Assembly: GCA_951406725.2 (NCBI GenBank) | Contig: OX597819.1 | Coordinates: forward strand, 98,642,001 to 98,706,000 | DNA from: Octopus vulgaris | Lineage: Eukaryota | Reading direction: 5' to 3' | DNA: 64,000 nucleotides | Shown here: positions 1 to 64,000 of the stretch, piece by piece | How the letters are laid out: each line of letters starts with the position of its first letter | How positions within the stretch are numbered: position 1 is the first letter of the stretch | Notes under the pieces: model-generated | Database searches by the model: none | What the model saw: only the letters and a program-made list of their open reading frames with translations | Told to the model about the DNA's origin: nothing | Position numbers and translations under genes: made by a program

Positions 1-100
1 GTGAGGTTTGACTGCTGTTTGTAGTATATCTAGCAACCAAGTAAATACTCCATCAACTCAAATTAGCTTTACAATCTATCATTCATTAACAATATTATAT

Positions 101-318
101 CATATTACATTGCATTACATTACATTACATTATATTGTCATGTCATGTCATGTCATGTCATGTCATGTCACGTCACGTCACGTCACGTCACGTCACGTCA
201 CGTCACGTCACGTCACGTCACGTCACGTCACGTCACGTCACGTCACGTCACGCCACGTCACGTCACGTCACGTCACGTCGTGTCGTGTCATGTCGTGTCA
301 TATTATATTATATTATTA
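101..318. repeat. Compound pentanucleotide microsatellite (CATTA)n-(TGTCA)n-(CGTCA)n-(TGTCG)n-(TATTA)n
   Basis: Directly visible. Confidence 0.95.
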
Positions 319-321
319 TAA

Positions 322-550
322 AGGCGGCGAGCTGGTAGAAACGTCAGCACGCGGGGCGAAATGCGTAGCCGTATTTCGTCTGCCGTTACGTTCTGAGTTC
401 AAATTCCGCCGAGGTCGACTTTGCCTTTCATCCTTTCGGGTTCGATAAATTAAGTACAAGTTACGCACTGGGGTCGATGTAATCGACTCAATTCCTTTGT
501 CTGTCCTTGTTTGTTCCCTCTATGTTTAGCCCCTTGTGACAATAAAGAAT
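322..550 (+). mobile_element. tRNA-derived SINE, family A, full length
   Basis: GGCGGCGAGCTGG head, GAGTTCAAATTCC B-box, GTCGACTTTGCCTTTCATCCTTTCGGG core; more than 12 related copies in the window. Confidence 0.9.
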
Positions 551-1134
551 AAAATATTTTATTATATTCTCGATGTAGGCGTCATGTATTGAACCTGTCA
601 CCAAGTGTTAACAACATAGGAACTGTACGACCACCTTTACTCTTGTGTCTCTTCTTGATTTGGTTGATAACATTTCTCTGTCTTTCAAAAGGTATCAAGA
701 CATCTGGTAAGGTAAGTCGCCGATTCTGAAGATTTTAGAAAATTTTGAACTGTATGTTTATGATTCTAAAGTTAGAGAACTTTCTAATAAGGATAGCCAC
801 TAGAATCGATGTAGTTGTGATATATTGAATGCAATTTATATATGAAGGTAGTCACTAGGATAGTGATGGTTAGTAAGAATAGTCACTAGTATTGGTGGGT
901 TAGTGATGTGGGAAGAGACACTACATTTTCTGTAAGAAATTAGTAAAAAGCAGAAATGTAGCTGAAATTTTCAAAGGCCTCCAAAACTGATGGAAAGAAA
1001 GGAATATATTTCCAAATCCCAAGCATAGATAAAATAAGTGTTACACAGAGTGGCGTTAATTAGTCACCTAAATGCCAGCTGGTGGTCATCAAACATTAGT
1101 AGTGTATTAAGTTTAACATATAAGGCGGCGAGCC

Positions 1135-2637
1135 TTAGGATTTCTTGGTTTTCTCCGAGTCGATATTGATAAAACTTTTCCTAGCTGATTTTCACACCAT
1201 GGTAAAGCCATTGTTATGTTTTCATTATTCCGTGTAACGGCCTTCCTTTTTTATTTCAGATTTTTCAGTTTTTGGGTGAGCCACGCTGATTGTGTCTCTC
1301 TTCTCTAAGAACAATGGGATGTGGAAAAGGCCTTAATGATGAAGAAAAGTCTGTCATCATCAAAGAAAGTGCTAAAAGGACCTCTCTTCATGTCATCATG
1401 TCATTGAAGAGAAGACAGGTCGTCATGTGAACATGGTTAGACGACTCCTGAAGGACTCTTCGCAAAGAAAGAGATGATTCGATTGTGGAGCCTCCAAGAC
1501 TATGACAACTAGTGATTTAAGGAATATTGGCCTCAAGCTACGTGAGAAACCTGGACAAACAAGCAAAGACATTTTTACCACCTCAGGCCTTCCCCGTGCA
1601 CTGAAACCCATCAGAAATCGCTTCCTCGGGACCATGGCTTCCGTGTGAGAAACCCAGAGACAGCCTTCTTTAACCCTAACCCCGTCATAGGAGTTTGAGG
1701 CTTCAATGGGCCCAAAAGTACATGACGTTAGATATGATTTGTGTTCTGTTCACTGACGAAACCAGAGTGACCCTTGACGGACTCAACGGTCGGGCAAATA
1801 GCTGGCTCTATTTTAGAGATGAGCGTCACCAACGTTTACGACGTCAACAACAGGCTAGAGGAGTCATGTTATCGGTTGGTATCAGTGGGAACAGACTTGT
1901 TGGCTCAGTCAGAGTGCCTGAAGAGGTTAAAGTGATAGCAGCCGCCGACTACAATCTCCTGAAAGAGGTCTTGGATCCCTGGCTAAATGATATACCGCTA
2001 TCACTTCTAATGAATCTTGTATGCATGCATGACAACGCTCCCTACATCTCTGCTAGGACCACCCAAACATTACTTGGGTCCTACGGCATGGTGTGATGGT
2101 GTGGCCGCCAGCATCTCCGGAACTCAACCCTATCGAAAATGTTTGGTCCATTGTTGAAGAAGATGTTTATGCCGATGGAAGCCAATTTACGTCGAAACCT
2201 GTCTTATAGTCGACCATCAAAACTGCAGCAGAGACAGTTCAACCTGCTACTATCAAGAAATTAACAGATTCTATGACTAATAGGGTTTTTGAAGTTATCC
2301 GTCGAAATGGCGGTCATGCAGCTAATTAATTCATTATGTCCATAAATGTTATAATGGTTTCTGTAAAATATTATAATGGTTTTCTGTTAAATATATACTC
2401 AATATATGCTTAATATGTATCATTACCTATCATTTTCTGGAAAAAAAAAATGTCTAGACGGGCTATTTTCATTTAAAAGCTATTTGCGTGGTTCACCCAA
2501 AAACTGAAGAATATGAAATAAAAAAGAAAGGCTGTTACACAAAATAATGGAAACATAACAACTGTGTTGCCATTGTGTGCAAACCAGCTGGGAAAAGTTT
2601 TATCAAAATCGATTCACAGAAAGCGGAGAAATCCTAA
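1135..2637 (+). mobile_element. Degenerate Tc1-like DNA transposon (probably DD37E/TRT type) with long imperfect TIRs
   Basis: FTDETR, RRQQ..GVM, HDNAP and WPPASPELNPIEN motifs (1695-2140, broken frame). ~150-bp inverted repeats at 1135-1286 and 2486-2637. Confidence 0.85.
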
Positions 2638-2669
2638 ATTTCACTCCTAAGCTATTAGCGTGGTTTTGG

Positions 2670-2717
<48 letters not shown>

Positions 2718-2719
<2 letters not shown>

Positions 2720-2890
2720 TCTTTTACTTGTTTCAGTCATTTGACTGTGCCCATGCTGGAGCACCGCCTTTAGTCGAGCAAATCGACCCCAGGACTTATT
2801 GTTTGTAAGCCTAGTACTTATGCTATCGGTGTCTTTTGCCGAACCGCTAAGTTACGGGGACGTAAACACACCAGCATCGGTTGTCAAACA
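2718..2890 (-). mobile_element. SINE family B, 3' portion
   Basis: Reverse complement of the 3' half of the 26123-26525 element. Confidence 0.85.
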
Positions 2891-3021
2891 GATGTATTAG
2901 TATAACGCTCGGGAAGTGAAAAAGTTTAACGTTTCGAGCCTACTCTCTTCCACAGAAAGGAACACAGAAAGAAACAAGGAGAGAAAATAAAGAATGTGTA
3001 GTGGCTAGCGATCTATCATAA

Positions 3022-3052
<31 letters not shown>

Positions 3053-3110
3053 CACGTATGTATGTATGTATGTATGTATGTACACACACGCGCACGCACA
3101 CACACATACA

Positions 3111-3163
<53 letters not shown>

Positions 3164-3224
3164 GTGTATGTGTGTGTTTAAGTATATTCAGTTTATTTAC
3201 CTGCAGTCTTGTATCTATGCACAG

Positions 3225-3359
3225 ATTGTATACGTTGCTGCCAGCTTGCCCTATATTTTCCTTTCCGTGCTGTTGATAAGAGGTTTAACCTTGCCTGGAT
3301 CATTGGATGGACTATATTACTTCGTCAAGCCAGAATGGGAAAAAGTAACAGACCTCTCA
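3225..3359 (+). CDS. SLC6 exon (TM5): [45 protein letters not shown]
   Basis: acag| acceptor, |gtaagt donor, 135 nt, phase 0/0; SLC6 TM5 motif. Confidence 0.95.
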
Positions 3360-6300
3360 GTAAGTAGAATTGTCTTTTTATTCCGTCTCAAGGAACTTAC
3401 ATGTTTATTAAATGGTTGCTGTGTAATATCAGAAATAACAGTCAAATTACCCTCATATCTCACCCAGACTCCACTAAAAAGAACGGATACAGCAGTTTTA
3501 TTCCAGACATCGTATGTCTGAAAATATAACGGGATGGCCATGACTCGAACGTCTTTACCCATTAATCTGCTGAATCATGGCTGACCTAGTGTTAAACATC
3601 AACACATTCAGTTTCCATTTTGAACTGCCACATTCAGTTTCTATTTTGTCTGTAGGTGAGTTAATAATTAACGTTTAGGTGTAAAGGTAAGTTGCATTCT
3701 GCCTAATTTCGCACAGCGTCAGCAATGTTAGGAGTTAGAGACAAATCGATTACATCAACCCCACTTATTGACTGGTACTTTATTTTATCAATCCCAAAGC
3801 AATGAAAAGCAAAGCTAGAATTTGAACTCAGAACGTAAATGAACGGAATAAATGCCGTGAAACATTTCATCCGGCATGCTAAAAATCCTGCCAGTTCGCC
3901 GCCTACACAACTGTAGCAGTTTCTGAAGAGGATAAGGAAGTCGATTACAGTACTTGACTGGCACTTATGATATCGGACCCGAAAGGATGAACAGCAGAAT
4001 CAACCTCGGTGGAATACAATTGTAAGAAGACCGTAGTAAATTTATGATATGAAAATGGACTAAACTGTTACAGCCATTGTTTCGCTTCCAGATTTGAGCC
4101 GTTTCACGTAACGTGTTGATTTCTATCAAGTTGATACAGCAGGCATCTCTCGCAATAAGCAAAACTACTGACCAACTTGTCTATCTATTTGTTTAGCTCC
4201 AGGTTAACGCTGCCTTATAGGAACTGTTGTTAAATGTATTATTATGAACTTCATGACTAATAACAAATGACTTTAATCGTCAGAGACTGAGCACAATGAG
4301 AGTTATAATGGATAGAGTTATAATGGAGTAGGCAGAGTAGTGGGGGTAGGAAGGTAAACGTTATGACGTTCATGTATTCTTTAGGGACATTTGTAGAAGT
4401 ATTTTCGTCATGACTTTACTATATTTCTTCAAGTATTCTGTATCTCTCGCTTCATTATCCTACGCGTCATTATCTAAGACGTTACAGTGTGAACTAAAGG
4501 TAATTTCGGTGCTGCTCTTAGCAGGTCGGACAACTAGTTAAGGACCTTTTCGTTGTCCCAGTATTTAGCAAATACCTGGGTTTTTTTCGTCATTGAATAT
4601 AGCCAGTTGACAATGCCGGACTATTGTCGAGAGGAATGTTTCGGTATTCGGTCAAGTCACATTTCCTCGCTTTACAAATGTCCTTAGACAACGTATAGAC
4701 ATCATTCCTCCTCCCTTCCTTTTACCTTTCCTTCCTCTCCTCCATTTTTTCCTTTCCACTCCTCCATTTTTTCCTTTCCTCTCCTCTCCCCTCTCCTAGC
4801 CGCCTTTTACCTCACCTTCTTCCTTCTGATATTGTTGCTATCGTTGCGTTACGTTGCAGTGATTCGTCTGAATTTATGACTTGTCACAAAACTAATATTG
4901 TCTGAATTTATGATTGTCATGAAGCTAAAAACTTTCGTAAATTATCATTCATTAACAGATTGATGATTCGTATTTCATATTCAGCATTACACTTTTTCAA
5001 TTACCAAGACATATGGCACGTGATCTTCCCTGGTTTGGTCAATCTAAATGTAAATATTAGAAGTCCCTCATGGTCGTTCAAACGGTCTGAAATAGCAGTT
5101 AAATCTACCTCAAATCCAAGCCGATTGTTGTTTGAAAAAAGGAAGAAAACACAAGAAAATCATTGCTCATAAACTGCTAAATCAATGTTGCTCCGTAGCT
5201 AAACAGCAGCAATAACAGTAACAACAGCAAGAAGCACATCAAGAAAGTACAGTAAACTGCAACATGAGTAAAAACTCTGGACATTTATTAAGTGCGTTTA
5301 TAGTTCTGCTTCTATCTCTCCTAGGAGTCTGGAAGAAGGACACTGCACGTTAGTCAAGTTCTCAGCATGTTAATCAGTTTTCTATTGTTATCATACTTCG
5401 TCAGCATTTGATTCAAACTTTGGGCTTGCCGCTCCAGCAGATATTTTAATTAACAATGATAATAGCAATGCAGGAATTATCTTCTATAATAATACTCCTG
5501 TGTTTTTCTCCGTCACAACATATGAATGTGAAAGGAAGGGGCGATGGCAAGTTGGTAGTGGGAGCGTTTCAACTCTGTGTGAGTATGTGTGTGTCTATGT
5601 AAAAGGGAGTGTATGTTTGTTTGTTTGTTTGTTTGTTTGTTTGTTTGTGTGTGTGTTTGTTTGTTTGTGTGTGGAAGTGGGATGGTGAACATTCAACGCT
5701 GAAAAGAAAAATCAAACAGTGCTTCAACTCTGTGTGAGTATATGTGTATATGTGTGTATGTGTGTGAGTGTACAAGGGAAGTGTGTGAATATTTGTATGT
5801 ATGAAACAGCGTTCTTTCAGTAACAAGCGAGGATCGATGTCACATCTCAAAAGACAACCACTAGATAATATTGACAAGTATATTAATTTGATTTACCATC
5901 CATACTTGTAAATAACATGCTACAATTAGCTATCATTTTTGACGGCACGACGTCAGCTAGTTTATTATAAAGGATGGCAGTGGTTGTAACAGAAACGTGA
6001 GCGGCAGAAAAAATATCACTCAGTATTTTAAATATTGTAATTCGTGTCCTGTGGAGGCACATGACCTAGTGGTTAGAGCAGCGGACTCGTGGTCGAGGGA
6101 TCGCGGGTTCGAATCTCAGACCGGGCGATGTGTGTGTTTATGAGCGAAACATCTAGCTCCACGCGGCTCCGGTAGAAGGTAATGGCGAACTTCTGCTGAC
6201 TCTTTCGCTACAACTTTCTCTCACTCTTTCCTCCTGCATCTTGCAGCTCACTTGCGATGGACCAGTGTTCCGTCCAGGTGGGGAATCTATACGCCAAGGA

Positions 6301-9300
6301 AACCGGGAAACCGGCCCTAATGAGCCAGGCGTGGCTCGAGAAGGAACAAACAACTTCGTGTTCTAAGTTGATATAACTCTTGAGTGGATTTTGTCCTTCA
6401 TTCTTCCGGAGTCAGTAAATTTTATTTCCTATTTGCTTTTATCTAGAAATCAAAGGAAATAACTACTATTCCTCTCCAAACTATGATCTTGTAACCTGGA
6501 GATCAATGTTTTGAAACTAACCTATTTTCCATTACATTTCAGACTCAGAGCCGAGTTGCTGAAACAGAAATATCGTTATAGCAAATATTCTGCTCAATAC
6601 CACAGATTTGCTTATCAGCTGCTTGACCATAACCATTTGAGCATGTCCCTTACTGGCTGACAGTATGTGCATCTCTGATCATGAATAGGGGTAGTGGGGG
6701 AGAATCCTAGCCGTGTGTTGAGAGGGATTCTTTGGGGTTTTTTGAATAAATGTAACAAAAGCAAACTTAGAAGGAAATATTAGCCGTTTCTCATACTTTC
6801 TAGGGTTAAGCAAATAGGAAATAACAGTTGCTATCCAAGGATAAAAATCGCGTTAGGCAGTGTAATTATAATGGAATACTAATTTGGTTTTTCAAGGTAT
6901 GGAAGAACGCAGCTGTACAAATATTTTTATCCATTGGAATCGGTACGAGTGCATTAGCAACATTATCAAGTTACAACGACTTCCATAACAACTGTCAGAG
7001 GTAATACGTTCTCTTACTGTCATTATTTGTGAGTTAGCTGTGGCCAGTTTTTAGGAAGTAGAAATTTTAAGCAAGCATTCTTCCATTTTGTGATTAATAA
7101 TTTAAAGGAAAAGAGAAGCAACGTTCAATAATGTCTGACTCTATGAATTAAAAGAAACCCATATTAGTTCGATCGTGAAGGGTTGGGGAACATAAAATCT
7201 TCAGTCGAGATCTGAAGATTGTGTGCTCCAGGTAGAACATACTTCCACTTATATTAGGGCCAAAATGTTCATTCTATTATTCAGTAGTTTATCACATAGC
7301 ATACAATGTGACAGTCTATGTTGCATTTGCATTGTCCAATGCTTTTAATTTGTGTAAGATTTTGTGGCAGTAACATTCTGGATTGATTTCAAGCATTCTT
7401 GACGAAAGTTCGCCTTGTTGTTAAAGTAAATAGCTTTTACCCTCTCGATTGCAACAAGTCTTGAATTAAAGATAGATTTAGATTGATTACCTTTCGGTAC
7501 CCAGCTGTAGCTATCTTACTACTAGGTGGAGTGGACAGCTGACAATTAATTGTCTTGGCTTTGGACACAGTATACAATGTAGAACATAGAAACAGGTGGG
7601 TGACCTGTACAGTTTTAAAGTTAATTATCTGGGCTAAAAATATAGCATTATGGTATATACATATATATAGCAAGAGTCCGATCTACCTTTAAGTAACTGG
7701 ACAGTTGATATTAGTTATGAATGAGGTACAGAGAGCTGTTATACTACAACCAACAGTCCTCCAAGCTACGTAAAGTTGGGTGGACAGTTGACTGTTAAAG
7801 AACATCCACAGTACCATGAAATATACTATACTGTGGTACCTACGTACATCAGGGTGAGATATTAGTTTCAAACTTTGGTACAAGGTCAGCAATTTCGAAG
7901 GAGGGGTGAGTCGATTACACCGACCCCAGTACTTAACTGGTACTTATTTTATCGACTCTGAAAGGATGAAAGGCAAAGTCAACCTCAGCGGAATAGGTAC
8001 TCAGAACGAATAGAAAGAGGAAATGCCGCTAAGCATTTTTTTCGGCGTGATAACGATTCTGCCAGTTCGCCGCCTTTTAAAAGGTGGTCGGCAAGCCGCT
8101 ACACAGAATCGAACACTGTACTTCTCAGAGCTGAGCACTCTGTAACACTAAGCGCAGCAGCCTCAGACATTAAAATAAGATATTATCTATTAACTTCGTA
8201 ATGGGCATAATGCAATAAATTATACCAATCCGTGAGATATAACAATGACAGCTAGGTGAACTAGAACAATGACAATCAACTGTCAATAGTAAATACAGAA
8301 CAAAGGAAATATGCTATACTGTGTTACCTACATGTTACTATGTGTCAATACCATAAACAGAATACAGTACAGCAAACTACAATACGGTGACAATTATGCA
8401 CAACTGTGTGGCGTGGACTATTGACAGTCAAATGTTAACGTCATAAACAGTGTAGATAGCATTCATTGAACGATAGGATATTCAACTGATTGTGCACTGC
8501 AACATATTGAAGATAAAAAAAATTGATATCATCAATCTCAGTAATAATATTTCTTGAAGTATTTTTTATCCCTCATTTTATATGCTGTCTCCGGACTTAT
8601 TAAAATAAATTCCATTTTGTAAATTATGATTTATTTCTATTCGTTACAGAGATGCCATCATTTTACCAATAATAGACGGATTAACCAGCTTTTTGTCCGG
8701 TTTGACATCGTTTAGTATCCTGGGTTACATGGCTCATATTAGTGGAACACATATTGACAATGTGATATCGAAAGGTACATTAAATATGCTATATCTAAAA
8801 TTATCAATGTTATTGATATAATTATTCTAATATACCTTAGAGTGACGAGCTGACAGAATCGTTAGCAGACCGGGCAAAATGTTTTGCAGTATTTCGTCTG
8901 TCTTCATGTTCTGAGTTCAAATTTCGCCGATATCGAGTTTACCTTTCATCCTTTCGGGGTCGATAAATTAAATGCTAAGGGAAACGCTGGGGTGGATGTA
9001 ATCGACTAGTCACCTCCACCAAAATTTCAGGCCTTGTGCCTATAGCAGAAAGGAATATTGATATACTTATCTTCAGATACCTTACGGTGGCGAGTTGGCA
9101 GAATCATTTGGACGTCAGGCAAAATGTTTAGCGGCATTTCCTCCATCTGAGTTCAAATGCCGGCGGGATCGACTTTACCTTTCCTTCTTTTGGAGTCGAT
9201 AAAATGAACACCAGCTGAGAACTGGGGATCGATGTAATACTAACCTTGAGCCAAAAATTTGTAACCAGTATCTTAAGATAACTTAACCGTGTTATGGTTA

Positions 9301-12300
9301 ATATGACATTGTTATTGTACAAAATCAACATTTCATCAACCCAACAATTATTTTTTGTATTTTGCCAGGTCCAGGGATTGTCTTTATAGTTTACCCACAA
9401 GCACTTTCAACTTTACCTTTTGCTCAGATCTGGGCAGTAATTTTTTTTGCAATGTTGGTGTTGATTGGCTTAGACAGTCAAGTACGTATTTTGTTGTTAT
9501 TGTTGTTTTTGTTGCTGTTGTTGTTGTTGTTTTATTGCTGTTGTCTTCTTCTTTTTCTTCCAATGAGGACTCACACCGTTAGCCACAAAGAATAATCTCT
9601 GATTCGAGCCTACTCTAAGCTACTAAGAATGCGTGTGGAAACTTGAAGATCCACCGACCACACGCGATAGACTGGCGGTTGCACGGGCCCGAAAGCTACG
9701 TTGTTATCCACATTCCGTAAACGGTAGCTTTTAACGGGTGGAGAGCTGAACCATCCTGGGGTACAGAGGATTCGCAATCTAGACTAGGGTCTGAAAGTTT
9801 AACACACCATAGTGGATTACACCATGGTTCCTCTGCTTTGTGGGAGAAAGAATGAGAGAAAGTTGTGGTGAAAGACTACAGCGGGGTTCACTCCCACCAC
9901 CGTCGGAGTCTCCTGGAGCTTAGGTGTTTTTGCTCAATAAACACTCACAATGCTCGGTCTAGGAATCGAAACCGCGTTCTTACGACCGCGAGTCCGCTGC
10001 CCTAACCACTGGGACATTGCGCCTCTATTATTGCTGTTGTTGCCGTTATTGTTGATATGGTTGCTGCACTTATTGTTGTTGCTGTTGCTACAGTAGAAGT
10101 CTGAGATTTCGTAGATAAATAACTGTTTGTGAACAGTCCGAACGCAGGCTTTTACGAGGGGCGTTCAATAAGTAATGACCCTAACCCACTTGCAATTGTT
10201 TGATCTAGCTGAAATTTTGCACGTGCACTTATTTATACCTTCTATAGATTAAGTGGCGAATTACAGCTCTGAACTAATTGTTGTTTCTGATTTACAGGTG
10301 TTTGAACTGAGTCAAGTGTGAAATGGAGCCTGTTGAGTGTCGAGCAGTGATCTGGTTTTTGTATTTGAAAGGACGCACACCACAGGAGACTTTTTATGAA
10401 ATGAAAGTAACTTATGGTGATGATGCCCCATCATATGACCTTGTAAAACGCTGGCATTGTGAATTCAAACATAGTCGGAACTCTGTGGAAACAGCTCCCA
10501 GATCTGGTCGCCCCTTCTGCCGTTGATGAGACGTCTGTCCGTCAAGTTGAGGCTGCCATTTTGGAAGGTCAACGCATAACTATTCGCCAAATAGCCCATA
10601 AGGTCAAGATTAATACCGGGTCTGTGGAAACTATCAGTCATGACCATTTGCTTATGCAAAAGGTGTCTGCCAGATGGATTTCCAGGTTGCTCACACCTTT
10701 CCAGAAGCAAGAACGCGTTGAGTGCTCGAGGATGAATTTGGAGATGTGCCAAGAAGATGAGTCAAAATTTTTCAAAAGACTGATCACACAGGATAAAACC
10801 TAGGTCCATCACTATGATCCATAGACCAAAGCCCAGTCAATGCAGTGGAAGCACCGTGACTCACCTCCTCCAAAGAAGGCAAGGGTGCAGCCCTCCGCTG
10901 ACAAGGTTATGCTCACAGTCTTCTGGGACCAGGACGGAGTAGTGATGACAGATTTCCTGGCAAAGGGTACCACAATTACAGGAGCCTATTATGCTTCACT
11001 TTTGAGGAAATTAAGAGAAGCTATCAAAATCAAGAGGCGGGGCAAGATCAGCAAAGGCATCTTCCTCCTGCAGGACAACGCTCCGGTCCACAACTCGCGT
11101 GTCGCCAGATCAGAAGCACAGGCGTGCAGCTATGAACTCCTCCCCTTGCACCCTCTGATTTTCACCTCTTCCCAGCCATCAAGTTGATTTTGAAAGGAAA
11201 GCGTTTCCCAGATGATGCAGCCTTGATTTCTGAAGTCACGTCGTGGTTGGAGGACCAAGCTGGGGTCTTCTACAAAAACGGTCTCCAGAGCTGTATCAAA
11301 CGATGGGAGAAATGCATAACTCTGGGTAGTTTCTATGTAGGAAAAGACTAATAACTGTGCCAAGTGTCGTTGCTCTACTGCTACGGGAAGTGGGTCAGGG
11401 GCATTACTTATTGAACGCCCCTCGTATTCCCTTTTAAAATCCCTTTATTTCCATCGCTTCCAGTTTTTCCTTCCATTATACTCTTCACATCTCTAAATTT
11501 CAGAGATGAAGGTGTGCAATAGTGTATCAAAATCTCAAAGAGTCACTATGTATTCATTATTTGGATTTGCTCTCAGCCATTATCAAACTGGGATCTAAGG
11601 ATTAAAAAAAAAAACATAACTATAATTTATTTTCATTTAAAACTCCCCGAAAGTGGAATGTTCTCTTCAATGTTCTTTTATTCTTTTATTCATTTATTTG
11701 TTTCAGTCATTTAACTGCGGCCATGCCAGAGCACCGCCTTCAGGGGTTTTTAGTCGAACAAACCGACCCCAGTCTTTCTTCTATCGGTCTCTTTTGCTCT
11801 ACCTGGGGTTGTTTTGATCGACTAAACAGTTCAAGGCGCTGCTCCAGCATGGCTGGAGTCCAATGACTGAAACAAGTAAAAGATTAAAGATAAATTTGAA
11901 ATTAACCGATTGTTTGATTATTTGATTTTGTGGTTGTTGTTTAGCTCCAAGCCAGATATAATGTGGTAAACTTAAGAGAAAAGGCCTACATGTGGCCATC
12001 CTGTCTTTCGTATTTAGACATAGCATATATAAGTAAATGTCACAGATCGATCTAACTAAATATAGATTTCTTTAAATCTATAATACAAATTCTTCAAAAT
12101 GTCAATTGTTTTCTCTTTCAGTTTGGTCATATTCAAGTGATTGTTACTGCTATTACAGATGTGTATCCAGAAAAATTTGGCAGCAATCACAAGACTTTGT
12201 TAACCGGAATTGTCTGTTTAGTTTGTTTTCTTTTTGGAATCGTTTTAATTACGGAGGTAAGAGACTTCAATAGGGTTATCAAGGGAGGTAACTCGATTAC

Positions 12301-15300
12301 ATAAGAACAACTCCTAATCCTCTTTTACTTTGATATATAGCAGCTGGACTAGCTCTCTTTCATATTTTATTACGACGTTACTTCAGTCCCTGCAAGATGT
12401 ATTAACATTATTCTACACTAATTTAGGCCTCCGATCCTTTTGTACCACTTTCTTCAATCTTTATTCTTTCTGTTCAATGTCTTTTTATGGTTTCATCAGG
12501 AAGAGAAAGCCAGCGGTCGTCACACTCCATGACATTTAAAAGTGATTGTAGGAAATTTATCGTCGCATCGAACATCTGACAAGAATGTCAACAATAGTGA
12601 ACCTCGCTAAAATTATCCAAGGAACAAGTAGTGGAGTTAAACGAGATGACGGATTAAGTAAAAAAAAATCCAGCGTCGGTTTCTTCTACATAGTTCTTAT
12701 TTCCAAAGTTTCATTCGCAAGAGTTGGATCGATTTGGGCCTGTAATAGAGAACACTTGCTTTAAGTGCCAGCAGTATGATGGAAACTGAAACTTCATACT
12801 TGCAAAGCGAAGTTTTTAATCACAAACACAAAATACAAAACCACCCTTTTACGTACATTCTACTCTTTCTTTCACTATCTCTCTTAGTCTCTCGTCTACA
12901 TCTATCTCAAAATTTATTTTCCAAACTTCCAAATAGTACCTTCTCAAAGAGAGCTGTGAATATCTAGAGGTTGATATGAACTATAACGCACTGTACATTC
13001 TCAGAAAGCTGCGAAAGAAATTAACTCTTTTGTTCAAGCACTGAAGTATTAAAGATAATTTTCCCAGAATTCTTGATAAACTGCTTCGTTTTTGGATTTG
13101 GTTTGCAAGATTCTTTATATGAGTTCGTACGTTGAAGCATATTCTGTTGTGTCTGGGGAGAGTAATTTTCTTTCTGTGCCTTATGATATAACACACTAAC
13201 CGGTAAAATTTCCACTTTTTAAAAATGTTTATTTGATAAACTGTGTTAATAGGAAACAAGGAAACTGTTCTAGTGTCTGAAAGGAATCAACTCAAGTAGT
13301 AAGGTTTATTAATTTAACCATTCTGTCATTTCACCGGGACCAAACGAATGAGCCACGTCGATAACACAAATAAAAACCTCCGTGTCACAAGAAATGATAC
13401 GGCTCTTTGTTACAGGGGTCTTTCTTGGCAAGCACACGTCCCTGACATAACAAAAATTGCATAAAAACACTGACCTTCTTTCAAGGACCAGAAAATATTT
13501 GATCCCTCGACGACTGCACACCTTCAAATATAACCCACGATGGAGTCTTACTACTGTCACATCTGACTCAACCGGAGTGGGTTATCCCCCAAATCAAAGT
13601 TTCTCGTACGTTCTAAAAGATAGCAGTACTCAACCCATTAAATATTACATTAAAATATTCGAATCGCTCCTCTGTAAGTCTGTTTATTGTTCTGGCAAAG
13701 AAGTGTTTATCGCCTTAAATATTATAATATACGCGACATATCTAATATTTAAGGAAGTTGTTTGCTGCCTTAAATATTTTATAACAAACCTCACAGTTCT
13801 AAATCTGAAATATTTACTGCCTTAAACATTGAATAGTGCGACACAGTTTTAAATCTCCAGTGCTTATTGCTTTAAATATATAACATATTACTAAAGTGCT
13901 TCTTGCCTTAAATATTCTTTTCTACTCTAGGCACAAGGCCCGAAATTTTGTGGGAGGGGTTCAGTCAATTACATCGATCCCAGTTCGCAACTGGTACTTA
14001 ATTTATCAACCGCGAAAGGATGAAAGGCAAAATCGACCTCGGTGGAATTTGAACAAAGAACGTAAAGACAGACGAAATATCTATTACTTTACTACCCACA
14101 AGGGGCTAAACACAGAGAGGACAAACAAGGACAGACAAACGGATTAAGTCGATTACATCGACCCCAGTACACAACTGGTACTTAATTTATCGACCCCGAA
14201 AGGATAAAAGGCAAAGTCGACCTCGGCGGAACTTGAACTCAGAACGTAACGGCAGACGAAATACCGCTAAGCATTTCGCTCGGCGTGCTAACGTTTCTTA
14301 TTTCTTTATTGTCCACAAGGGACTGAACATAGAGGGGACAAACAAGGACAGACAAAGGGATTAAGCCGATTAGATCGACCCCAGTGCGTAACTGGCACTT
14401 AATTTGTCGACCCCGGAAGGATGAAAGGCAAAGTCGACCTCGGCAGAACGTAGCGACAGAGGAAATACCTATTTCTTTACTACCCACAAGGGGCTAAACA
14501 CAGAGAGGACAAACAAGGACTGACAAACGAATTAAGTCGATTATATCGACCCCAGTGCGTAAATGGTACTTATTTAATCGACCCCGAATGGATAAAAGCA
14601 AAGTCGACCTCGGCGGAATTTGAACTCAGTACGTAGCGGCAGACGAAATACAGCTACGCATTTCGCCCGGCGTGCTAACGTTTCTGCCAGCTCGCCGCCT
14701 TTCCTGCCTTAAATATTATATAACATACCTCATAGTTCTACATCTGAAATGCTTACTGCCTTAAACAAAATATAACATACGTAACTGTTCTGAGTCTGAT
14801 GTGTTTACTCCTTAAACATTGTACACCACAATGAAAACAATGTTATAAAGGATTAATAGGTTTTAACTTCAGGACCAGAAAATATCTTTTCTTTTGAACC
14901 GTTGCCGAATTTCCTTAATACAATCCCCAATCAGGAACCTTTCACATACCTGATAGATACCCACCCCTAAAAATAAAAGAATACGTGGCTGATTGGTTAA
15001 ATTTACTTTTTATTACGCTCCCACTGCACAACGCTATGCCTACATTCTCTCTCCCTCTCATACTCCTCTCTCTCCAACCCCTCTCTCTCCTACTCTCTGT
15101 CTCCTACCGCCTCTCTCGCTTACTCTCTCTCTCCTACACCTCTCTCTCTTACTCCATCTCTCTCTCCTACTCCCTCTCTCTTTCCTACCCCTTCTCTGTT
15201 TCTTCCATGTGTCTCTTTCTGCTGTACTATAATAGCGCCTGAACTTCAAAGCTATTAAATATATTCTGCTCATTTGGTTCGCTCAATTCTTGCCACTCAA

Positions 15301-15889
15301 ACAACTCTTATGAAAAAAATGCATTCGATGCTTAGCCCGTCACAGAACTGCAGCCTTCGGCTCACATTCTCCCGACATGAATCTATACGAATGATGATCA
15401 ATGAGTTCATTCCAGCTGCAAGAGTCTTGTATTATCTTTAAGTGTCTAGGATTACATTACATAATAAGTTCTCCCCATTTTAAAGATTATAAATGTACTT
15501 CGAAGGAAATTTTGTTACTGTTTATAGGCGTGAGCAGCCTTCTTTGATGTTGAAGGAAGTGAAACTGTTGATATAACGAGAGAAGATATGTTAGTCAACG
15601 TGTGGCCATCCCCCAAAAATAATGCGGTTTTTTTAAATACTTCTTTCATTTTTCAAAATTAAGATATCTGACGTGTTGTTATAATATGTGGATTACTTGT
15701 GAAGTGACACTAATAAGTGTTGCTGTGTATTTCTAGGGTGGACTCTACGTCTTACAAATAATAGACTGGTACTGTGCTAGTCTTACTCTGATGTTGATAT
15801 TGTTTCTTGAAATCATTGCAGTTGCCTGGGTTTACGGTAAGATCATCATCATTATCATTATATCGTCATCGTCGTCGTCGTCGTTGTCG

Positions 15890-15934
<45 letters not shown>

Positions 15935-18207
15935 ATCCCCTCCTACTTATCATCATCCTCATCATCTTCGTCATCGTCAACATCATTAGCATCTTCATCA
16001 TCGTCAACATCATTATTGTCCTAATGAGAATTTTGTCCATTTTCATTCGCTTCTATGCCAGTGTCAAACTCGAGATAGAAGAAAACGATATAGAATGTTA
16101 TAACACACACACACATGCACACAATGCGTGCACCACTCAAACACCACAAACACATACATACATCATACATACACACACATGCACAGAGCCATATGTAAAC
16201 ACGCACATACATACACACATGCATATACCTATACAAGAAACCTCCGCATTACGGTACCCCAGGTAAGTGTAAAATACCATGACTAATTTCGGAATACGGT
16301 CAGTAATTTCACAATTATGGTAACTAGGATGAGACTCATCGTAATGTGTCGATAATCACGAAGGTAATTAAGAAACCTTTGTGTAGTGATTTGCAGAAAA
16401 TGGAAGTTGGTACTTTTAATGAAAAGCTTTTTCTGGCCAGTAAAGGTTGGTTTGGAAGGTTTAATAAAGCGTTTGATATTGTTAATACAGAAGCTGCTTC
16501 CCAGAGCTTCTGAAAAATTAAATAATAATTGTTAAAGAGTGCTACACACCAGAGCAAGCATATACTGATGATGCAACTGCACCTTTCTGGAAGCTCATGG
16601 TTGCTGGAAGTTTTCTTCGAAAAGAAAAAGCAATGCCAGGAATAAAAGCTTTTCAAACCGTCTGGTGCTTCTTCTGGGAGGCAATGCTGCTGATAATGTG
16701 AAATTAAAGACATTATTCGTATATCGTTCCAAAAAATGTAACAGATTACAAGGATTGCTCAAAGTTTAATCTGTCTCTGATTTGTTCTAAATGTAAAGGC
16801 AAGGACGACTAAGAGCCTCTTAAAGAGTGGTTTCCAAATATTCTGTGTTCTGCTGCTGGGAGGCACAGTGCCAGACATATTTCCAACAAACATTGCTCTT
16901 TATAGACAATTCACTAAGCCATCCAGCTTAAATGAACTTTCTGGTAATGTGAGTATAATATATCCTCCCAAATACAACTTCTTTGCTCAGCCACAGGATT
17001 AAGGTGTGATAGCTGACGTCAAGACATTATCTGAGAATAGCTTTCAAATTACTTGTGAATGCAGTTGACAAAGATGATTAACCTACTGTTAGAGGCTTCT
17101 GGAAGAAGTTCAATATAACGGATGCTATGGATTACAAAGCTGAGTTGTGTGATGAAATGAAACTCTCAACTATAAATGATGTTTGGAAAATATATGGCCA
17201 GACTGTATCAGTAACTTTGCAAGTTCTTCACAAGCAGAAACTCTACATTAAAGTTAGTCGGAAAGTTATTGTGACAATGGCAAATGATATCATGTTTGAA
17301 GAAATCATTGAGGATGACGTGAATGAATTTATAATGTCCCATAGAGAAAATTTATCAAACGAGGGGGGCTGATGCTGTTAGCACAAGTGCAAGTTGAGAT
17401 CACAGAAGGGAATATGAAAACTTCCACAATTCCATTAAACTGACTGCGAAAGATATTGCTAAAGGTTTGCAAGTTTTTGTTGATAACAACCTTAATCGCG
17501 AAAGTAAAATATTAAAAGAGGTGCTCAGCCAGTTGCATGTTAATTTTTCGAGCTGGCTGTTCGTTGAACGGATCAACTGGAACACTCGTCGTCGTAACCA
17601 ACGGAGTGCCAGTATGAATATTTGTATAGGAGGTTGTGTAGAGTTTCAGAGGACTGAGAAGAGTTACATATTAAAAAGCAACTATTAAAAGGCTTTGAGA
17701 GTCGTAAGAGGAACTTTAAATATAATTACGTTCGTAATATATTTCTGTAAAGAATATTAACAAAACCATTTACTTACAAGAGGATCGTGATACATAGATG
17801 AGTTAGAAATATATTTCTATAATGGACATTAACAGCATTATTATATTTTGTAGGAGCCAGAAGACTAGAAAATGATATCAGCCTAATGTTGGGCCGAAGA
17901 CCTTGGCCAGTTTGGAAACCTTTGTGGACTGTCATCAATCCACTGTGTCTTCTTGTAAGTTCTTTATTAATCCCATCTGTAACAAATCCTATTTTATATA
18001 CGATTTATACACCACTACAGTATATAGGTCTGTTATACACTTCAATAGTTACAAGTTCACTGTCGTTCAGCCTCAGAACAGAGTCAAACCAATAGAACTG
18101 GTTTATCACAAACACTGCTGTTTAATTTAGGTACATACTTGTTCGTGATAATTGGAGTGTGTGAGTGTTTGTCGATATCTTTGTTTTGTTTGTTTTTTGT
18201 TTGTTTG

Positions 18208-18255
<48 letters not shown>

Positions 18256-18790
18256 TGTGTGTACGTATGTATATGTAAGATAATATATGCTTATTACAAT
18301 ACGTAAGACGTAATATTGTATTATATTTGTATTACAGATTCTTTGGACATCGAGTTTAATATCCTTCAAACATTTATTTTATGGCGACGGTACTATGTTT
18401 CCAAAATGGACTCACTATGTTGGTTATGGTATTGCTCTACTTACCATCATTCCAGTGCCAGTAATGGGTGTACAACAAATCATGAAGCATACAGGATCAT
18501 TTGTAAATGTAAGTAATCTTTCCACACATCTTAGATGAAACTGTGATTTGTAGATAACACAATGTTTGAGACTTGTCGGCGATTATTTGTATGCCGACGT
18601 AGTTAATATAATACACATACAGTCGGTGGTAGTAGTAGTCGTAATGATAATGATGATTACAGGGTGTTGCGTTGCTGATGGGGATAATGATGACAGATAG
18701 ACGCTCGGATTAACCGGGAGACGCACCCTTATACTGTTCTTTGTATTGGTATGCTCATAGATAAATATATAATTTGACAGACAGATAGAC

Positions 18791-18842
<52 letters not shown>

Positions 18843-18859
18843 GTCTATCTGTCTGTCAA

Positions 18860-18903
<44 letters not shown>

Positions 18904-19070
18904 ATATAAAATAGTGTACATTTAAACACAAGAGAAAACTACCTTTAACAGGTCATTTTTACACGCTAGAGGAAGCAGTCAAAACGACCAAAACCGCATT
19001 TAAGAACAATTTTCGAAGGGACTGAAAAATAAAATCTTTTACCTTGTTATTTTTTACGGTTATACCTAGA

Positions 19071-19118
<48 letters not shown>

Positions 19119-19386
19119 TTCTTTTTGGGAACGGTAAAACTCGAAGCAGATAAATCTGTAAATAATAACGTGTAAATATTTGGTTAATTAACCCCTTGGA
19201 AAGAAAAAGTCGAAGGTTGCATATGGCTGTGTTAATGTTAATTAGTATATTTGGTTCTTATTTTCGTAGAGATTGAAGCAAAGCTTAAAGCCAACCATGG
19301 AGTGGTGTCCAGCAGAGACAAGAGCTGAACTCAACAAAGACGATATCATTAACTCCACTGAAGAAGTTGCAAGTCATTTTTTGTGA
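3225..19386 (+). CDS. SLC6/NSS family sodium:neurotransmitter (amino acid) symporter, 3' part (TM5 to C-terminus), 9 exons; 5' exons not seen and presumably upstream of the window
   Basis: Exons 3225-3359, 6897-7000, 8650-8774, 9369-9481, 12122-12256, 15737-15836, 17854-17954, 18338-18508 and 19270-19386 all have AG/GT boundaries and compatible phases. They join into one open frame with SLC6 motifs ([45 protein letters not shown]...I.D.Y). Confidence 0.95.
3715..4030 (-). mobile_element. Two degenerate SINE family A copies
   Basis: actggtactt..ttatc..ccc.aaag.atgaa..gcaa..tc.acctcgg.ggaat core seen twice. Confidence 0.7.
6050..6354 (+). mobile_element. tRNA-derived SINE, family C
   Basis: A-box (TGACCTAGTGGTTAG), B-box (GGTTCGAATC) and (AAC)-type tail; related partial copies on - at ~9845-10025 and ~37905-38090. 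Confidence 0.8.
6577..6745 (+). repeat. Partial copy of the dispersed repeat that also occurs at 31505-31670
   Basis: agcaaatattctgctcaataccaca.atttgctt.tcag...tgagcatgtccctta...tctttgggg shared between the two loci. Confidence 0.85.
6897..7000 (+). CDS. SLC6 exon (TM6): [35 protein letters not shown]
   Basis: ttcaag| acceptor, |gtaata donor, 104 nt; QIF.S and SSYN.F.NNC motifs. Confidence 0.95.
7860..8075 (-). mobile_element. SINE family A
   Basis: Reverse complement of family A, ending ...gccagttcgccgcc. Confidence 0.85.
8650..8774 (+). CDS. SLC6 exon (TM7): [41 protein letters not shown]
   Basis: ttacag| acceptor, |gtacat donor, 125 nt; TS...G...FS.LGYMA motif. Confidence 0.95.
8840..9250 (+). 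mobile_element. Two tandem SINE family A copies (8840-9055, 9083-9250)
   Basis: Head, B-box and core motif present twice. Confidence 0.85.
9369..9481 (+). CDS. SLC6 exon (EL4-TM8): [38 protein letters not shown]
   Basis: tgccag| acceptor, |gtacgt donor, 113 nt; GPG..F..YP and GLDS motifs. Confidence 0.95.
9845..10025 (-). mobile_element. SINE family C-related fragment
   Basis: Reverse complement of a tRNA-like head (agtggttagggcagcggactcgcggtcgtaag...ggtttcgattcc). Confidence 0.7.
10155..11424 (+). mobile_element. Near full-length mariner (DD34D, irritans-like) transposon, inactivated
   Basis: TIRs cgaggggcgttcaataagtaatg / cattacttattgaacgcccctcg with TA on both sides. Transposase from ATG 10323 ([22 protein letters not shown]) with frameshift, stops and a deletion in the YSPDL motif. 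Confidence 0.95.
11693..11885. repeat. Inverted pair of SINE family B 3' ends (foldback)
   Basis: Arm 11693-11772 is the imperfect reverse complement of arm 11803-11885. Confidence 0.8.
12122..12256 (+). CDS. SLC6 exon (TM8 end-TM9): [45 protein letters not shown]
   Basis: tttcag| acceptor, |gtaaga donor, 135 nt, in phase with neighbouring exons. Confidence 0.93.
13695..14820. repeat. Degenerate ~55-bp minisatellite (..tactgccttaaatatt..ataaca..cagttct..atctga..) interrupted by a SINE multimer
   Basis: GCCTTAAA(T/C)A motif recurring at roughly 55-bp spacing at 13695-13917 and 14703-14820. Confidence 0.7.
13918..14700 (-). mobile_element. Head-to-tail tetramer of SINE family A
   Basis: The core gaaaggat.aaaggcaaagtcgacctcggc occurs four times; only the last unit has the full head (..ccagctcgccgcc at 14700). 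Confidence 0.9.
15737..15836 (+). CDS. SLC6 exon (TM10): [33 protein letters not shown]
   Basis: ttctag| acceptor, |gtaaga donor, 100 nt; GG.Y...D.Y and E...V.WVYG motifs. Confidence 0.95.
16250..17790 (+). mobile_element. Highly degenerate pogo/Tigger-like transposase remnant in an SLC6 intron
   Basis: [11 protein letters not shown]-like (16430-16465), L.IDN...HP and PPNTTSLL.P.D.GVI-like (16960-17010) motifs in broken frames; boundaries approximate. Confidence 0.65.
17854..17954 (+). CDS. SLC6 exon (IL5-TM11): [34 protein letters not shown]
   Basis: ttgtag| acceptor, |gtaagt donor, 101 nt; DI..MLG..P...W...W...P motif. Confidence 0.95.
18338..18508 (+). CDS. SLC6 exon (TM12): [57 protein letters not shown]
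   Basis: ttacag| acceptor, |gtaagt donor, 171 nt; Y....FP.W...G...A motif. Confidence 0.92.
18772..18861. repeat. Perfect 90-bp palindrome centred on (AT)24
   Basis: atttgacagacagatagacag-(AT)24-ctgtctatctgtctgtcaaat. Confidence 0.95.
19270..19386 (+). CDS. SLC6 terminal exon: [38 protein letters not shown]
   Basis: tcgtag| acceptor, RL....P...W.P motif typical of SLC6 C-termini, TGA stop at 19384-19386. Confidence 0.9.
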   Translation, partial: RLKQSLKPTMEWCPAETRAELNKDDIINSTEEVASHFL

Positions 19387-20246
19387 AAATCCCTTCTGTG
19401 CATGAAGAGATCATCTATAATATATATATAATTAAATATAAAATATTTAAATATTAATGACTAATAGAATTTTAGAGTCCATGCTGGTAAAATCATGAAA
19501 AATGGAGGACGAAGCAAATCAGTCTAGAGGAAGGACATTCGTACATAAAAGGTCAAGCAATATAAAGCATAAAAAATATTTTAGATATCAAAGTGACGTG
19601 TAAAAGAACACAATCTAAAAACATGAAGACTTGGCAATAACTTAGACATAAACTCGAGCAAATTTTACTGTGAATTTGTTGTAGGTTGATTTTACTGCCA
19701 TATATAACTAATTTATGTATTATTCTATTTATTAACTAATTATGTACTACTATTATTATTTATAACCTATTTTCAAATTTCTAATTATTAATTAATAATT
19801 AAAAGAATGAATATTTTAAAGGGCAAAATATATTTTGAGTTATCTCTTTATTTTTAATAGAAGTAAAAAGTAATAACATATAGAAGTGATAACTTGTAAT
19901 AAAATCTAATATTTTCTAAATCTAGATATTTTATTTGAAATTTTATCCTTAGCGGCAATATTTTAATTACAAATTTTCTTGTTTTGTACTTTACCCGATT
20001 GAATAAATTGTTCTGAACTTATCCAAGTGTAATAACTGGTCCTGTACTTTTCCAGGTTTATAATCTTAAGAATATTATTTCTCTTGCTCGCATTTTTCCA
20101 TGTAATAAAATATATTATTAATCTTTACAACTGCTCATCTTTTTTCCGACTGTGAACACCCCAACCCCCACACATATTTACTTATATATATATATATAAT
20201 TATATCTGCGTGTTTAGTGTTCATTGTGTGTATGCATATATATATC

Positions 20247-20304
<58 letters not shown>

Positions 20305-21881
20305 AAGGTGTAATGTGGAAGTGCTAGGTAGTACTACACACTAGAAAACGACACCTCAATACATAACTTTATTTTCCTTTACTTTTATATTTTGAGTTTA
20401 TTTCCATGATTACATTCCTCTTTATATATATATACCTATTTTTACATAATGAATTTACCTACCATATATACTATTCTACTTTGCATAAAACTTTAGCTAT
20501 ATTGGTACTTCTGGCTCTCGTTTTTTAAGTATTCTAATGCGTCAATATTCTACAAAGATGATGGTACCTTTTTTAATTATAATTTTACTTTGTAAATGAA
20601 GATCAAATGAGTTTTAATATTCAAATTCTATCCTTAGCTGCAATATTTTAAGTAAAAATTGTCTTGTTTTGTACTTTACCAGATGTAATAAGTTGTCCTG
20701 AACTTTTCCAGGTTTATAATCTTAAGAATATTATTTCGCTTGCTCTCATTTTTCCATGTAATCCATGTTTTTTCCAGGTTATGCTATGATGCTAATTAAT
20801 AATGTGTCAATTAATAATCTAAGATTTTACTTTATTGAAAATTGAATTCGATAAACTTTCAAAGAACAACAGCTACTAATATTACCCATCCACATCAAAT
20901 TAATGGCAGAGAATTTTGCCATTTCAAAGGTTGCACTATGGTTCACCAATCGGTAACAAACAAAAAGACCCAAAACCATCAGTTACCAGGCTCACCTTAA
21001 GTAACCTAGATTTTGAGTTGGTGATAATAGCAATGACTGCTGCTGATCTAGATCTATCAATAATGATTCAATACAACAGTAATTATGAAAGCATATCACA
21101 TATACACAAGTGAAAATTACCTTCATTCCCATACTACAAAAATTGATATATGAAAATCCTTTTAAATTAATTTCGATATTAAATATTACGTTTAGAATAT
21201 AATCACTTTATAATAATGCCTTTTCTGGACAGCCTTACTACATGCTTTCAGGCTGCCTATAGAAACAGCCAAAAATGACTATATTCTTTCCCCAATAAAA
21301 TTAGATGTGTACATATGAAGCATATAAAACATTAATGAACTAGCCTGATTATATAATTAACTAAAAAGAAAAAGGGAAGCAACTAAAAAGGAATTAGCAA
21401 AAAGCGTAGAAAGCAAGTAAAGCTGAAAGTGAAAATTAATAAAAGTTAGACTTACTTAAGTGCACTAGCATATTAAAAATAATTTTATCAATTAAATATT
21501 AAAGTTTAAAAATAAGTTGTAAAATATAAGCACTTTTGACTAATGCCTTCTCTGAACAGCCTTACTACATGACTTCAGTACTGCCCATACAGACACAGCT
21601 AGAAATGCCTATATTCTATCAAGTGAATTTTGGATTTTAAAGAAAATAAAGATAAAAAAATTATTCAAATTTATTATCTTGCAATTATTAATAAATGATA
21701 TGCATGTTTATAAGCAAGAAATTATTGATTTCATAAGAAGGAACAACAACTACAGTATAATCATCTTGAATTTGCAATATGGCTCACCAAACGATAGTAA
21801 ATTGCAAGAACCCAAAATGTTCAGTCACCAGGCTCACCTTAAATCACATAGATCTTGTGTTGATGAAAACATATATAAAAT

Positions 21882-23540
21882 GTTTCATTAAAGACGATAT
21901 GGACATGCAAGAGGATCTACCAAAAACCACCAACGAAGAAGCACTATTAGTTTCCTTCGATGTCATCAACCTATACACCAACATTCCACATGACTACGGA
22001 ATAGAGGCAATAAAGTTCTGGTTAGAAAAATACTCCGAAGTTCCCCCGGACCCCATAAACCTAGATTTTTGTCATTGAATCTCTGAAGTTCATCCTACAA
22101 AACAATTACTTCCTATTCGATGAAACATGCTATCACCAAAAATGCGGTATTGCGATGGGAACAAAAAAAGCAACGACTGTCCTTGCGAACCTAATAATGG
22201 GTTTCTTTGAATCTACTCTATATGAATTTTCGCTCCAAAAATTTGGATCCCTATTCCACCAGTATATAAGAGAAAACTGGAGAAGGTACTTAGACGATTG
22301 TTTTATCATCAGGAATGAAACCTATGATATCCTTCACTGAACAATATAAACGCCAATATTCAATTTACAATGGAATATAGCAATGAACAGCTCCCATTTC
22401 TGGACATTTTGATTATAAAAAAATCCAACAATGAAATTGCCACCGACATCTACCACAAACCAACATATTCAAAACAGTATCTCCTTTTCAGCTCATGCCA
22501 TCCTAAACACACCAAAATAAATATCCCATTCAATCTAGCAAAACATCTGTACAATTGTATCTGATACAGCTACTCGGGAATTTCGCCTACAGGACCTCAA
22601 AATAACACTCATTGAACGCCAATACCCACCCGCATTGATAGACCATGGAACTAGACACAAACACATTAAAGACAACAAAACACAACACCATGCCTCACTT
22701 TAAATCACTCCCATTCATATCAACCCACAACCCTTAGAAACAATGAAGCAACACAATCGTACAAAATCTCCCTCTGCTCATTCACGATCCGAAAAGGAAC
22801 AACATTCTGAATACACATAAACTCCTCAAATGCAAAAGACAACGCAAATCACTTCAGAAACATCTAACAAATGCAAAACTGTAGTCAACACATACGATAC
22901 CAACAGCTAAAGAAATGCGGACGACCTAATTGGGGTACATGTCCAAACCTAAGGCTCACATTCCAGCAAGGAGAAAAATATTTAATTAAAACCAACTTCA
23001 CATGTGCCTCTCAGAAACTAATTTATGTCGTAGCCTGCTCAGGTTGTGGCCACAATTATGTAGGCCAAACGAGCCTTACTTTGAGATGCAGAGTTACACT
23101 ACATAAAGAACAGATTCGTTTTCCTCAAAGCAGGCAGATAGCTCTGAGCGAACTTATTGACAGATGCACAAGAAATAAAACACCGAATTTTCATATTTTC
23201 CCATTATACCAATACAAGGATTCAATCTCCTTACAAGAACGCCTAAACAAGGAAAATCTTAATATATAAACTTGACAACCTGATCCCTACGCTTTGCTAT
23301 TTCAAAATCAAATTTATTTACCACTATTCAATGATGCTGAGGAGGTAGATGTCCCCCTTACCACCTGTTGACTCCTTTTATCCACTCTTTCCATTCAATT
23401 TTACTTCTCAAGAAATGCAAAATGGCGTGATTCCTTATCTCAAGGAATTATTACTTTACAATGACCCTTGAAAAGCTAATGTAAATAGCGAAAACCGGCT
23501 GGATATCACTACATTTTATCAGACTTTTACCATCCATAAA
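21882..23540 (+). mobile_element. Penelope-like retroelement (RT + GIY-YIG endonuclease), 5'-truncated and frameshifted
   Basis: LVSFDVINLYTNIP, GIAMGT, WRRYLDDCF, LPFLDILI, YHKPT..KQYL.F.SCHP, and C....LIYVVAC..C...YVGQT...R...H motifs in the correct order. Confidence 0.9.
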
Positions 23541-23702
23541 ATATGTATACATATTTTTTTATAAAGAGATATTAAAACTTTGTGAAATGAAGGCATTTCT
23601 CTTCCCCGCTTTTGTATATGTTTTCGACATATTTTCGCTTCATAATTTTGCCATGTGGTGTATACTGATTCTCGAGCATTTTTGCTCCTTTTATATTTCT
23701 CC

Positions 23703-23719
23703 TATATATACATATATAT

Positions 23720-23764
<45 letters not shown>

Positions 23765-23795
23765 CATGCATACATATATATACATATATATATAC

Positions 23796-23833
<38 letters not shown>

Positions 23834-23849
23834 GCATACATATATATAC

Positions 23850-23897
<48 letters not shown>

Positions 23898-23953
23898 GCA
23901 TACATATATATACATATATATATACATTTATATATATATATATATATATATAC

Positions 23954-23988
<35 letters not shown>

Positions 23989-24038
23989 TATATAAATATA
24001 TATATAAATATACACATATATACATATATATACAAATG

Positions 24039-24098
<60 letters not shown>
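23703..24098. repeat. Complex (TA)n microsatellite with higher-order repeats
   Basis: Directly visible; a further (TA)n tract at 24489-24581. Confidence 0.95.
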
Positions 24099-24104
<6 letters not shown>

Positions 24105-24484
24105 CATGAACTTCATTAGCCCACAGATATTTTCTGCTACAATGGTATGAACAATTGCAGAAGAACCTATTTCTGTAGTAAACATTTTCCTAGAAGAGGG
24201 CATGCTTTCTATTGTGGCAGTTGCGATTATTTTCATTATTGTCAACGGAATTTTGGTTTAGTTTCGCTTGGTTGGAAGTAGCTATTATTTAAGAGAAGTT
24301 ATGCGTCGTAGAGTAAGACATTTTTATGATATTATTATGCATTAGTTTGTATTTTTTGTATTTTTTATCAGCTAGACGGAAAATATTTTCGTAAAAGTTG
24401 AAATAGACTTTTGCTAACGGGTTTTTACTTGTATGGTGGTTTGTCCCATATACTTCTTTTTCTCTTTCTGTGGAGTTATATAAC

Positions 24485-24585
<101 letters not shown>

Positions 24586-25874
24586 CACATATATGTACGT
24601 TTTTGCACGCGCGTCTTGTTCGTATATACTTGCCAAATGGACGTTCAACCGTCTTTCTTTAGTTGTGTTAAAGGAAGGGGTAATTATTACATAAGACTTT
24701 AGACATAACTCATTTCCTAGATAAATACTTATTTCTAGTCAGTTCTTCTCAAATTTCCTTGAGTATTAAAACTTATGAAATCGTATTTTCACAGTCGGCC
24801 ATATTACGAACCATATATCAAGAGCATCACCACCTATATCTAACAGCTACCCACCACACTCAACTACCACATATTTCCATATTTCTATCACCACTATCAC
24901 CCGAGTGTATCACATACACTTCACCGTCCACCATACATTAGAGTCAACAACCACACCAATCATATTTCGTTACCACGGTGAAGCATCACCCCAACTATGT
25001 CTTCTACTCCACATCATTACCAAAATACACCATAGTAAACCAACACCCCAATAACATTTATATACAACAGTTAACCAGCGCCAAAACTATATCCTCCACT
25101 CTAGACAATAGACACCGTACGCCATGAATCATACATCACAGTCAGTTACAACTTCGACTATATTTCTACACCACAACTATTGCGATAACTATATCCGCAA
25201 TGCTTTATCATCACCGCTATAAACAACGCCCATACCCCACATCTACCTGCAAATTGTATTTTTTTTCCTTACAACTATCAACCCAACTATATTCCCCGTT
25301 CTGCACCATCATCGTTACACATTGTTCTACGAAATATAATTATCTCCGATTTCTATATTTATTTGTTCAAGAATAATCGGGTTATCTTGTTATTCTATTG
25401 CCTTTTGATGAGTTCCTAATGAAGCACAGTTTTTGATCACGGTTTGCTGGAGCGGATTTATGTATACAGATACACAGACACTGACACACATACACATAGA
25501 CACACACACTCATACATACACGCACACTCTCGGTAATACGCGCATACAAGGACTATTCGTTTACGACTATAAACATACACTGTGGGGCGAATACTGAATA
25601 TGATTATATACTCTTATGGATATATACATATGAGCATGCAGACAAAAAAATATATACATAGACGCATGCATACATACAAGCATGTATGCTTATGTTCGTA
25701 TATGTGTTCATACTTATGTGAATTTAGCCATGTACGCATGAACGGTTTTCATGGGCCCTTTATTTCAAATCTCTTACCCTTACTGCTTTGCTATTTTTTT
25801 CATACACGATCCCTTTCTAATACCCTTCAATTGGCTACCACACTAAATACACCATCATCACCACCACCACCACC

Positions 25875-25940
<66 letters not shown>

Positions 25941-26015
25941 GTCGTCGTCGTCGTCATCATCACTCCCTTTTTTGCTTTATATACATATATGTATATATAA
26001 CTGTGTGTTTGTGTA

Positions 26016-26095
<80 letters not shown>

Positions 26096-26122
26096 CAAAT
26101 ATCATATGTTATATAGATATAT

Positions 26123-26525
26123 AGGCACAGGAGTGGTTGTGTGGTAAGTAGCTTGCCTACCAACTACGTGGTTCCGTGTTCAGTTCTACTGCGTGGAACC
26201 TTGGGCAGGTCTCTTCAACTATGGCCACGGGCCAACCAAAGGAGATTTGGTAGACGGAAACTGAAAGAAGCCCGTCGTATATATATGTGTGTGTGTGCGT
26301 GTGTGTGTGTGCGTGCGTATCTTTGTGTGTATGGGTTTGCCCCCCCCCCCATCGCTTGACAACCGATGTTGGTGTCTTTACGTCTCCATAACCTAGCTTT
26401 TCGGCAAAAGACACCGATAGAATAAGTACTAGGCTTACAAAGAAGAAGCCATGGGGGTCGATTTGTTCGACTAAAGGCGGTACTCCAGCATGGCCGCAGT
26501 CAAATGACATGAAATAAAATAAAAG
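26123..26525 (+). mobile_element. tRNA-derived SINE family B (CORE-like central region, internal (TG)n)
   Basis: A/B-box-like head, ccttgggcag.t.tcttc.actat segment, 3' part shared with 2718-2890 and 27985-28322. Confidence 0.85.
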
Positions 26526-26549
26526 AATATACACACACTCAGAATACAC

Positions 26550-27535
26550 CTACTCAGGGGCCTACGCAGAGTTGCAGAAAGTGTATGGAGAGGAGTGTAT
26601 GAGCCGCACACAAGTGTACGAGTGGTTCAGACGTTTTCCAAGATGACCGAAAAAATGTCGATAGTGACGAACGATCTGGGAGACCTGCAAACAGCAGAAC
26701 TGAAAAAAAACATCGCAGACGTGCGTGCAACTGAGAGGAAATCGAATCGACATCCGTGAGTAATCAGAGGATGTGCAGATTAGTTACGGCTCAGTTTAGT
26801 CCATTATCACTGAAGATTTGGATATGAGACGCGTATCTGCCAAGTTTGTGCGAAAAGTGGAAAACTGTAGCCCCCCCCCCTTCAAAAAAACACACTCGGA
26901 TTTCAGTTGAACAAGATCTCCTTGAATGTGCTGAGAACAATCAAAACTTTTTGAAAACGGTCGTAACGGGTGATGAATCGTGGGACTATGGCTATGACCC
27001 TGAAACAATGGCTCAGTCTTCGCAGTGGAAGACCCCAATTGCTTATGAGTCGAAGTAATGTGAAGGTACTGTTGACCGTTTACTTTGGCTACAAGGGGAT
27101 CGTTCATGGAGTATACGCCACCTGGCCAGGCAATAAACAAGTAGAACTACCATAACGTTTTGCGGCGTTTGCGGGATGCTATTCGCTGGAGAAGGCCTCA
27201 ATTGCATGTGTCCGGTGTGTGGCAATTGTACCCTGACAATGCACCTACCCATTCAGCGCAGCTTGTTCTGCAGTTTTTGACTAGACACAACGTTCCCCAC
27301 GTCCAACAGCCACCGTATTCCCCAGATCTCGCCCATTGCCAATTTTTTCTCTTTCCAAAAATCAGATTCAGCTCGAAAGGAAGAAAATTTCAGGACGTCG
27401 AGGAAATGAAAATGAATGCAACAAGGCAGCTGCTGATTATCTCATAAAACGAGTTCCAGGAATACTCCAATCAATAGAAACAGCGCTGGATTAAGTGTGT
27501 GGCTTTCGAAAGGGACTACTTTGAAGGAGATTAAA
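26550..27535 (+). mobile_element. Mariner (DD34D) transposase remnant
   Basis: VYEWF.RF, R.SAKFV, TGDESW.YGYDPET, DNAPTH, PPYSPDLA.C.FFLFPK and YFEGD* motifs, frameshifted. Confidence 0.9.
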
Positions 27536-27588
27536 TGCCAAATTGGTACGTGTTGTAGCTTTGTTTTTATAGCATCAATTTAGACCTT

Positions 27589-27703
<115 letters not shown>

Positions 27704-27984
27704 CACAAATCCCCAAAATGGAACAAGAACGCAACAGATGACAATAAAACATCCGGACAGATAGATGATACAAAAACAGGCAGGAAAAACAACAAAAAGG
27801 GACAGGAAAAAACAAGGACGGGCCATTCGTGGCCTTCACTCCTCAGTCAAGTTTCCTGATTATCCCTACAATTTGGGCCGGTTACACTTGAGACTATTCA
27901 AATCTCGCTGGCCCCCAAAATCTAAGCTGTCCATATTTCGTTGCTTTTCTCGTCCTTCTTTTTATCATCTATCTATCCGATCAC

Positions 27985-28322
27985 AGGACTTGTTCTTTGT
28001 AAGCCTAGTCCTTCTTCTATCGGTCTCTTTTGCCGAACCGCTATCATAAGGACTTAAACACACCAACATCGGTTGTTAAGCAATGGTAGAGGGACAAATT
28101 TAGACACAAAGATACGCATATATAAATAAACACGCACGTACGCGCGCGACATAGGCACATATATACACACGATGAGCTTTCAATTTCTATCTACCAAATC
28201 CACTCACAAGGCTTTGGTCGGCCCTAGGCAATAGTAGAAGACACTTTCCCAAGGTTCCACGCAGTGGGACTGAACCACGAACCATATGGTTAGGAAGCAA
28301 GCTTCTTAACACACATCCACGC
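27985..28322 (-). mobile_element. SINE family B
   Basis: Reverse complement of the 26123-26525 family. Confidence 0.8.
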
Positions 28323-28903
28323 TTGTATGTATGTGTGTATGCATGTATGTATGTATGTATGTATGTATGTATGTATGTATGCATGTATGTATGCATGCAT
28401 GTATGTATGTATGTATGTATGTTTGTATGTATGTATGTATGTATGTATGCATGCATGCATGCATGTATGTATGTATGTGTGTGTGTATGTATGTATATAT
28501 AAAACATTAAAATTGGATTTTGATTGGCTATCATTGAAGAGGTTTCTTTTAATGCCTGTAAATTATCGGTGCATAAATGCATGTTGTTTATAACTCTCTC
28601 TCTCTCTCTATCTCGTTCTCCACTCTCTCTTTGACCATCCTCTTTCTCTACCTTTCCTGTTATAATATTTCCGACATTGTATTGTTCCACTTTTTAATTT
28701 GAACGTATTTACACAAAGCGGAAACTTTTTGCCCTAATCCTTTAAAGATAAACAACAATACTGATATTTATTGTACTTTCACACTGTTGATTGTTCATTA
28801 TTGCATTCACCTGGAAATGGACTTGCTATACAAAATACATGCACACTTTCCTATTGATAAAAAGAAAATTATGTAGAGTATACATTTATCATCAGATAGA
28901 ATT

Positions 28904-29214
<311 letters not shown>

Positions 29215-30579
29215 CTTTATTCACTTTTCCACGTAAAAGTGCGTGTAAATGTATTCATTTGTTGCTTGGCGTTTCTGTGATCAGGGCGGCATCAATCAAT
29301 GACTGGCGTTAATTATATTGATCTGCTACACTATTTTATCATTCCTGGGAGATTCAATAGAAATGCCAACATCAGCGGAATTTGAACTCGGAATATAAAG
29401 GACCGTAACTAATTACCTCAAGCCACTTTGTACTCACCGGAGTCTGTCTATCTTCTTAGACTGTATATTTACACAATCAATCAAACAATCCATCAATCAA
29501 TTGATACTCACACATATATCTTACGTTCTAGATAAAATTGCTTTTAAAAAAGGTAAGTTTAAATATTTCTCTATTATATCTTATTTTAAAAGACATGGCA
29601 TGTTTAATATTTAGTTTTTATTTTTTTCTACAAATCTGCTGAGATGACTAACACCCCTCACTTGCAAAATATTCCTTACTCCAGCATTAAAAAAATCCTT
29701 TTATTTTAAATATAATTACTATGGGAGGAAGCCTCTAGAAAGTAATTAACAAATATTAATTCTTTAGTTTAATTGCATAGACACCGGAGTAAGGACAAAG
29801 TATTGGTCCTCTTTTAAAGTTTTTTTTACATTGGTGGGAAGAAAGTAAGAAGTTATTAGCAAATAGGAGACATGGCTCGAATACAGATTGGAATCCCCTA
29901 AAAATGCTCATGATGAGAAACGTTTGGGACGTCCACACAAATACGTCCATCTAGTTTAACTTACACAATTTTAGCCGACCAGAGCCAGCTACTGTAGAAA
30001 ACAATTATTGAGCAGTGGGATCGAACCTGGAAGTAAAACGAATTGCTTTAGCGAATTCTCTTAACCATGCGACTATACATGTATAGTCGCAGTTTATAGA
30101 AAACACTACATCTTATTAGATCGGAGAACGTTTGTTTTACCCCTTTTTGTAATATATTATCTCTGGGTTTGCGAAAAATTTAAGCTTCCTCGGTCATAAT
30201 GAATTTATAGACGAGTAACATTCTCCTCTGCAACTCCAATATCAACTCCCTGTTAAGTTACGACCATCTCTGTTTTGTTTATTTGACATCTTTCACTTGC
30301 AATGCGTTCTTCATTTTCTGACAAAAAATAAAATAGTCATCAAATAATACCCTACTATTTAAAGAAAACGGAAGGAACATTTCAGTAATCTAGTCCTAGA
30401 TACTCTTAAAATAATTGGTTACACTTGAAGTGATTTTCATCAGAGGTCTACTCAGTCAACCTTTACTTAAGCCTAAACAGCTTTACATGGTTTACCAAAA
30501 CTCTGGTTGAAGTAATGATAGATAATAATAGATACGTGGCAGAGGCGAGACAAAATGCAGTGCAGATAATAATAATGAT

Positions 30580-30880
30580 GGCACAAGGAGCCAGCAATAT
30601 TAAAGATAAATTTAGTCGATTACATTGACCTTTGTGCCCATCTGGTACTTATTTCATCGACTCTGATACCGCTAAGCATTTTGTCCAGGGCGGTAACGAT
30701 TCTGCCAGCTCGCCGCCTTAACAACGATAATAATAATATTAATAATAATCTTTTCTACGATAGGCACAAGGCCTGAAATTTGGGGCGGAGACTTGTCGAT
30801 TACATCGACCCCAGCGTTCAACTGGTACTTAATTTATCGACCCCGAAAGGATGAACGGTAAAGCCGACCTCGGCGGAATT
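30580..30880 (-). mobile_element. Two partial SINE family A copies in an (AAT)n context
   Basis: Family A core and head sequences. Confidence 0.8.
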
Positions 30881-31259
30881 ATGAAATTAATAATAATGTT
30901 AATGATTACATACTCAACTAACGAAGAAAGAAAGGAAGGGAACAGAGGTTTTTTAAACGTAGAGGATACTATCAGCATTTCAATGTTCGCTTTGAAGACG
31001 TTAAGAAGATAAAAAAGGCTGTGGCAAAGGTTCTGGGCACCTTCACTTTGGAGGACTTCCGTGGTGCTTTCACAAAGCGGTTGGAGCGCTACAAGTCCAT
31101 TTAAGTCAGAAGATCCTATTTGGAAGGAGATTAGAGTTTTGTACTTCTTTGAAATTAATAAATATCTGCTCTATATTTAAGAGATGAGGAATTATGTACA
31201 TTATTTACATTATTTACATTCGACGGATATTTGTCTTCATCTTGTTCTCATATGCCCGC

Positions 31260-31332
31260 GGTCATATGGCGTAGTGGTTAAGAGCGCGGGCTACTAACCC
31301 CAAGATTACAAGTTCGATTCCAAGCAGTGACC
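31260..31332 (+). pseudogene. tRNA-like SINE head (anticodon-loop-like CT-ACT-AA); probably not a functional tRNA
   Basis: 73 nt, GGTCA/TGACC acceptor-like stem, A-box TGGCGTAGTGG, B-box GTTCGATTC; imperfect stems, no oligo-T terminator. Confidence 0.7.
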
Positions 31333-31391
31333 TGAGCACTAACAACAACAACAACAATAATAGTAGTAGTAGTCGTAGTAGTAGTAGTAGA

Positions 31392-31451
<60 letters not shown>

Positions 31452-31564
31452 TAAGATTGGAAGTGTTATCATGTACATTGTTATGTCTTGGTATAATAGA
31501 TGGCTACAGCAAATATTCTGCTCAATACCACAAATTTGCTTGTCAGTTGCTTGACCTTAATCAG

Positions 31565-31916
31565 TTGAGCATGTCCCTTAGTGGCCGACAAAATGTACAT
31601 CTCTGATCACGAGCAGAAGTAGTGGGGGAGCATCATAGCCATGTGTTGAGAGAGATTCTTTGGGGTTTGAATAATTCACCTTTGGAAACATGGGTGTTTT
31701 GTTCAACATCTTTAAACAACCCTTAATCAGGGACCTTTTGAGCATGTCCCTTAGTGGCCGACAAAATGTACATCTCTGATCACGAGCAGAAGTAGTGGGG
31801 GAGCATCATAGCCATGTGTTGAGAGAGATTCTTTGGGGTTTGAATAATTCACCTTTGGAAACATGGGTGTTTTGTTCAACATCTTTAAACAACCCTTAAT
31901 CAGGGACCTTTTGAGC
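31565..31916. repeat. Exact 173-bp tandem duplication with TTGAGC junction microhomology
   Basis: TTGAGC at 31565, 31738 and 31911; the two units appear identical. Confidence 0.95.
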
Positions 31917-32021
31917 GGGATGGGTTACTCGACCAGAAGAAAATTCTAACTGGGCCCCACCTGCAAGGTCATGTGATATGAGATCACCATGTCGCACATA
32001 TATGGTTGTGATGCATATGTC

Positions 32022-32051
32022 GGGTTAGGGTTAGGGTTAGGGTTAGGGTTA
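32022..32051 (+). repeat. Interstitial telomeric repeat (TTAGGG)4 plus partial units
   Basis: gggttagggttagggttagggttagggtta. Confidence 0.9.
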
Positions 32052-32149
32052 TCAGACGGGTAGTCATGATGGGTATAATGGGCTTCATATATTTTGCTCC
32101 AGTGTCACTTTGATGGCATGCACTGCTCTCTCACTCAATAATAATAATG

Positions 32150-32234
<85 letters not shown>

Positions 32235-32286
32235 CAACATCGAAAAATACCTTAGGAATGAGAACCCAGGTTCGAAATTTCCCCAA

Positions 32287-32332
32287 GATACCTGAAGAAG
32301 GCTGGAGAGTATATCAGCCGAAACGTTGTGTT
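32287..32332 (+). ncRNA. Putative minimal type I hammerhead ribozyme (Penelope-type)
   Basis: GAUAC-CUGAAGA-A-GGCUG(loop)CAGCC-GAAA-CG-UU-GUGUU: conserved core, 5-bp stem II, 5-bp stem I including G-U pairs, palindromic AACGUU stem III. Confidence 0.65.
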
Positions 32333-33965
32333 AACAACAAAGATAAGGACAAATATCCGTCGAATGTAAATAATGTAAATAAAATAATAAATATCTGTCC
32401 TGAAAATGTCTCAAAATTTCTTGAATACACCTTGTATTTTGTGCAAGATTAGAAAGGATGATGCACAACATATTTCATCGATATGCCAGTAGTAATTCTG
32501 TCTTTTTGCAGTTGGAGACATGACTGATATGCTTCATTTATAACAGGGCAGATTTGATGTGAAGAGTCTAAGTTAGATAATTTTTACCTGCTGAACGTTG
32601 AGGAAGGAGCAGTGTCCATAACCTGTTAGTTCAGAATGGTTTATGTTATTAATGATTTGAACCTTTGCAAGTCAACACCAACAGTAAATATATGAGGAGT
32701 GGAGAAACTAGAGTGCCAACATATTTCGAAGGAAGAACTGGGTTTATGATTAATGTGGGGCCTGGTGGGGTTGGTTACAAGAAGGGTGATAAGTGAAGAG
32801 ATGAGTGAAGACGGCATGAGCTCAACCAGATCCGAAGACAGAGGCCATTATAGTAACCGTGGATAAATTTTTATGTACCGAGTTCAAATCCCACCTACGT
32901 TGACCTCGTTCATTTCTTAAAGGTTGATAAAAAATACAACTCAAGTGCTGGAGTTGAATTAACAGTCCATTCAAATTTGAGGTTGTATGCCTATGTTAGG
33001 GACTAAATAATATGGGTATGCACTCAATACGAGTATGTGCACAATACTACTTGCTATGAATGTTTTGAAAATGAGTTAATAGATTTAGTGAAAATTAGTT
33101 AAATCTTGCAAACTCGGATTCGAACCTTCTTATAGAACGTAATAATCTAGAGTCAAATGAAAATAGAAGTTTTACTTAGCGATTTGTTTGAGTGTGCCAA
33201 TCTTACAAATGTGACTCTTTATATATGTCCCTGCTATTATTGTTACACCTCATATGTGTCACTGCTATAATTTTGACTCTTTACATGTGTCCCTGCTATA
33301 CCTGTAATACTTTATATGCTACTGCTACAAATGTGACATTTGTTTAATTTAGAAACACGTTTTAGAAGTAAACGCAAATGTAGATTATAACTAAAAGAAA
33401 TGTCTAGTAACCATAAATATATCGTTGTGCCGCAAATGAAAGTGTTTTTGTTTTTACTCCAAGATTGAGTATATTAAGTGAACAAACACAAAGATCGGAT
33501 CTAAATCGCAGATTTTATATTACAGCGTTCTCATATGACACGAATTTATTCCTAACAATGACAAGAGGCCACAGATTTCTGGGGATGAATATAGATTATT
33601 CAAAAGGATGAAAGCAAAGTTGACTTCGATGTACTTTGAGCGTAAAAGGTAAAGGACCGAAACAAATTATCAAATAGCATTTTGTCTGGAACTATAGTGA
33701 TTGTGCAAGCTCTTGGAAATTGCCATTATAAACTCTTTCTCGGCGATACACAGTAGAGTCCGAAGAGCTCGTTTTTAAACATATATGTTGCTATTGTCCA
33801 AACCCCCAAATAGTTCACATCAACGCTACACATACATACATACATACATACATACATACATACATACATACATACATACATACATACATACATACATACA
33901 TACATACATACATGCATGCATGCATACATACATACATACATACATACATACATACATACATACAT

Positions 33966-35170
33966 GACCCACAATGTGCTTGCAGTGCCAGTACTCATAC
34001 GAACATTTGGGCTGCTTGATTGGACGCTTGAGATCTGAGCCATCGATGTGAAAACTCGAAAAATACTAACAAGCACACATAGTTTCCATATAAACAGTGA
34101 CGTAGACCGCCTCTACCCAAAACAGAAGCAAGGCGGCAGAGGCTTAACATCGATCCAAAATGCCTTTGAATGCCGTATCATATCCCTTCGATGACATCTT
34201 TTAACCAGTAAGTGTCGAAGTGCATCCCTTGACCAAGTTTGCATACATGAGGCTGATAACACCATAAAACTTGGAAGGTGGCTCCTTGAGCAGCATTCCT
34301 TGTCTGACAACCTTAAATACATGTCCAAAGAAGTCGCACGACTATACCGCAACGTATAAGATGAAAGGACGAACGTATATGAGCAGAAGACCATGGATAT
34401 GTTAGTAGAAAGCTCCGAGATGATAGTAACATTGATCACGAAACCAGTCTATCATGGACCCACAACCAGATTACTACCTCCCACTTCGAAGGGTATGCAT
34501 TTGCAATCAAGGAACAGGAAATATCAACTAAATACCTGATGCACAAAAGGGACAGAGATGCAGGAAAAACAGTATGATGTTACAACCGATGCTGACTTTG
34601 TGAAGTTAACACCAAAGATGTCACCTCCATCATAAGCCGTTGTCCGAAAATGTAATCACGTAATTATCTACCGATGAGACATAATGTTGTTGCTAGAACA
34701 CTGTATAACGAGATCCATCGAAAGGATAAACCCGAGGACAAAGAAATAAGAACCCACAGTGTGGTAGAAAGGATAGCCAATCATAATAAAAAGGAGTAAT
34801 GGTAGAATGTTCCAGTGAGAATCTCAATAAAATGTAAACACAATAGACCTGACATATTGATTTGAGATAGAGAAGAGAGACTGTGTACAGTTGTGGAAAT
34901 TAGCTGCCCAGCGGATGTTTACATAAAGCTGAAAATCCGTGAGATAGAGCTATTAAGAAAAATGCAGTTATTCTATTTAGATTACAAGTTCAGGTTTATA
35001 ACTCTGATTATTGGAGCACTGGGATATGTAACACATAAATACCAATCTTGAGAAATTAGGCTCCTCAAAACTAGAATGGAGAAAGCTGATTCGAAGACTA
35101 CAGATTCAATCCATTATAGGAACTGTAAAAATCTAAACAACTTTCCGGAAGAATATCATTTAAGTATATA
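33966..35170 (+). mobile_element. R4/Dong-type non-LTR retrotransposon 3' fragment (RT thumb, CCHC knuckle, restriction-like endonuclease)
   Basis: N.LAVPVL..TFGLLDW, ID.KTRK.LT, FH..SDVDRLY....GGRGL, C.LC......I...CP.....Y..RH..VA, RPD...VEISCP motifs; broken frames; flanked by (CATA)n. Confidence 0.8.
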
Positions 35171-35299
35171 TGAGTATGTCTAGATATGCAAGTTTATGCA
35201 TAAGAAGACATAAAACAAAGCACAAATCTGTACTATACATGCATGCATGCATGCATACATACATACATACATACATACATACATACATACATACATACA

Positions 35300-35330
<31 letters not shown>

Positions 35331-35482
35331 GTACGTACATTCATATATAAATTCATATAAAAATACCCTGTTGCTGATGTTGAAATTCCAATGAAGGAAC
35401 TTTGGATCTAGGTTAGAAACTGACCCTTTCTCTATTGGCATGAAATCTTGAAATAAACTGAAAAATGAGACATACATACATA

Positions 35483-36452
35483 CGAGATGGTTTCAAAGAG
35501 TTCCCGGCCTAGTTCTGTAGCGCGCCAACAAATGGCAGTACACGATTGCGTGCGTAGTGAGAACTAGTAGTGACCTTTATGAGGCAGTGTGCTAAGTGAC
35601 ACCGCTGTTTACTTCGCAAGTTGTGAAATTTGCGTTTTTGTGATCACCTGTATGCTGTAGTCTGCGATTTTTGTCATGGACAAGAAGTTGAAACAAAGAG
35701 CCAACGTGAAATTTTGCGTTAAACTTGGTAAATCTGCCACAGGGGCATTGAGCATACTTCGGCAAGCTTACGGCGACGAGGCGATGGTTCGTAAGCAATG
35801 TTTTCAAAGGATTATCACTGGTGACGAGAGTTGGGTCTACAGTTATGACCCTGAAACGAAGCAGCAGTCATCACAATGGAAGAGTTTTTCATCTCCACGA
35901 TCGAAGAGAGCACGACAGAGTCGCAGATCAATCGAGAGCATGCTCATCGTGTTTTTCGACATCCGCGACATTGTGCAGGGCCAGACCGTCAATCGAGAGT
36001 TCTACTTCGACGTTTTGAAGCGTTTGAGGAAGGACATACTACGAAAGCGATTGAATCTATGGAGTGCGAAGAATTGGATTCTTCACGGCACTCTGCCACC
36101 GAGCTCTTCTCATTCGTGAGTTTCTCTCCGAAAATAACATGGTATCGCTTTCGCACTTGCCCTGTTCATCGGATTTAGCACCTGCAGATTTCCATCTTTT
36201 CCCTAAGATGAAAACGTAGCTAAAAATCGCCGTTTTAACACCGTTGTAGAGATTCAGAGTGAATCGCAGAAGGTCCTCGAATCGCTTCCGGAAAACGACT
36301 TCCAGGCCGGATTCCAACAGTGGCAGAAACGCTTGGACAGGTGTATTGCTGCGCAAGATAACTATTTCAAAGGAGATGATGTTAAAACTTTGTTAAATAA
36401 GTTATTTTCTTATTAAATATAACTAGTACGGGAACCTTTTGATACAATCTCG
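35483..36452 (+). mobile_element. Internally deleted mariner transposon
   Basis: Imperfect TIRs cgagatggtttcaaagagttcccggcctagtt / aactagtacgggaaccttttgatacaatctcg with TA flanks; QRANVKFCVKLGKSA, ITGDESWVYSYDPETK, SDLAPADFHLFPK motifs. Confidence 0.9.
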
Positions 36453-36899
36453 TACATACATAGCATACATTCATGGTGATTGCCTCATCTCATCAGATGA
36501 TAGCCGTCTCTCTACCTACCTCGACCTCTTTTACTCGCCTTTTACGACAGGCAGAGGAATCGTTGAGTCTGTTCTTCGGCATGCTGGTATCTACTGAGAA
36601 TAACGGACCTAGGAATAATGGTAATTAAAGGGTGACTCCATGCATCCTACAACCTTACAATTCCCGAACTGGAGTCTCACGATATGGTGGAAGTTATCTT
36701 TTGATTAAGACCACTTCCTTGACAAATTTTGCTCTAAGAAACATCTCAACTTTGCACTCCTTATCGCCGAGGATATGGCATATGGTTTCTAAGGCCTGCA
36801 AGTCATGCCGCAACGACTGCAAGTCACTTTCCTTCCAGCAACACCCCGAACAACTTGATGTTGGGCCCTACAATGCTGAGAAGTCCATTGGTTGACTCG

Positions 36900-37670
36900 C
36901 ACACTTTGTTAAACAAGATGTACGAGAGAACTTGTTTGATATGACATTGTAAACGGGGTTACCTCCATGAACAAGCTTGTGGCTGAGTAGGTCTGTCTTT
37001 ATGAAATAGACACCACGACCAAACAGGTTACACGACCGAGATTGTTTCGTGCCCTTCTTAGAGAAAGGGTTTTCCTTGTTGATTTCGAAATCATTAACTC
37101 CGGTAGCAATCAGATGCCTCTCAGATCCCTATCTGATGCAAAATCTTCCTAGATTTAAGTGTCTTTAAGATTTTCTTTGAAACTCTTGCGTGGATCGCAC
37201 TAGGGGCATTTTATTTGCTCCAGATCACCATACAACATCTATTTTCGAATACGAGTATCCTTTAAATGGACGAGATGAGCAAACTATTTCAGTTGGTGCT
37301 TCATAATCATGGACTCGATACTCGTCATTTTTGTCAGCTACAGTGCCCTCGAATCTGGCATATGAAATTACCATAAGATCTTCAGGATATTACGCAGGCA
37401 TGGCTGGTTTCAATCGCTCGAAACATTGGATATACCAGCGGTAGATTGTCCATGTTTCGCACCCATACAACACTGATGTTAAGATACATGCTCGATAAAT
37501 CTCAACTTTTGTTACCACTTTGATGTCCAATTGCAACCAGAGCCTCGATTTAAGCTTTCCAGATGTATCACAGGCCTTAAAAAGTCTTTAACCGACCTCC
37601 TCATTAAGTGTATTATTTAATTTAGATAGTGTGATACTAAGGTAGACGGAGGTATCCACAACTTTTAATT
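36900..37670 (-). mobile_element. RTE-clade LINE fragment
   Basis: Minus strand reads YL...L....L..EV, TKV.IYRACILTSVLYGCETWT.Y, and .LYG.L..., typical of the RTE C-terminal region; boundaries approximate. Confidence 0.75.
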
Positions 37671-37745
37671 TTTTAACCTTGATATATATCGATGGTACGA
37701 TATACGACTTGCATGGAGTTGTTTATAACATGACAATCACATACG

Positions 37746-37808
<63 letters not shown>

Positions 37809-37904
37809 GCATATACATACATACGTACGTATATGGGGTATATGCATACACACACACACATATAGGAGAAGGATGAAATAAAGATCCTTCCCGAGTATAT
37901 AGAC

Positions 37905-38090
37905 ATATAAGGCCGGTTTCTCAGTTTCTGTGGCGCATGTATTCCCCACCTGGACGAGACTACGGTCCATCGCAGGATTACTCATTTTTTCTGAGTAAAT
38001 TTTTCTGAGTAAACCGCCCGGTTCACAAATCGAAACCGCAATCTTACGCTCATGTGTCCAACACCCTAACCATTAAGTTACGCACCTCCA
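37905..38090 (-). mobile_element. SINE family C-related copy
   Basis: cctgcgatggacc..gtctcgtccaggtggggaat...gaaac.g.gaaaccggcc on minus strand, shared with 6250-6320. Confidence 0.7.
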
Positions 38091-39491
38091 CACAAACACA
38101 CATATTTTACTCTATTCTTAGTGATTTAGAAATGAAGAGCAATAACCTGTGGTTGACATTTAACCCTTGGTCTACTCCAGTCGACCAAACCTATGAGCAT
38201 GAGTAGTCCCCGTTTTATTTAAGTTTAGGACTGCCTTATCTAAAATATTCTTCCGTTTGTAAAACACTAGAGCATAATTTTGATTAGTATTTCATAAAGA
38301 TTGAATGATTCTACAGTGTCTCTTTCCTGCTTAATTGAAGGGCATTAAGTACAATATGCTCAGAAGGGCATGTTTTAGACATAAATTAGAGAAGCTACAG
38401 TTTAGTGCAATACAATTTTGGGGAGACCTACCGGTTTAATCCATTCAAGAAGAGGTTTCCAAGATTTATACCTAAGTGTTTTACCTACACTATATCCAGC
38501 ATCGTGATTGGATATACGAATCAACTAATCGCTATTAAATATCGTCGTTTTGTATTACCAAGGGTAGCAATGATTCAGATCTTACTACAAGAAGTCCCTG
38601 TTAAAGTACGAAAGGATGTCTTCACACAAGCACACTAATCTTTCATCCCTGTGTGGGTTTAGTGTTTCTATAAAAATTTAACAAAGGAAGAAGGAAATGA
38701 TAAATTTCTGCTCACTAAAACCTAAAATCCAAAGTAATCCTGTACCAAAGTAGAACAATAACTAATCAACTCTGAAGATTTTATTTTTGTTTTAAGTGGA
38801 TGATGAGAGAGCTGCCCCGGGCAGGAGCCTGCGGCAACTGGTTTTGTTATTGATACAAATAAGGATAATGGTGATGTTGATGATGAATATGATGATGATG
38901 ATGACGACGACGATGGAGATGGTAGTGAGGACGAAAACGAATATAAAAATAAATATTGTAATAACTATTTTTATGAGGATGATGATGATGATGATGATAA
39001 TGATGATGATGGTGATGATGATGATGATGACGACAACGACGATGATGAGGAGGAGGATGCCGACGACAGCGGTGATGATATTGATAGTGACTGAGTGGTT
39101 GTGGTGATGAGGATGAGAACAAATATGATCATTATCCTTGTCGTCATCTTCATCCTCCTCCTCCTCATCATCATTTTGTGAATAATTATTTCATAGAGGG
39201 ATAAAGATGATATTTGTAATTAATTTCTGCTCTTTGTACATACTTATTTAAATTATCTTTGTATAGGTCTGCGAGAAAATATAATTGCAAGAAAGCCTGT
39301 AATCAACTTAATCCAATTAGTTGATAAGAACCTAACAAGTAGAAACACGTTACTCCTGTTGGATCGATCACTGAAGATCATTAGCTGAAACTTTCTCTCC
39401 ACTGACTCACATACGTCATCAACATATGGTAACATATCTTGCAGTTTCATTATATAGATTACATACATAATACATACATATATACATATTC

Positions 39492-39552
<61 letters not shown>

Positions 39553-39558
39553 TTATGC

Positions 39559-39634
<76 letters not shown>

Positions 39635-39669
39635 CTCTCTCTCTCTATATATATATATACATATATATC

Positions 39670-39960
39670 TAGACCTATATATATGGTGGTTGTCTACTCA
39701 TTATGCAGAGTTTCACCACTTCCTGTATCTATAGCTATCTGATAAGGCTTTTAAAACCAGACAATGTTTTGACAAGACACCCACATAGATTGCATATCCG
39801 ATTTGAGCTATCAAGAGATGCAGTTAGGTTCTGATTTTTGTGGATCTTAAAATATCTTTTGAGGCCTCCGTTAGAGTTGCAGACCTTCTGGCATATATTG
39901 CATTGAAATGTGTGCACAGCCATATAGGCACTTTAGTTGGTGCGGGTTCGTTTTCCATGG
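39670..39960 (-). mobile_element. LINE (RTE-like) 3' end encoding C2H2-like knuckles
   Basis: C..CQKVC.S..GL..Y...H and C..C.....T.SG.K motifs in a short isolated frame. Confidence 0.5.
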
Positions 39961-41166
39961 ATTCGGAAATGAGATTTGAGCCCAGCAAAAGAAAGGCATA
40001 TAGACAGGCAGATAAATAGATAGATAGAAAGATATGGATATAAATAATTATTTCTAAGATTCTTCTGAACCCTAGTACCTTAATGCTGAGGACATCTAGT
40101 GAGGGTCGAGATCTGCATATCTTGGTGTATACCATATACAAACACACCTGTATATACCCATAATATATAGACATATTCATACACTTACACATACAAATAT
40201 ACGCATACATGTAAATATTGATGTGCACGAAAATATATACTCATGCATACCGACATGTAGTTTCACGTCCCAATGTAAGTTCCATATACAACATAGGGAA
40301 GGAACCAGAAATGGTGTTCGCATAAAATAAGAACGAAGATGGGATAAAAGGTTCACGACAGTTGTTTTAGAAACGCTTTTTTATTAATGAATAATTTGAT
40401 TACATCATTGAAAAAGAAAACCGTTTTCTTCAGGTGAATTAAAAATTTAAAATTTGGACCCCTTATCGCTCTACCTCGTGCGGTTTTCTGCCGCCCGTAC
40501 TTTTAAGAAACCCTACGGGCTCGACCGGTCCACCGACGCCGCTTCGCAATCCACGCCGCAACCATGCCGTGATCGAGGTGAGCCAGCCAACCTCAGACGC
40601 AAAGGAGACCGGCTGCAACAGCAAACCCGGGTTTCACGTGGAGCTACGGACGATGGCTTCGGCATTCCATTTATCTTAAATGTAATGTGAATTCCAACCA
40701 ACAGGCTCATAAAACCAAACTTATCTGAATTTACAAGACACTGAAGCTCAGATAAACAAGATTATTTCACAGAACGGGACGCTAATCCGTTGTCCAGTGA
40801 ACTCCCAGATATCATGAGTTCTAATTTCCAACTGAGTGTACCGGAGCAACGTGAAGAGGGTGCTTTGCTCGAAGACTCCGCGTAAGAATCTAACGTATGG
40901 CCTAACGATGATAAGTCTAGCTCTCTAGCCAATAGACTACACACTTTCACACCTTATATAAGGGTTGATTATATTCTAAATAACAATCTTTATCATTAAC
41001 TATAAGTAATTATGGTTGGACCAAATCTTACAGATAGTCCCAAATATGCTATACATGTAGATTCTTTAATATTTATGCTGTTTTTACAATGTCTTTTGTG
41101 TATATTGTATTTTACACACGTTCTCTTAACTGTAATTTGATAATTTCTTTCACTCTTTCATCTTAG

Positions 41167-41248
41167 GCCCTGAAATTGTCACGTGGTATTCTTTTTCAAT
41201 GACTAAGTTTAGGTTAGATTTATTCCTCACGTAATTGTAAACTTATAA
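41167..41248 (+). other. Possible non-coding 5' UTR exon of the GPCR gene
   Basis: Polypyrimidine tract and tcttag acceptor ending 41166, aa|gtgagt donor at 41249, and tttcag acceptor at 41456 just before the ATG. Splice signals only; no transcript evidence. Confidence 0.35.
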
Positions 41249-41458
41249 GTGAGTCTATTCAATATCCTAGTAATTTCAAACACTGTCTTGTACTTAATAT
41301 AACTAATTAAATATTAGTTTTTCTTTCACGTTTTCCTTCTTATGCTCTGACCTGATGTGGTTTTTACTACATCAAATATCTTATGTACCTTGTAATTCTA
41401 ATATTTTAATGCTTTCATTGTTTTAATTTTATTATCTCAATTCAAACATATTTCAGTG

Positions 41459-44400
41459 ATGTTGTTCCTGGATATACTTCTTCTAATCAAGTTAACAGTG
41501 GGTGTGCACTGTTGGAAAACTTCCAATTTAACAAATAATAAGGATATGGTTGTTGCCAATAAGAATATATTAAAAACTCCAGCAAAAAAGAATATTATTA
41601 TTTCAGACAGAGAGAAATATTCGAGCAGGTTGGTAAACAACCGGAAAAGAATATCTTCAGATTTGGCAATATTTAGAAATATCTACGTAGATATGGATAT
41701 AAACAGTGTTAAACAGAAACAATTAATTTTCGAAATATTTTCTAAATTCTACAGAAAACATATGAATTGTCAAAGAAACAATTTAGATCAAAGATCGACT
41801 GAGGAAATGATATATTTTTGTAAAAAACAACTGCAAAATAAAGTGCTAAAGTTTCATAATGGTATCAAAGAGGACTTGCAAGTAAAGCCAGTCAATAAAC
41901 AAATGAAATATTTTCTAACAAAGAACAGCCAAAATCTTGCGGAAAGATTTCAGGTTTATTATAAATATAATTGGACTTTTCAAATTTGTTCTATATTTAC
42001 TGCAATGCTCAACAATAACTTCCGAAATTTTAAATTTAAAGTACAGAATTTCGTCACTACCAAATCAACGCTGAAACTTTATCTTTCAGATTTAAAAGTT
42101 TTGGAAAACGTAGCGAAATATATGCTAGACTGCGATTTGATGCTAAAGAAGAAACAGAATATTAACTCAGACTCTGAAATCCATACTGGGTTACCGGTTT
42201 TGGAAGAAGTATTACCAAATAATGTAACAAACTTTCTGGTGACAGAAGGTAGCAAGAATATAAAACCACCCGAATATTCCAAGATCAGTGTGGCACCTGA
42301 AAGTCATGAACACGTTAAAATTACAGATACAAGTATATTTGTAGATGATACTGGTAGCAAACATTTACCAGAACATACAACGCTCGGTATAGCAGAAGCG
42401 TCCTCGAGTAATAACGTGAAACTTATTGTCAATCCTGGTTCACCTGTAAACTCACCAGGAACTACTAACAAGCTTTCTACCGGAAAAACCTCTCAAGCGT
42501 CCAGTTGTTCATTTATAACACGCTTACTCACAATCCACAAACCTATTCACCATAGTTCTATTCAGATCAATAAGAATCCTTCATTAATGTTTACTAGTAA
42601 CCATGCAACAGTTCTGACATCGAATAAGGAACAACCAATATCTTCTCTTCAATATAAAATAACTTTACCAAAATTATTGACATTTTTATTTCGGAAGGAA
42701 AATTTGAAATTTAAAGAAACACCATTTATTCCGAAACACAACTACGAAGTAATCTTTTTGCCAAAGTATTCTTCCCTAGTTTCAAATATTTTAATTCGTT
42801 TCGAATTTCGTTCGAAGTATAGATCTTTCATACTGGTCATCTGTAGATCTAATCTTGTTCATCGAAGACCAAAAGTATTTTGGAATTGCAAAATTTTCAG
42901 ATATGCATATCATCAAATCAAGAAAAAATCAAAATACATAACTATCTTAATCACAGGTAGATTCTTAGTTCTTTTTCCAATAACTCGTTTAATTTTCAAA
43001 TATAACACCATTCCATTTATTTCCTGGACAAATTCGAACTCAGATTTTCAGAAATCAGTTGGAAACAATTCTCCAATCCAGACCAGTCAATGTAAATTTT
43101 CAATTAATTTATTATTGTTTTCTACTCTAGGCACAAGGCTCGAAATTTTTGAGGAGGTGGGCCAGTCCAATATATCGACCGCAGTATACAATTGGTACTT
43201 AACTTATCGACCCCGAAAGGATGAAAGGCAAAGTCGACCTCGGCGGAATTTAAACTCTGAACGTAAAGACAGGCGAAATACCGCTAAGCATTTCGCTCGG
43301 CGTCGAATCAAGTCTTTAGAGGAAATATTTTCTTCGTTCACCGGCAGGAAATTATTATTTAATGTTAAGTCAACTAATTCTGCTCTTATTCACAAATTAA
43401 TAAAAAGGGATTTAAAAAGCAGTCAGCAGTTAACATCACAAAAGACGATTCAGTCTTTTTCTAACGCGTCCAACGACCCAACCACTCCAAATTTGATAAC
43501 TTCGTCCTTGATTCACTCCTCAGCTGTGGTTACATCAAAAGAATCCACAACACAATTGCGTTCTTCAAAGGAAACAATTTTGGGGTTTTCTAATATTACC
43601 GAATTACCAAAGCAGTTGGAGAATGTTAATTCCTCAACGGTAAATTTGACACAAGCTGTTGATTTAAATAAAACATTTAACATGGTAGATATTATAATTC
43701 AACCAGCTATTTTATTTACTGGAATAATTGGCAACACCATCTCTGTTCTTGTCTTTAGATCGACGGAGTTTAAAAACGAAGTGGCTTTTTATATACCAGT
43801 GTTCCTTTCTACAATTGAAATGCTTACAGGTATAATCGTATTTTTTGACAGCGATTTTTATATTTATTTCTTTGGAGGGAAAATATCGAACCTAAATTTC
43901 ACCATGTGCAAGGCATTTCATTATCTGAAAGTTTTTGTCAAATCTACATCGGCTTGGGCAATTGCTATGATGTCAGCAGAACGGTTTATTGCGGTCAAGT
44001 TTCCATTGAAAGCTAAAATCTACATCACAAAATACAAAGTTATGACTACAGTGGTTGTTTGCTTTCTAGTTGAGATAATGCTTAATTTCTCTCAGCTCGG
44101 CATGAGGTCCTATAATAATGACCAATGCGTTAAATCTAAACCAACTCATAATATTTTGGTTATACTAATAACAATGTTTAACGGGTGGCTTATTCCAACA
44201 TCAGCCACTGTCATACTGAATATATTAATTATCATCCATCTGAGGCGACAGAGCAGGATTCGAAATACACTCACACGTGAAGATAGAAGTCAACAATTTC
44301 GACAGATTAACGTCATGCTTTTTACCATAATAATTTGCAAATTTATCTTTGAATTACCACTAATGATACAACATGTATTAACGTGGGTTCGCTATGGATT

Positions 44401-44530
44401 AAGCGATCTTTTAGATAGTGTATTTATGGCTCTTGGTTTTACACAGCATTCTATAAATGCCTTTTTGTACAGTTTTGTTTCAAAATCTTTCCGTTCTGTA
44501 ATTTTGAGATGTTTTCGAAACAAAAGCTAA
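41459..44530 (+). CDS. Class A (rhodopsin-like) GPCR, FMRFamide-receptor-like/molluscan orphan type, with signal peptide and very long (~740 aa) N-terminus; single coding exon
   Basis: Uninterrupted 3-kb ORF in AT-rich DNA. ATG at 41459 follows a tttcag acceptor. Hydrophobic leader MLFLDILLLIKLTVGVHC. 7TM region from ~43682 with GIIGN (TM1), C...AW....MSAERFIAVKFPLKAK (TM3), IP...LN (TM5), ELP (TM6), INAFLY...SKSFR (TM7/H8). Confidence 0.88.
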   Translation: MLFLDILLLIKLTVGVHCWKTSNLTNNKDMVVANKNILKTPAKKNIIISDREKYSSRLVNNRKRISSDLAIFRNIYVDMDINSVKQKQLIFEIFSKFYRKHMNCQRNNLDQRSTEEMIYFCKKQLQNKVLKFHNGIKEDLQVKPVNKQMKYFLTKNSQNLAERFQVYYKYNWTFQICSIFTAMLNNNFRNFKFKVQNFVTTKSTLKLYLSDLKVLENVAKYMLDCDLMLKKKQNINSDSEIHTGLPVLEEVLPNNVTNFLVTEGSKNIKPPEYSKISVAPESHEHVKITDTSIFVDDTGSKHLPEHTTLGIAEASSSNNVKLIVNPGSPVNSPGTTNKLSTGKTSQASSCSFITRLLTIHKPIHHSSIQINKNPSLMFTSNHATVLTSNKEQPISSLQYKITLPKLLTFLFRKENLKFKETPFIPKHNYEVIFLPKYSSLVSNILIRFEFRSKYRSFILVICRSNLVHRRPKVFWNCKIFRYAYHQIKKKSKYITILITGRFLVLFPITRLIFKYNTIPFISWTNSNSDFQKSVGNNSPIQTSQCKFSINLLLFSTLGTRLEIFEEVGQSNISTAVYNWYLTYRPRKDERQSRPRRNLNSERKDRRNTAKHFARRRIKSLEEIFSSFTGRKLLFNVKSTNSALIHKLIKRDLKSSQQLTSQKTIQSFSNASNDPTTPNLITSSLIHSSAVVTSKESTTQLRSSKETILGFSNITELPKQLENVNSSTVNLTQAVDLNKTFNMVDIIIQPAILFTGIIGNTISVLVFRSTEFKNEVAFYIPVFLSTIEMLTGIIVFFDSDFYIYFFGGKISNLNFTMCKAFHYLKVFVKSTSAWAIAMMSAERFIAVKFPLKAKIYITKYKVMTTVVVCFLVEIMLNFSQLGMRSYNNDQCVKSKPTHNILVILITMFNGWLIPTSATVILNILIIIHLRRQSRIRNTLTREDRSQQFRQINVMLFTIIICKFIFELPLMIQHVLTWVRYGLSDLLDSVFMALGFTQHSINAFLYSFVSKSFRSVILRCFRNKS
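43118..43303 (-). mobile_element. tRNA-derived SINE copy (family A), 5'-truncated, embedded in frame in the GPCR ORF
   Basis: Matches other window copies (13918-14080, 58780-58995): tttctactctaggcacaagg...ggtactta..ttatcgaccccgaaaggatgaaaggcaaagtcgacctcggcggaattt.aactc.gaacgtaaagac...gaaataccgctaagcatttcgctcggcgt. Confidence 0.95.
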
Positions 44531-44591
44531 GTAAAGACAACATATTAAAAGCAAACGCAATGAAATATTTAGTATACTTTTGTGTAGTGGA

Positions 44592-44597
44592 AATAAA
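44592..44597 (+). promoter_or_regulatory. Candidate polyadenylation signal of the GPCR gene
   Basis: AATAAA about 60 nt after the stop codon, followed by GT-rich sequence. Confidence 0.4.
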
Positions 44598-45489
44598 TGT
44601 TTGCTGACCTGAAATATTTGCAGTGGGTTTGTGTATACGCTGGTATTAAATAGCTGAAAATTATATATTGTTGTCCAGTTTGGAATATGATATGATTATC
44701 ACAAATTCAAGGCATGTATTGCTTTGTAGTCATGAGTTAAATAGTAAAACGTTGTGATGAAATTCTGTTACAGTAGAAGTATGTCATAGTTGTAATGTTG
44801 CGATGACAAGAGTAGTCACGGTTTTTTTATATGATAATGAAGCGATTGTGATGTCCTACTGGATATATCAAGGTTGTAGAGAAGGAATCTTCAGGTATTC
44901 ATTTATTGCCAGAAAAGAGCAACTAAAATATAACTAAAGCATAAAAATAAACCTTATAATGAAAGGATGCAATAGGTAACTGCAGTAAACTTTAAAACGA
45001 GGCTACAACCTCGTTCTGATAAACTTTGACGTCTGCAATAACGTTTCAAAATGATGATTGATAAAATGTAAAAATGTGATAGGATCAGTTTAAAATATAT
45101 GAAGAAAGACAAGACTTGCGGTTCTGATTGCTGAAAAATAAGTGAGCAAGATAATTAGGAGAAAATAATTGAGAAAAAAATTACAGAAAATTAAATTAAT
45201 TTGAAGTCATATTTCAACAGATTCAATATGACATCGATTACTCCAGTTCACCTAGATATAAGATGAACAGGAGTAATAAATGTTATATCATTGCAAAATA
45301 GATCAATGAAAATCTTCAATGATATCGGGTGATTTGGCATGGTTACTCTTTGTGAAGAGCAACTTAATCTTTCTCAAATTACAACCTACCTAATTGAAAA
45401 AGGAGAACAAATTAGATAATGTCACCCTTTATTCGCAATATCTCAGGGAAGGACGGCATGATCTTAACTGGAGCTAGACAACAACAACA

Positions 45490-47040
45490 AAGATATTTTG
45501 TCAAGCCCATGAGTAGTTGACTACAGCAAGGAAGAATTATAAACAGCTCGTCAATATTTTAGTCATATGTTTTATATGGGCTATCTGAAAACCTTCGCCA
45601 GCAATGATATTCGTCAGGTGATCTACTAATCACTGTGAAGAGGATCAGTAATGGTAATGCAATAGCGTTCAGATTACGTAGATGTGCTAAAGCTACATGC
45701 AATAAATATGCGCTTACTGTAACATCAAAATTACACCTTAACAGCAACACAAAAATCAAGGAACTTCATAAGAAAGACACATGAAAGTAATACCTAGGAA
45801 TAAAGGAAAGAGATGACATACAGCTTTCTGTCATGAAAGATTAAAATACAAAAAGAATATTACAGGAGAGTTAGATTGATACTAAGGACTGAACTAAAAG
45901 CATCTGACCGATATGAATCTATCAGTAGTTTTCCTATACATACGGTCACTCAGTTTTAATACAGTAAATTGAACACTGAATGATTAAAAAAAAACTAGTT
46001 ACTAAAACAAGGAAAATGCTGATAATAGCCAACACGTACCATTCAAAAGCAAAATGTTGATAGTGTTTAGCCATCAAAAGCAGAGAGAGGTGAACGTTTG
46101 ATACATCTTGAACGAAACTACCTAATCACTGATACGTATTTCTACGTATCATGTTACTATTTTTTGTAAATTATCAAACATCAGGTAAGCAAAAGAAACT
46201 ACATCCAATCAAATGTGAAGAAAATTCTCACAAAAACTGTATATCACTGAATTAAGACAAAATAAAAACTCGGCAATTTTTTGCCTATAGATTAAAACAA
46301 AAGCGGTACATCAGGGCTACAAAGAATAAGCAAAAGACAGTAAAAAGAAAGTTATGCGTGGCAAATATCCAAAAAGGCTTAAAAAGGTAGATGTTGGCCA
46401 ACAACAGACAACTAAATGATTCAAAGATATTGGATGCAAGATAGAAACGGATGGCTTTATCATCGCTGCCCGAAAACAAACTCTAAGCGTCGGTTTACAT
46501 CACTGCATCTTCAACGATGGCACAGAAAAATATTGAGAACATTTGAAAAGACCACCGTTCACATTATATCAACCGCCAGCAGACACCAGTATGCCTACAC
46601 TGGAAAATGTGTAGGGAATATGATTTCAAAATGTCTGAGAAAGAGTATGAAAATAAACCAGAAACAGTTACCATAAATGGTAACCTTACCATCTTATGGG
46701 ACATGCCAATGCAGATAGATTGGGAAATTAAAGCAAACACACCTGATATTACAATTAAAAAGTGATAAAAACCTGCATGCTGGTTGATGTGACAATACCA
46801 GCATATCTCCAGTTAAGCTTAAAGAAAAAACTGTTTCGACATAAAGAATTTGATATTGATATCTCTAAAACGTAGGACTTGAACTATGCCAGAGTAATCG
46901 GGTGTCTTGTGTTTATCAAAACGGGACTGGAAAAATCCCCCAGCAAAATTCCAGGGAAGATCACACTAAAAAAAACAACTTTTAAAATATCAAATCATTC
47001 AGGAACACCACATATAATACGGATTCTATTTTTAAAGTAG
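45490..47040 (+). mobile_element. Highly degenerate R4/Dong-type LINE fragment
   Basis: YLGI.E, ETDGFIIAA, ILWD.P...D..IKAN.PDI, L.DV.IP motifs in broken frames. Confidence 0.6.
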
Positions 47041-47107
47041 CAGCTACTTTCTACAACTCCCGGGCAACGGTTTAGATCTGGCAATACAAGATGAAATTAA
47101 GAGATTC

Positions 47108-47151
<44 letters not shown>

Positions 47152-47152
<1 letters not shown>

Positions 47153-47659
47153 TAAGACGTGGTATGAGCAAGCTCCAGAAGAAATCACCGAAAATGAGAT
47201 TTGCAAATTCCTGTGGGATGCAATGATCCAGTACGATCACCTGACCAGACATCGGAAACCGGATATGGTTGTGGTGAATAAAAAAAACCAAGAACATGTA
47301 TGATAATCGGCATAGAATGCACCGGTGACAACAGGATCAATGTGAAAAAGGAAGGAAAAATAAAGAACTATGATATTTAAAGTGGGAAATACGAAGGTTG
47401 TAATCAATGAAGAGAGTAGACATGATACCAATAGTAATTGGTACACTTGGAAGTATCAACACTCAACTGCCAACATGGCTGAAAAAGATCGGTGCAAATG
47501 TGAAGGTAGAACAGCTACAAAAATCAGCATTACTTGGAATTGCGAGAGTTCTTTGCAGAGTTCTTGAAGCATGACCAGTAAACAAGTGTCACCTTAGTCT
47601 ATTGGCTGTGGACAGCTGACACTTTCCATCGTACCCAGCAAAATAAGCTGTGAGTTTTC

Positions 47660-47660
<1 letters not shown>
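47152..47660 (+). mobile_element. Dong/R4-type LINE 3' end inserted in (AAT)n
   Basis: WYE..P....EN...K.LWD..IQ.D......KPD, IPIVIG.LG, LQKSALLG.AR.L motifs; (AAT)n on both sides. Confidence 0.8.
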
Positions 47661-47690
<30 letters not shown>

Positions 47691-47938
47691 CAGACCTAAC
47701 GTGCTAACGTGCGGTAAAAAACACTTGATAAAACGTTTGCTCATAGATAAAACATGTCTTCTCATTATTTTGTTTATTGTAATGTTGACAATAAAAATTT
47801 TACTGTAAACCATCAAATAATGTACTCTAGAATATCAGACAGTAAAATACTGTACTCTAGACTCAAGGCCATCAAATACTTTACACAAATAGATTTTGCA
47901 CTCCACCAGACAATCAAACGCTGTATAATAGACACATA

Positions 47939-49209
47939 CGAGGGGCGTTCAATAAGTAATGCCCCTGACCCACCTCCCATAGCAGTAGAGCAACGAAACT
48001 TGGCACAGTTATTAGTCTTTTTCTACATAGGAACCACCCAGAATTACGCATTTCTCCCATCGTTTGATGCAGCTCTGGAGACCGTTTTTGTAGAAGACCC
48101 CAGCTTGGTCCTCCAACCACGACGTGACTTCAGAAATCAAGGCTGCATCATCTGGGAAACGCTTTCCTTTCAAAAACAACTTCATGGCTGGGAAGAAATG
48201 AAAATCAGAGGGTGCATGGTCAGGAGAGTAGGGGGGATGGGGTAGGAGTTCATAGCCGCACGCCTGTGCTTCTGATCTGGCGACACGCGAGTTGTTGACC
48301 AGAGCGTTGTCCTGCAGGAGGAGGATGCTCTTGTGATCTTGCCCCGCCTCTTGATTTTGATAGCTTCTCTTAATTTCCTCAAAAGTGAAGCATAATAGGC
48401 TCCTGTAATTGTGGTACCCTTTGCCAGGAAATCTGTTCAGAAGACTGTGAGCATGACCTTGCCAGCGGAGGACTGCACCCTTGCCTTCTTTGGATGAGGT
48501 GAGTCACGGTGCTTCCACTGCATTGACTGGGCTTTGGTCTCTGGATCATAGTGATGGACCCAGGTTTCATCCTGTGTAGTCAGTCTTTTGAAAAAGTTTG
48601 ACTCATCTTCTTGACACATCTCCAAATTCATCCTCGAGCACTCGACGCGTTCTTGCTTCTGGAAAGGTGTGAGCAATCTGGGAATCCATCTGGCAGACAC
48701 CTTTTGCTTATGCAAATGGTCATGAATGATAGTTTTCACAGACCCGGTACTAATCTTGACCTCATGGGTTATTTGGCGACTAGTTATGCGTCGATCTTCC
48801 AAAATGGCAGCCTCAACTTGACGGACAGATGCCTCATCAATGGCAGAAGGGGGGCGACCAGATCTGGGAGCTGTTTCCACAGAGTTCCGACCATGTTTGA
48901 ATTCACGATGCCAGCGTTTTACAAGGTCATATGATGGGGCATCATCACCATAAGTTACTTTCATTTCATCAAAAGTCTCCCGTGGTGTGCGTCCTTTCAA
49001 ATACAAAAACCGGATCACTGCTCGGCACTCAACAGCCTCCATTTCACAATTGACTCAGTTCAAACACCTCTAAATAAGAAACTACAATTAGTTCAAAGCT
49101 GTAATTTGCCATTTAATCTATAGAGATATATATAATTGCACATGAAAAATTCAAGCTAGATCAAACAACTGCAAATGGATCAGGGGCATTACTTATTGAA
49201 CGTCCCTCG
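47939..49209 (-). mobile_element. Near full-length mariner, same family as 10155-11424, inverted and inactivated
   Basis: Same TIR sequence and TA flanks; ORF 48437-49042 with ARWIPRLLT and QDETWVHHYDPETK; deletion after KVMLTVF. Confidence 0.95.
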
Positions 49210-50678
49210 TAAATACTGTATTTGGTAGCATAAGACACCCTCTCGCATAAGACGATTTTACAAGAAAATTTTGTAGAAAGTCCCAAAAGTACATTTTATC
49301 ATACACCTACTAAAATAAATTTTGATGTAGTTTTGTGGTGAGGAATGTATGATTCTGTGCATTTAGATATAATATTTTGACTGCACACCAGAATAAAGTG
49401 TGAAACCATAAATTATTATTGATACATTATGAATATATTACGCATCCCAACGTTAACTGCTTTTAGATTAATTGTATTGTTTAAATTTTAATCAAAAGAA
49501 TTGCTATAGAGGATGTAAAACTTGTGTTTTTGACTGTTTTGTATTACCGTGATCAGTTACCAAGATGGCGCATCGCTGCAATAGTTTTGTTGTCACCCAT
49601 TCATTGCAAATAGCTAATAAGCAGATGAAATTTAAAGGTACACTTTTCATCTTTCTTAGATAAATTTTGATTTAGACAATAAAAAATTCTTCTTAAATGT
49701 AACACATCCTTTGAATAATGTAAGACATATATCAAAAGTTTTGTATGCTGTGGTAGGAGCTGATGCGACATCTCCACGTAATTGCTGACGTACCATTAGC
49801 AACCTCTTGTAAGTCTGTGGCAACAGACTCATAATTTCGCTTGTTTTCATTTGCTTATTATTAGTAACAATGTTTGTGCCAAGCTGATTTAAGCTCATTC
49901 GGCTCCTTAGACATTCGATCGAATTAGACACTGAGAAATATTTCGATGTATTAAAAAAACAAAACAAAAAGCAAGTCTTCTACGTCGGTAAATACGGCAC
50001 ACAGGTGACATTAAAATACTACTGCAAAAATAATACAATCATGGCAAAGGACCAATGAAATACTGTAGAGATTCAAATACATTCAAACGCATCAGATACT
50101 GTACTGTATTATTAATAAACTATTGTCTATAAAAACATCATATTGTTGGTATTTCTCTTTCGATATTGTGTGGTGGTGGTAATCAGTGTCGGCCTGATAT
50201 TCTGTGCCGACATTATATTCTGTATGATATTCTATGTTGGAATTCTGTGTTCGTTTTCATATTTTGCGCTCTTGGAATTTTATTAAACAGCTATTATCGC
50301 TTGTGAGACGGTGTCACAATAGTTTGAGTCTATTGTTGTCATTGTTTCATTACCTTCCTTTAACTGATGTGGGCAGATATTATGTCTGCCTTTGGCGGAA
50401 GATATGTTGAGGACGTGACTGCCAATTCCTTATCAACCTCTTCAGATTTCACACGAAGATGTAAATGACAAGGGAGAAAGGCATCCCACTTCTGTAAATT
50501 TTTCAGAAGGCTAATAAAGTATTTCCCACCTGAATGGCCTTTCTGTAGGTATGTCCCTGTGAATCGGGGATTGAGAGCTGTGAGAGGAATTTACCCTAGG
50601 TAGTCGGAATAACCAAGAATGGCTCCTAGACAGATGACAACAGACGTACATTTGACTGGCAAATAAATGCCCAATATA

Positions 50679-50926
50679 TAGCTACTCATGTACCAATAAT
50701 GAATGGAGTAAAGTCCATAATTTTGTATCTCTTTCATTTGCTAGATGGCTACTATATTAGATAGATCTCTGCCGTTTCTGATAAAGGCGATTATCAGGCG
50801 ATTATTGATATTCGACGTAAACATGAGACTTCCGTAACAACCCCATTTGCTTCTTGTTATGAATCCATGATTAATTCTATAAAAAACAAACAAACAACAA
50901 GCACGCCCCAGACATGGGGTTAAACA
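50679..50926. repeat. 248-bp direct repeat, copy 1
   Basis: Gap-free match to 55530-55777 with about 9 mismatches by eye. Confidence 0.95.
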
Positions 50927-52153
50927 TGGGGTTAAACATGGGGTTATATCAACCTGAAGACAGCCATTTATCTGAATGGACAGTTGGCCGAACTCACTTT
51001 CAACCGACAAGAAAACAACGGAAGAAACAATTGGTAAATTAGTTGTTTATTTTAAAACTTGTAGAAAATGATATGAAAATCATTTTCGATTTAACTAGCG
51101 ATTGTCAAACGTAAGAAACAACCTGCACTTTTAGAAGCAGTGTATGTTATATTTGGAAACATTCGGCATTAATTTCCCCATTTTCATTTTAATTAGTGGT
51201 TGATTGCCTGTTTGAACTTTTTAATCACACCTCAAACCAAAATAACGTCAATTAGCTTATCTAGACCCTCTCGAATTTTCTATTCAGAAAGAAATATTTA
51301 CTTCTTTTTAGATCATAGAATTTTATATCAACAACAAAAAGTGGCAGACAGCTCTTGTTAGATGGCTAAGTCTACATCGTTGATAAACATAATATAACAT
51401 ATTAGCAATATGAACGTTAAGAAAGTTGTGGAGGGCAGTTAGAGCCGGAAAAAAATCTGGAAAAGTAAGTAATATTATTCCCTCTCAGTCCTTGGGAAAA
51501 CATTAGAAACTGAAAGAAGATCCAGATAGAGAAAATAATACTGACTGTCATTCAAAGCTGCAATAATGAAGAATCAATGTTGCAAATACTCTTCCTAAGA
51601 AAAATGCTTTAGCAAAAGGGTGCGCGTACAACGTACGTCACCAAGTGGGAACATTTTCACCGAATTTTGGGAAATGAATTAGAGGAAGAAAAGACTTTGC
51701 CATTCATGACAGCCTGCAAATTCTATCAACTCCTCGAATCTGGCAGCTTCTTGCCTTCAATGAAGGAAATTTTGCTACAGCGCCGCCAGGGCGCCAGTTA
51801 TATACAGTACATGTTTAACTATTTGGGAGCTTTACAATTACGTCAGTATACTGCATAACAAAGAACAAAAAGTAAACAATGTATGACATAATTTATATCA
51901 ACCTGAAGAAAGCGAAATAAGATCTTAATCCAGTTTCAGTTAGCACTGTCTATGAAAGAGTGACTTTAGTAGCAACGATGTACACCCTTATTTTCTTTTT
52001 GATCCCGTATCATTTGACTTTTGGGCCGTTGCAATGGATGCTAGAGATATTGAGAAGTATCCTACTTGAACTGGGATGATAGAAGATCATATTTCCATAT
52101 GCAGACGAAATCACTGCCAGTTTAGAACACCTGAAAAATAGAGTTAGTATGCA

Positions 52154-52950
52154 CAGAGTGGGCCAAAATTCACAAAGAGTTGCAATATTTGATAAGTTTT
52201 TTGAAAATTAATTTCTTCATGTTTTTACAGATTTTATAAAAAAGTCCTTGGAGATTAACCATAGAAAAGTTCACGACCTAACTGCGGACACAAATTGTGA
52301 AATTTTGCTATCACAATCATTGGTTCTAAGCGAACTAATGATTAAACGTTTGATTGGTTCAGTAAGCGACCTCCTACCATCTGGCAGACTCTGCACTATC
52401 AGGAACGAAACTCCAGCCATGCGTGTAAGGGAGAGTGTTGAAGACCCAAGCGTATCAACATGAAGACTGTCTGGACAAGATGGAATCTCCCGGATATGTT
52501 CCAACAGGACGGAGCCTCAGCTCACACAACTAGGACCACAATCAAATTACTCAGGTTTATTCTTGAGGGAAGAATAACTTCCCACGTTTGGAACATATGC
52601 TGGCCATCACGTTCTCCAGATCTGACGGATCCTCATTTCTTCCTATGAGGATATCACACAGAAAAATTATCTTAATGAGTCTCAGACACTTTAACAACTT
52701 AAGAACAATATCCAGACCGAAATCAGAGCACATTGGAACCTGAAACATTAAAGGCTGCCATGGAAAATGCCTCAGAAAGAGCACGTTTACGCGAAGTAGA
52801 AAATGGATGTCATTTACTAGATATGACTTTTCATACGTTGTGTAAATTTATTTTCTATGTTACTGAATATGGCACTATTGTAAATTTTAAACGGAAAGTA
52901 ACAGGAGTTATTAAACATTTAAACCGTTTCGTGACTTTTGTCCCATCCTG
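52154..52950 (+). mobile_element. Internally deleted Tc1/mariner element of rosa/DD41D type
   Basis: FQQDGASAHT...WPSRSPDLT...FFL motif; ~20-bp imperfect TIRs cagagtgggccaaaattcac / gtgacttttgtcccatcctg. Confidence 0.8.
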
Positions 52951-55529
52951 TACTAAACTGAAGGAATACCAGCTGACACAGGAATACCAATTAATCAGAA
53001 TAAGTTGCATCCTGGAGAGTCAGTTTTTTTTGTCTGTCACGTGTTTTGTGCCCACTTTTCCATCTGCTGACAATATCCTTTACACAGAGCTTGATGTCGG
53101 ACATTTAAGTAACTCTGATTGCATAGTATCTGGGAAGATTCCTGGATGGCGAACAAGTCAACGTTTATCAAGTACGTTTTCTCATTTACGGAGCAATAGT
53201 TCTCGACCAGTCCGTATAGGCGCTTATCGTTCTTTACCAATCGGTCAATGTGGTTGCTGATAAATCGATTCTTCCATTCTATAGAGGAGGAGGGTGGGGT
53301 AAAAATAAGTTCCAGGTGTTGACGAAGATCAAAAGAACAATCTATTCATGGGAACTTTCCTCATAGGGTTTATGAACTACTCTTGGAAATCCCAAGCTCG
53401 ACAGCGGTACAGGTTGAAGTGTGGAGTAGACTATACAGACATAATGGTGTCGTCAGCCGGGTTTGTTTAAGGTGCATACAAACTGACAAAATGGTTCTAC
53501 ACATAATCATTCAGTGTCAGAGTATTGTTGTTTTGTAGTTTTATGTCTAACTGCTTTTGATGCATGCAGGATTGACCAGGCTTCTAATGAAATTCATTTT
53601 GACAATCACTTCATAAACCCCCTTTGTCCGTGAACGAAACCGGTGGCAGTGTTTCGTTATCTTGTTGCTATGGCAAAACAGGTTGAATATAGATAAGACT
53701 GAAAAGGCCAAGATTTTCTTCTGCAGCATGTGATCATCATCTTTTTAAAGTTCACTTGGATAAGAAAGTAATAGCGGAAAGTATTGTCTTCCAGTGAATT
53801 CATTGAAAGGTAAATCAGAGTGGCGAGAATTGTATACATCAACAGTCTTACTTCCAGCATGCACCTGTACGTCGGAGAACATAACTAAGCGACGGAACTT
53901 GCCCAGGTTAATCTTAGAACAGTAGCGATTAGTCATTTTTTCGTGAATAAACACTGAGTGGCGTGAAAAACACTTGAATGAAAGTACAAAATTAATACTC
54001 ATGAATACTCTATGGCTGAAATACACATAATCAGGTGGCTCGCTGCTAGTATACGCAATGTAGTGGTCCAAGAAATTTTAATCGATTAAAAATAGATTGT
54101 TGGACAATGCAGTTTGAAATAAGTCTGAGATTGGCAGTACGGTGACATGTGCGGATAATTTTTTTCTTCACCGTAAGTGAGTAAAATTCTGTGAATTTTC
54201 ATTACTAAAGCAACAGCGGTCATTTGTTAGAATATCAACAATAAACCCATTTACATAATACTATCGAGTTCTTAAATAGTGGATCAACAAGATTACCATA
54301 TATATAACCCAAGTCTTTCCCTCTGTGGGACATTATGCGTCTGCAAAAATATTTGGTTATATTTATATTCTGATGAAGAAGGATTACAAATCTGAGTTAT
54401 TGCAAACGGAAAAAAAATTCAGTACAATGTATGCATTCTTGTCGCAGAAGTTATAATGCCTCTCTACGAGCTATGTTTTTGCCTCTACCTGTAATATCAT
54501 TGTATTCAATATTCTCAAAGCATTAACAATTGCAGTTGTATTATAGCAGCAAATACGAACGATTTACTCTGGTAAAATGACGTCAGTAAAATGCAATAAT
54601 GGAGCTTTGTGAAGCTTAGCACAGCATCAATTAGTATAGCATCGACAGTCTATTCTACCTCGGCAGCTGTCACGGGTTTAAGAAAAATATGTGAACACTT
54701 TCCAAAGCATCAATTATTCTACAATTTTCTTATGTGCATATATTTTTAATCTTTTGTTTATTTGCTGTCACTACCAGTTTGCTAACTCTCTTGCCAGCAT
54801 TAAGGGTCCTAGAATTAAAACTGCAGAAATGCTCAGATGTGGGATTTATGCTTGGATGGAAGGTTACAGATCCAAGCAGCTGAGTTATTTCTATGGGGAT
54901 AGTTACTACGACATTGCCTTTGTCGTTAATTGAAAATATTGCTAATTCAGGACAGTTTTTTTTTACACGGTAGTGGATTTATAGCCTTTTGCTATTAGTC
55001 GGCATAACAATCAAACGCATGTCATACAATTACCTTGGTTTATCAAGTAGAGGTGCGTAAATATATTGTAGGATTGTCCGTATGACACTGACATCTGTAG
55101 TATCCCACAGACCTATCCAAGGTTATACCTTAAAATATTATAAATCTGGTTTCGATAGTACTCTGACTAAATTAGGACAATACTCAGTAAGGGTTAACTG
55201 TCACTACCTAGTGACTGTCCTAACTGTGTATAGTTTCGATTCTGTTCTAAGATAAGATTCAACGCACGGTCATCACTATTTAGCAGTTTTAGAGGACTTT
55301 GATACTACAAAGTCTAGTAAACAAAACTATAACTGCACACGAAAATGATACCCGTCCGACTCGTCGTCGACCTTATCGTCATCACCACCATCATTTTCTT
55401 CATATCAGTTCCATTCACAATTATCACTCCAAGCGTCTAAACGAACCTATACCTACATATGACTTCCATGTAGACATTGAATTGGTAAGATATAATGGTT
55501 CGTGGAAACTTGGCGAAGGTTTACATATG

Positions 55530-55777
55530 TAGCTACTCATGTACCAACAATGGATGGAGCAAAGTCCATAATTTTGTATCTCTTTCATTTGCTAGATGGC
55601 TACTATATTAGATAGTTCTCTGCCGTTTCTGATAAAGGCGATTATCAGGTGATTCTTGATATTCGACGTAAACATGAGACGTCCGTAACAACTCCATTTG
55701 CTTCTTGGTATGAATCCATGATTAATTCTATAAAAAACAAACAAACAACAAGCACGCCCCAGACATGGGGTTAAACA
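55530..55777. repeat. 248-bp direct repeat, copy 2
   Basis: See 50679-50926. Confidence 0.95.
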
Positions 55778-55868
55778 ATCAGCAATATGCAAAGAAAAAC
55801 AGCACATATAGTCATAAATTCTTTATTGTTCGAAGGTAAATAAGTAATGTAATGTTTATTTCACATTA

Positions 55869-55869
<1 letters not shown>

Positions 55870-55921
<52 letters not shown>

Positions 55922-55928
55922 TATATTA

Positions 55929-55961
<33 letters not shown>

Positions 55962-55967
55962 ATGTAC

Positions 55968-56015
<48 letters not shown>

Positions 56016-56024
56016 GCATATATA

Positions 56025-56055
<31 letters not shown>

Positions 56056-56078
56056 GTATATATATATATGTATATAAG

Positions 56079-56117
<39 letters not shown>

Positions 56118-56421
56118 CGTTTTAAAAAAATGGCAAGAATGAGTTAGAACTTAAAAAAAGGCAAATAAGTTGTCAAGAAAGGAATAAGGATTGGATGTTG
56201 AGGGGCTTTCTCTTGAGATTTTCTTTCTCAATAAATTAAAATGATAAAAAGAAATAAATAAACAGCAAATTATTGAAATTATTCAAATATTCAGAATATA
56301 AAGAAAAATAATATTAATAAGCAAAAGAAAAAGAGAGGGCTACTCTAAAAAATCACATTTGGAGGTTACCAACTGAAGCTTTTTATAAGAAAGAACAAAT
56401 ATGTTACGTTGCTATATATAT

Positions 56422-56489
<68 letters not shown>

Positions 56490-56600
56490 GGTTGTACGTA
56501 TATGTATATATGCATTATACATGCATGCATATATATATAAAATGTATGTATGCATATAAATATACATACCTACATATATATGTATGTATTTTTATGTATG

Positions 56601-56643
<43 letters not shown>

Positions 56644-56751
56644 GTATGTTTATATATAGAAATGTATATATATATATATGTCTATATATATATATATATA
56701 CATATATATATACATATATACATATATATATATATATACACACACTCACAC

Positions 56752-56819
<68 letters not shown>

Positions 56820-57078
56820 CCGTATGTACATGCATATTCTTACATGCACATATACACGGGCACGCGCATAAACACAATAAAAAAATGCAAGTTTTTAGAC
56901 TGGAGCACAAATCTGAAAAAGCTAGAAAAAAGTCCATAATAAATAAAATTATAAACCATGAGAATAAAAATAAAATCAAGAAAAAAATCAAGGATATAAA
57001 AATTAAAACATTAATGATTAAAAAATTAGATGTAAATGTTGCAAAATGCGACCGAAGCAGCTCTGGGACACACATAAT

Positions 57079-57117
<39 letters not shown>

Positions 57118-57264
57118 CATAATAATAATAACAAATTATAATTTACTGTGTTGCCTTGGGAAGGTTTATTTTTGAGAAACTTCTCCCCAATCTCTGAAAT
57201 TTACCCCGTCAAAATATAGGATATATTTACAGGAGGCTGCGGGACCAACGAGAAATAATGAAAA

Positions 57265-57295
<31 letters not shown>

Positions 57296-57468
57296 ATAGA
57301 TAAATAAATATATGTAAAAGTAAATAATAAATGAATTATACTGAAAGAGAATTATTATTTCTTCACTGATATATATATATATATATATATTTATGTGTGT
57401 GTATGTATATATATATATATGTATATATGTATGTATATATATATATATATATATACATAGATATATAT

Positions 57469-57517
<49 letters not shown>

Positions 57518-57650
57518 CATACATATACTTATATACTCACATATATATATATATGTGTGTACATATATATACCTACACAAATATATATATATATATATGT
57601 GTATGTATATATATATATATATATATATGCATATACATATATATATACAT

Positions 57651-57719
<69 letters not shown>

Positions 57720-57763
57720 TATACATATATATACATATATATATTGATATACACATATATATA
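55870..57763. repeat. Cluster of complex (TA)n/(TATG)n/(AAT)n/(AAAT)n microsatellites
   Basis: Directly visible. Confidence 0.9.
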
Positions 57764-58059
57764 TCATTTTTTCTGCTTGGTATAAGAAGTAGAAGACTAA
57801 TAGAGCTGAGTTTTTAAGGGGCCGAGGGATAAGGTGAGGGGCTGGAGTTAAAAAAAGTGGGGTCCGATATGTTTATTAGTAGAGAACGTTTGGGCTGGAG
57901 GGGACAGGTAATGGGCTACGGGTTTGGGTATCATGGAGATATGCATATCAAACCAATTTCATTCGTAAAAAATCGAAAAAAACGTTTATGATATAAAAGA
58001 GCAATAGTAGTAGTAGTAGTAGAAGTAGAAGGTAGTAGTGTTATTATTATTAGTAGTGG

Positions 58060-58090
<31 letters not shown>

Positions 58091-58421
58091 TAGTAGTAGT
58101 AGTAGTAGTGGTAATAATAGTGGTAATTATGAAAAGGAAAAGAACAGCCTTAATGGTGGTCGGAGCTTATTAACCAACAACAGCAACAACAACAGCAATA
58201 ATAGCAATGCAACACTACTTCTACTACTAATAGTAGTGGTAGTAGTGGTAGTAGTAGTAGTAGAAGTAGCAGCAGTAGCAGCAGTGGTAGTAATAATAAT
58301 AGTTAGGAAAAAAGAAAGAGAATGGGTTATTACGGTGGTAGTCAGGACGCGTTAACAGCAACAACAGCTACATCTTACATCAACAATAAAAACAGTAGTA
58401 GCAGCAGCAATAATAATAATG

Positions 58422-58515
<94 letters not shown>

Positions 58516-58539
58516 TAATATTAATGATAATAAAAGTAA

Positions 58540-58993
58540 TCCTTTCTACTACAGGCACAAGGCTTGAAATTTTGAGGGGAAGGGACTAGTCGATCACGTT
58601 GACCCCAGTGTTTCACTGGTACTTAATTTATCGATCCCGAAAGGATGAAATGCAAAGTCGACTTCAGCAGAATTTGAACTCAGACCGTAAAGATGGACGA
58701 AATACGGCTAAGCACTTGCCCGGCGTACTTAATGATTCTGCCAGCTCGCCTCCTTTAATAATAATAATAATAATAATAATCCTTTCTACTAAAGGCACAA
58801 GACCTGAAATTTTGGAGCAGGGGAACAGTCGATTACATTGACCGCAGTAATTATCTAGTACTTAATTTATCGACCCCGAAAGGATGAAAGGCAAAGTCAA
58901 CCTCGGCGGAATTTGAACTCAGAACGTAACGACGGGCGAAATACCGCTAAGCATTTCGTCCAGCGCGCTAACTATTCTGTTAGCTCACCACCT

Positions 58994-59055
<62 letters not shown>

Positions 59056-59530
59056 TGACATGGGCAGGATACTTGGGATCATTTTAAAGCAATAGAAATG
59101 AGAAGGTGAGGCTTTTGTGTTTTCACAGGCAAAAAGGTATTTGTTTAAAGGATTCTTCAATTGTGAGGCAGTTGACATTAATAGTAACAAATTCTAACTT
59201 AGGTAAAAGCCGAGAAATTTGGCGCGTCTTCGTCGTTTGTTTCGGCCCATGTACTGGGATGGCACAATATTTTATTGACTCCGAAAGAGTGAAAGGCTAA
59301 GCTGACTCTGGCATTATTTGAACGCAGAAAGTAAAGAGCAGTTACCAAATAGTATAATTTATTTTGTTCGACGCACTTAAGATTCTGCTAATCTATCTAA
59401 CATAATTACAAGGCGGCAAGGGTTTGAGAGAGGGATTACTCGACTAGATCAGTCCTAGTATTCAATTGGTAATATTTTATCGATCCTGGATGTATGAAAG
59501 GCACAGCCTACCTCGGTGTGTCTTGAACTT
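58540..59530 (-). mobile_element. Cluster of SINE family A copies separated by (AAT)n (58540-58755, 58780-58995, degenerate 59180-59530)
   Basis: Family A core motif repeated. Confidence 0.85.
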
Positions 59531-60072
59531 TGATGTCTAAGATTTCTAACATAAGCTGAATGTCACAATCTTTTGAGATATGATGAAGAAATATCCTGGT
59601 ATATAACTGGTATTATTTTGTTGGCCATAATACTTGATTAGTGCTATATTTTGATAACTCCAGAAGGAGAAAAGGCAAAAGTAGATCTTTACGGGATTTG
59701 ATCTCAGAGTGTAAGGGGACACAGCTAAATACCACAACGCATATTTTACAATGGTCAACAGATTCTACCACCTCAGGCAGAAGGTCAAATATTTTGGCGA
59801 GAAGAATCAATTGGTACAGTAGATACCAGTTCATGATTGGTAAGGTGTAGTTCCCATTACACAATGGTAATCCAAATGACAATAGGCGCGTGGATCCTCA
59901 TATTCGGTAGGAGGGTAGAGTCGGATCTAAAGGCCTTCAGTATAATACGGGTGCTAAATTCATCAACCCTGAAAAGGTAGATAATAAGGCAAAATCCCAC
60001 CACTAGATTACTTTTATGGAAGCAATGAAGAAAGAATACAAGAAGAGAAAAAAAGACTAGAGATTGTTAGAC

Positions 60073-60073
<1 letters not shown>

Positions 60074-60146
<73 letters not shown>

Positions 60147-60156
60147 TAGTAGTAGT
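60074..60156. repeat. (GTA)n microsatellite
   Basis: Directly visible. Confidence 0.95.
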
Positions 60157-63150
60157 GTTAGCAGTGTTTTGCTGGTAGTTCTACTGATTGAAGTGGTGGG
60201 GAACACGGTAGAGATACTGGTGCTGGGTCTGATGGTAACCACTGTTTGTCGTTTATGTTGAAGTAGTGGTGATTTGACTTTAGAGTTTGTGGCGACAACT
60301 TACTATCCAATAGAGGTAAATGGACAGATCGATAGACAGACTGATAGATTAACAGATAGTCAGATTCTGCAACTTCGATCTCCATTGTCTGTTACATGTT
60401 AACTACTCAAATCTGGTAACATAAGGCAACGGAAGGTTCTGTTAGTATACACTATAAAATAGATAACTAAAAAGATATTCAGTAGTTGTATGTTACTATA
60501 AATGTATAATTTATTTCATAACTAATGATAATAAATCTATAGTGACTGTGGTATATTTATATTAAGCTAGTACTATGGAGCCGTAGCAAACGGTCAAAGT
60601 TACCGACAAAGAATCAATCCATACGTTTCAGCTATTGTATAGATTAGCTGACATAAAAAATTTATAGTAGTTATGACACCGGTAGAGTGGATTACAGTAA
60701 AATACGAATAGCATAGCGCTGTAATATACATGGGATTACATAAATCCGTAGACCATATCCATAAAATATAACTATGGTGTATAAATCAGAATGTGGCTAT
60801 AGTATATGTCAGCTGGTTAGAAAGTCAGTTGAAAGTAAACATCTTTAAACTGATAGGATTATACACTTGGCATTATACATTATAAAACACGTTTGAAAGT
60901 CGAAGCCTGTTTGTTTTATAGCATATAGTTCCGTAGAGTAAATAGCGTGTAGCGACATGCAGTACAGTACTCTAATATATAGCTAGAAACATAGAACGAT
61001 ATCATAATGCTGGTAACAAAGGGAGGGTTACTTTGATATATCCGATACAAAGCTGTTATAGTATACAGTTGTAAGTAAAGAGCCATAACATAACACTGTT
61101 AAGGTCAAATCTGAGAGAAAAGCTGTGAAAGTGTATCTCTGCAGCAAATAATTCAGGTTCGGTGGCTGATATAAATGCAATTGTAAATGCAAGTAAGAGG
61201 TCAAAGTATTCGGGCTGAAGCCCTTTATCAAGGAAGAACAGAGTTTCGTGTGCTACAGATGAAATGTGTCCAGAAGTAGTGGTCGGAGTAGTAGTATTAC
61301 TTCTTCCTGCTACACTTCATTTTCAGCTCATGACTCCTGTAACTTTGTCATGATTCCTTGTAAGTTCTGAACGACCCAACCTAAAACCAAAAATATTCCG
61401 AGTATGATACGCTAGTCTTTATTTCAGGAACCGTATCTAATACTTCTGATGTGTCAATTTTTGTTTTAAAAACACAGTATGGTACAAACAGAGGTTTTGC
61501 TATTATTACTAGCTAGTTGAGCAACCGCATACATGCTTCTACAGTAGTTCGATGTTATTCAGTTTTTGTAAGGGTTTTAAGCTGGTTGTAGAACTATTGA
61601 ACTGACATAATTTTTATTGTAGTTAACTTTGAATCATTAATACTGTCGTCTAATCAATTATCTACCGATGCTAACTTGGAATTAATTTCACCTGCATTAT
61701 TGTTAATATTTTTGATGTCATTGCTAAAGTTAGTCTTTTTGTTGTTCATATTGTTATTGTCACTTTTTCTTGATGCAGTCGTTGCAGTTGTTGTTGTTAC
61801 CGCAGAAATTTGTCATAGCTGCTGCTACTGTTTTTGTTTGTAGTTGTTGTTGCTGTTGTTGTTTCTTCTACACCGTTCCAGATATGTTATTGTTGCTGTG
61901 ATCGTAGAGACTTTTGCATCAAATGTTGCCACTCCTGCAGTTGTACATTACCATTGTACATTGGAGTAAAAGATTATTGCTAAAATTAGTGCTGCACTCC
62001 AAGCAAGCAAGCAAGCAAGCAAGTGCATCTGTTGCTGGTGCTGGTGCTGCTGAAGATAGTGTAGATAAACAGCTGTGATATTGCTGCTGTTGCTGCTGCT
62101 GTTGTTTTGTGCAGCTAAAACGTTTGTGCCCATACTGCAACCGGTGTTAGCACTTGTGTAGTTGCTGCCTCTTTTACACAGTTGCAGCTTGTGCTGTTGC
62201 TGCAGTAGCTAAATAACTGCATGATTTCTGCAACAAGTATTGTTGTTACTGGTGATGTCGCGAAAACAGCTGACTTATTGCAGTAACTGGTGATGCTGTT
62301 ATTGCAGCCGTAGCTAAACAACTACATCACTGTTTACAGACGGTTGTTGCTGCTGTTGCTGTTGTATCTAAACAACTGCATAATTTGCTGCAACTGGTAT
62401 GTGTTTGATGCTGATGTTGATGAAATTGTTATTTTTTTTGCATTTTTTTTCTGTTTTTCCCGTTTATTAATTAAATATTAATTCAAATTAATTATAATTG
62501 TAATTACACATTTCGTTCAAATCGTTCTTGTGTTCGCCGTCGCCGTTACCACCACCACTGCATCCGCCGCCTCCACTGTCTTCGCAAGAGAGTTATTTGC
62601 CCTTCCTTCATCCCACCTTGCCTCCCGTCTATCTCATCATCACCATCAATAATTCTTGCTATTCGACAGTCAGGAGCTCGTCGGAGCTGGTGACAAACAT
62701 CTGGAGTGACCCACCACTGCCATTAAACTGCCCGAAACATAACTTGGTGCTCGCGTTGTCCAAAGGGAATCATTATAATCATTATATTAATAACAATAAC
62801 AATAACAACAATAATAACAGTAAAAATATTAATAATGATTATAAGAAAAACAGTAATTATAAATAATAACAATAGTAGTAATATTAATAATTATTATAAT
62901 TATAAGTATATTTACTAGTATTGTTGTAATTTTTCTAATGAAAAGAATACATCAAGCTCTTAGCTTGACATATTTCTTCATTAAAATTGTGTAATATACG
63001 TATGAATGCATGCATATTATGTATATGTAAACATACATATATATATATATACACATGCATTTGTATAAACAAACGTATATATATATATTTATATATATAT
63101 ATATATACATAAATGTTTACATAGTCATACATCCACACATTCGTAAATAC

Positions 63151-63239
<89 letters not shown>

Positions 63240-63595
63240 CTTCTAAATTCCAAGTGTCCTGGATTACATGCGGTTCTGCTCCGACTTCAAACAGTCATTT
63301 CTTGTCTGTGTTCTTGTTATTGGTTTATCACAAATATTTTCCTTCGAGGTATTTTGGAATCGCCAGCGTGCTTTGTGTATGTGAAGGTATGTGTGCATGG
63401 GTTTATGGGCGTATAGGTATATATATATATATACATATATGACAACGTGTTTGTGCATGTGAGTGGTGTTGTGGGTATGTGAGGGCTAATTATGTGTATG
63501 TATTTGTGTATGTGTGTGTGCCTATATATAAAGATGCATACATACATACATATATACATAAACGTGAATGTACACATACACGTATATGTATGTAT

Positions 63596-63633
<38 letters not shown>

Positions 63634-64000
63634 GTGTGTGTGTATGTGTGTATGTATATATAGATATAAATGTATGTTTAGTTACATATTCCTAATTTTC
63701 TCTACTTTATATGCATGTTAATATGCATATTCATATGTATGTCCCTATATATATATCTGTATGTAAGTATATTTCTGTGAAATATACAGTAGTATATTTG
63801 AATGTAAGTCTGTAATATTGTATATGAATGTGTGCATGTGTGTTTTGCATATATATATATATATACTTTTTACCTCACGCTGAGGCCCCTTCCACTCGTT
63901 TCAGATATGGATCTATCCACCATTTTGTTGTTTACTTTCCCGCTTACTAACTTGTTTTCTAGCTTCGTTCACTGTTTCGTCGTTCATATTTCTCTTCAGC

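What the first reader, a model, noticed from the sequence alone, without database searches (positions are those of the whole stretch)
31169..32384. Composite tRNA-head + hammerhead element with an inverted end and 13-bp TSD: candidate Penelope-mobilised SINE/retrozyme
Seen: a unit flanked by TAATAAATATCTG direct repeats interrupts a mariner 3' end. In order it contains an inverted copy of its own 3' tail (31169-31246, extending further than the right copy), a pol III A/B-box tRNA-like head (31260-31332), an (AAT)n tract with a nested repeat, a second B-box-like motif (GGTTCGAAAT, ~32269), a hammerhead motif (32287-32332) and the tail (32336-32384). Established: Penelope-like elements carry minimal hammerheads in their pseudo-LTRs and often insert with an inverted partial terminal copy, whereas typical SINEs borrow LINE tails. 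Inference: this is a pol III-driven non-autonomous element using Penelope RT/GIY-YIG machinery, an uncommon SINE-partner pairing.
Basis: partly seen in the sequence, partly recalled or inferred. Interest (0 to 1): 0.8.

Follow-up and report, generated by a model that had tools for sequence, protein, structure and literature searches.

The report
tRNA-headed parasite of Penelope retrotransposons
This is one copy of a very abundant short jumping element in octopus DNA that joins a tRNA-derived start to the hammerhead-ribozyme end of a Penelope-type retrotransposon and inserts with Penelope's signature, so it looks like a SINE that borrows Penelope enzymes instead of the usual LINE enzymes.

Summary
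A 13-bp duplication flanks: an inverted tail copy 31-32 nt longer than the right copy, a 20-bp junction palindrome, a tRNA-like head (A box +8, B box +53), an AAT tract split by an unrelated nested repeat, a minimal hammerhead and the tail. In contigs of four public runs, head and tail are both very high copy. The head is the family's 5' boundary. The tail continues into the hammerhead. Other mariner copies carry the 13-mer once. 12 of the 15 joints shown (of 87) fuse an inverted tail, cut at 10 different points, to the head start, in two organisms. This matches the published Penelope-like (PLE) insertion signature. Translated-repeat hits reveal a sister family with the same hammerhead/tail, tandem and inverted copies, and two copies reading on into a shared coding frame, probably an autonomous PLE (not tool-confirmed). 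Best reading (0.78): a pol III-driven SINE mobilised by PLE machinery. It is probably not a retrozyme. Not shown: the actual partner, transcription, cleavage, and whether this is an already named octopus SINE (OK/OR1). I found no PLE-mobilised tRNA SINE in 10 literature searches.

The parts
30924..31168 (+). 3' remnant of a mariner-type DNA transposon (target of the insertion), left part
   Evidence: Translation matches the DDE-type C-terminal part of P0146 at E 4e-14; Pfam alone gave no hit; multi-copy in runs
31156..31168 (+). Target-site duplication, left copy (13 bp; 17 bp with one mismatch)
   Evidence: other mariner copies run straight on into the sequence found at 32398ff, 26 of 30 letters alike
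31169..31246 (-). Inverted, 5'-truncated copy of the element's 3' end, including the optional 31-32 nt extension (31169-31200) that the right copy lacks
   Evidence: family 3' end lies about 5 nt beyond 31170 (499 and 530 contigs with mixed flanks)
31249..31268 (.). Junction palindrome: inverted copy of the first 9-11 nt of the head followed by the head start
   Evidence: 18 of 20; 94-99% of depth at 31262 reads G, which makes it perfect; longer fold-backs in 105 (X1), 21 (X15) and 12 (X17) contigs
31260..31332 (+). tRNA-derived head: A box 31267-31277, B box 31312-31320, acceptor-like stem; 5' boundary of the family
   Evidence: mixed flanks upstream in 217 (X1) and 178 (X11) contigs, agreement 0.4; no ARAGORN or Rfam call
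31341..31454 (+). Internal simple-repeat tract (AAC/TAG/AAT), left part
   Evidence: head followed by an AAT-type tract in 2 contigs of X17
31455..32136 (+). Nested, unrelated repeat that landed in the AAT tract (looks like the 5'-truncated 3' end of a microsatellite-targeting LINE; the Dong/R4 label is recalled, not tested); holds a perfect 173-bp tandem duplication (31565-31916) and (GGGTTA)5 at 32022-32051
32137..32239 (+). Internal AAT/AAC tract, right part
32240..32286 (+). pLTR-derived body with ATG at 32258 opening a frame through hammerhead and tail; includes the B-box-like motif 32269-32278
32287..32332 (+). Minimal type I hammerhead: helix I 5 bp, CUGAAGA core, one unpaired base, helix II 6 bp, GAAA, palindromic CG, GUU triplet; predicted cut after 32327
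   Evidence: features as defined in PMC4209133
32333..32384 (+). 3' tail, short form (match to the family ends at 32382)
   Evidence: tail preceded by the hammerhead in 336, 297, 50 and 46 contigs
32385..32397 (+). Target-site duplication, right copy
32398..32435 (+). Remaining mariner 3' end
   Evidence: matches the empty-site continuation of other mariner copies

Best explanation
A high-copy, non-autonomous retroelement of octopods of about 300 nt. It is a tRNA-derived pol III head fused, through a simple-repeat spacer, to the hammerhead-and-tail segment of a Penelope-like (PLE) pseudo-LTR. Inferred cycle: pol III starts at the head and reads through the tail, which has no T4 terminator. A PLE RT/GIY-YIG protein supplied in trans binds the pLTR-like part and nicks AT-rich DNA on both strands about 13 bp apart. 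It starts reverse transcription at either of two internal sites about 31-36 nt apart. One cDNA runs to the head; the other is made from the opposite nick and stops early; the two are joined head to head through a short fold-back. This gives the inverted truncated copy, the unequal ends and the TSD. The RNA that is copied must be uncleaved, because the hammerhead cut would separate head from tail. A different repeat later inserted into the AAT spacer of this copy. SHOWN: anatomy, true TSD, high copy number, head as 5' boundary, recurrent head/inverted-tail junctions, two 3' ends, homology of the tail to a sister hammerhead family. INFERRED: pol III transcription, the PLE enzyme as mobiliser, the two-nick mechanism.
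For:: 12 of 15 joints shown join an inverted tail (10 different break points, 31194-31231) to the head start (31259-31267): 24 contigs in X1, 16 in X11, 2 in X15, 0 in X17. In X1 most of these contigs have depth near the single-copy flank (38.4), unlike library chimeras. None of the 15 is a strand-changing (same-orientation) head/tail joint. Junctions are at least 1.3% (bound) to 5.7% of resolved head 5' ends in X1, against 0.07-0.21% if heads fell at random into tails. Head/tail summed-depth ratio is 0.65 in X1 and 0.60 in X11. The published PLE signature is the same: inverted 5'-truncated pLTR, optional 31-bp tail on one copy, 8-10-bp TSD, junction palindromes (PMC3846280; PMC8557442). The tail equals the gap between two internal RT start sites, both strands are cut and extended, AT-rich/ATT targets are preferred, and cleavage is not needed (PMC11167929). 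Minimal hammerhead features are met. Sister family: 136 units in 153 stored translations, 88 with and 48 without the extension, 31 tailed units followed by another unit, 13 proteins with sense and antisense copies. P0039 and P0106 both read on from the tail into the same frame (75 of 85 identical), as the pLTR-ORF junction of an autonomous PLE does.
Against: No RT- or GIY-YIG-bearing protein starting with this peptide was found. The sister family's coding continuation was not recognised by Pfam, PDB or the ESM Atlas, and its fold model has pLDDT 47; its PLE identity rests on arrangement and on my recall of PLE N-termini. The one PLE remnant in the window (21770-23269) shows no similarity to the tail. 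The forward link head-AAT-hammerhead was not spanned in other copies, because the tool skipped 31331-31360 and the stretch laid ended at 31360. 72 of 87 joints and 826 loose-end rows were not shown. Joint sides are short (19-42 letters). Junctions shared by X1 and X11 may be inherited rather than independent, and X1 may be the window's own source. Rfam and ARAGORN recognise neither head nor hammerhead.
Confidence: 0.78

Rival explanations
1. A non-autonomous PLE derivative whose tRNA-like 5' part is a passenger: it is mobilised by PLE enzymes but transcribed by pol II read-through, not from the A/B boxes.
For: No transcription data. The head is decayed (T stem broken, no Rfam or ARAGORN call). 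PLE pLTRs can carry unrelated sequences in trans (PMC3846280).
Against: The family's 5' boundary falls at the tRNA +1 position; A and B boxes sit at tRNA spacing; the head, body and tail lack T4 runs that would stop pol III.
Confidence: 0.09
2. Chance nesting: an ordinary tRNA SINE (head plus AAT tail) and solo PLE pLTR fragments that meet because both are abundant and favour AT-rich or AAT sites.
For: Both parts are very abundant, so some junctions must arise by chance. The forward link across the AAT tract was not spanned in other copies.
Against: One TSD encloses inverted tail, head and forward tail. 12 of 15 shown joints are inverted tail-to-head, at least 6-fold above the random rate at the most cautious bound (1.3% against 0.21%). 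Depth ratios are alike in two organisms.
Confidence: 0.05
3. An animal non-LTR retrozyme: multimeric transcripts are self-cleaved, circularised and reverse transcribed by rolling circle.
For: Type I hammerhead; unit size about 300 nt; retrozymes are proposed PLE dependants (bioRxiv 10.64898/2026.07.22.740005; PMC7761336); a few head-to-tail tail joints are seen (tables 5 and 5c).
Against: Single unit with a fixed, non-permuted 5' end at the head. The hammerhead is minimal, with no helix III, and such monomers did not cleave in vitro (PMC4209133). The preprint's criterion of at least two consecutive hammerhead-bearing units is not met at this locus.
Confidence: 0.04
4. A conventional LINE-mobilised SINE that happens to contain a PLE-derived segment.
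For: tRNA head, TSD of LINE-like length, and many LINE families active in octopus (PMC13282606). LINE twin priming also makes inversions (recalled).
Against: The 3' end is a defined sequence followed by mixed flank, with no poly(A) or repeat tail evident. LINE twin priming inverts the upstream part of the template, whereas here the 3' end itself is duplicated in inverted form (established knowledge). There are two alternative 3' ends, as in PLEs.
Confidence: 0.04

Closest known systems
Canonical EN+ Penelope-like elements (Penelope/Poseidon, Neptune) and their pLTR insertions; Pen2a_Av of Adineta, PAc of Anolis
   Same: Minimal hammerhead near the 3' end, frame opening inside the pLTR, inverted truncated copy at the 5' side, optional 30-40-nt extension on one copy, junction palindrome, TSD, AT-rich target.
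   Different: No RT/EN coding capacity; a tRNA-derived head forms a fixed 5' end instead of variable 5' truncation; TSD 13 bp against 8-10 bp in the Adineta examples.
tRNA-derived SINEs (SINEBase definition), including octopus OK, OR1 and OR2 (Ohshima & Okada 1994, not readable here)
   Same: Short, non-coding, tRNA-derived head with A/B boxes, very high copy, TSD.
   Different: The SINEBase definition requires a partner LINE and a simple-repeat 3' tail; here the 3' end is PLE-like and the simple repeat is internal. OR2 is a CORE-SINE (PMC4758252); I saw no room or evidence for a CORE domain here but had no CORE consensus to test. Identity with OK or OR1 is open.
Schistosome Sm-alpha/Sj-alpha SINE-like repeats
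   Same: Pol III-type promoter plus a type I hammerhead (PMC6765202; PMC8490949).
   Different: Those are tandem, with an active hammerhead that releases monomers from multimers; no PLE insertion signature is described in the passages I read. Here the copies appear dispersed and monomeric, with a minimal hammerhead and PLE ends.
Animal non-LTR retrozymes and non-autonomous PLEs (MRC1 of Chlamydomonas; short non-autonomous Penelope of butterflies)
   Same: Non-coding dependants of PLE machinery with 3' similarity to autonomous families.
   Different: No tRNA head or pol III promoter is described for them in what I read (0 occurrences of 'tRNA' or 'promoter' in the 2026 preprint); retrozymes are tandem arrays.
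TRIMp3 (Helenus, Ajax, Cassandra)
   Same: Same logic: a small-RNA-derived pol III promoter attached to a non-LINE retrotransposon class (PMC10886601).
   Different: They are LTR elements with PBS/PPT and 4-5-bp TSDs; this would be the PLE counterpart.

Membership tests
SINE (SINEBase definition) | Short (<700 bp), non-coding, high copy | tested here: met
   About 300 nt without the nested piece; summed depth 3.6 M (head) and 5.6 M (tail) against 38.4 for unique flank in X1 (not a copy number, but orders of magnitude above single copy)
SINE (SINEBase definition) | 5' head from a pol III RNA with internal promoter | tested here: met
   A box +8, B box +53, 0.01 expected by chance; head is the 5' boundary; Rfam/ARAGORN negative
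SINE (SINEBase definition) | Transcribed by pol III | not testable with these tools
   Only contigs were available; RNA status of X15 and X17 is a guess
SINE (SINEBase definition) | 3' tail of simple repeats | tested here: not met
   Defined 3' end followed by mixed flanks in 499/530 contigs; the simple repeat is internal
SINE (SINEBase definition) | Depends on a partner LINE | tested here: inconclusive
   Signature is PLE-type, not LINE-type, but no LINE library was compared and no partner enzyme was found
Non-autonomous Penelope-like element | Minimal hammerhead in a pLTR-like 3' part | tested here: met
   against PMC4209133
Non-autonomous Penelope-like element | Inverted 5'-truncated copy at the 5' end | tested here: met
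   This locus and 12 of 15 joints shown, 10 break points
Non-autonomous Penelope-like element | Optional 30-40-nt 3' extension | tested here: met
   31-32 nt on the left copy only; of 13 own-family translations listed, 2 carry it, 7 stop or diverge at the short end, 4 are uninformative
Non-autonomous Penelope-like element | Target-site duplication | tested here: met
   13 bp; empty site in 125 mariner contigs of X11
Non-autonomous Penelope-like element | 3' end shared with an autonomous RT-GIY-YIG element of the same genome | tested here: inconclusive
   Homologous sister family reads into a shared ORF, but no RT was reached and the domain was unnamed by Pfam, PDB and Atlas; the in-window PLE remnant is unrelated
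Animal non-LTR retrozyme | Tandem array with a hammerhead in at least two consecutive units | tested here: not met
   One hammerhead in 64 kb; genome-wide arrays not examined
Animal non-LTR retrozyme | Circular RNA and self-cleavage | not testable with these tools
   No raw RNA reads offered
MITE / DNA transposon | Fixed terminal inverted repeats | tested here: not met
   Inverted part varies in length among copies and the arms are unequal here
Octopus OK/OR1/OR2 SINEs | Sequence identity with the published consensus | not testable with these tools
   Paper not held; SINEBase supplement not readable; Repbase and Dfam not available

The most novel reading that the evidence does not exclude
A third route to SINE-hood. 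One of the major octopus short repeats is a true pol III SINE whose partner is a Penelope-like element, not a LINE. It keeps the PLE's hammerhead and ORF start as an RNA recognition handle, and it exploits PLE internal initiation so that it needs neither a poly(A) tail nor a defined transcript end. It would be the PLE counterpart of LINE-SINE and LTR-TRIMp3 pairs, not yet described as such.
Probability: 0.55. Interest if true: 0.8.

Novelty: new variant of a known kind. Interest (0 to 1): 0.7.

Why it matters
SINEs are defined as dependants of LINEs; PLE dependants known so far are pLTR derivatives or tandem retrozymes without a described promoter. A tRNA-headed, PLE-tailed element at very high copy number would widen the SINE definition and reassign part of the large octopus SINE fraction (11.6% of the O. 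vulgaris assembly) to PLE activity. It is also a natural experiment on PLE integration, which is still poorly understood. The template has a fixed 5' end and is only about 300 nt, so thousands of copies record both RT start sites, the joining of the two cDNAs and the minimal cis sequence needed in trans. It also tests whether the hammerhead is kept for cleavage or for protein binding, since cleavage would destroy this element's template.

Tried and rejected
No whole genome is held, so no genome-wide count or consensus was made. Motif scans of viral contigs, metagenome contigs and genome contigs gave 0 matches. Protein-based scans: 2 loci from 27 candidate stretches in metagenomes, both short chance matches in unrelated coding DNA; 0 of 61 (viral) and 0 of 351 (genomes) for P0106. 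Rfam: no tRNA or hammerhead hit. ARAGORN: none. Homologue search at near length: nothing. Partner search at longer lengths: 1 hit and 565 hits of which 120 were listed; no listed hit is a full-length RT-bearing protein. Pfam, PDB and Atlas for P0039/P0106 were blank. The AlphaFold model of P0106 had pLDDT 47, so no fold search was run. No head-derived peptide was found in the 153 stored translations apart from one weak 9-residue match; this is uninformative, as the frame is closed by a stop. The in-window PLE remnant was rejected as partner: alignment scores were within the shuffled range. Expression: no RNA holder listed; X15 and X17 are only guessed RNA and are contigs, so nothing is claimed. 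Two short window motifs were absent from the supplement of PMC8557442. Rejected readings: MITE/TIR (variable inverted length); 13-mer as a repeat native to mariner (present once in other copies); second B box as a second promoter (no A box; conserved in the headless sister family); assembly artefact (independent contigs show the same junction type). Earlier-finding look-ups by sequence and place were empty.
Full report
Setting. The window is repeat-rich animal DNA. The named protein hits that carry this element's translation are from Octopus sinensis and O. bimaculoides, so I treat the host as an octopod. No whole genome is held.

Observation. The 13-mer at 31156-31168 and 32385-32397 occurs only at these two places in 64 kb. 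31201-31243 is the reverse complement of 32340-32382 at 95%, and the left copy runs 31-32 nt further. The head has its A box at +8 and B box at +53; it is the only such pair in the window, against 0.01 expected in 300 simulations. It is too decayed for ARAGORN or Rfam. The hammerhead at 32287-32332 has a 5-bp helix I, the CUGANGA core, one unpaired base, a 6-bp helix II, GAAA and a palindromic CG without helix III. It is the only such motif in the window, with 0 in 200 simulations. These are the features given for minimal PLE hammerheads in PMC4209133 (parts 1-2 of 4 read). Its folding z-score is only -1.9 and Rfam misses it. A 20-bp palindrome (18 of 20) lies at the junction, 31249-31268. The piece 31455-32136 is another repeat (86% to 6577-6749) that sits inside the AAT tract; calling it a Dong/R4-type LINE end is my recall, not a test.

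Other copies. I laid Logan contigs of 4 of the 24 listed runs on 30900-31360 at 82% likeness: X1 (organism A, possibly the window's own source), X11 (organism E), and X15 and X17 (guessed RNA). (1) Summed depth peaks at 5.60 M on the tail and 3.62 M on the head in X1, against 38.4 on unique flank; X11 gives 2.61 M and 1.56 M. The tool warns that this is no copy number; I read it only as very high copy, with head/tail ratios of 0.65, 0.60, 0.86 and 0.32. (2) Empty site: 125 X11 contigs of the mariner leave the reference at 31167 and continue with letters that match 32397-32426 at 26 of 30. So the 13-mer is single in the mariner family. Those contigs have C where both copies here have G, as expected if this copy's own sequence was duplicated. 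(3) 5' boundary: 217 (X1) and 178 (X11) contigs have mixed flanks before the head (agreement 0.4). (4) 3' boundary: 499 and 530 contigs have about 5 more shared letters beyond 31170 and then mixed flanks. (5) 336, 297, 50 and 46 contigs continue from the tail into the hammerhead. (6) Joints: 15 of 87 rows were shown. 12 join an inverted tail, broken at 10 different points (31194-31231), to the head start (31259-31267): 24 contigs in X1 (11 of 12 rows), 16 in X11 (10 of 12), 2 in X15, 0 in X17. The other three are one mariner deletion and two tail-to-tail tandem joints. Using only shown rows, such junctions are 5.7% of resolved head 5' ends in X1, or at least 1.3% if every hidden loose-end row near the head start is given its maximum. 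Random insertion of heads into tails would give 0.07-0.21% for 50,000-150,000 tails in 2.8 Gb (size), and as many same-orientation joints, of which none is among those shown. (7) At 31262, 94-99% of depth reads G, which makes the junction palindrome perfect; 105, 21 and 12 contigs show longer fold-backs. Limits: 72 joints and 826 loose-end rows were hidden; sides are 19-42 letters; junctions shared between A and E may be inherited; 31331-31360 was skipped, so the forward link across the AAT tract is seen only at this locus and, as head-to-AAT, in 2 contigs of X17.

Match to PLE insertions. PMC3846280 (passages) describes the typical Penelope insert as direct pLTRs plus an adjacent inverted, shorter pLTR, an optional 31-bp tail on one copy, an 8-10-bp TSD and palindromes at the inverted junction, and shows pLTRs moving unrelated DNA in trans. 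PMC8557442 (passages) gives the same picture. PMC11167929 (parts 1-2 of 4; three supplements gave no usable sequence; the GenBank file was unreadable) shows that a purified PLE protein cuts and extends both strands at AT-rich sites, starts RT at two internal sites whose spacing is the tail, has its ORF start inside the hammerhead region, and does not need cleavage. This locus reads as one cDNA from each start site: the long form on the left and the short form on the right.

Origin of the tail. A frame opens at ATG 32258 and stays open through hammerhead and tail. phmmer with this 49-residue translation gave 33 hits, nearly all short spurious ORFs. Of 13 own-family translations listed, 2 carry the extension, 7 stop or diverge at the short end and 4 are uninformative. 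The other hits belong to a sister family with the same hammerhead peptide and a homologous tail (565 hits, 120 listed). In 153 stored translations I counted 136 sister units, 88 with and 48 without the extension, 31 tailed units directly followed by another unit, and 13 proteins holding sense and antisense copies: tandem and inverted pLTR behaviour. Two of them, P0039 and P0106, from different contigs, read on after the tail into the same helical-looking frame (75 of 85 identical). That is how an autonomous PLE's pLTR-ORF junction looks, and the sequence resembles PLE N-termini as I recall them. But Pfam, PDB, the ESM Atlas and a weak fold model did not name it, and no RT was reached. The sister is related (about 50-55% peptide identity), not identical, so the true partner may be another family. 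The PLE remnant in the window (GIY-YIG at 22868-23269, E 0.005, below Pfam's cut-off) is unrelated to the tail.

Mechanism. Shown: anatomy, TSD, boundaries, recurrent inverted junctions, two 3' ends. Inferred: pol III starts at the head and reads through, since head, body and tail hold no T4 run; a PLE protein binds the pLTR-like part, nicks both strands and primes two cDNAs internally; these are joined head to head by fold-back; the template is uncleaved. Internal initiation explains how a SINE can do without poly(A) or a fixed transcript end.

Comparison and novelty. It works like a SINE in its head and like a non-autonomous PLE in its tail and insertion. It fails the SINEBase simple-repeat-tail criterion (passages) and, at this locus, the retrozyme tandem criterion (bioRxiv 10.64898/2026.07.22.740005, part 1 of 5 and passages). 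Nearest precedents are schistosome Sm-alpha (pol III plus hammerhead, tandem; passages of PMC6765202 and PMC8490949), non-autonomous PLEs and, by analogy, TRIMp3 (PMC10886601, part 1 of 6 and passages). Ten full-text searches listed no paper describing a tRNA-headed PLE-mobilised SINE or a hammerhead in an octopus SINE; the octopus repeat papers I read (PMC13282606 parts 1-2 of 3 and a supplement search; passages of PMC8967140 and PMC4758252; PMC7761336 passages) do not mention one. I could not see Ohshima & Okada 1994, Lunse et al. 2017, the SINEBase supplement, Repbase or Dfam. A repeat this abundant is very probably catalogued under some name, possibly OK or OR1 (the head looks to me like a tRNA-Arg derivative; recalled, untested), so the likely novelty is the partner and mechanism, not the sequence. 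Three unchecked notes from this scan describe tRNA-bearing, hammerhead-free elements with PLE-type ends in other genomes; they are leads that the pairing may recur, not support.

Verdict. Real and well supported as one mobile unit with PLE-type insertion. Confidence 0.78 for a pol III SINE mobilised by PLE machinery. New variant of a known kind; interest 0.70.

Noticed in passing
window 32022-32051: Five perfect telomere-type GGGTTA units inside the nested repeat; could be a telomerase-healed break or a subfamily feature.
   Followed up: no
window 31565-31916: Perfect 173-bp tandem duplication inside the nested repeat (100% identical); very recent or an assembly artefact.
   Followed up: no
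window 21770-23510: Decayed PLE: RT fragments, a CxxxxCxxC-type linker and GIY-YIG (22868-23269, Pfam E 0.005), with a degenerate hammerhead-like stretch near 23467-23505; no similarity to the element's tail. A diverged direct repeat lies at about 21200-21330 and 21520-21660.
   Followed up: partly
proteins P0003 (residues 1-37) and P0033 (residues 10-32): The element's open frame appears at the N-terminus of predicted octopus host isoforms (a cysteine-rich membrane protein; dystrobrevin beta isoform X1): possible exonisation or gene-model error.
   Followed up: no
proteins P0039, P0106 and about 120 other ENA-derived translations: Sister hammerhead/tail family with tandem and inverted copies; two copies read into a conserved unnamed frame, a candidate autonomous PLE. 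P0146 shows a sister unit inserted in a mariner similar to the target here.
   Followed up: partly
joint 31211 to 31263: One inverted-tail/head junction has depth about 677 in X1, roughly 18 times single copy: a recurrent junction or a re-amplified composite subfamily.
   Followed up: no
window 41402-44530: 1042-codon open frame whose last third looks like a rhodopsin-type GPCR and whose first two thirds are a long low-complexity extension (by eye only).
   Followed up: no
window 3300-3400, 9302-9500, 15737-15830, 17823-17960: Exon-like pieces resembling an SLC6 neurotransmitter transporter (by eye, recalled).
   Followed up: no
window 10447-11444, 26560-27590, 35592-36392, 47751-49054: Several further decayed mariner/Tc1 copies of other families (DDE_3 weak hit at 27145-27447).
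   Followed up: partly

What the first reader, a model, noticed from the sequence alone, without database searches (positions are those of the whole stretch)
43118..43303. A SINE is translated in frame inside the ectodomain of a 1020-aa GPCR
Seen: about 186 bp of the window's commonest SINE lies antisense within the 3-kb ORF. It encodes [62 protein letters not shown] (about aa 555-616), and the frame stays open for ~550 codons before and ~400 after. Inference: at ~70% AT a stop is expected roughly every 12-13 codons, so the whole ORF, including the SINE, is probably under coding constraint. That would be direct SINE incorporation into a coding exon without splicing. Caveat: this antisense frame is also largely open in other copies (ORFs 13896-14147, 58599-58841), so tolerance need not imply function.
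Basis: partly seen in the sequence, partly recalled or inferred. Interest (0 to 1): 0.9.

Follow-up and report, generated by a model that had tools for sequence, protein, structure and literature searches.

The report
SINE spliced-free inside octopus receptor gene
A short jumping repeat landed in the middle of the single long coding exon of an octopus cell-surface receptor gene, replacing 23 bases with 185 without breaking the reading frame, so the receptor likely carries 62 amino acids read from the repeat, most likely as a tolerated passenger.

Summary
Confirmed, and now dated by relatives. The 1023-codon frame (ATG 41459, stop 44530) encodes a class A GPCR (Pfam 7tm_1, aa 763-1004) with an orphan ~740-aa N-terminal region. 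An orthologue (P0001, 950 aa, 74% identical) is open end to end and lacks the SINE. A contig of a closer relative (run X13) matches both flanks without gaps and has 23 bases where the window has 185: net +162 bp, 54 codons. So the SINE inserted directly into an existing coding exon. It used the only one of six SINE frames that is stop-free. The copy is 5'-truncated, has no target-site duplication and has lost its A and B boxes. An RNA-labelled run of the window's species label bridges the SINE to its right flank, and a second species label reaches 27 bases into it. Translation is inferred, not shown, and the left junction has no independent support. The N-terminal region is loosely constrained (dN/dS about 0.5-0.75 on 30 changes), and the SINE peptide shows no significant selection (6 of 15 changes synonymous). 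It is most likely a tolerated passenger. It does add the protein's only R-X-K/R-R (furin-type) site, a testable lead.

The parts
41455..41456 (+). splice acceptor AG opening the long exon (an upstream exon is not located)
   Evidence: X12 record 1 (238 nt) aligns only from 41456 on; its first 154 letters do not lie on the stretch, while outgroup DNA X13 runs straight through. Splicing is inferred from this one contig.
41457..44615 (+). single long exon holding the whole coding sequence and a short 3' UTR (3' end approximate)
   Evidence: X12 pieces lie between 41456 and 44615; AATAAA at 44592. No listed piece spans the whole exon.
41459..44530 (+). coding sequence of a 1023-aa orphan class A GPCR with a ~740-aa N-terminal region
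   Evidence: full-length orthologue P0001, 950 aa, 74% identical
41459..41515 (+). signal-peptide-like hydrophobic N-terminus (inferred; no signal-peptide predictor was available)
   Evidence: hydropathy peak 1.83 at aa 1-19; near-identical start in P0001, though P0001 stays under the 1.6 cut-off
43117..43303 (-). 5'-truncated tRNA-type SINE copy, read antisense as aa 554-615; 185 inserted bases replace 23 ancestral bases; 43302-43303 is a 2-base microhomology
43128..43130 (+). possible cryptic splice acceptor supplied by the SINE tail, in the same phase as the 41456 acceptor
   Evidence: pyrimidine-rich tract plus TAG, among the highest-ranked of 173 AG sites by a crude pyrimidine count; gene model P0008 enters another copy at this point; use at this locus not shown
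43169..43177 (+). N-glycosylation sequon N571-I-S made by changes private to this copy
43235..43246 (+). RPRR (aa 593-596), the only R-X-K/R-R motif in the protein; none in P0001
   Evidence: the motif as a furin consensus is recalled knowledge
43745..44470 (+). 7TM domain, Pfam 7tm_1 (aa 763-1004)
   Evidence: E 5.7e-16, 59.2 bits, over the 30.5 cut-off
44592..44597 (+). likely polyadenylation signal
   Evidence: X12 record 8 ends at 44615

Best explanation
A 5'-truncated copy of the commonest octopus SINE inserted antisense into the middle of an existing long coding exon of a class A GPCR, replacing 23 bases with 185 and keeping the frame, and it is likely translated as 62 residues that the loosely constrained N-terminal region tolerates as a passenger. 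Shown: the orthologues lack it and are open; the net gain is 54 codons; the frame used is the one stop-free frame of the SINE. Inferred: the copy was laid down by LINE-driven reverse transcription or break repair with target-site deletion (no duplication, 2-base and about 5-base microhomologies). It survived because it met a roughly 1-in-18 frame condition and hit a low-constraint stalk about 125 residues before the first membrane helix. It cannot be transcribed by Pol III from its own promoter, because the A box is lost and the B box mutated. The peptide has probably not gained a selected role.
For: P0001: 950 aa, open, 74% identical, with 11 residues where the window has 65. X13 record 9 (6775 bp, depth 50): 41310-43116 with 105 substitutions and 0 gaps, 43302-44697 with 55 and 0 gaps, 23 letters between, the length that P0001's residues predict. 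Whole-frame constraint: 9 of 9 indels in frame; 0 stops where 9.6-13.1 are expected at a rate no higher than the amino-acid-changing rate. Six of the 10 N-terminal sequons are at matching places in P0001. Met742 is Leu in P0001. X9 record 30 (RNA by the tool's guess, same species label as the best holder) spans 43253-43896 with 2 differences, 49 bases inside the SINE; X7 record 22 (organism D) starts 27 bases inside it. One of six consensus frames is open, and it is the one used. Weak constraint on the host region: 10 synonymous and 20 non-synonymous changes in codons 1-206 against X13, dN/dS 0.49-0.74. SINE peptide: 6 of 15 changes synonymous, P 0.12-0.22 against other copies. No target-site duplication, against 12 of 29 other copies with one of 9 or more bases; A box absent and B box changed.
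Against: No peptide or ribosome data. X9's RNA label is a guess, its depth is 2, and its record 24 starts 57 bases inside the intron, so it may be unspliced RNA or DNA. No listed piece bridges the left SINE junction in any run, so the register across the G-rich run rests on the assembly alone. X7's 27 bases are under the tool's 31-letter rule. X12, which shows splicing, has no piece over either SINE junction. The dN/dS uses only 30 of about 99 differences in the upstream coding part and does not differ significantly from 1 (P 0.06-0.27). The last 33 SINE codons carry 4 of 4 synonymous changes (P 0.002-0.008, segment chosen after looking; three of the four are shared with 3-9 of 29 other copies), which leans slightly towards selection on the peptide.
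Confidence: 0.7

Rival explanations
1. The SINE peptide has been co-opted: its RPRR site would let a furin-type convertase cut off about 575 residues of ectodomain, changing trafficking or exposing a tethered ligand, and the new sequon would add a glycan.
For: RPRR 593 is the only R-X-K/R-R in the protein and P0001 has none. The 33 codons that hold it match the SINE consensus peptide with 4 of 4 changes synonymous. The insert appears to be kept in two species labels.
Against: The motif is in the SINE consensus, so any in-frame copy would bring it. The synonymous excess is post hoc, partly inherited and not significant over the whole insert. No cleavage data. Human Alu-derived coding segments mostly show no selection (PMC6924539, passages).
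Confidence: 0.13
2. Splicing keeps the SINE peptide out of, or alters, the main protein: the SINE's acceptor at 43130 or the host acceptor-like site at 43347 would be joined to an upstream donor, giving a shortened receptor, so the read-through form is minor.
For: The SINE tail carries a pyrimidine-rich acceptor, and database model P0008 enters a copy there in a frame that has a stop just before it. Alu insertion into an exon has created introns in human 3' UTRs (PMC2394776, passages).
Against: X9 record 30 crosses 43347 unspliced with 49 SINE bases, and record 25 crosses the best nearby donor (42957) unspliced. Use of the 43130 acceptor would still leave 58 SINE codons in frame. Donors at 42249 or 42957 joined to 43347 would shift the frame (arithmetic positions). 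The joint table was cut (15 shown, 74 not), so this was not fully tested.
Confidence: 0.11
3. The insertion inactivated the N-terminal region or the gene in this lineage, or the in-frame register is an assembly accident, and the frame is open only because little time has passed.
For: The insert is young, and 15 changes would avoid a stop 24-48% of the time by chance. The left junction is unconfirmed.
Against: The copy has 15 substitutions in 185 bases, so it is not brand new, yet 160 substitutions against X13 come with no indel (3.9 expected from SINE copies, P 0.02) and the 1023 codons are intact. The right junction recurs in X9 and X7. An assembly error would give a multiple of three only one time in three.
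Confidence: 0.06

Closest known systems
Human Alu elements in principal coding isoforms (ZNF91, ZNF101, USP19, NPIPB6 and others; PMC6924539, section 19 and passages read)
   Same: Non-coding SINE sequence becomes part of the main protein, mostly by changing an existing coding exon; little sign of selection on the new residues.
   Different: In that table the Alu cases extend an exon, add an exon or rewrite a terminus, often with a new stop. Here the SINE sits in the interior of an exon with ancestral coding sequence continuing in frame for 553 codons before and 408 after, and needs no new splice site.
SINE-derived coding sequence in the bovine EP3 prostaglandin receptor (Shimamura 1998, seen only as cited in PMC9250109 passages)
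   Same: Retrotransposon non-coding sequence recruited into a GPCR.
   Different: That case works through alternative splicing and has a reported function; this one is a direct insertion in the N-terminal region with no function shown.
Exonization and intronization of antisense Alu (PMC2394776, passages)
   Same: The antisense SINE tail supplies a pyrimidine tract and AG.
   Different: Exonization starts from an intronic copy; here orthologues show the site was already coding.
Retroposon insertions with target-site deletion or endonuclease-independent insertion (PMC2912911 passages; PMC1920257 search listing only)
   Same: 5' truncation, short microhomologies, no duplication, loss of target bases.
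   Different: Described for L1 and Alu in primates; the partner LINE of this octopus SINE was not identified.
Orphan lophotrochozoan class A receptors of the GPR139-like / Srw-like / GHSR-like clusters (ESM Atlas)
   Same: 7TM domain scores 0.95-0.96 by features and passes Pfam 7tm_1.
   Different: Those clusters are 306-440 aa; this receptor has a ~690-aa ancestral N-terminal region with no match outside its own orthologues. Ligand unknown.

Membership tests
tRNA-derived SINE | short, dispersed, high-copy repeat | tested here: met
   about 215 bp full length; 87 other hits in 464 kb; 439,892 first-look candidates in G000
tRNA-derived SINE | Pol III A and B boxes in the head | tested here: met
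   both motifs (patterns recalled) found in the consensus of 29 copies; neither in the window copy. ARAGORN and Rfam gave no tRNA match.
tRNA-derived SINE | target-site duplications | tested here: met
   12 of 29 other copies have direct repeats of 9 or more bases with at most 1 mismatch, some of low complexity; the window copy has none
MetaSINE superfamily | 66-bp Meta domain right after the tRNA head | tested here: inconclusive
   The resemblance is recalled. The paper's alignment is a figure; the two searchable supplement files did not hold it and file 1 could not be searched. Not filed as a member.
Direct in-frame insertion into a coding exon | empty site in outgroups lies in an open, homologous frame | tested here: met
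   P0001; X13 record 9
Direct in-frame insertion into a coding exon | net length a multiple of three and no stop | tested here: met
   185 - 23 = 162 bases; 65 - 11 = 54 residues
Direct in-frame insertion into a coding exon | retained in mature mRNA | tested here: inconclusive
   X9 bridges the right junction but may be unspliced RNA or DNA; left junction not bridged
Direct in-frame insertion into a coding exon | translated into protein | not testable with these tools
   needs ribosome profiling or proteomics
Exapted (functional) TE-derived coding sequence | purifying selection on the TE-derived codons | tested here: inconclusive
   6 of 15 synonymous, P 0.12-0.22; 4 of 4 in a post hoc segment
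Class A (rhodopsin-like) GPCR | 7tm_1 domain over the curated cut-off | tested here: met
   59.2 bits against 30.5, profile positions 7-260 of 260; 133 solved sequences matched, the 60 shown all class A receptors

The most novel reading that the evidence does not exclude
A SINE handed an orphan octopus GPCR a working proteolytic switch: the 62-residue insert is constitutively translated, its RPRR site is cut by a furin-type convertase to shed the N-terminal 596 residues, and the site has been kept by selection in the species that carry it. More widely, because one antisense frame of this ~440,000-copy family is stop-free and its tail is a splice acceptor, the family would be a standing donor of the same cleavable, basic peptide to octopus proteins.
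Probability: 0.12. Interest if true: 0.82.

Novelty: new variant of a known kind. Interest (0 to 1): 0.56.

Why it matters
SINE sequence in proteins is known, but the cases I read arise by splicing or by rewriting a protein's end. This is a clean natural case of a near-complete SINE read straight through the interior of a coding exon, with the empty site available in two relatives and the breakpoints known to the base. It allows a with-and-without test of whether SINE-derived residues start neutral or useful. It also flags a 1023-aa receptor whose full-length form was not found among named database proteins and which repeat masking would split. My paper searches found no report of this locus or of in-frame SINE insertion in cephalopod coding exons (open-access library only).

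Tried and rejected
AlphaFold2 on the two-sequence alignment gave mean pLDDT 27.7 with all 1023 residues under 50, so nothing was taken from it and no fold search was run. ESM Atlas gave no usable hit for aa 1-740. A search of 1.84 billion representatives with aa 1-741 gave 19 hits: 18 to the SINE peptide and 1 to the orthologue fragment P0005. No paralogue of aa 1-551 in G000 (12 candidates scored); the nearest 7TM paralogues are 23-27% identical. A search with P0001 aa 400-950 found only itself, so no squid or cuttlefish orthologue was obtained. One search listed no holder on record as RNA; this is no evidence on expression. Parts of the stretch without cover in X7, X9 and X12 are not counted as absence. 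The MetaSINE assignment could not be tested. ARAGORN found 0 tRNA genes in the window and Rfam gave only 2 chance-level hits on one full copy. Earlier findings of the scan: none returned. Rejected: a start at Met742 as the ancestral state (Leu in P0001); the SINE being old and lost in relatives (it needs the same 23-base site to be restored in two lineages; sorting of an old polymorphism is not excluded); an open SINE frame as proof of function (the consensus is open). One count runs against easy tolerance: among 29 near-full copies from unbiased stretches only 2 have any antisense frame open, and 0 of the 9 at 85% identity or more, so staying open with age is less common than the 97 of 149 in the biased set suggests.

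Full report
Observation. The + strand frame 41402..44530 is open for 1042 codons, with ATG at 41459 and 1023 aa to the stop. From base composition a stop is expected every 13.4 codons; the chance of the 741 codons before Met742 being open is about 1e-25. Pfam 7tm_1 covers aa 763-1004 over its cut-off. The stretch 43117-43303 matches 10 other places in the window over 78-189 bases at 76-90% and reads as aa 554-615.

The gene is older than the insert. The one full-length relative found among 7381 candidates, P0001 (950 aa), is 74% identical, starts at the same Met and is open throughout. Between the last shared Asn and the next shared Arg it has 11 residues where the window has 65. Laying contigs of four runs gave the DNA breakpoints: record 9 of X13 (organism E, 6775 bp, depth 50) matches 41310-43116 with 105 substitutions and no gap, then 43302-44697 with 55 substitutions and no gap, and holds 23 letters in between. 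That is the length P0001's residues predict. So 185 SINE bases replaced 23 ancestral bases, net +162, or 54 codons. Two relatives of different distance share the empty site, so insertion in the window's lineage is the simplest reading.

The frame is under coding constraint, but loosely. Against P0001, the 9 indels outside the SINE site all keep frame (1 in 20,000 at one third each), and about 10-13 nonsense changes would be expected across aa 1-552 and 616-742 at a rate no higher than the amino-acid-changing rate, against none seen. Both sequences were found because they are long frames, which inflates these figures somewhat. Against X13, only the differences up to 42076 were listed (30 of about 99 in the upstream coding part): 10 synonymous and 20 non-synonymous in codons 1-206, dN/dS 0.49-0.74 by weighting, not significantly below 1. 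Identity to P0001 is 67-81% along the N-terminal region and 79% in the 7TM part. Six of 10 N-terminal sequons fall at matching places in P0001, four of them just before the first helix, and the start is hydrophobic; this supports an extracellular location, by inference. Met742 is Leu in P0001, so a 7TM-only start is not ancestral. The N-terminal region has no other match in G000, in 1.84 billion representatives or in the ESM Atlas, and the structure model was unusable.

Transcript evidence. In X12 (organism B, RNA by the tool's guess) a 238-letter record aligns only from 41456, right at an AG two bases before the ATG, which points to a spliced upstream exon; its last piece ends at 44615, 18 bases past an AATAAA. 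X12 has no listed piece over either SINE junction. In X9 (organism A, RNA by guess, 47 million letters in all) record 30 runs 43253-43896 with 2 differences, 49 bases inside the SINE, which meets the tool's bridging rule. X9's depth is 2 and its record 24 begins 57 bases inside the intron, so it may be unspliced RNA or DNA; long contiguous pieces from so small a data set favour RNA, by inference. X7 (organism D, 12 differences in 2710 aligned bases) has a record that begins 27 bases inside the SINE, under the 31-letter rule but not explicable by the empty allele. No listed piece bridges the left junction, and the tables were cut. So the right junction has independent support, the left one and the exact register do not.

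The SINE. The full element is about 215 bp with A- and B-box motifs (patterns recalled) in the consensus of the 29 nearest copies; G000 gave 439,892 first-look candidates. The window copy lacks about 30 bases of the 5' end including the A box, its B box is changed by a substitution that is silent in the receptor frame, and it has no target-site duplication, where 12 of the 29 others have one of 9 or more bases. Two bases at one junction and about five at the other are shared with the host. Truncation, microhomology and target deletion are described for primate L1 and Alu (PMC2912911, passages). The copy differs from the consensus at 15 of 185 bases plus one inserted base (8.1%; the others 3.8-9.9%). 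Membership of the MetaSINE superfamily is a recalled resemblance that I could not test.

Why it was tolerated. Exactly one of the six consensus frames has no stop, and it is the frame used. A fresh insertion therefore keeps a frame about 1 time in 18 (one frame in six, net length one in three). Of the 150 best-scoring copies, 149 lie in frames of 61-290 codons and only this one in a long frame. Of those 149, 97 have no stop in the match (hand count; biased set), but in unbiased stretches only 2 of 29 near-full copies have any antisense frame open. For this copy, 15 changes avoid a stop by chance 24-48% of the time, and 6 of 15 synonymous is not above other copies (P 0.12-0.22). The last 33 codons show 4 of 4 synonymous changes (P 0.002-0.008), but I chose that segment after looking and three of the four are shared with other copies. 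The insert brings the protein's only R-X-K/R-R motif (aa 593-596), two further R-X-X-R motifs and a new sequon at N571; P0001 has none of these in its N-terminal region.

Splicing rival. The SINE tail supplies a pyrimidine-rich acceptor at 43128-43130, in phase with the real acceptor, and model P0008 enters another copy at that point; such models are predictions. Use of this acceptor would still leave 58 SINE codons in frame. Removing the SINE would need the acceptor-like site at 43347, which X9 record 30 crosses unspliced.

Comparison with what is known. In human, Alu is part of the main isoform in 11 genes or subfamilies, mostly by extending or ending existing exons, with no sign of selection overall (PMC6924539, section 19 and passages). 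Exonized SINEs in general have low coding potential (PMC2203978, passages), and exonic Alu can create introns (PMC2394776, passages). A retrotransposon-derived coding segment in the bovine EP3 receptor acts through alternative splicing (cited in PMC9250109, passages; the original was not read). PMC11886862 (passages) covers cephalopod class A receptor counts and did not bear on this gene. Five searches of the open-access library found no report of this locus or of such an insertion in cephalopods; subscription papers were not searchable.

Verdict. The observation and the mechanism of origin are confirmed. Translation is likely but inferred. A tolerated passenger is the best reading (0.70); co-option through the furin-type site (0.13), splicing around the insert (0.11) and decay or assembly accident (0.06) remain. 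It is a new variant of a known kind, interest 0.56.

Noticed in passing
window 8645-8779 and 9368-9490 (+); further exon-like frames near 3300, 12100, 15750, 17850: Exons of an SLC6/SNF neurotransmitter transporter (Pfam PF00209 hits); further SNF hits at G000:C6:98520252, 98569268 and 98640283 suggest a tandem cluster upstream of the GPCR on the same strand.
   Followed up: partly
P0002, P0004 (cluster of P0001): 916-aa variants that end abruptly in the last helix, on contigs of the same size as the full 950-aa forms; a frameshift allele or an assembly variant.
   Followed up: no
L061, L065, L069, L070, L071, L073, L077, L080: 8 of the 29 nearest SINE copies are cut at the 5' end and joined to the same second sequence, pointing to a composite or dimeric element.
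   Followed up: no
P0007, P0008, P0009, P0025: Octopus bimaculoides database models carry the same antisense SINE peptide; P0008 joins it to what looks like an aminopeptidase (name recalled) and enters at the SINE's acceptor. They may be exonizations or annotation artefacts.
   Followed up: partly
window 48012-49054 (-), 10447-11187 (+), 35661-36119 (+), 27145-27447 (+): Broken transposase-like frames of mariner type (recognised by recall translations, not tested).
   Followed up: no
window 21770-23269 (+): Fragments resembling a reverse transcriptase followed by a GIY-YIG-like nuclease, as in Penelope-type elements (recalled translations, not tested).
   Followed up: no
window 41459-43116 (+): The ancestral N-terminal region is unusually basic (pI 9-10) and, over aa 401-553, rich in F/I/L/V/W/Y (44%) for an ectodomain, with no relative outside the orthologues; unexplained.
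   Followed up: partly

Follow-up and report, generated by a model that had tools for sequence, protein, structure and literature searches.

An octopus class A receptor with a domain-less N-terminus of about 700 residues that appears constrained in frame more than in sequence

Introduction

Very long N-termini of class A GPCRs normally carry repeat domains, and the ectodomain of the vertebrate orphan GPR37 measures about 260 residues. According to the available part of PMC12315979, GPR37 is a class A orphan with a long N-terminus whose ectodomain is cut by furin and ADAM10, the furin site lying within a highly conserved region. Adhesion GPCRs are expanded in octopus, as stated in the available part of PMC6408891, and the octopus SINE name OR1 (CORE-SINE) occurs in the accessible text of PMC4824008. 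Outside subscription journals and bioRxiv supplements we found no report of a receptor like the one described here; its motif gave 0 matches in one supplement of PMC11886862, a paper whose Zenodo data could hold the gene.

Here we analyse a stretch of 64,000 nucleotides of the Octopus vulgaris genome (assembly GCA_951406725.2, contig OX597819.1, positions 98,642,001 to 98,706,000 of the forward strand; hereafter the window, numbered from its first letter). It probably encodes a real and unusual receptor, in which, as far as can be judged from sequence, the leader, the stalk and the seven-helix (7TM) layout are of a known kind and the stretch from about aa 19 to aa 655 is new.

Results

Gene structure and surroundings

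A single frame on the forward strand, from the ATG at 41459 to the TAA at 44530, is open over 1023 codons and encodes a protein of 1023 aa (P0001), in which a signal peptide is followed by 720 domain-less residues and then by an intact class A 7TM core. Each of the other five frames contains 26–57 stops across 41459–43681, and 741 open codons would arise by chance at the local base composition with p ~1e-25; together with the independent homologue P0002 (see below), this rules out a chance ORF or an assembly artefact. An ancestor of the N-terminus in an alternative frame is likewise rejected, as the other forward frames hold 56 stops each and no compensated frameshift between P0001 and P0002 was detected. 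A preliminary description of the locus had the entire N-terminus in one exon: the single genomic frame stands and no GTRAG donor occurs in 41301–44530, and the single exon is a prediction from that frame. A 5' UTR intron upstream of the start codon is likely from the sequence context; its candidate acceptor AG (41455–41456, + strand), two bases upstream of the ATG, did not pass the strict polypyrimidine filter. The first AATAAA past the stop (44592–44597, + strand) is a candidate polyadenylation signal. There is no full-length model of this gene among the NCBI or UniRef matches searched, and annotation seems to have missed it.

The receptor gene stands alone, with no second GPCR among the 420 of 588 candidate ORFs that were scanned in the window, the remainder being shorter minus-strand ORFs, frames within the receptor gene and two ORFs scanned separately. 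An SLC6 (SNF, sodium:neurotransmitter symporter) gene lies at 553–18535 on the forward strand, its eight exon-bearing ORFs spanning profile positions 160–523; nesting of the receptor inside it is excluded, since the SNF domain stops near 18.5 kb. A pair of similar Mos1/mariner-type elements, both with disrupted transposase frames, lies at 10151–11427 and 47936–49213, other DDE relics at about 1680–2206, 27145–27444 and 35661–36116, and the broken remains of a retroelement, which matches GIY-YIG weakly (E 0.005) and which we take to be Penelope-like, at 21770–23269 (+ strand). The window is also rich in microsatellites and contains internal telomere-type repeats (five perfect GGGTTA at 32022–32051) and tandem duplications at 31565–31916 (period 173, 100% identical), 14299–14618 (period 171) and 58516–59019 (period 239), the last two SINE-based. 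No structured RNA came near its gathering score in 40000–47000, and no tRNA genes were found.

Receptor class and family

The 7TM core with its stop codon occupies 43679–44530 (+ strand). The 7tm_1 profile covers aa 763–1004 with 59.2 bits (cut-off 30.5), and the motifs, with residue numbering assigned by hand in this analysis, comprise GN in TM1 (N1.50), C3.25 and the ECL2 cysteine, ERF (R3.50), P5.50, P6.50, N-x-x-x-Y in TM7 (N7.49/Y7.53) and helix 8. D2.50 is conservatively replaced by E in both P0001 and P0002 (aa 787 in TM2, near 43820), while all 51 family members aligned at this position, and also the closer relative P0004, have D, which implies a reversion or two independent changes.

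The nearest Atlas clusters (score 0.95–0.96) are of the GHSR-like, GPR139-like and Srw-containing kinds and come mainly from Mollusca, Nemertea and Chordata. PF10324 (7TM_GPCR_Srw) matches P0004 with 29 bits against a cut-off of 22.2 and leaves P0001 and P0002 unmatched. On the family profile P0001 scores 192 bits, compared with a median of 265 and a minimum of 160 among 142 relatives that were chosen by similarity to the query. It sits on a long branch in the tree, where its sister P0033 is only 21% identical and is discounted as a long-branch effect. With a profile of the 51 top matches, the scores of the ghrelin receptor, opioid receptors, GPR139 and NTSR1 differ by only a few bits, too little to assign a ligand. 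P0001 is best explained, from these sequence matches, as an orphan class A GPCR of the lophotrochozoan-rich Srw/GPR139/ghrelin-receptor-like group, with no orthology to a named receptor.

How unusual is the N-terminus within this group? From 154 proteins we set aside 3 matching through the SINE only, 2 copies of the query and 8 without a starting Met or an aligned TM1 Asn, and the N-termini of the resulting 141 relatives have a median of 53 aa, with 23 of at least 100 aa and 3 of at least 200 aa (264, 265 and 471). The longest unduplicated one is 265 aa, the 471 belonging to an internally duplicated model. At 667–740 aa the octopus N-termini are by far the longest, which bears out the early remark that such length is unusual for class A. 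Taking the whole of it as new went too far, as a leader and a Ser/Thr stalk are common in this group: a crude hydropathy rule finds a hydrophobic leader in 29 of 60 relatives with N-termini of at least 60 aa. Leader and stalk were thus probably inherited, and the novelty would be confined to aa ~19–655. Among the relatives, P0013 (813 aa) has an internally duplicated N-terminus and TM1–TM3; this is an artefact of annotation or assembly, or else a genuine tandem fusion like the one considered below for blocks B and C.

A full-length homologue and the layout of the N-terminus

The homologue P0002, a 7tm_1-bearing protein of 950 aa, is 74% identical to P0001 overall, collinear with it from the first Met to the end, and collinear over 98% of aa 1–740. 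It is 73 residues shorter: 53 residues are missing at the SINE, and ten further gaps measure 1–5 residues each. All ten small indels are whole codons, and four of them correspond to single-codon tandem repeats in the window DNA. The 11 of 11 alignment gaps sit in P0002 and none in P0001, a one-directional length change whose polarity needs an outgroup. A third sequence, P0004, is a fragment of 319 aa that begins at aa 705 and so covers no part of the extension; it is identical to P0001 at 292 of 319 positions and to P0002 at 250 of 319.

The leader (aa 1–18, 41459–41512) is hydrophobic and conserved, as expected of the signal-peptide-like segment claimed earlier: 16 of 17 residues are identical in P0002, and over aa 1–20 the count is 18 of 19 aligned residues against a background of about 70% (p=0.01). 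It is likely cleaved after Cys18, to judge from the sequence. Block A (aa 19–235, 41513–42163; 154/212 identical) is K/N/F-rich and cationic with a net charge of +24, and keeps RKR 62–64 and the sequons N23 and N171 in P0002. The Lys/Asn/Phe-rich composition described for this block is there; its scattered cysteines are not conserved, with only 4 of 8 kept in P0002, and a disulfide-bonded domain is thereby ruled out. Block B (aa 236–400, 42164–42658; 109/160) is a neutral S/T/P-rich linker of net charge -1, and block C (aa 401–553, 42659–43117; 99/146) is basic-hydrophobic with net +21. After the SINE (aa 554–615), block D (aa 616–655, 43304–43423; 28/39) stands directly ahead of the stalk and keeps the dibasic K649-R650, a candidate convertase site at which cleavage may occur. 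The family-typical Ser/Thr-rich stalk (aa 656–740, 43424–43678; 68/84) preserves four N-glycosylation sequons in P0002, and the 7TM core is identical at 224 of 283 positions. All these features except the SINE are on the forward strand, and the order of linker, basic-hydrophobic block, SINE and stalk is as first described. No internal repeat was found in the N-terminus: comparisons among blocks A, B, C and D plus stalk gave p 0.25–1.0, and C against the 7TM p=0.025, and blastp showed no repeat either. An extra transmembrane helix at aa 494–512 is unlikely, as hydropathy falls from 1.81 in P0001 to 1.32 in P0002 and the segment contains two Arg.

The view that the N-terminus has no recognisable domain was borne out by HMM and sequence searches. 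Pfam returned no family at E<=1 for aa 1–741; with sub-blocks as queries nothing credible appeared in Pfam (best E 0.009), NCBIfam or PHROGs (best E 0.07); PDB gave 0 matches at E<=10 for aa 19–553, and ESM Atlas no usable match for P0002 aa 1–560. The SINE excepted, a known domain or a transposon or virus protein as the source is rejected on this basis. When aa 1–740 were compared with 8000 scored candidates, two proteins matched, P0002 (E 1.7e-259) and P0003, the latter through the SINE only. Among 7557 candidates of 30–561 aa there was no shorter relative of aa 1–550, and among the 8000 scored of 562–1791 aa no stand-alone relative of the extension. A word-seeded search of 1.84 billion representatives contained no match to aa 19–545 among the best 150 of 1405 hits, and P0002 was the only match to aa 19–553 in the word-seeded searches and best 150 hits.

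A SINE within the frame

A tRNA-derived SINE lies antisense to the gene at 43103–43303 (- strand) and is read in frame as aa ~554–615. The copy is 5'-truncated, with the A box missing and the B box altered, and has 13 other blastn matches in the window; sister copies have A-like and B boxes, in keeping with a multicopy tRNA-derived element. It departs from the majority of nine other window copies at 14 of 126 core bases, while those copies themselves are 8–35 off. The SINE is present in P0001 and absent from P0002, which carries about 8 unrelated residues at this site, and this suggests that some 8 codons were deleted at insertion. From the same start the antisense frame is stop-free in 1 of the 9 other copies, and several have only 1–2 stops; since the frame tends to be open in this SINE family, a stop-free copy is unremarkable, and landing in register with a frame-keeping length would be roughly a 1 in 9 event. 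The antisense peptide also matches the Octopus bimaculoides gene model P0003 and contaminates the models P0003, P0009 and P0049. Two SINE subfamilies with a common core and different 3' ends are found in the window (43103–43303, 14110–14310, 325–560, 14480–14700 and 58760–58990).

Selection on the extension

Within the extension (aa 19–553 plus 616–655), 167 of 557 aligned residues differ from P0002 and there are 0 stops, whereas neutral simulation to the same divergence gave on average 15.7 stops with a minimum of 3 (1000 runs). Zero stops against about 16 expected, with 10 of 10 indels in frame, indicates that the frame is under selection. The substitutions themselves look neutral: their mean BLOSUM62 score is -0.40 (neutral -0.40±0.13), the hydrophobic class is retained at 0.65 as in the neutral case (0.65), and Pro, Gly and Cys are kept at 17 of 39 positions (25±3 expected). 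Conserved residues of the extension show no clustering (p=0.63 and 0.31) and no amphipathic periodicity (|z|<=1.8). In the 7TM core, by comparison, substitutions are conservative (mean BLOSUM62 +0.34 vs -0.32 neutral, p=0.001).

Omega is not identifiable from codon-to-residue data, which give ranges only: aa 19–553 alone are compatible with about 0.2–2.5, and a joint fit with shared dS prefers 0.13–0.55, values near 1 costing it about 3 log-likelihood units. The 11% drift of the SINE suggests a dS of about 0.2 or more, and so an omega of roughly 0.75 or less. At a dN of ~0.16–0.17 vs 0.12, the extension outpaces the 7TM core by a factor of only about 1.4, and may for this reason be more constrained than the word spacer implies. 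A fair statement, resting on the two full-length sequences P0001 and P0002, is that constraint appears strong on the frame and weak and unstructured on the residues.

Discussion

The frame is open in two lineages, with indels in frame, neutral-like substitutions, a SINE gained in frame and an intact 7TM core. With moderate confidence we explain this by an inherited layout of leader, stalk and 7TM that was stretched by a frame-locked, cationic, low-constraint spacer of some 630 residues, which is possibly clipped. In this inherited layout of signal peptide, glycosylated Ser/Thr stalk and 7TM core, about 630 residues would have been added between leader and stalk. Lying between the start codon and the receptor, the spacer would be held in frame by selection while most of its residues drift, because any stop or frameshift destroys the receptor. 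In-frame insertions, such as slipped codons and the SINE, would be tolerated. The leader presumably directs the N-terminus into the ER, while the spacer would be largely unfolded with no fixed fold, and the 7TM core would bind a small ligand or a peptide. The spacer may be clipped at the dibasic K649-R650 or R62-K63-R64, or shed, as in GPR37. Cleavage is the weakest step of the mechanism and, being argued from analogy, is put forward tentatively: no strict R-x-K/R-R furin site is common to P0001 and P0002, only the dibasic RKR, RR and KR are kept, and conservation of the dibasic sites is within chance.

Where did the added sequence come from? A de novo origin is plausible, and we favour stepwise recruitment of AT-rich sequence. 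Block C resembles translated AT-rich DNA, in that it has no codon periodicity (p=0.70) and fits its own base composition (p=0.29); periodicity is weak in block A (p=0.012) and clear in block B (p=4e-5) and the stalk (p ~1e-5). The FYMINK content, offered as a sign of recruited non-coding DNA, does not discriminate, with values of 0.37 for the N-terminus, 0.41 for the 7TM core and 0.38 for translated flanking DNA. It is possible, though doubtful, that an ectodomain of about 630 residues built from non-coding DNA, a transposon and perhaps a decayed duplicate of the gene itself, and locked in frame, is by now being put to use as a cationic module that is shed or binds a partner; in that case we would be seeing the birth of a de novo domain, whose insertion steps could be dated across octopods.

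Charge is one argument for a functional extension. The net charge per residue of the N-terminus is +0.079 and +0.082 in the two copies, while 61 relatives with N-termini of at least 60 aa have a median of -0.08, with only 4 positive and 57 neutral or acidic, and the block charges are kept between P0001 and P0002 (A +24/+22, C +21/+19). The extension could then be a fast-evolving cationic recognition domain, or a shed fragment, that binds anionic partners such as egg or mucus glycans or microbes; a mixture of purifying and positive selection would mimic neutrality, and the joint fit does favour omega below 1. Some cephalopod GPCR expansions are under positive selection and expressed in testis or gill, according to the available part of PMC6408891, with no tie to the present gene. 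We nevertheless regard this as unlikely. The flanking DNA, when translated, is just as cationic (K+R 15.0%, D+E 6.7%), a cationic N-terminus being the default of translated AT-rich DNA; a conserved patch, a Cys pattern and periodicity are all absent, and a SINE peptide of 62 residues is tolerated.

An origin compatible with the stretched, frame-locked layout, and one that we consider improbable, is that blocks B and C are a decayed upstream tandem copy of the receptor (stalk plus TM1–TM4) fused in frame. The lead, no more than that, is a weak TM3/ICL2-like stretch at aa 474–508 (42878–42982, + strand), seen with a family profile and by profile-profile comparison: the profile of the 7TM cores of 142 relatives matches it at TM3 with 5.0 bits, a score that 5 of 500 sequences shuffled globally and 1 of 500 shuffled locally also attained, and in profile-profile comparison (E=0.0036) none of 62 shuffles scored higher, one coming close to a tie. 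Aligned with itself, P0001 gives a best local match that runs collinearly for 200 columns and pairs aa ~322–518 with aa ~683–862 (blocks B/C with stalk to TM4), and a Ser/Thr block followed by a hydrophobic block mirrors the order of stalk and 7TM. The lead is however post hoc, and P0002 on its own reaches -3.1 bits, which 386 and 429 of 500 shuffles equalled or beat. None of the pairwise tests was significant (17–77 of 300 for P0001, 118–291 of 300 for P0002), HH assigned a probability of 9% to the match with the family profile and of 0.2% to that with the octopus trio, no similarity is seen in the DNA (31 vs 32±3), and block A would be left unexplained.

Fusion of the receptor to a secreted protein, raised in the preliminary description and taken here to mean a pre-existing protein that had a fold of its own, appears very unlikely. 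The signal peptide and the codon periodicity of block B agree with it, and remote folds could escape sequence searches, but the leader is a trait of the family, the size-graded candidate sets contained no stand-alone relative, the family and structure databases had no match, and the neutral-like substitutions give no hint of fold-like constraint. Least probable is a reading in which most of the region is intron or UTR and a short spliced isoform, made for instance via the possible phase-1 acceptor in the stalk (43521–43523, + strand), is the working receptor. In its favour, another acceptor lies in the SINE, P0004 starts within the stalk and no annotated full-length model exists among the proteins searched. 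P0004 was however probably cut at a contig end, since it has no starting Met, and 167 replacements and 10 indels would have closed the frame of a region that is not translated. P0002, for its part, has no Met from aa 447 to TM2 and so cannot start near TM1 in this frame. A short isoform may coexist with the long form but cannot explain the open frame.

A class A N-terminus of about 700 residues that has no domain, and whose frame is selected while its residues drift, would separate what must be translated from what must fold. Such a gene is a natural experiment on the amount of random, cationic sequence that a GPCR and the secretory pathway can tolerate, and on the rise of new domains through in-frame accretion, as new sequence builds up on a working gene; presence or absence of the SINE dates one accretion step. 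Cephalopod GPCR catalogues may lack similar receptors, given that this gene seems to have been missed by annotation.

Comparison with known systems

The closest relatives by sequence, the GHSR-like, GPR139-like and Srw orphans, share with the octopus receptor the TM3 motif CK-F...K..SxW...ERF..V.FPLKA and the TM7 motif N-x-F-L-Y, and many of them have a leader and a Ser/Thr stalk. The octopus receptor is, however, only about 30% identical to its best non-octopus-like matches and sits on a long branch, and it differs from the group in N-terminal length (667–740 aa vs a median of 53), in charge (cationic vs acidic) and in E rather than D at 2.50. LRR-containing class A receptors and adhesion GPCRs also have very long N-termini, but the octopus receptor lacks LRR, LDLa, GPS/GAIN and 7tm_2, its 7TM core being of the 7tm_1 type. 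SINE exonisation is a further parallel, since an antisense tRNA-SINE is translated as protein here as in the O. bimaculoides model P0003; in the octopus receptor, though, the element sits inside a pre-existing open frame, without new splice sites, and apparently replaces about 8 codons. GPR37 and GPR37L1, vertebrate class A orphans with a long N-terminal ectodomain, serve as the working analogy for cleavage. They differ from the octopus receptor in that its conservation is flat, its ectodomain reaches about 720 aa compared with about 260 aa, the strict furin site is absent and no sequence relationship is seen.
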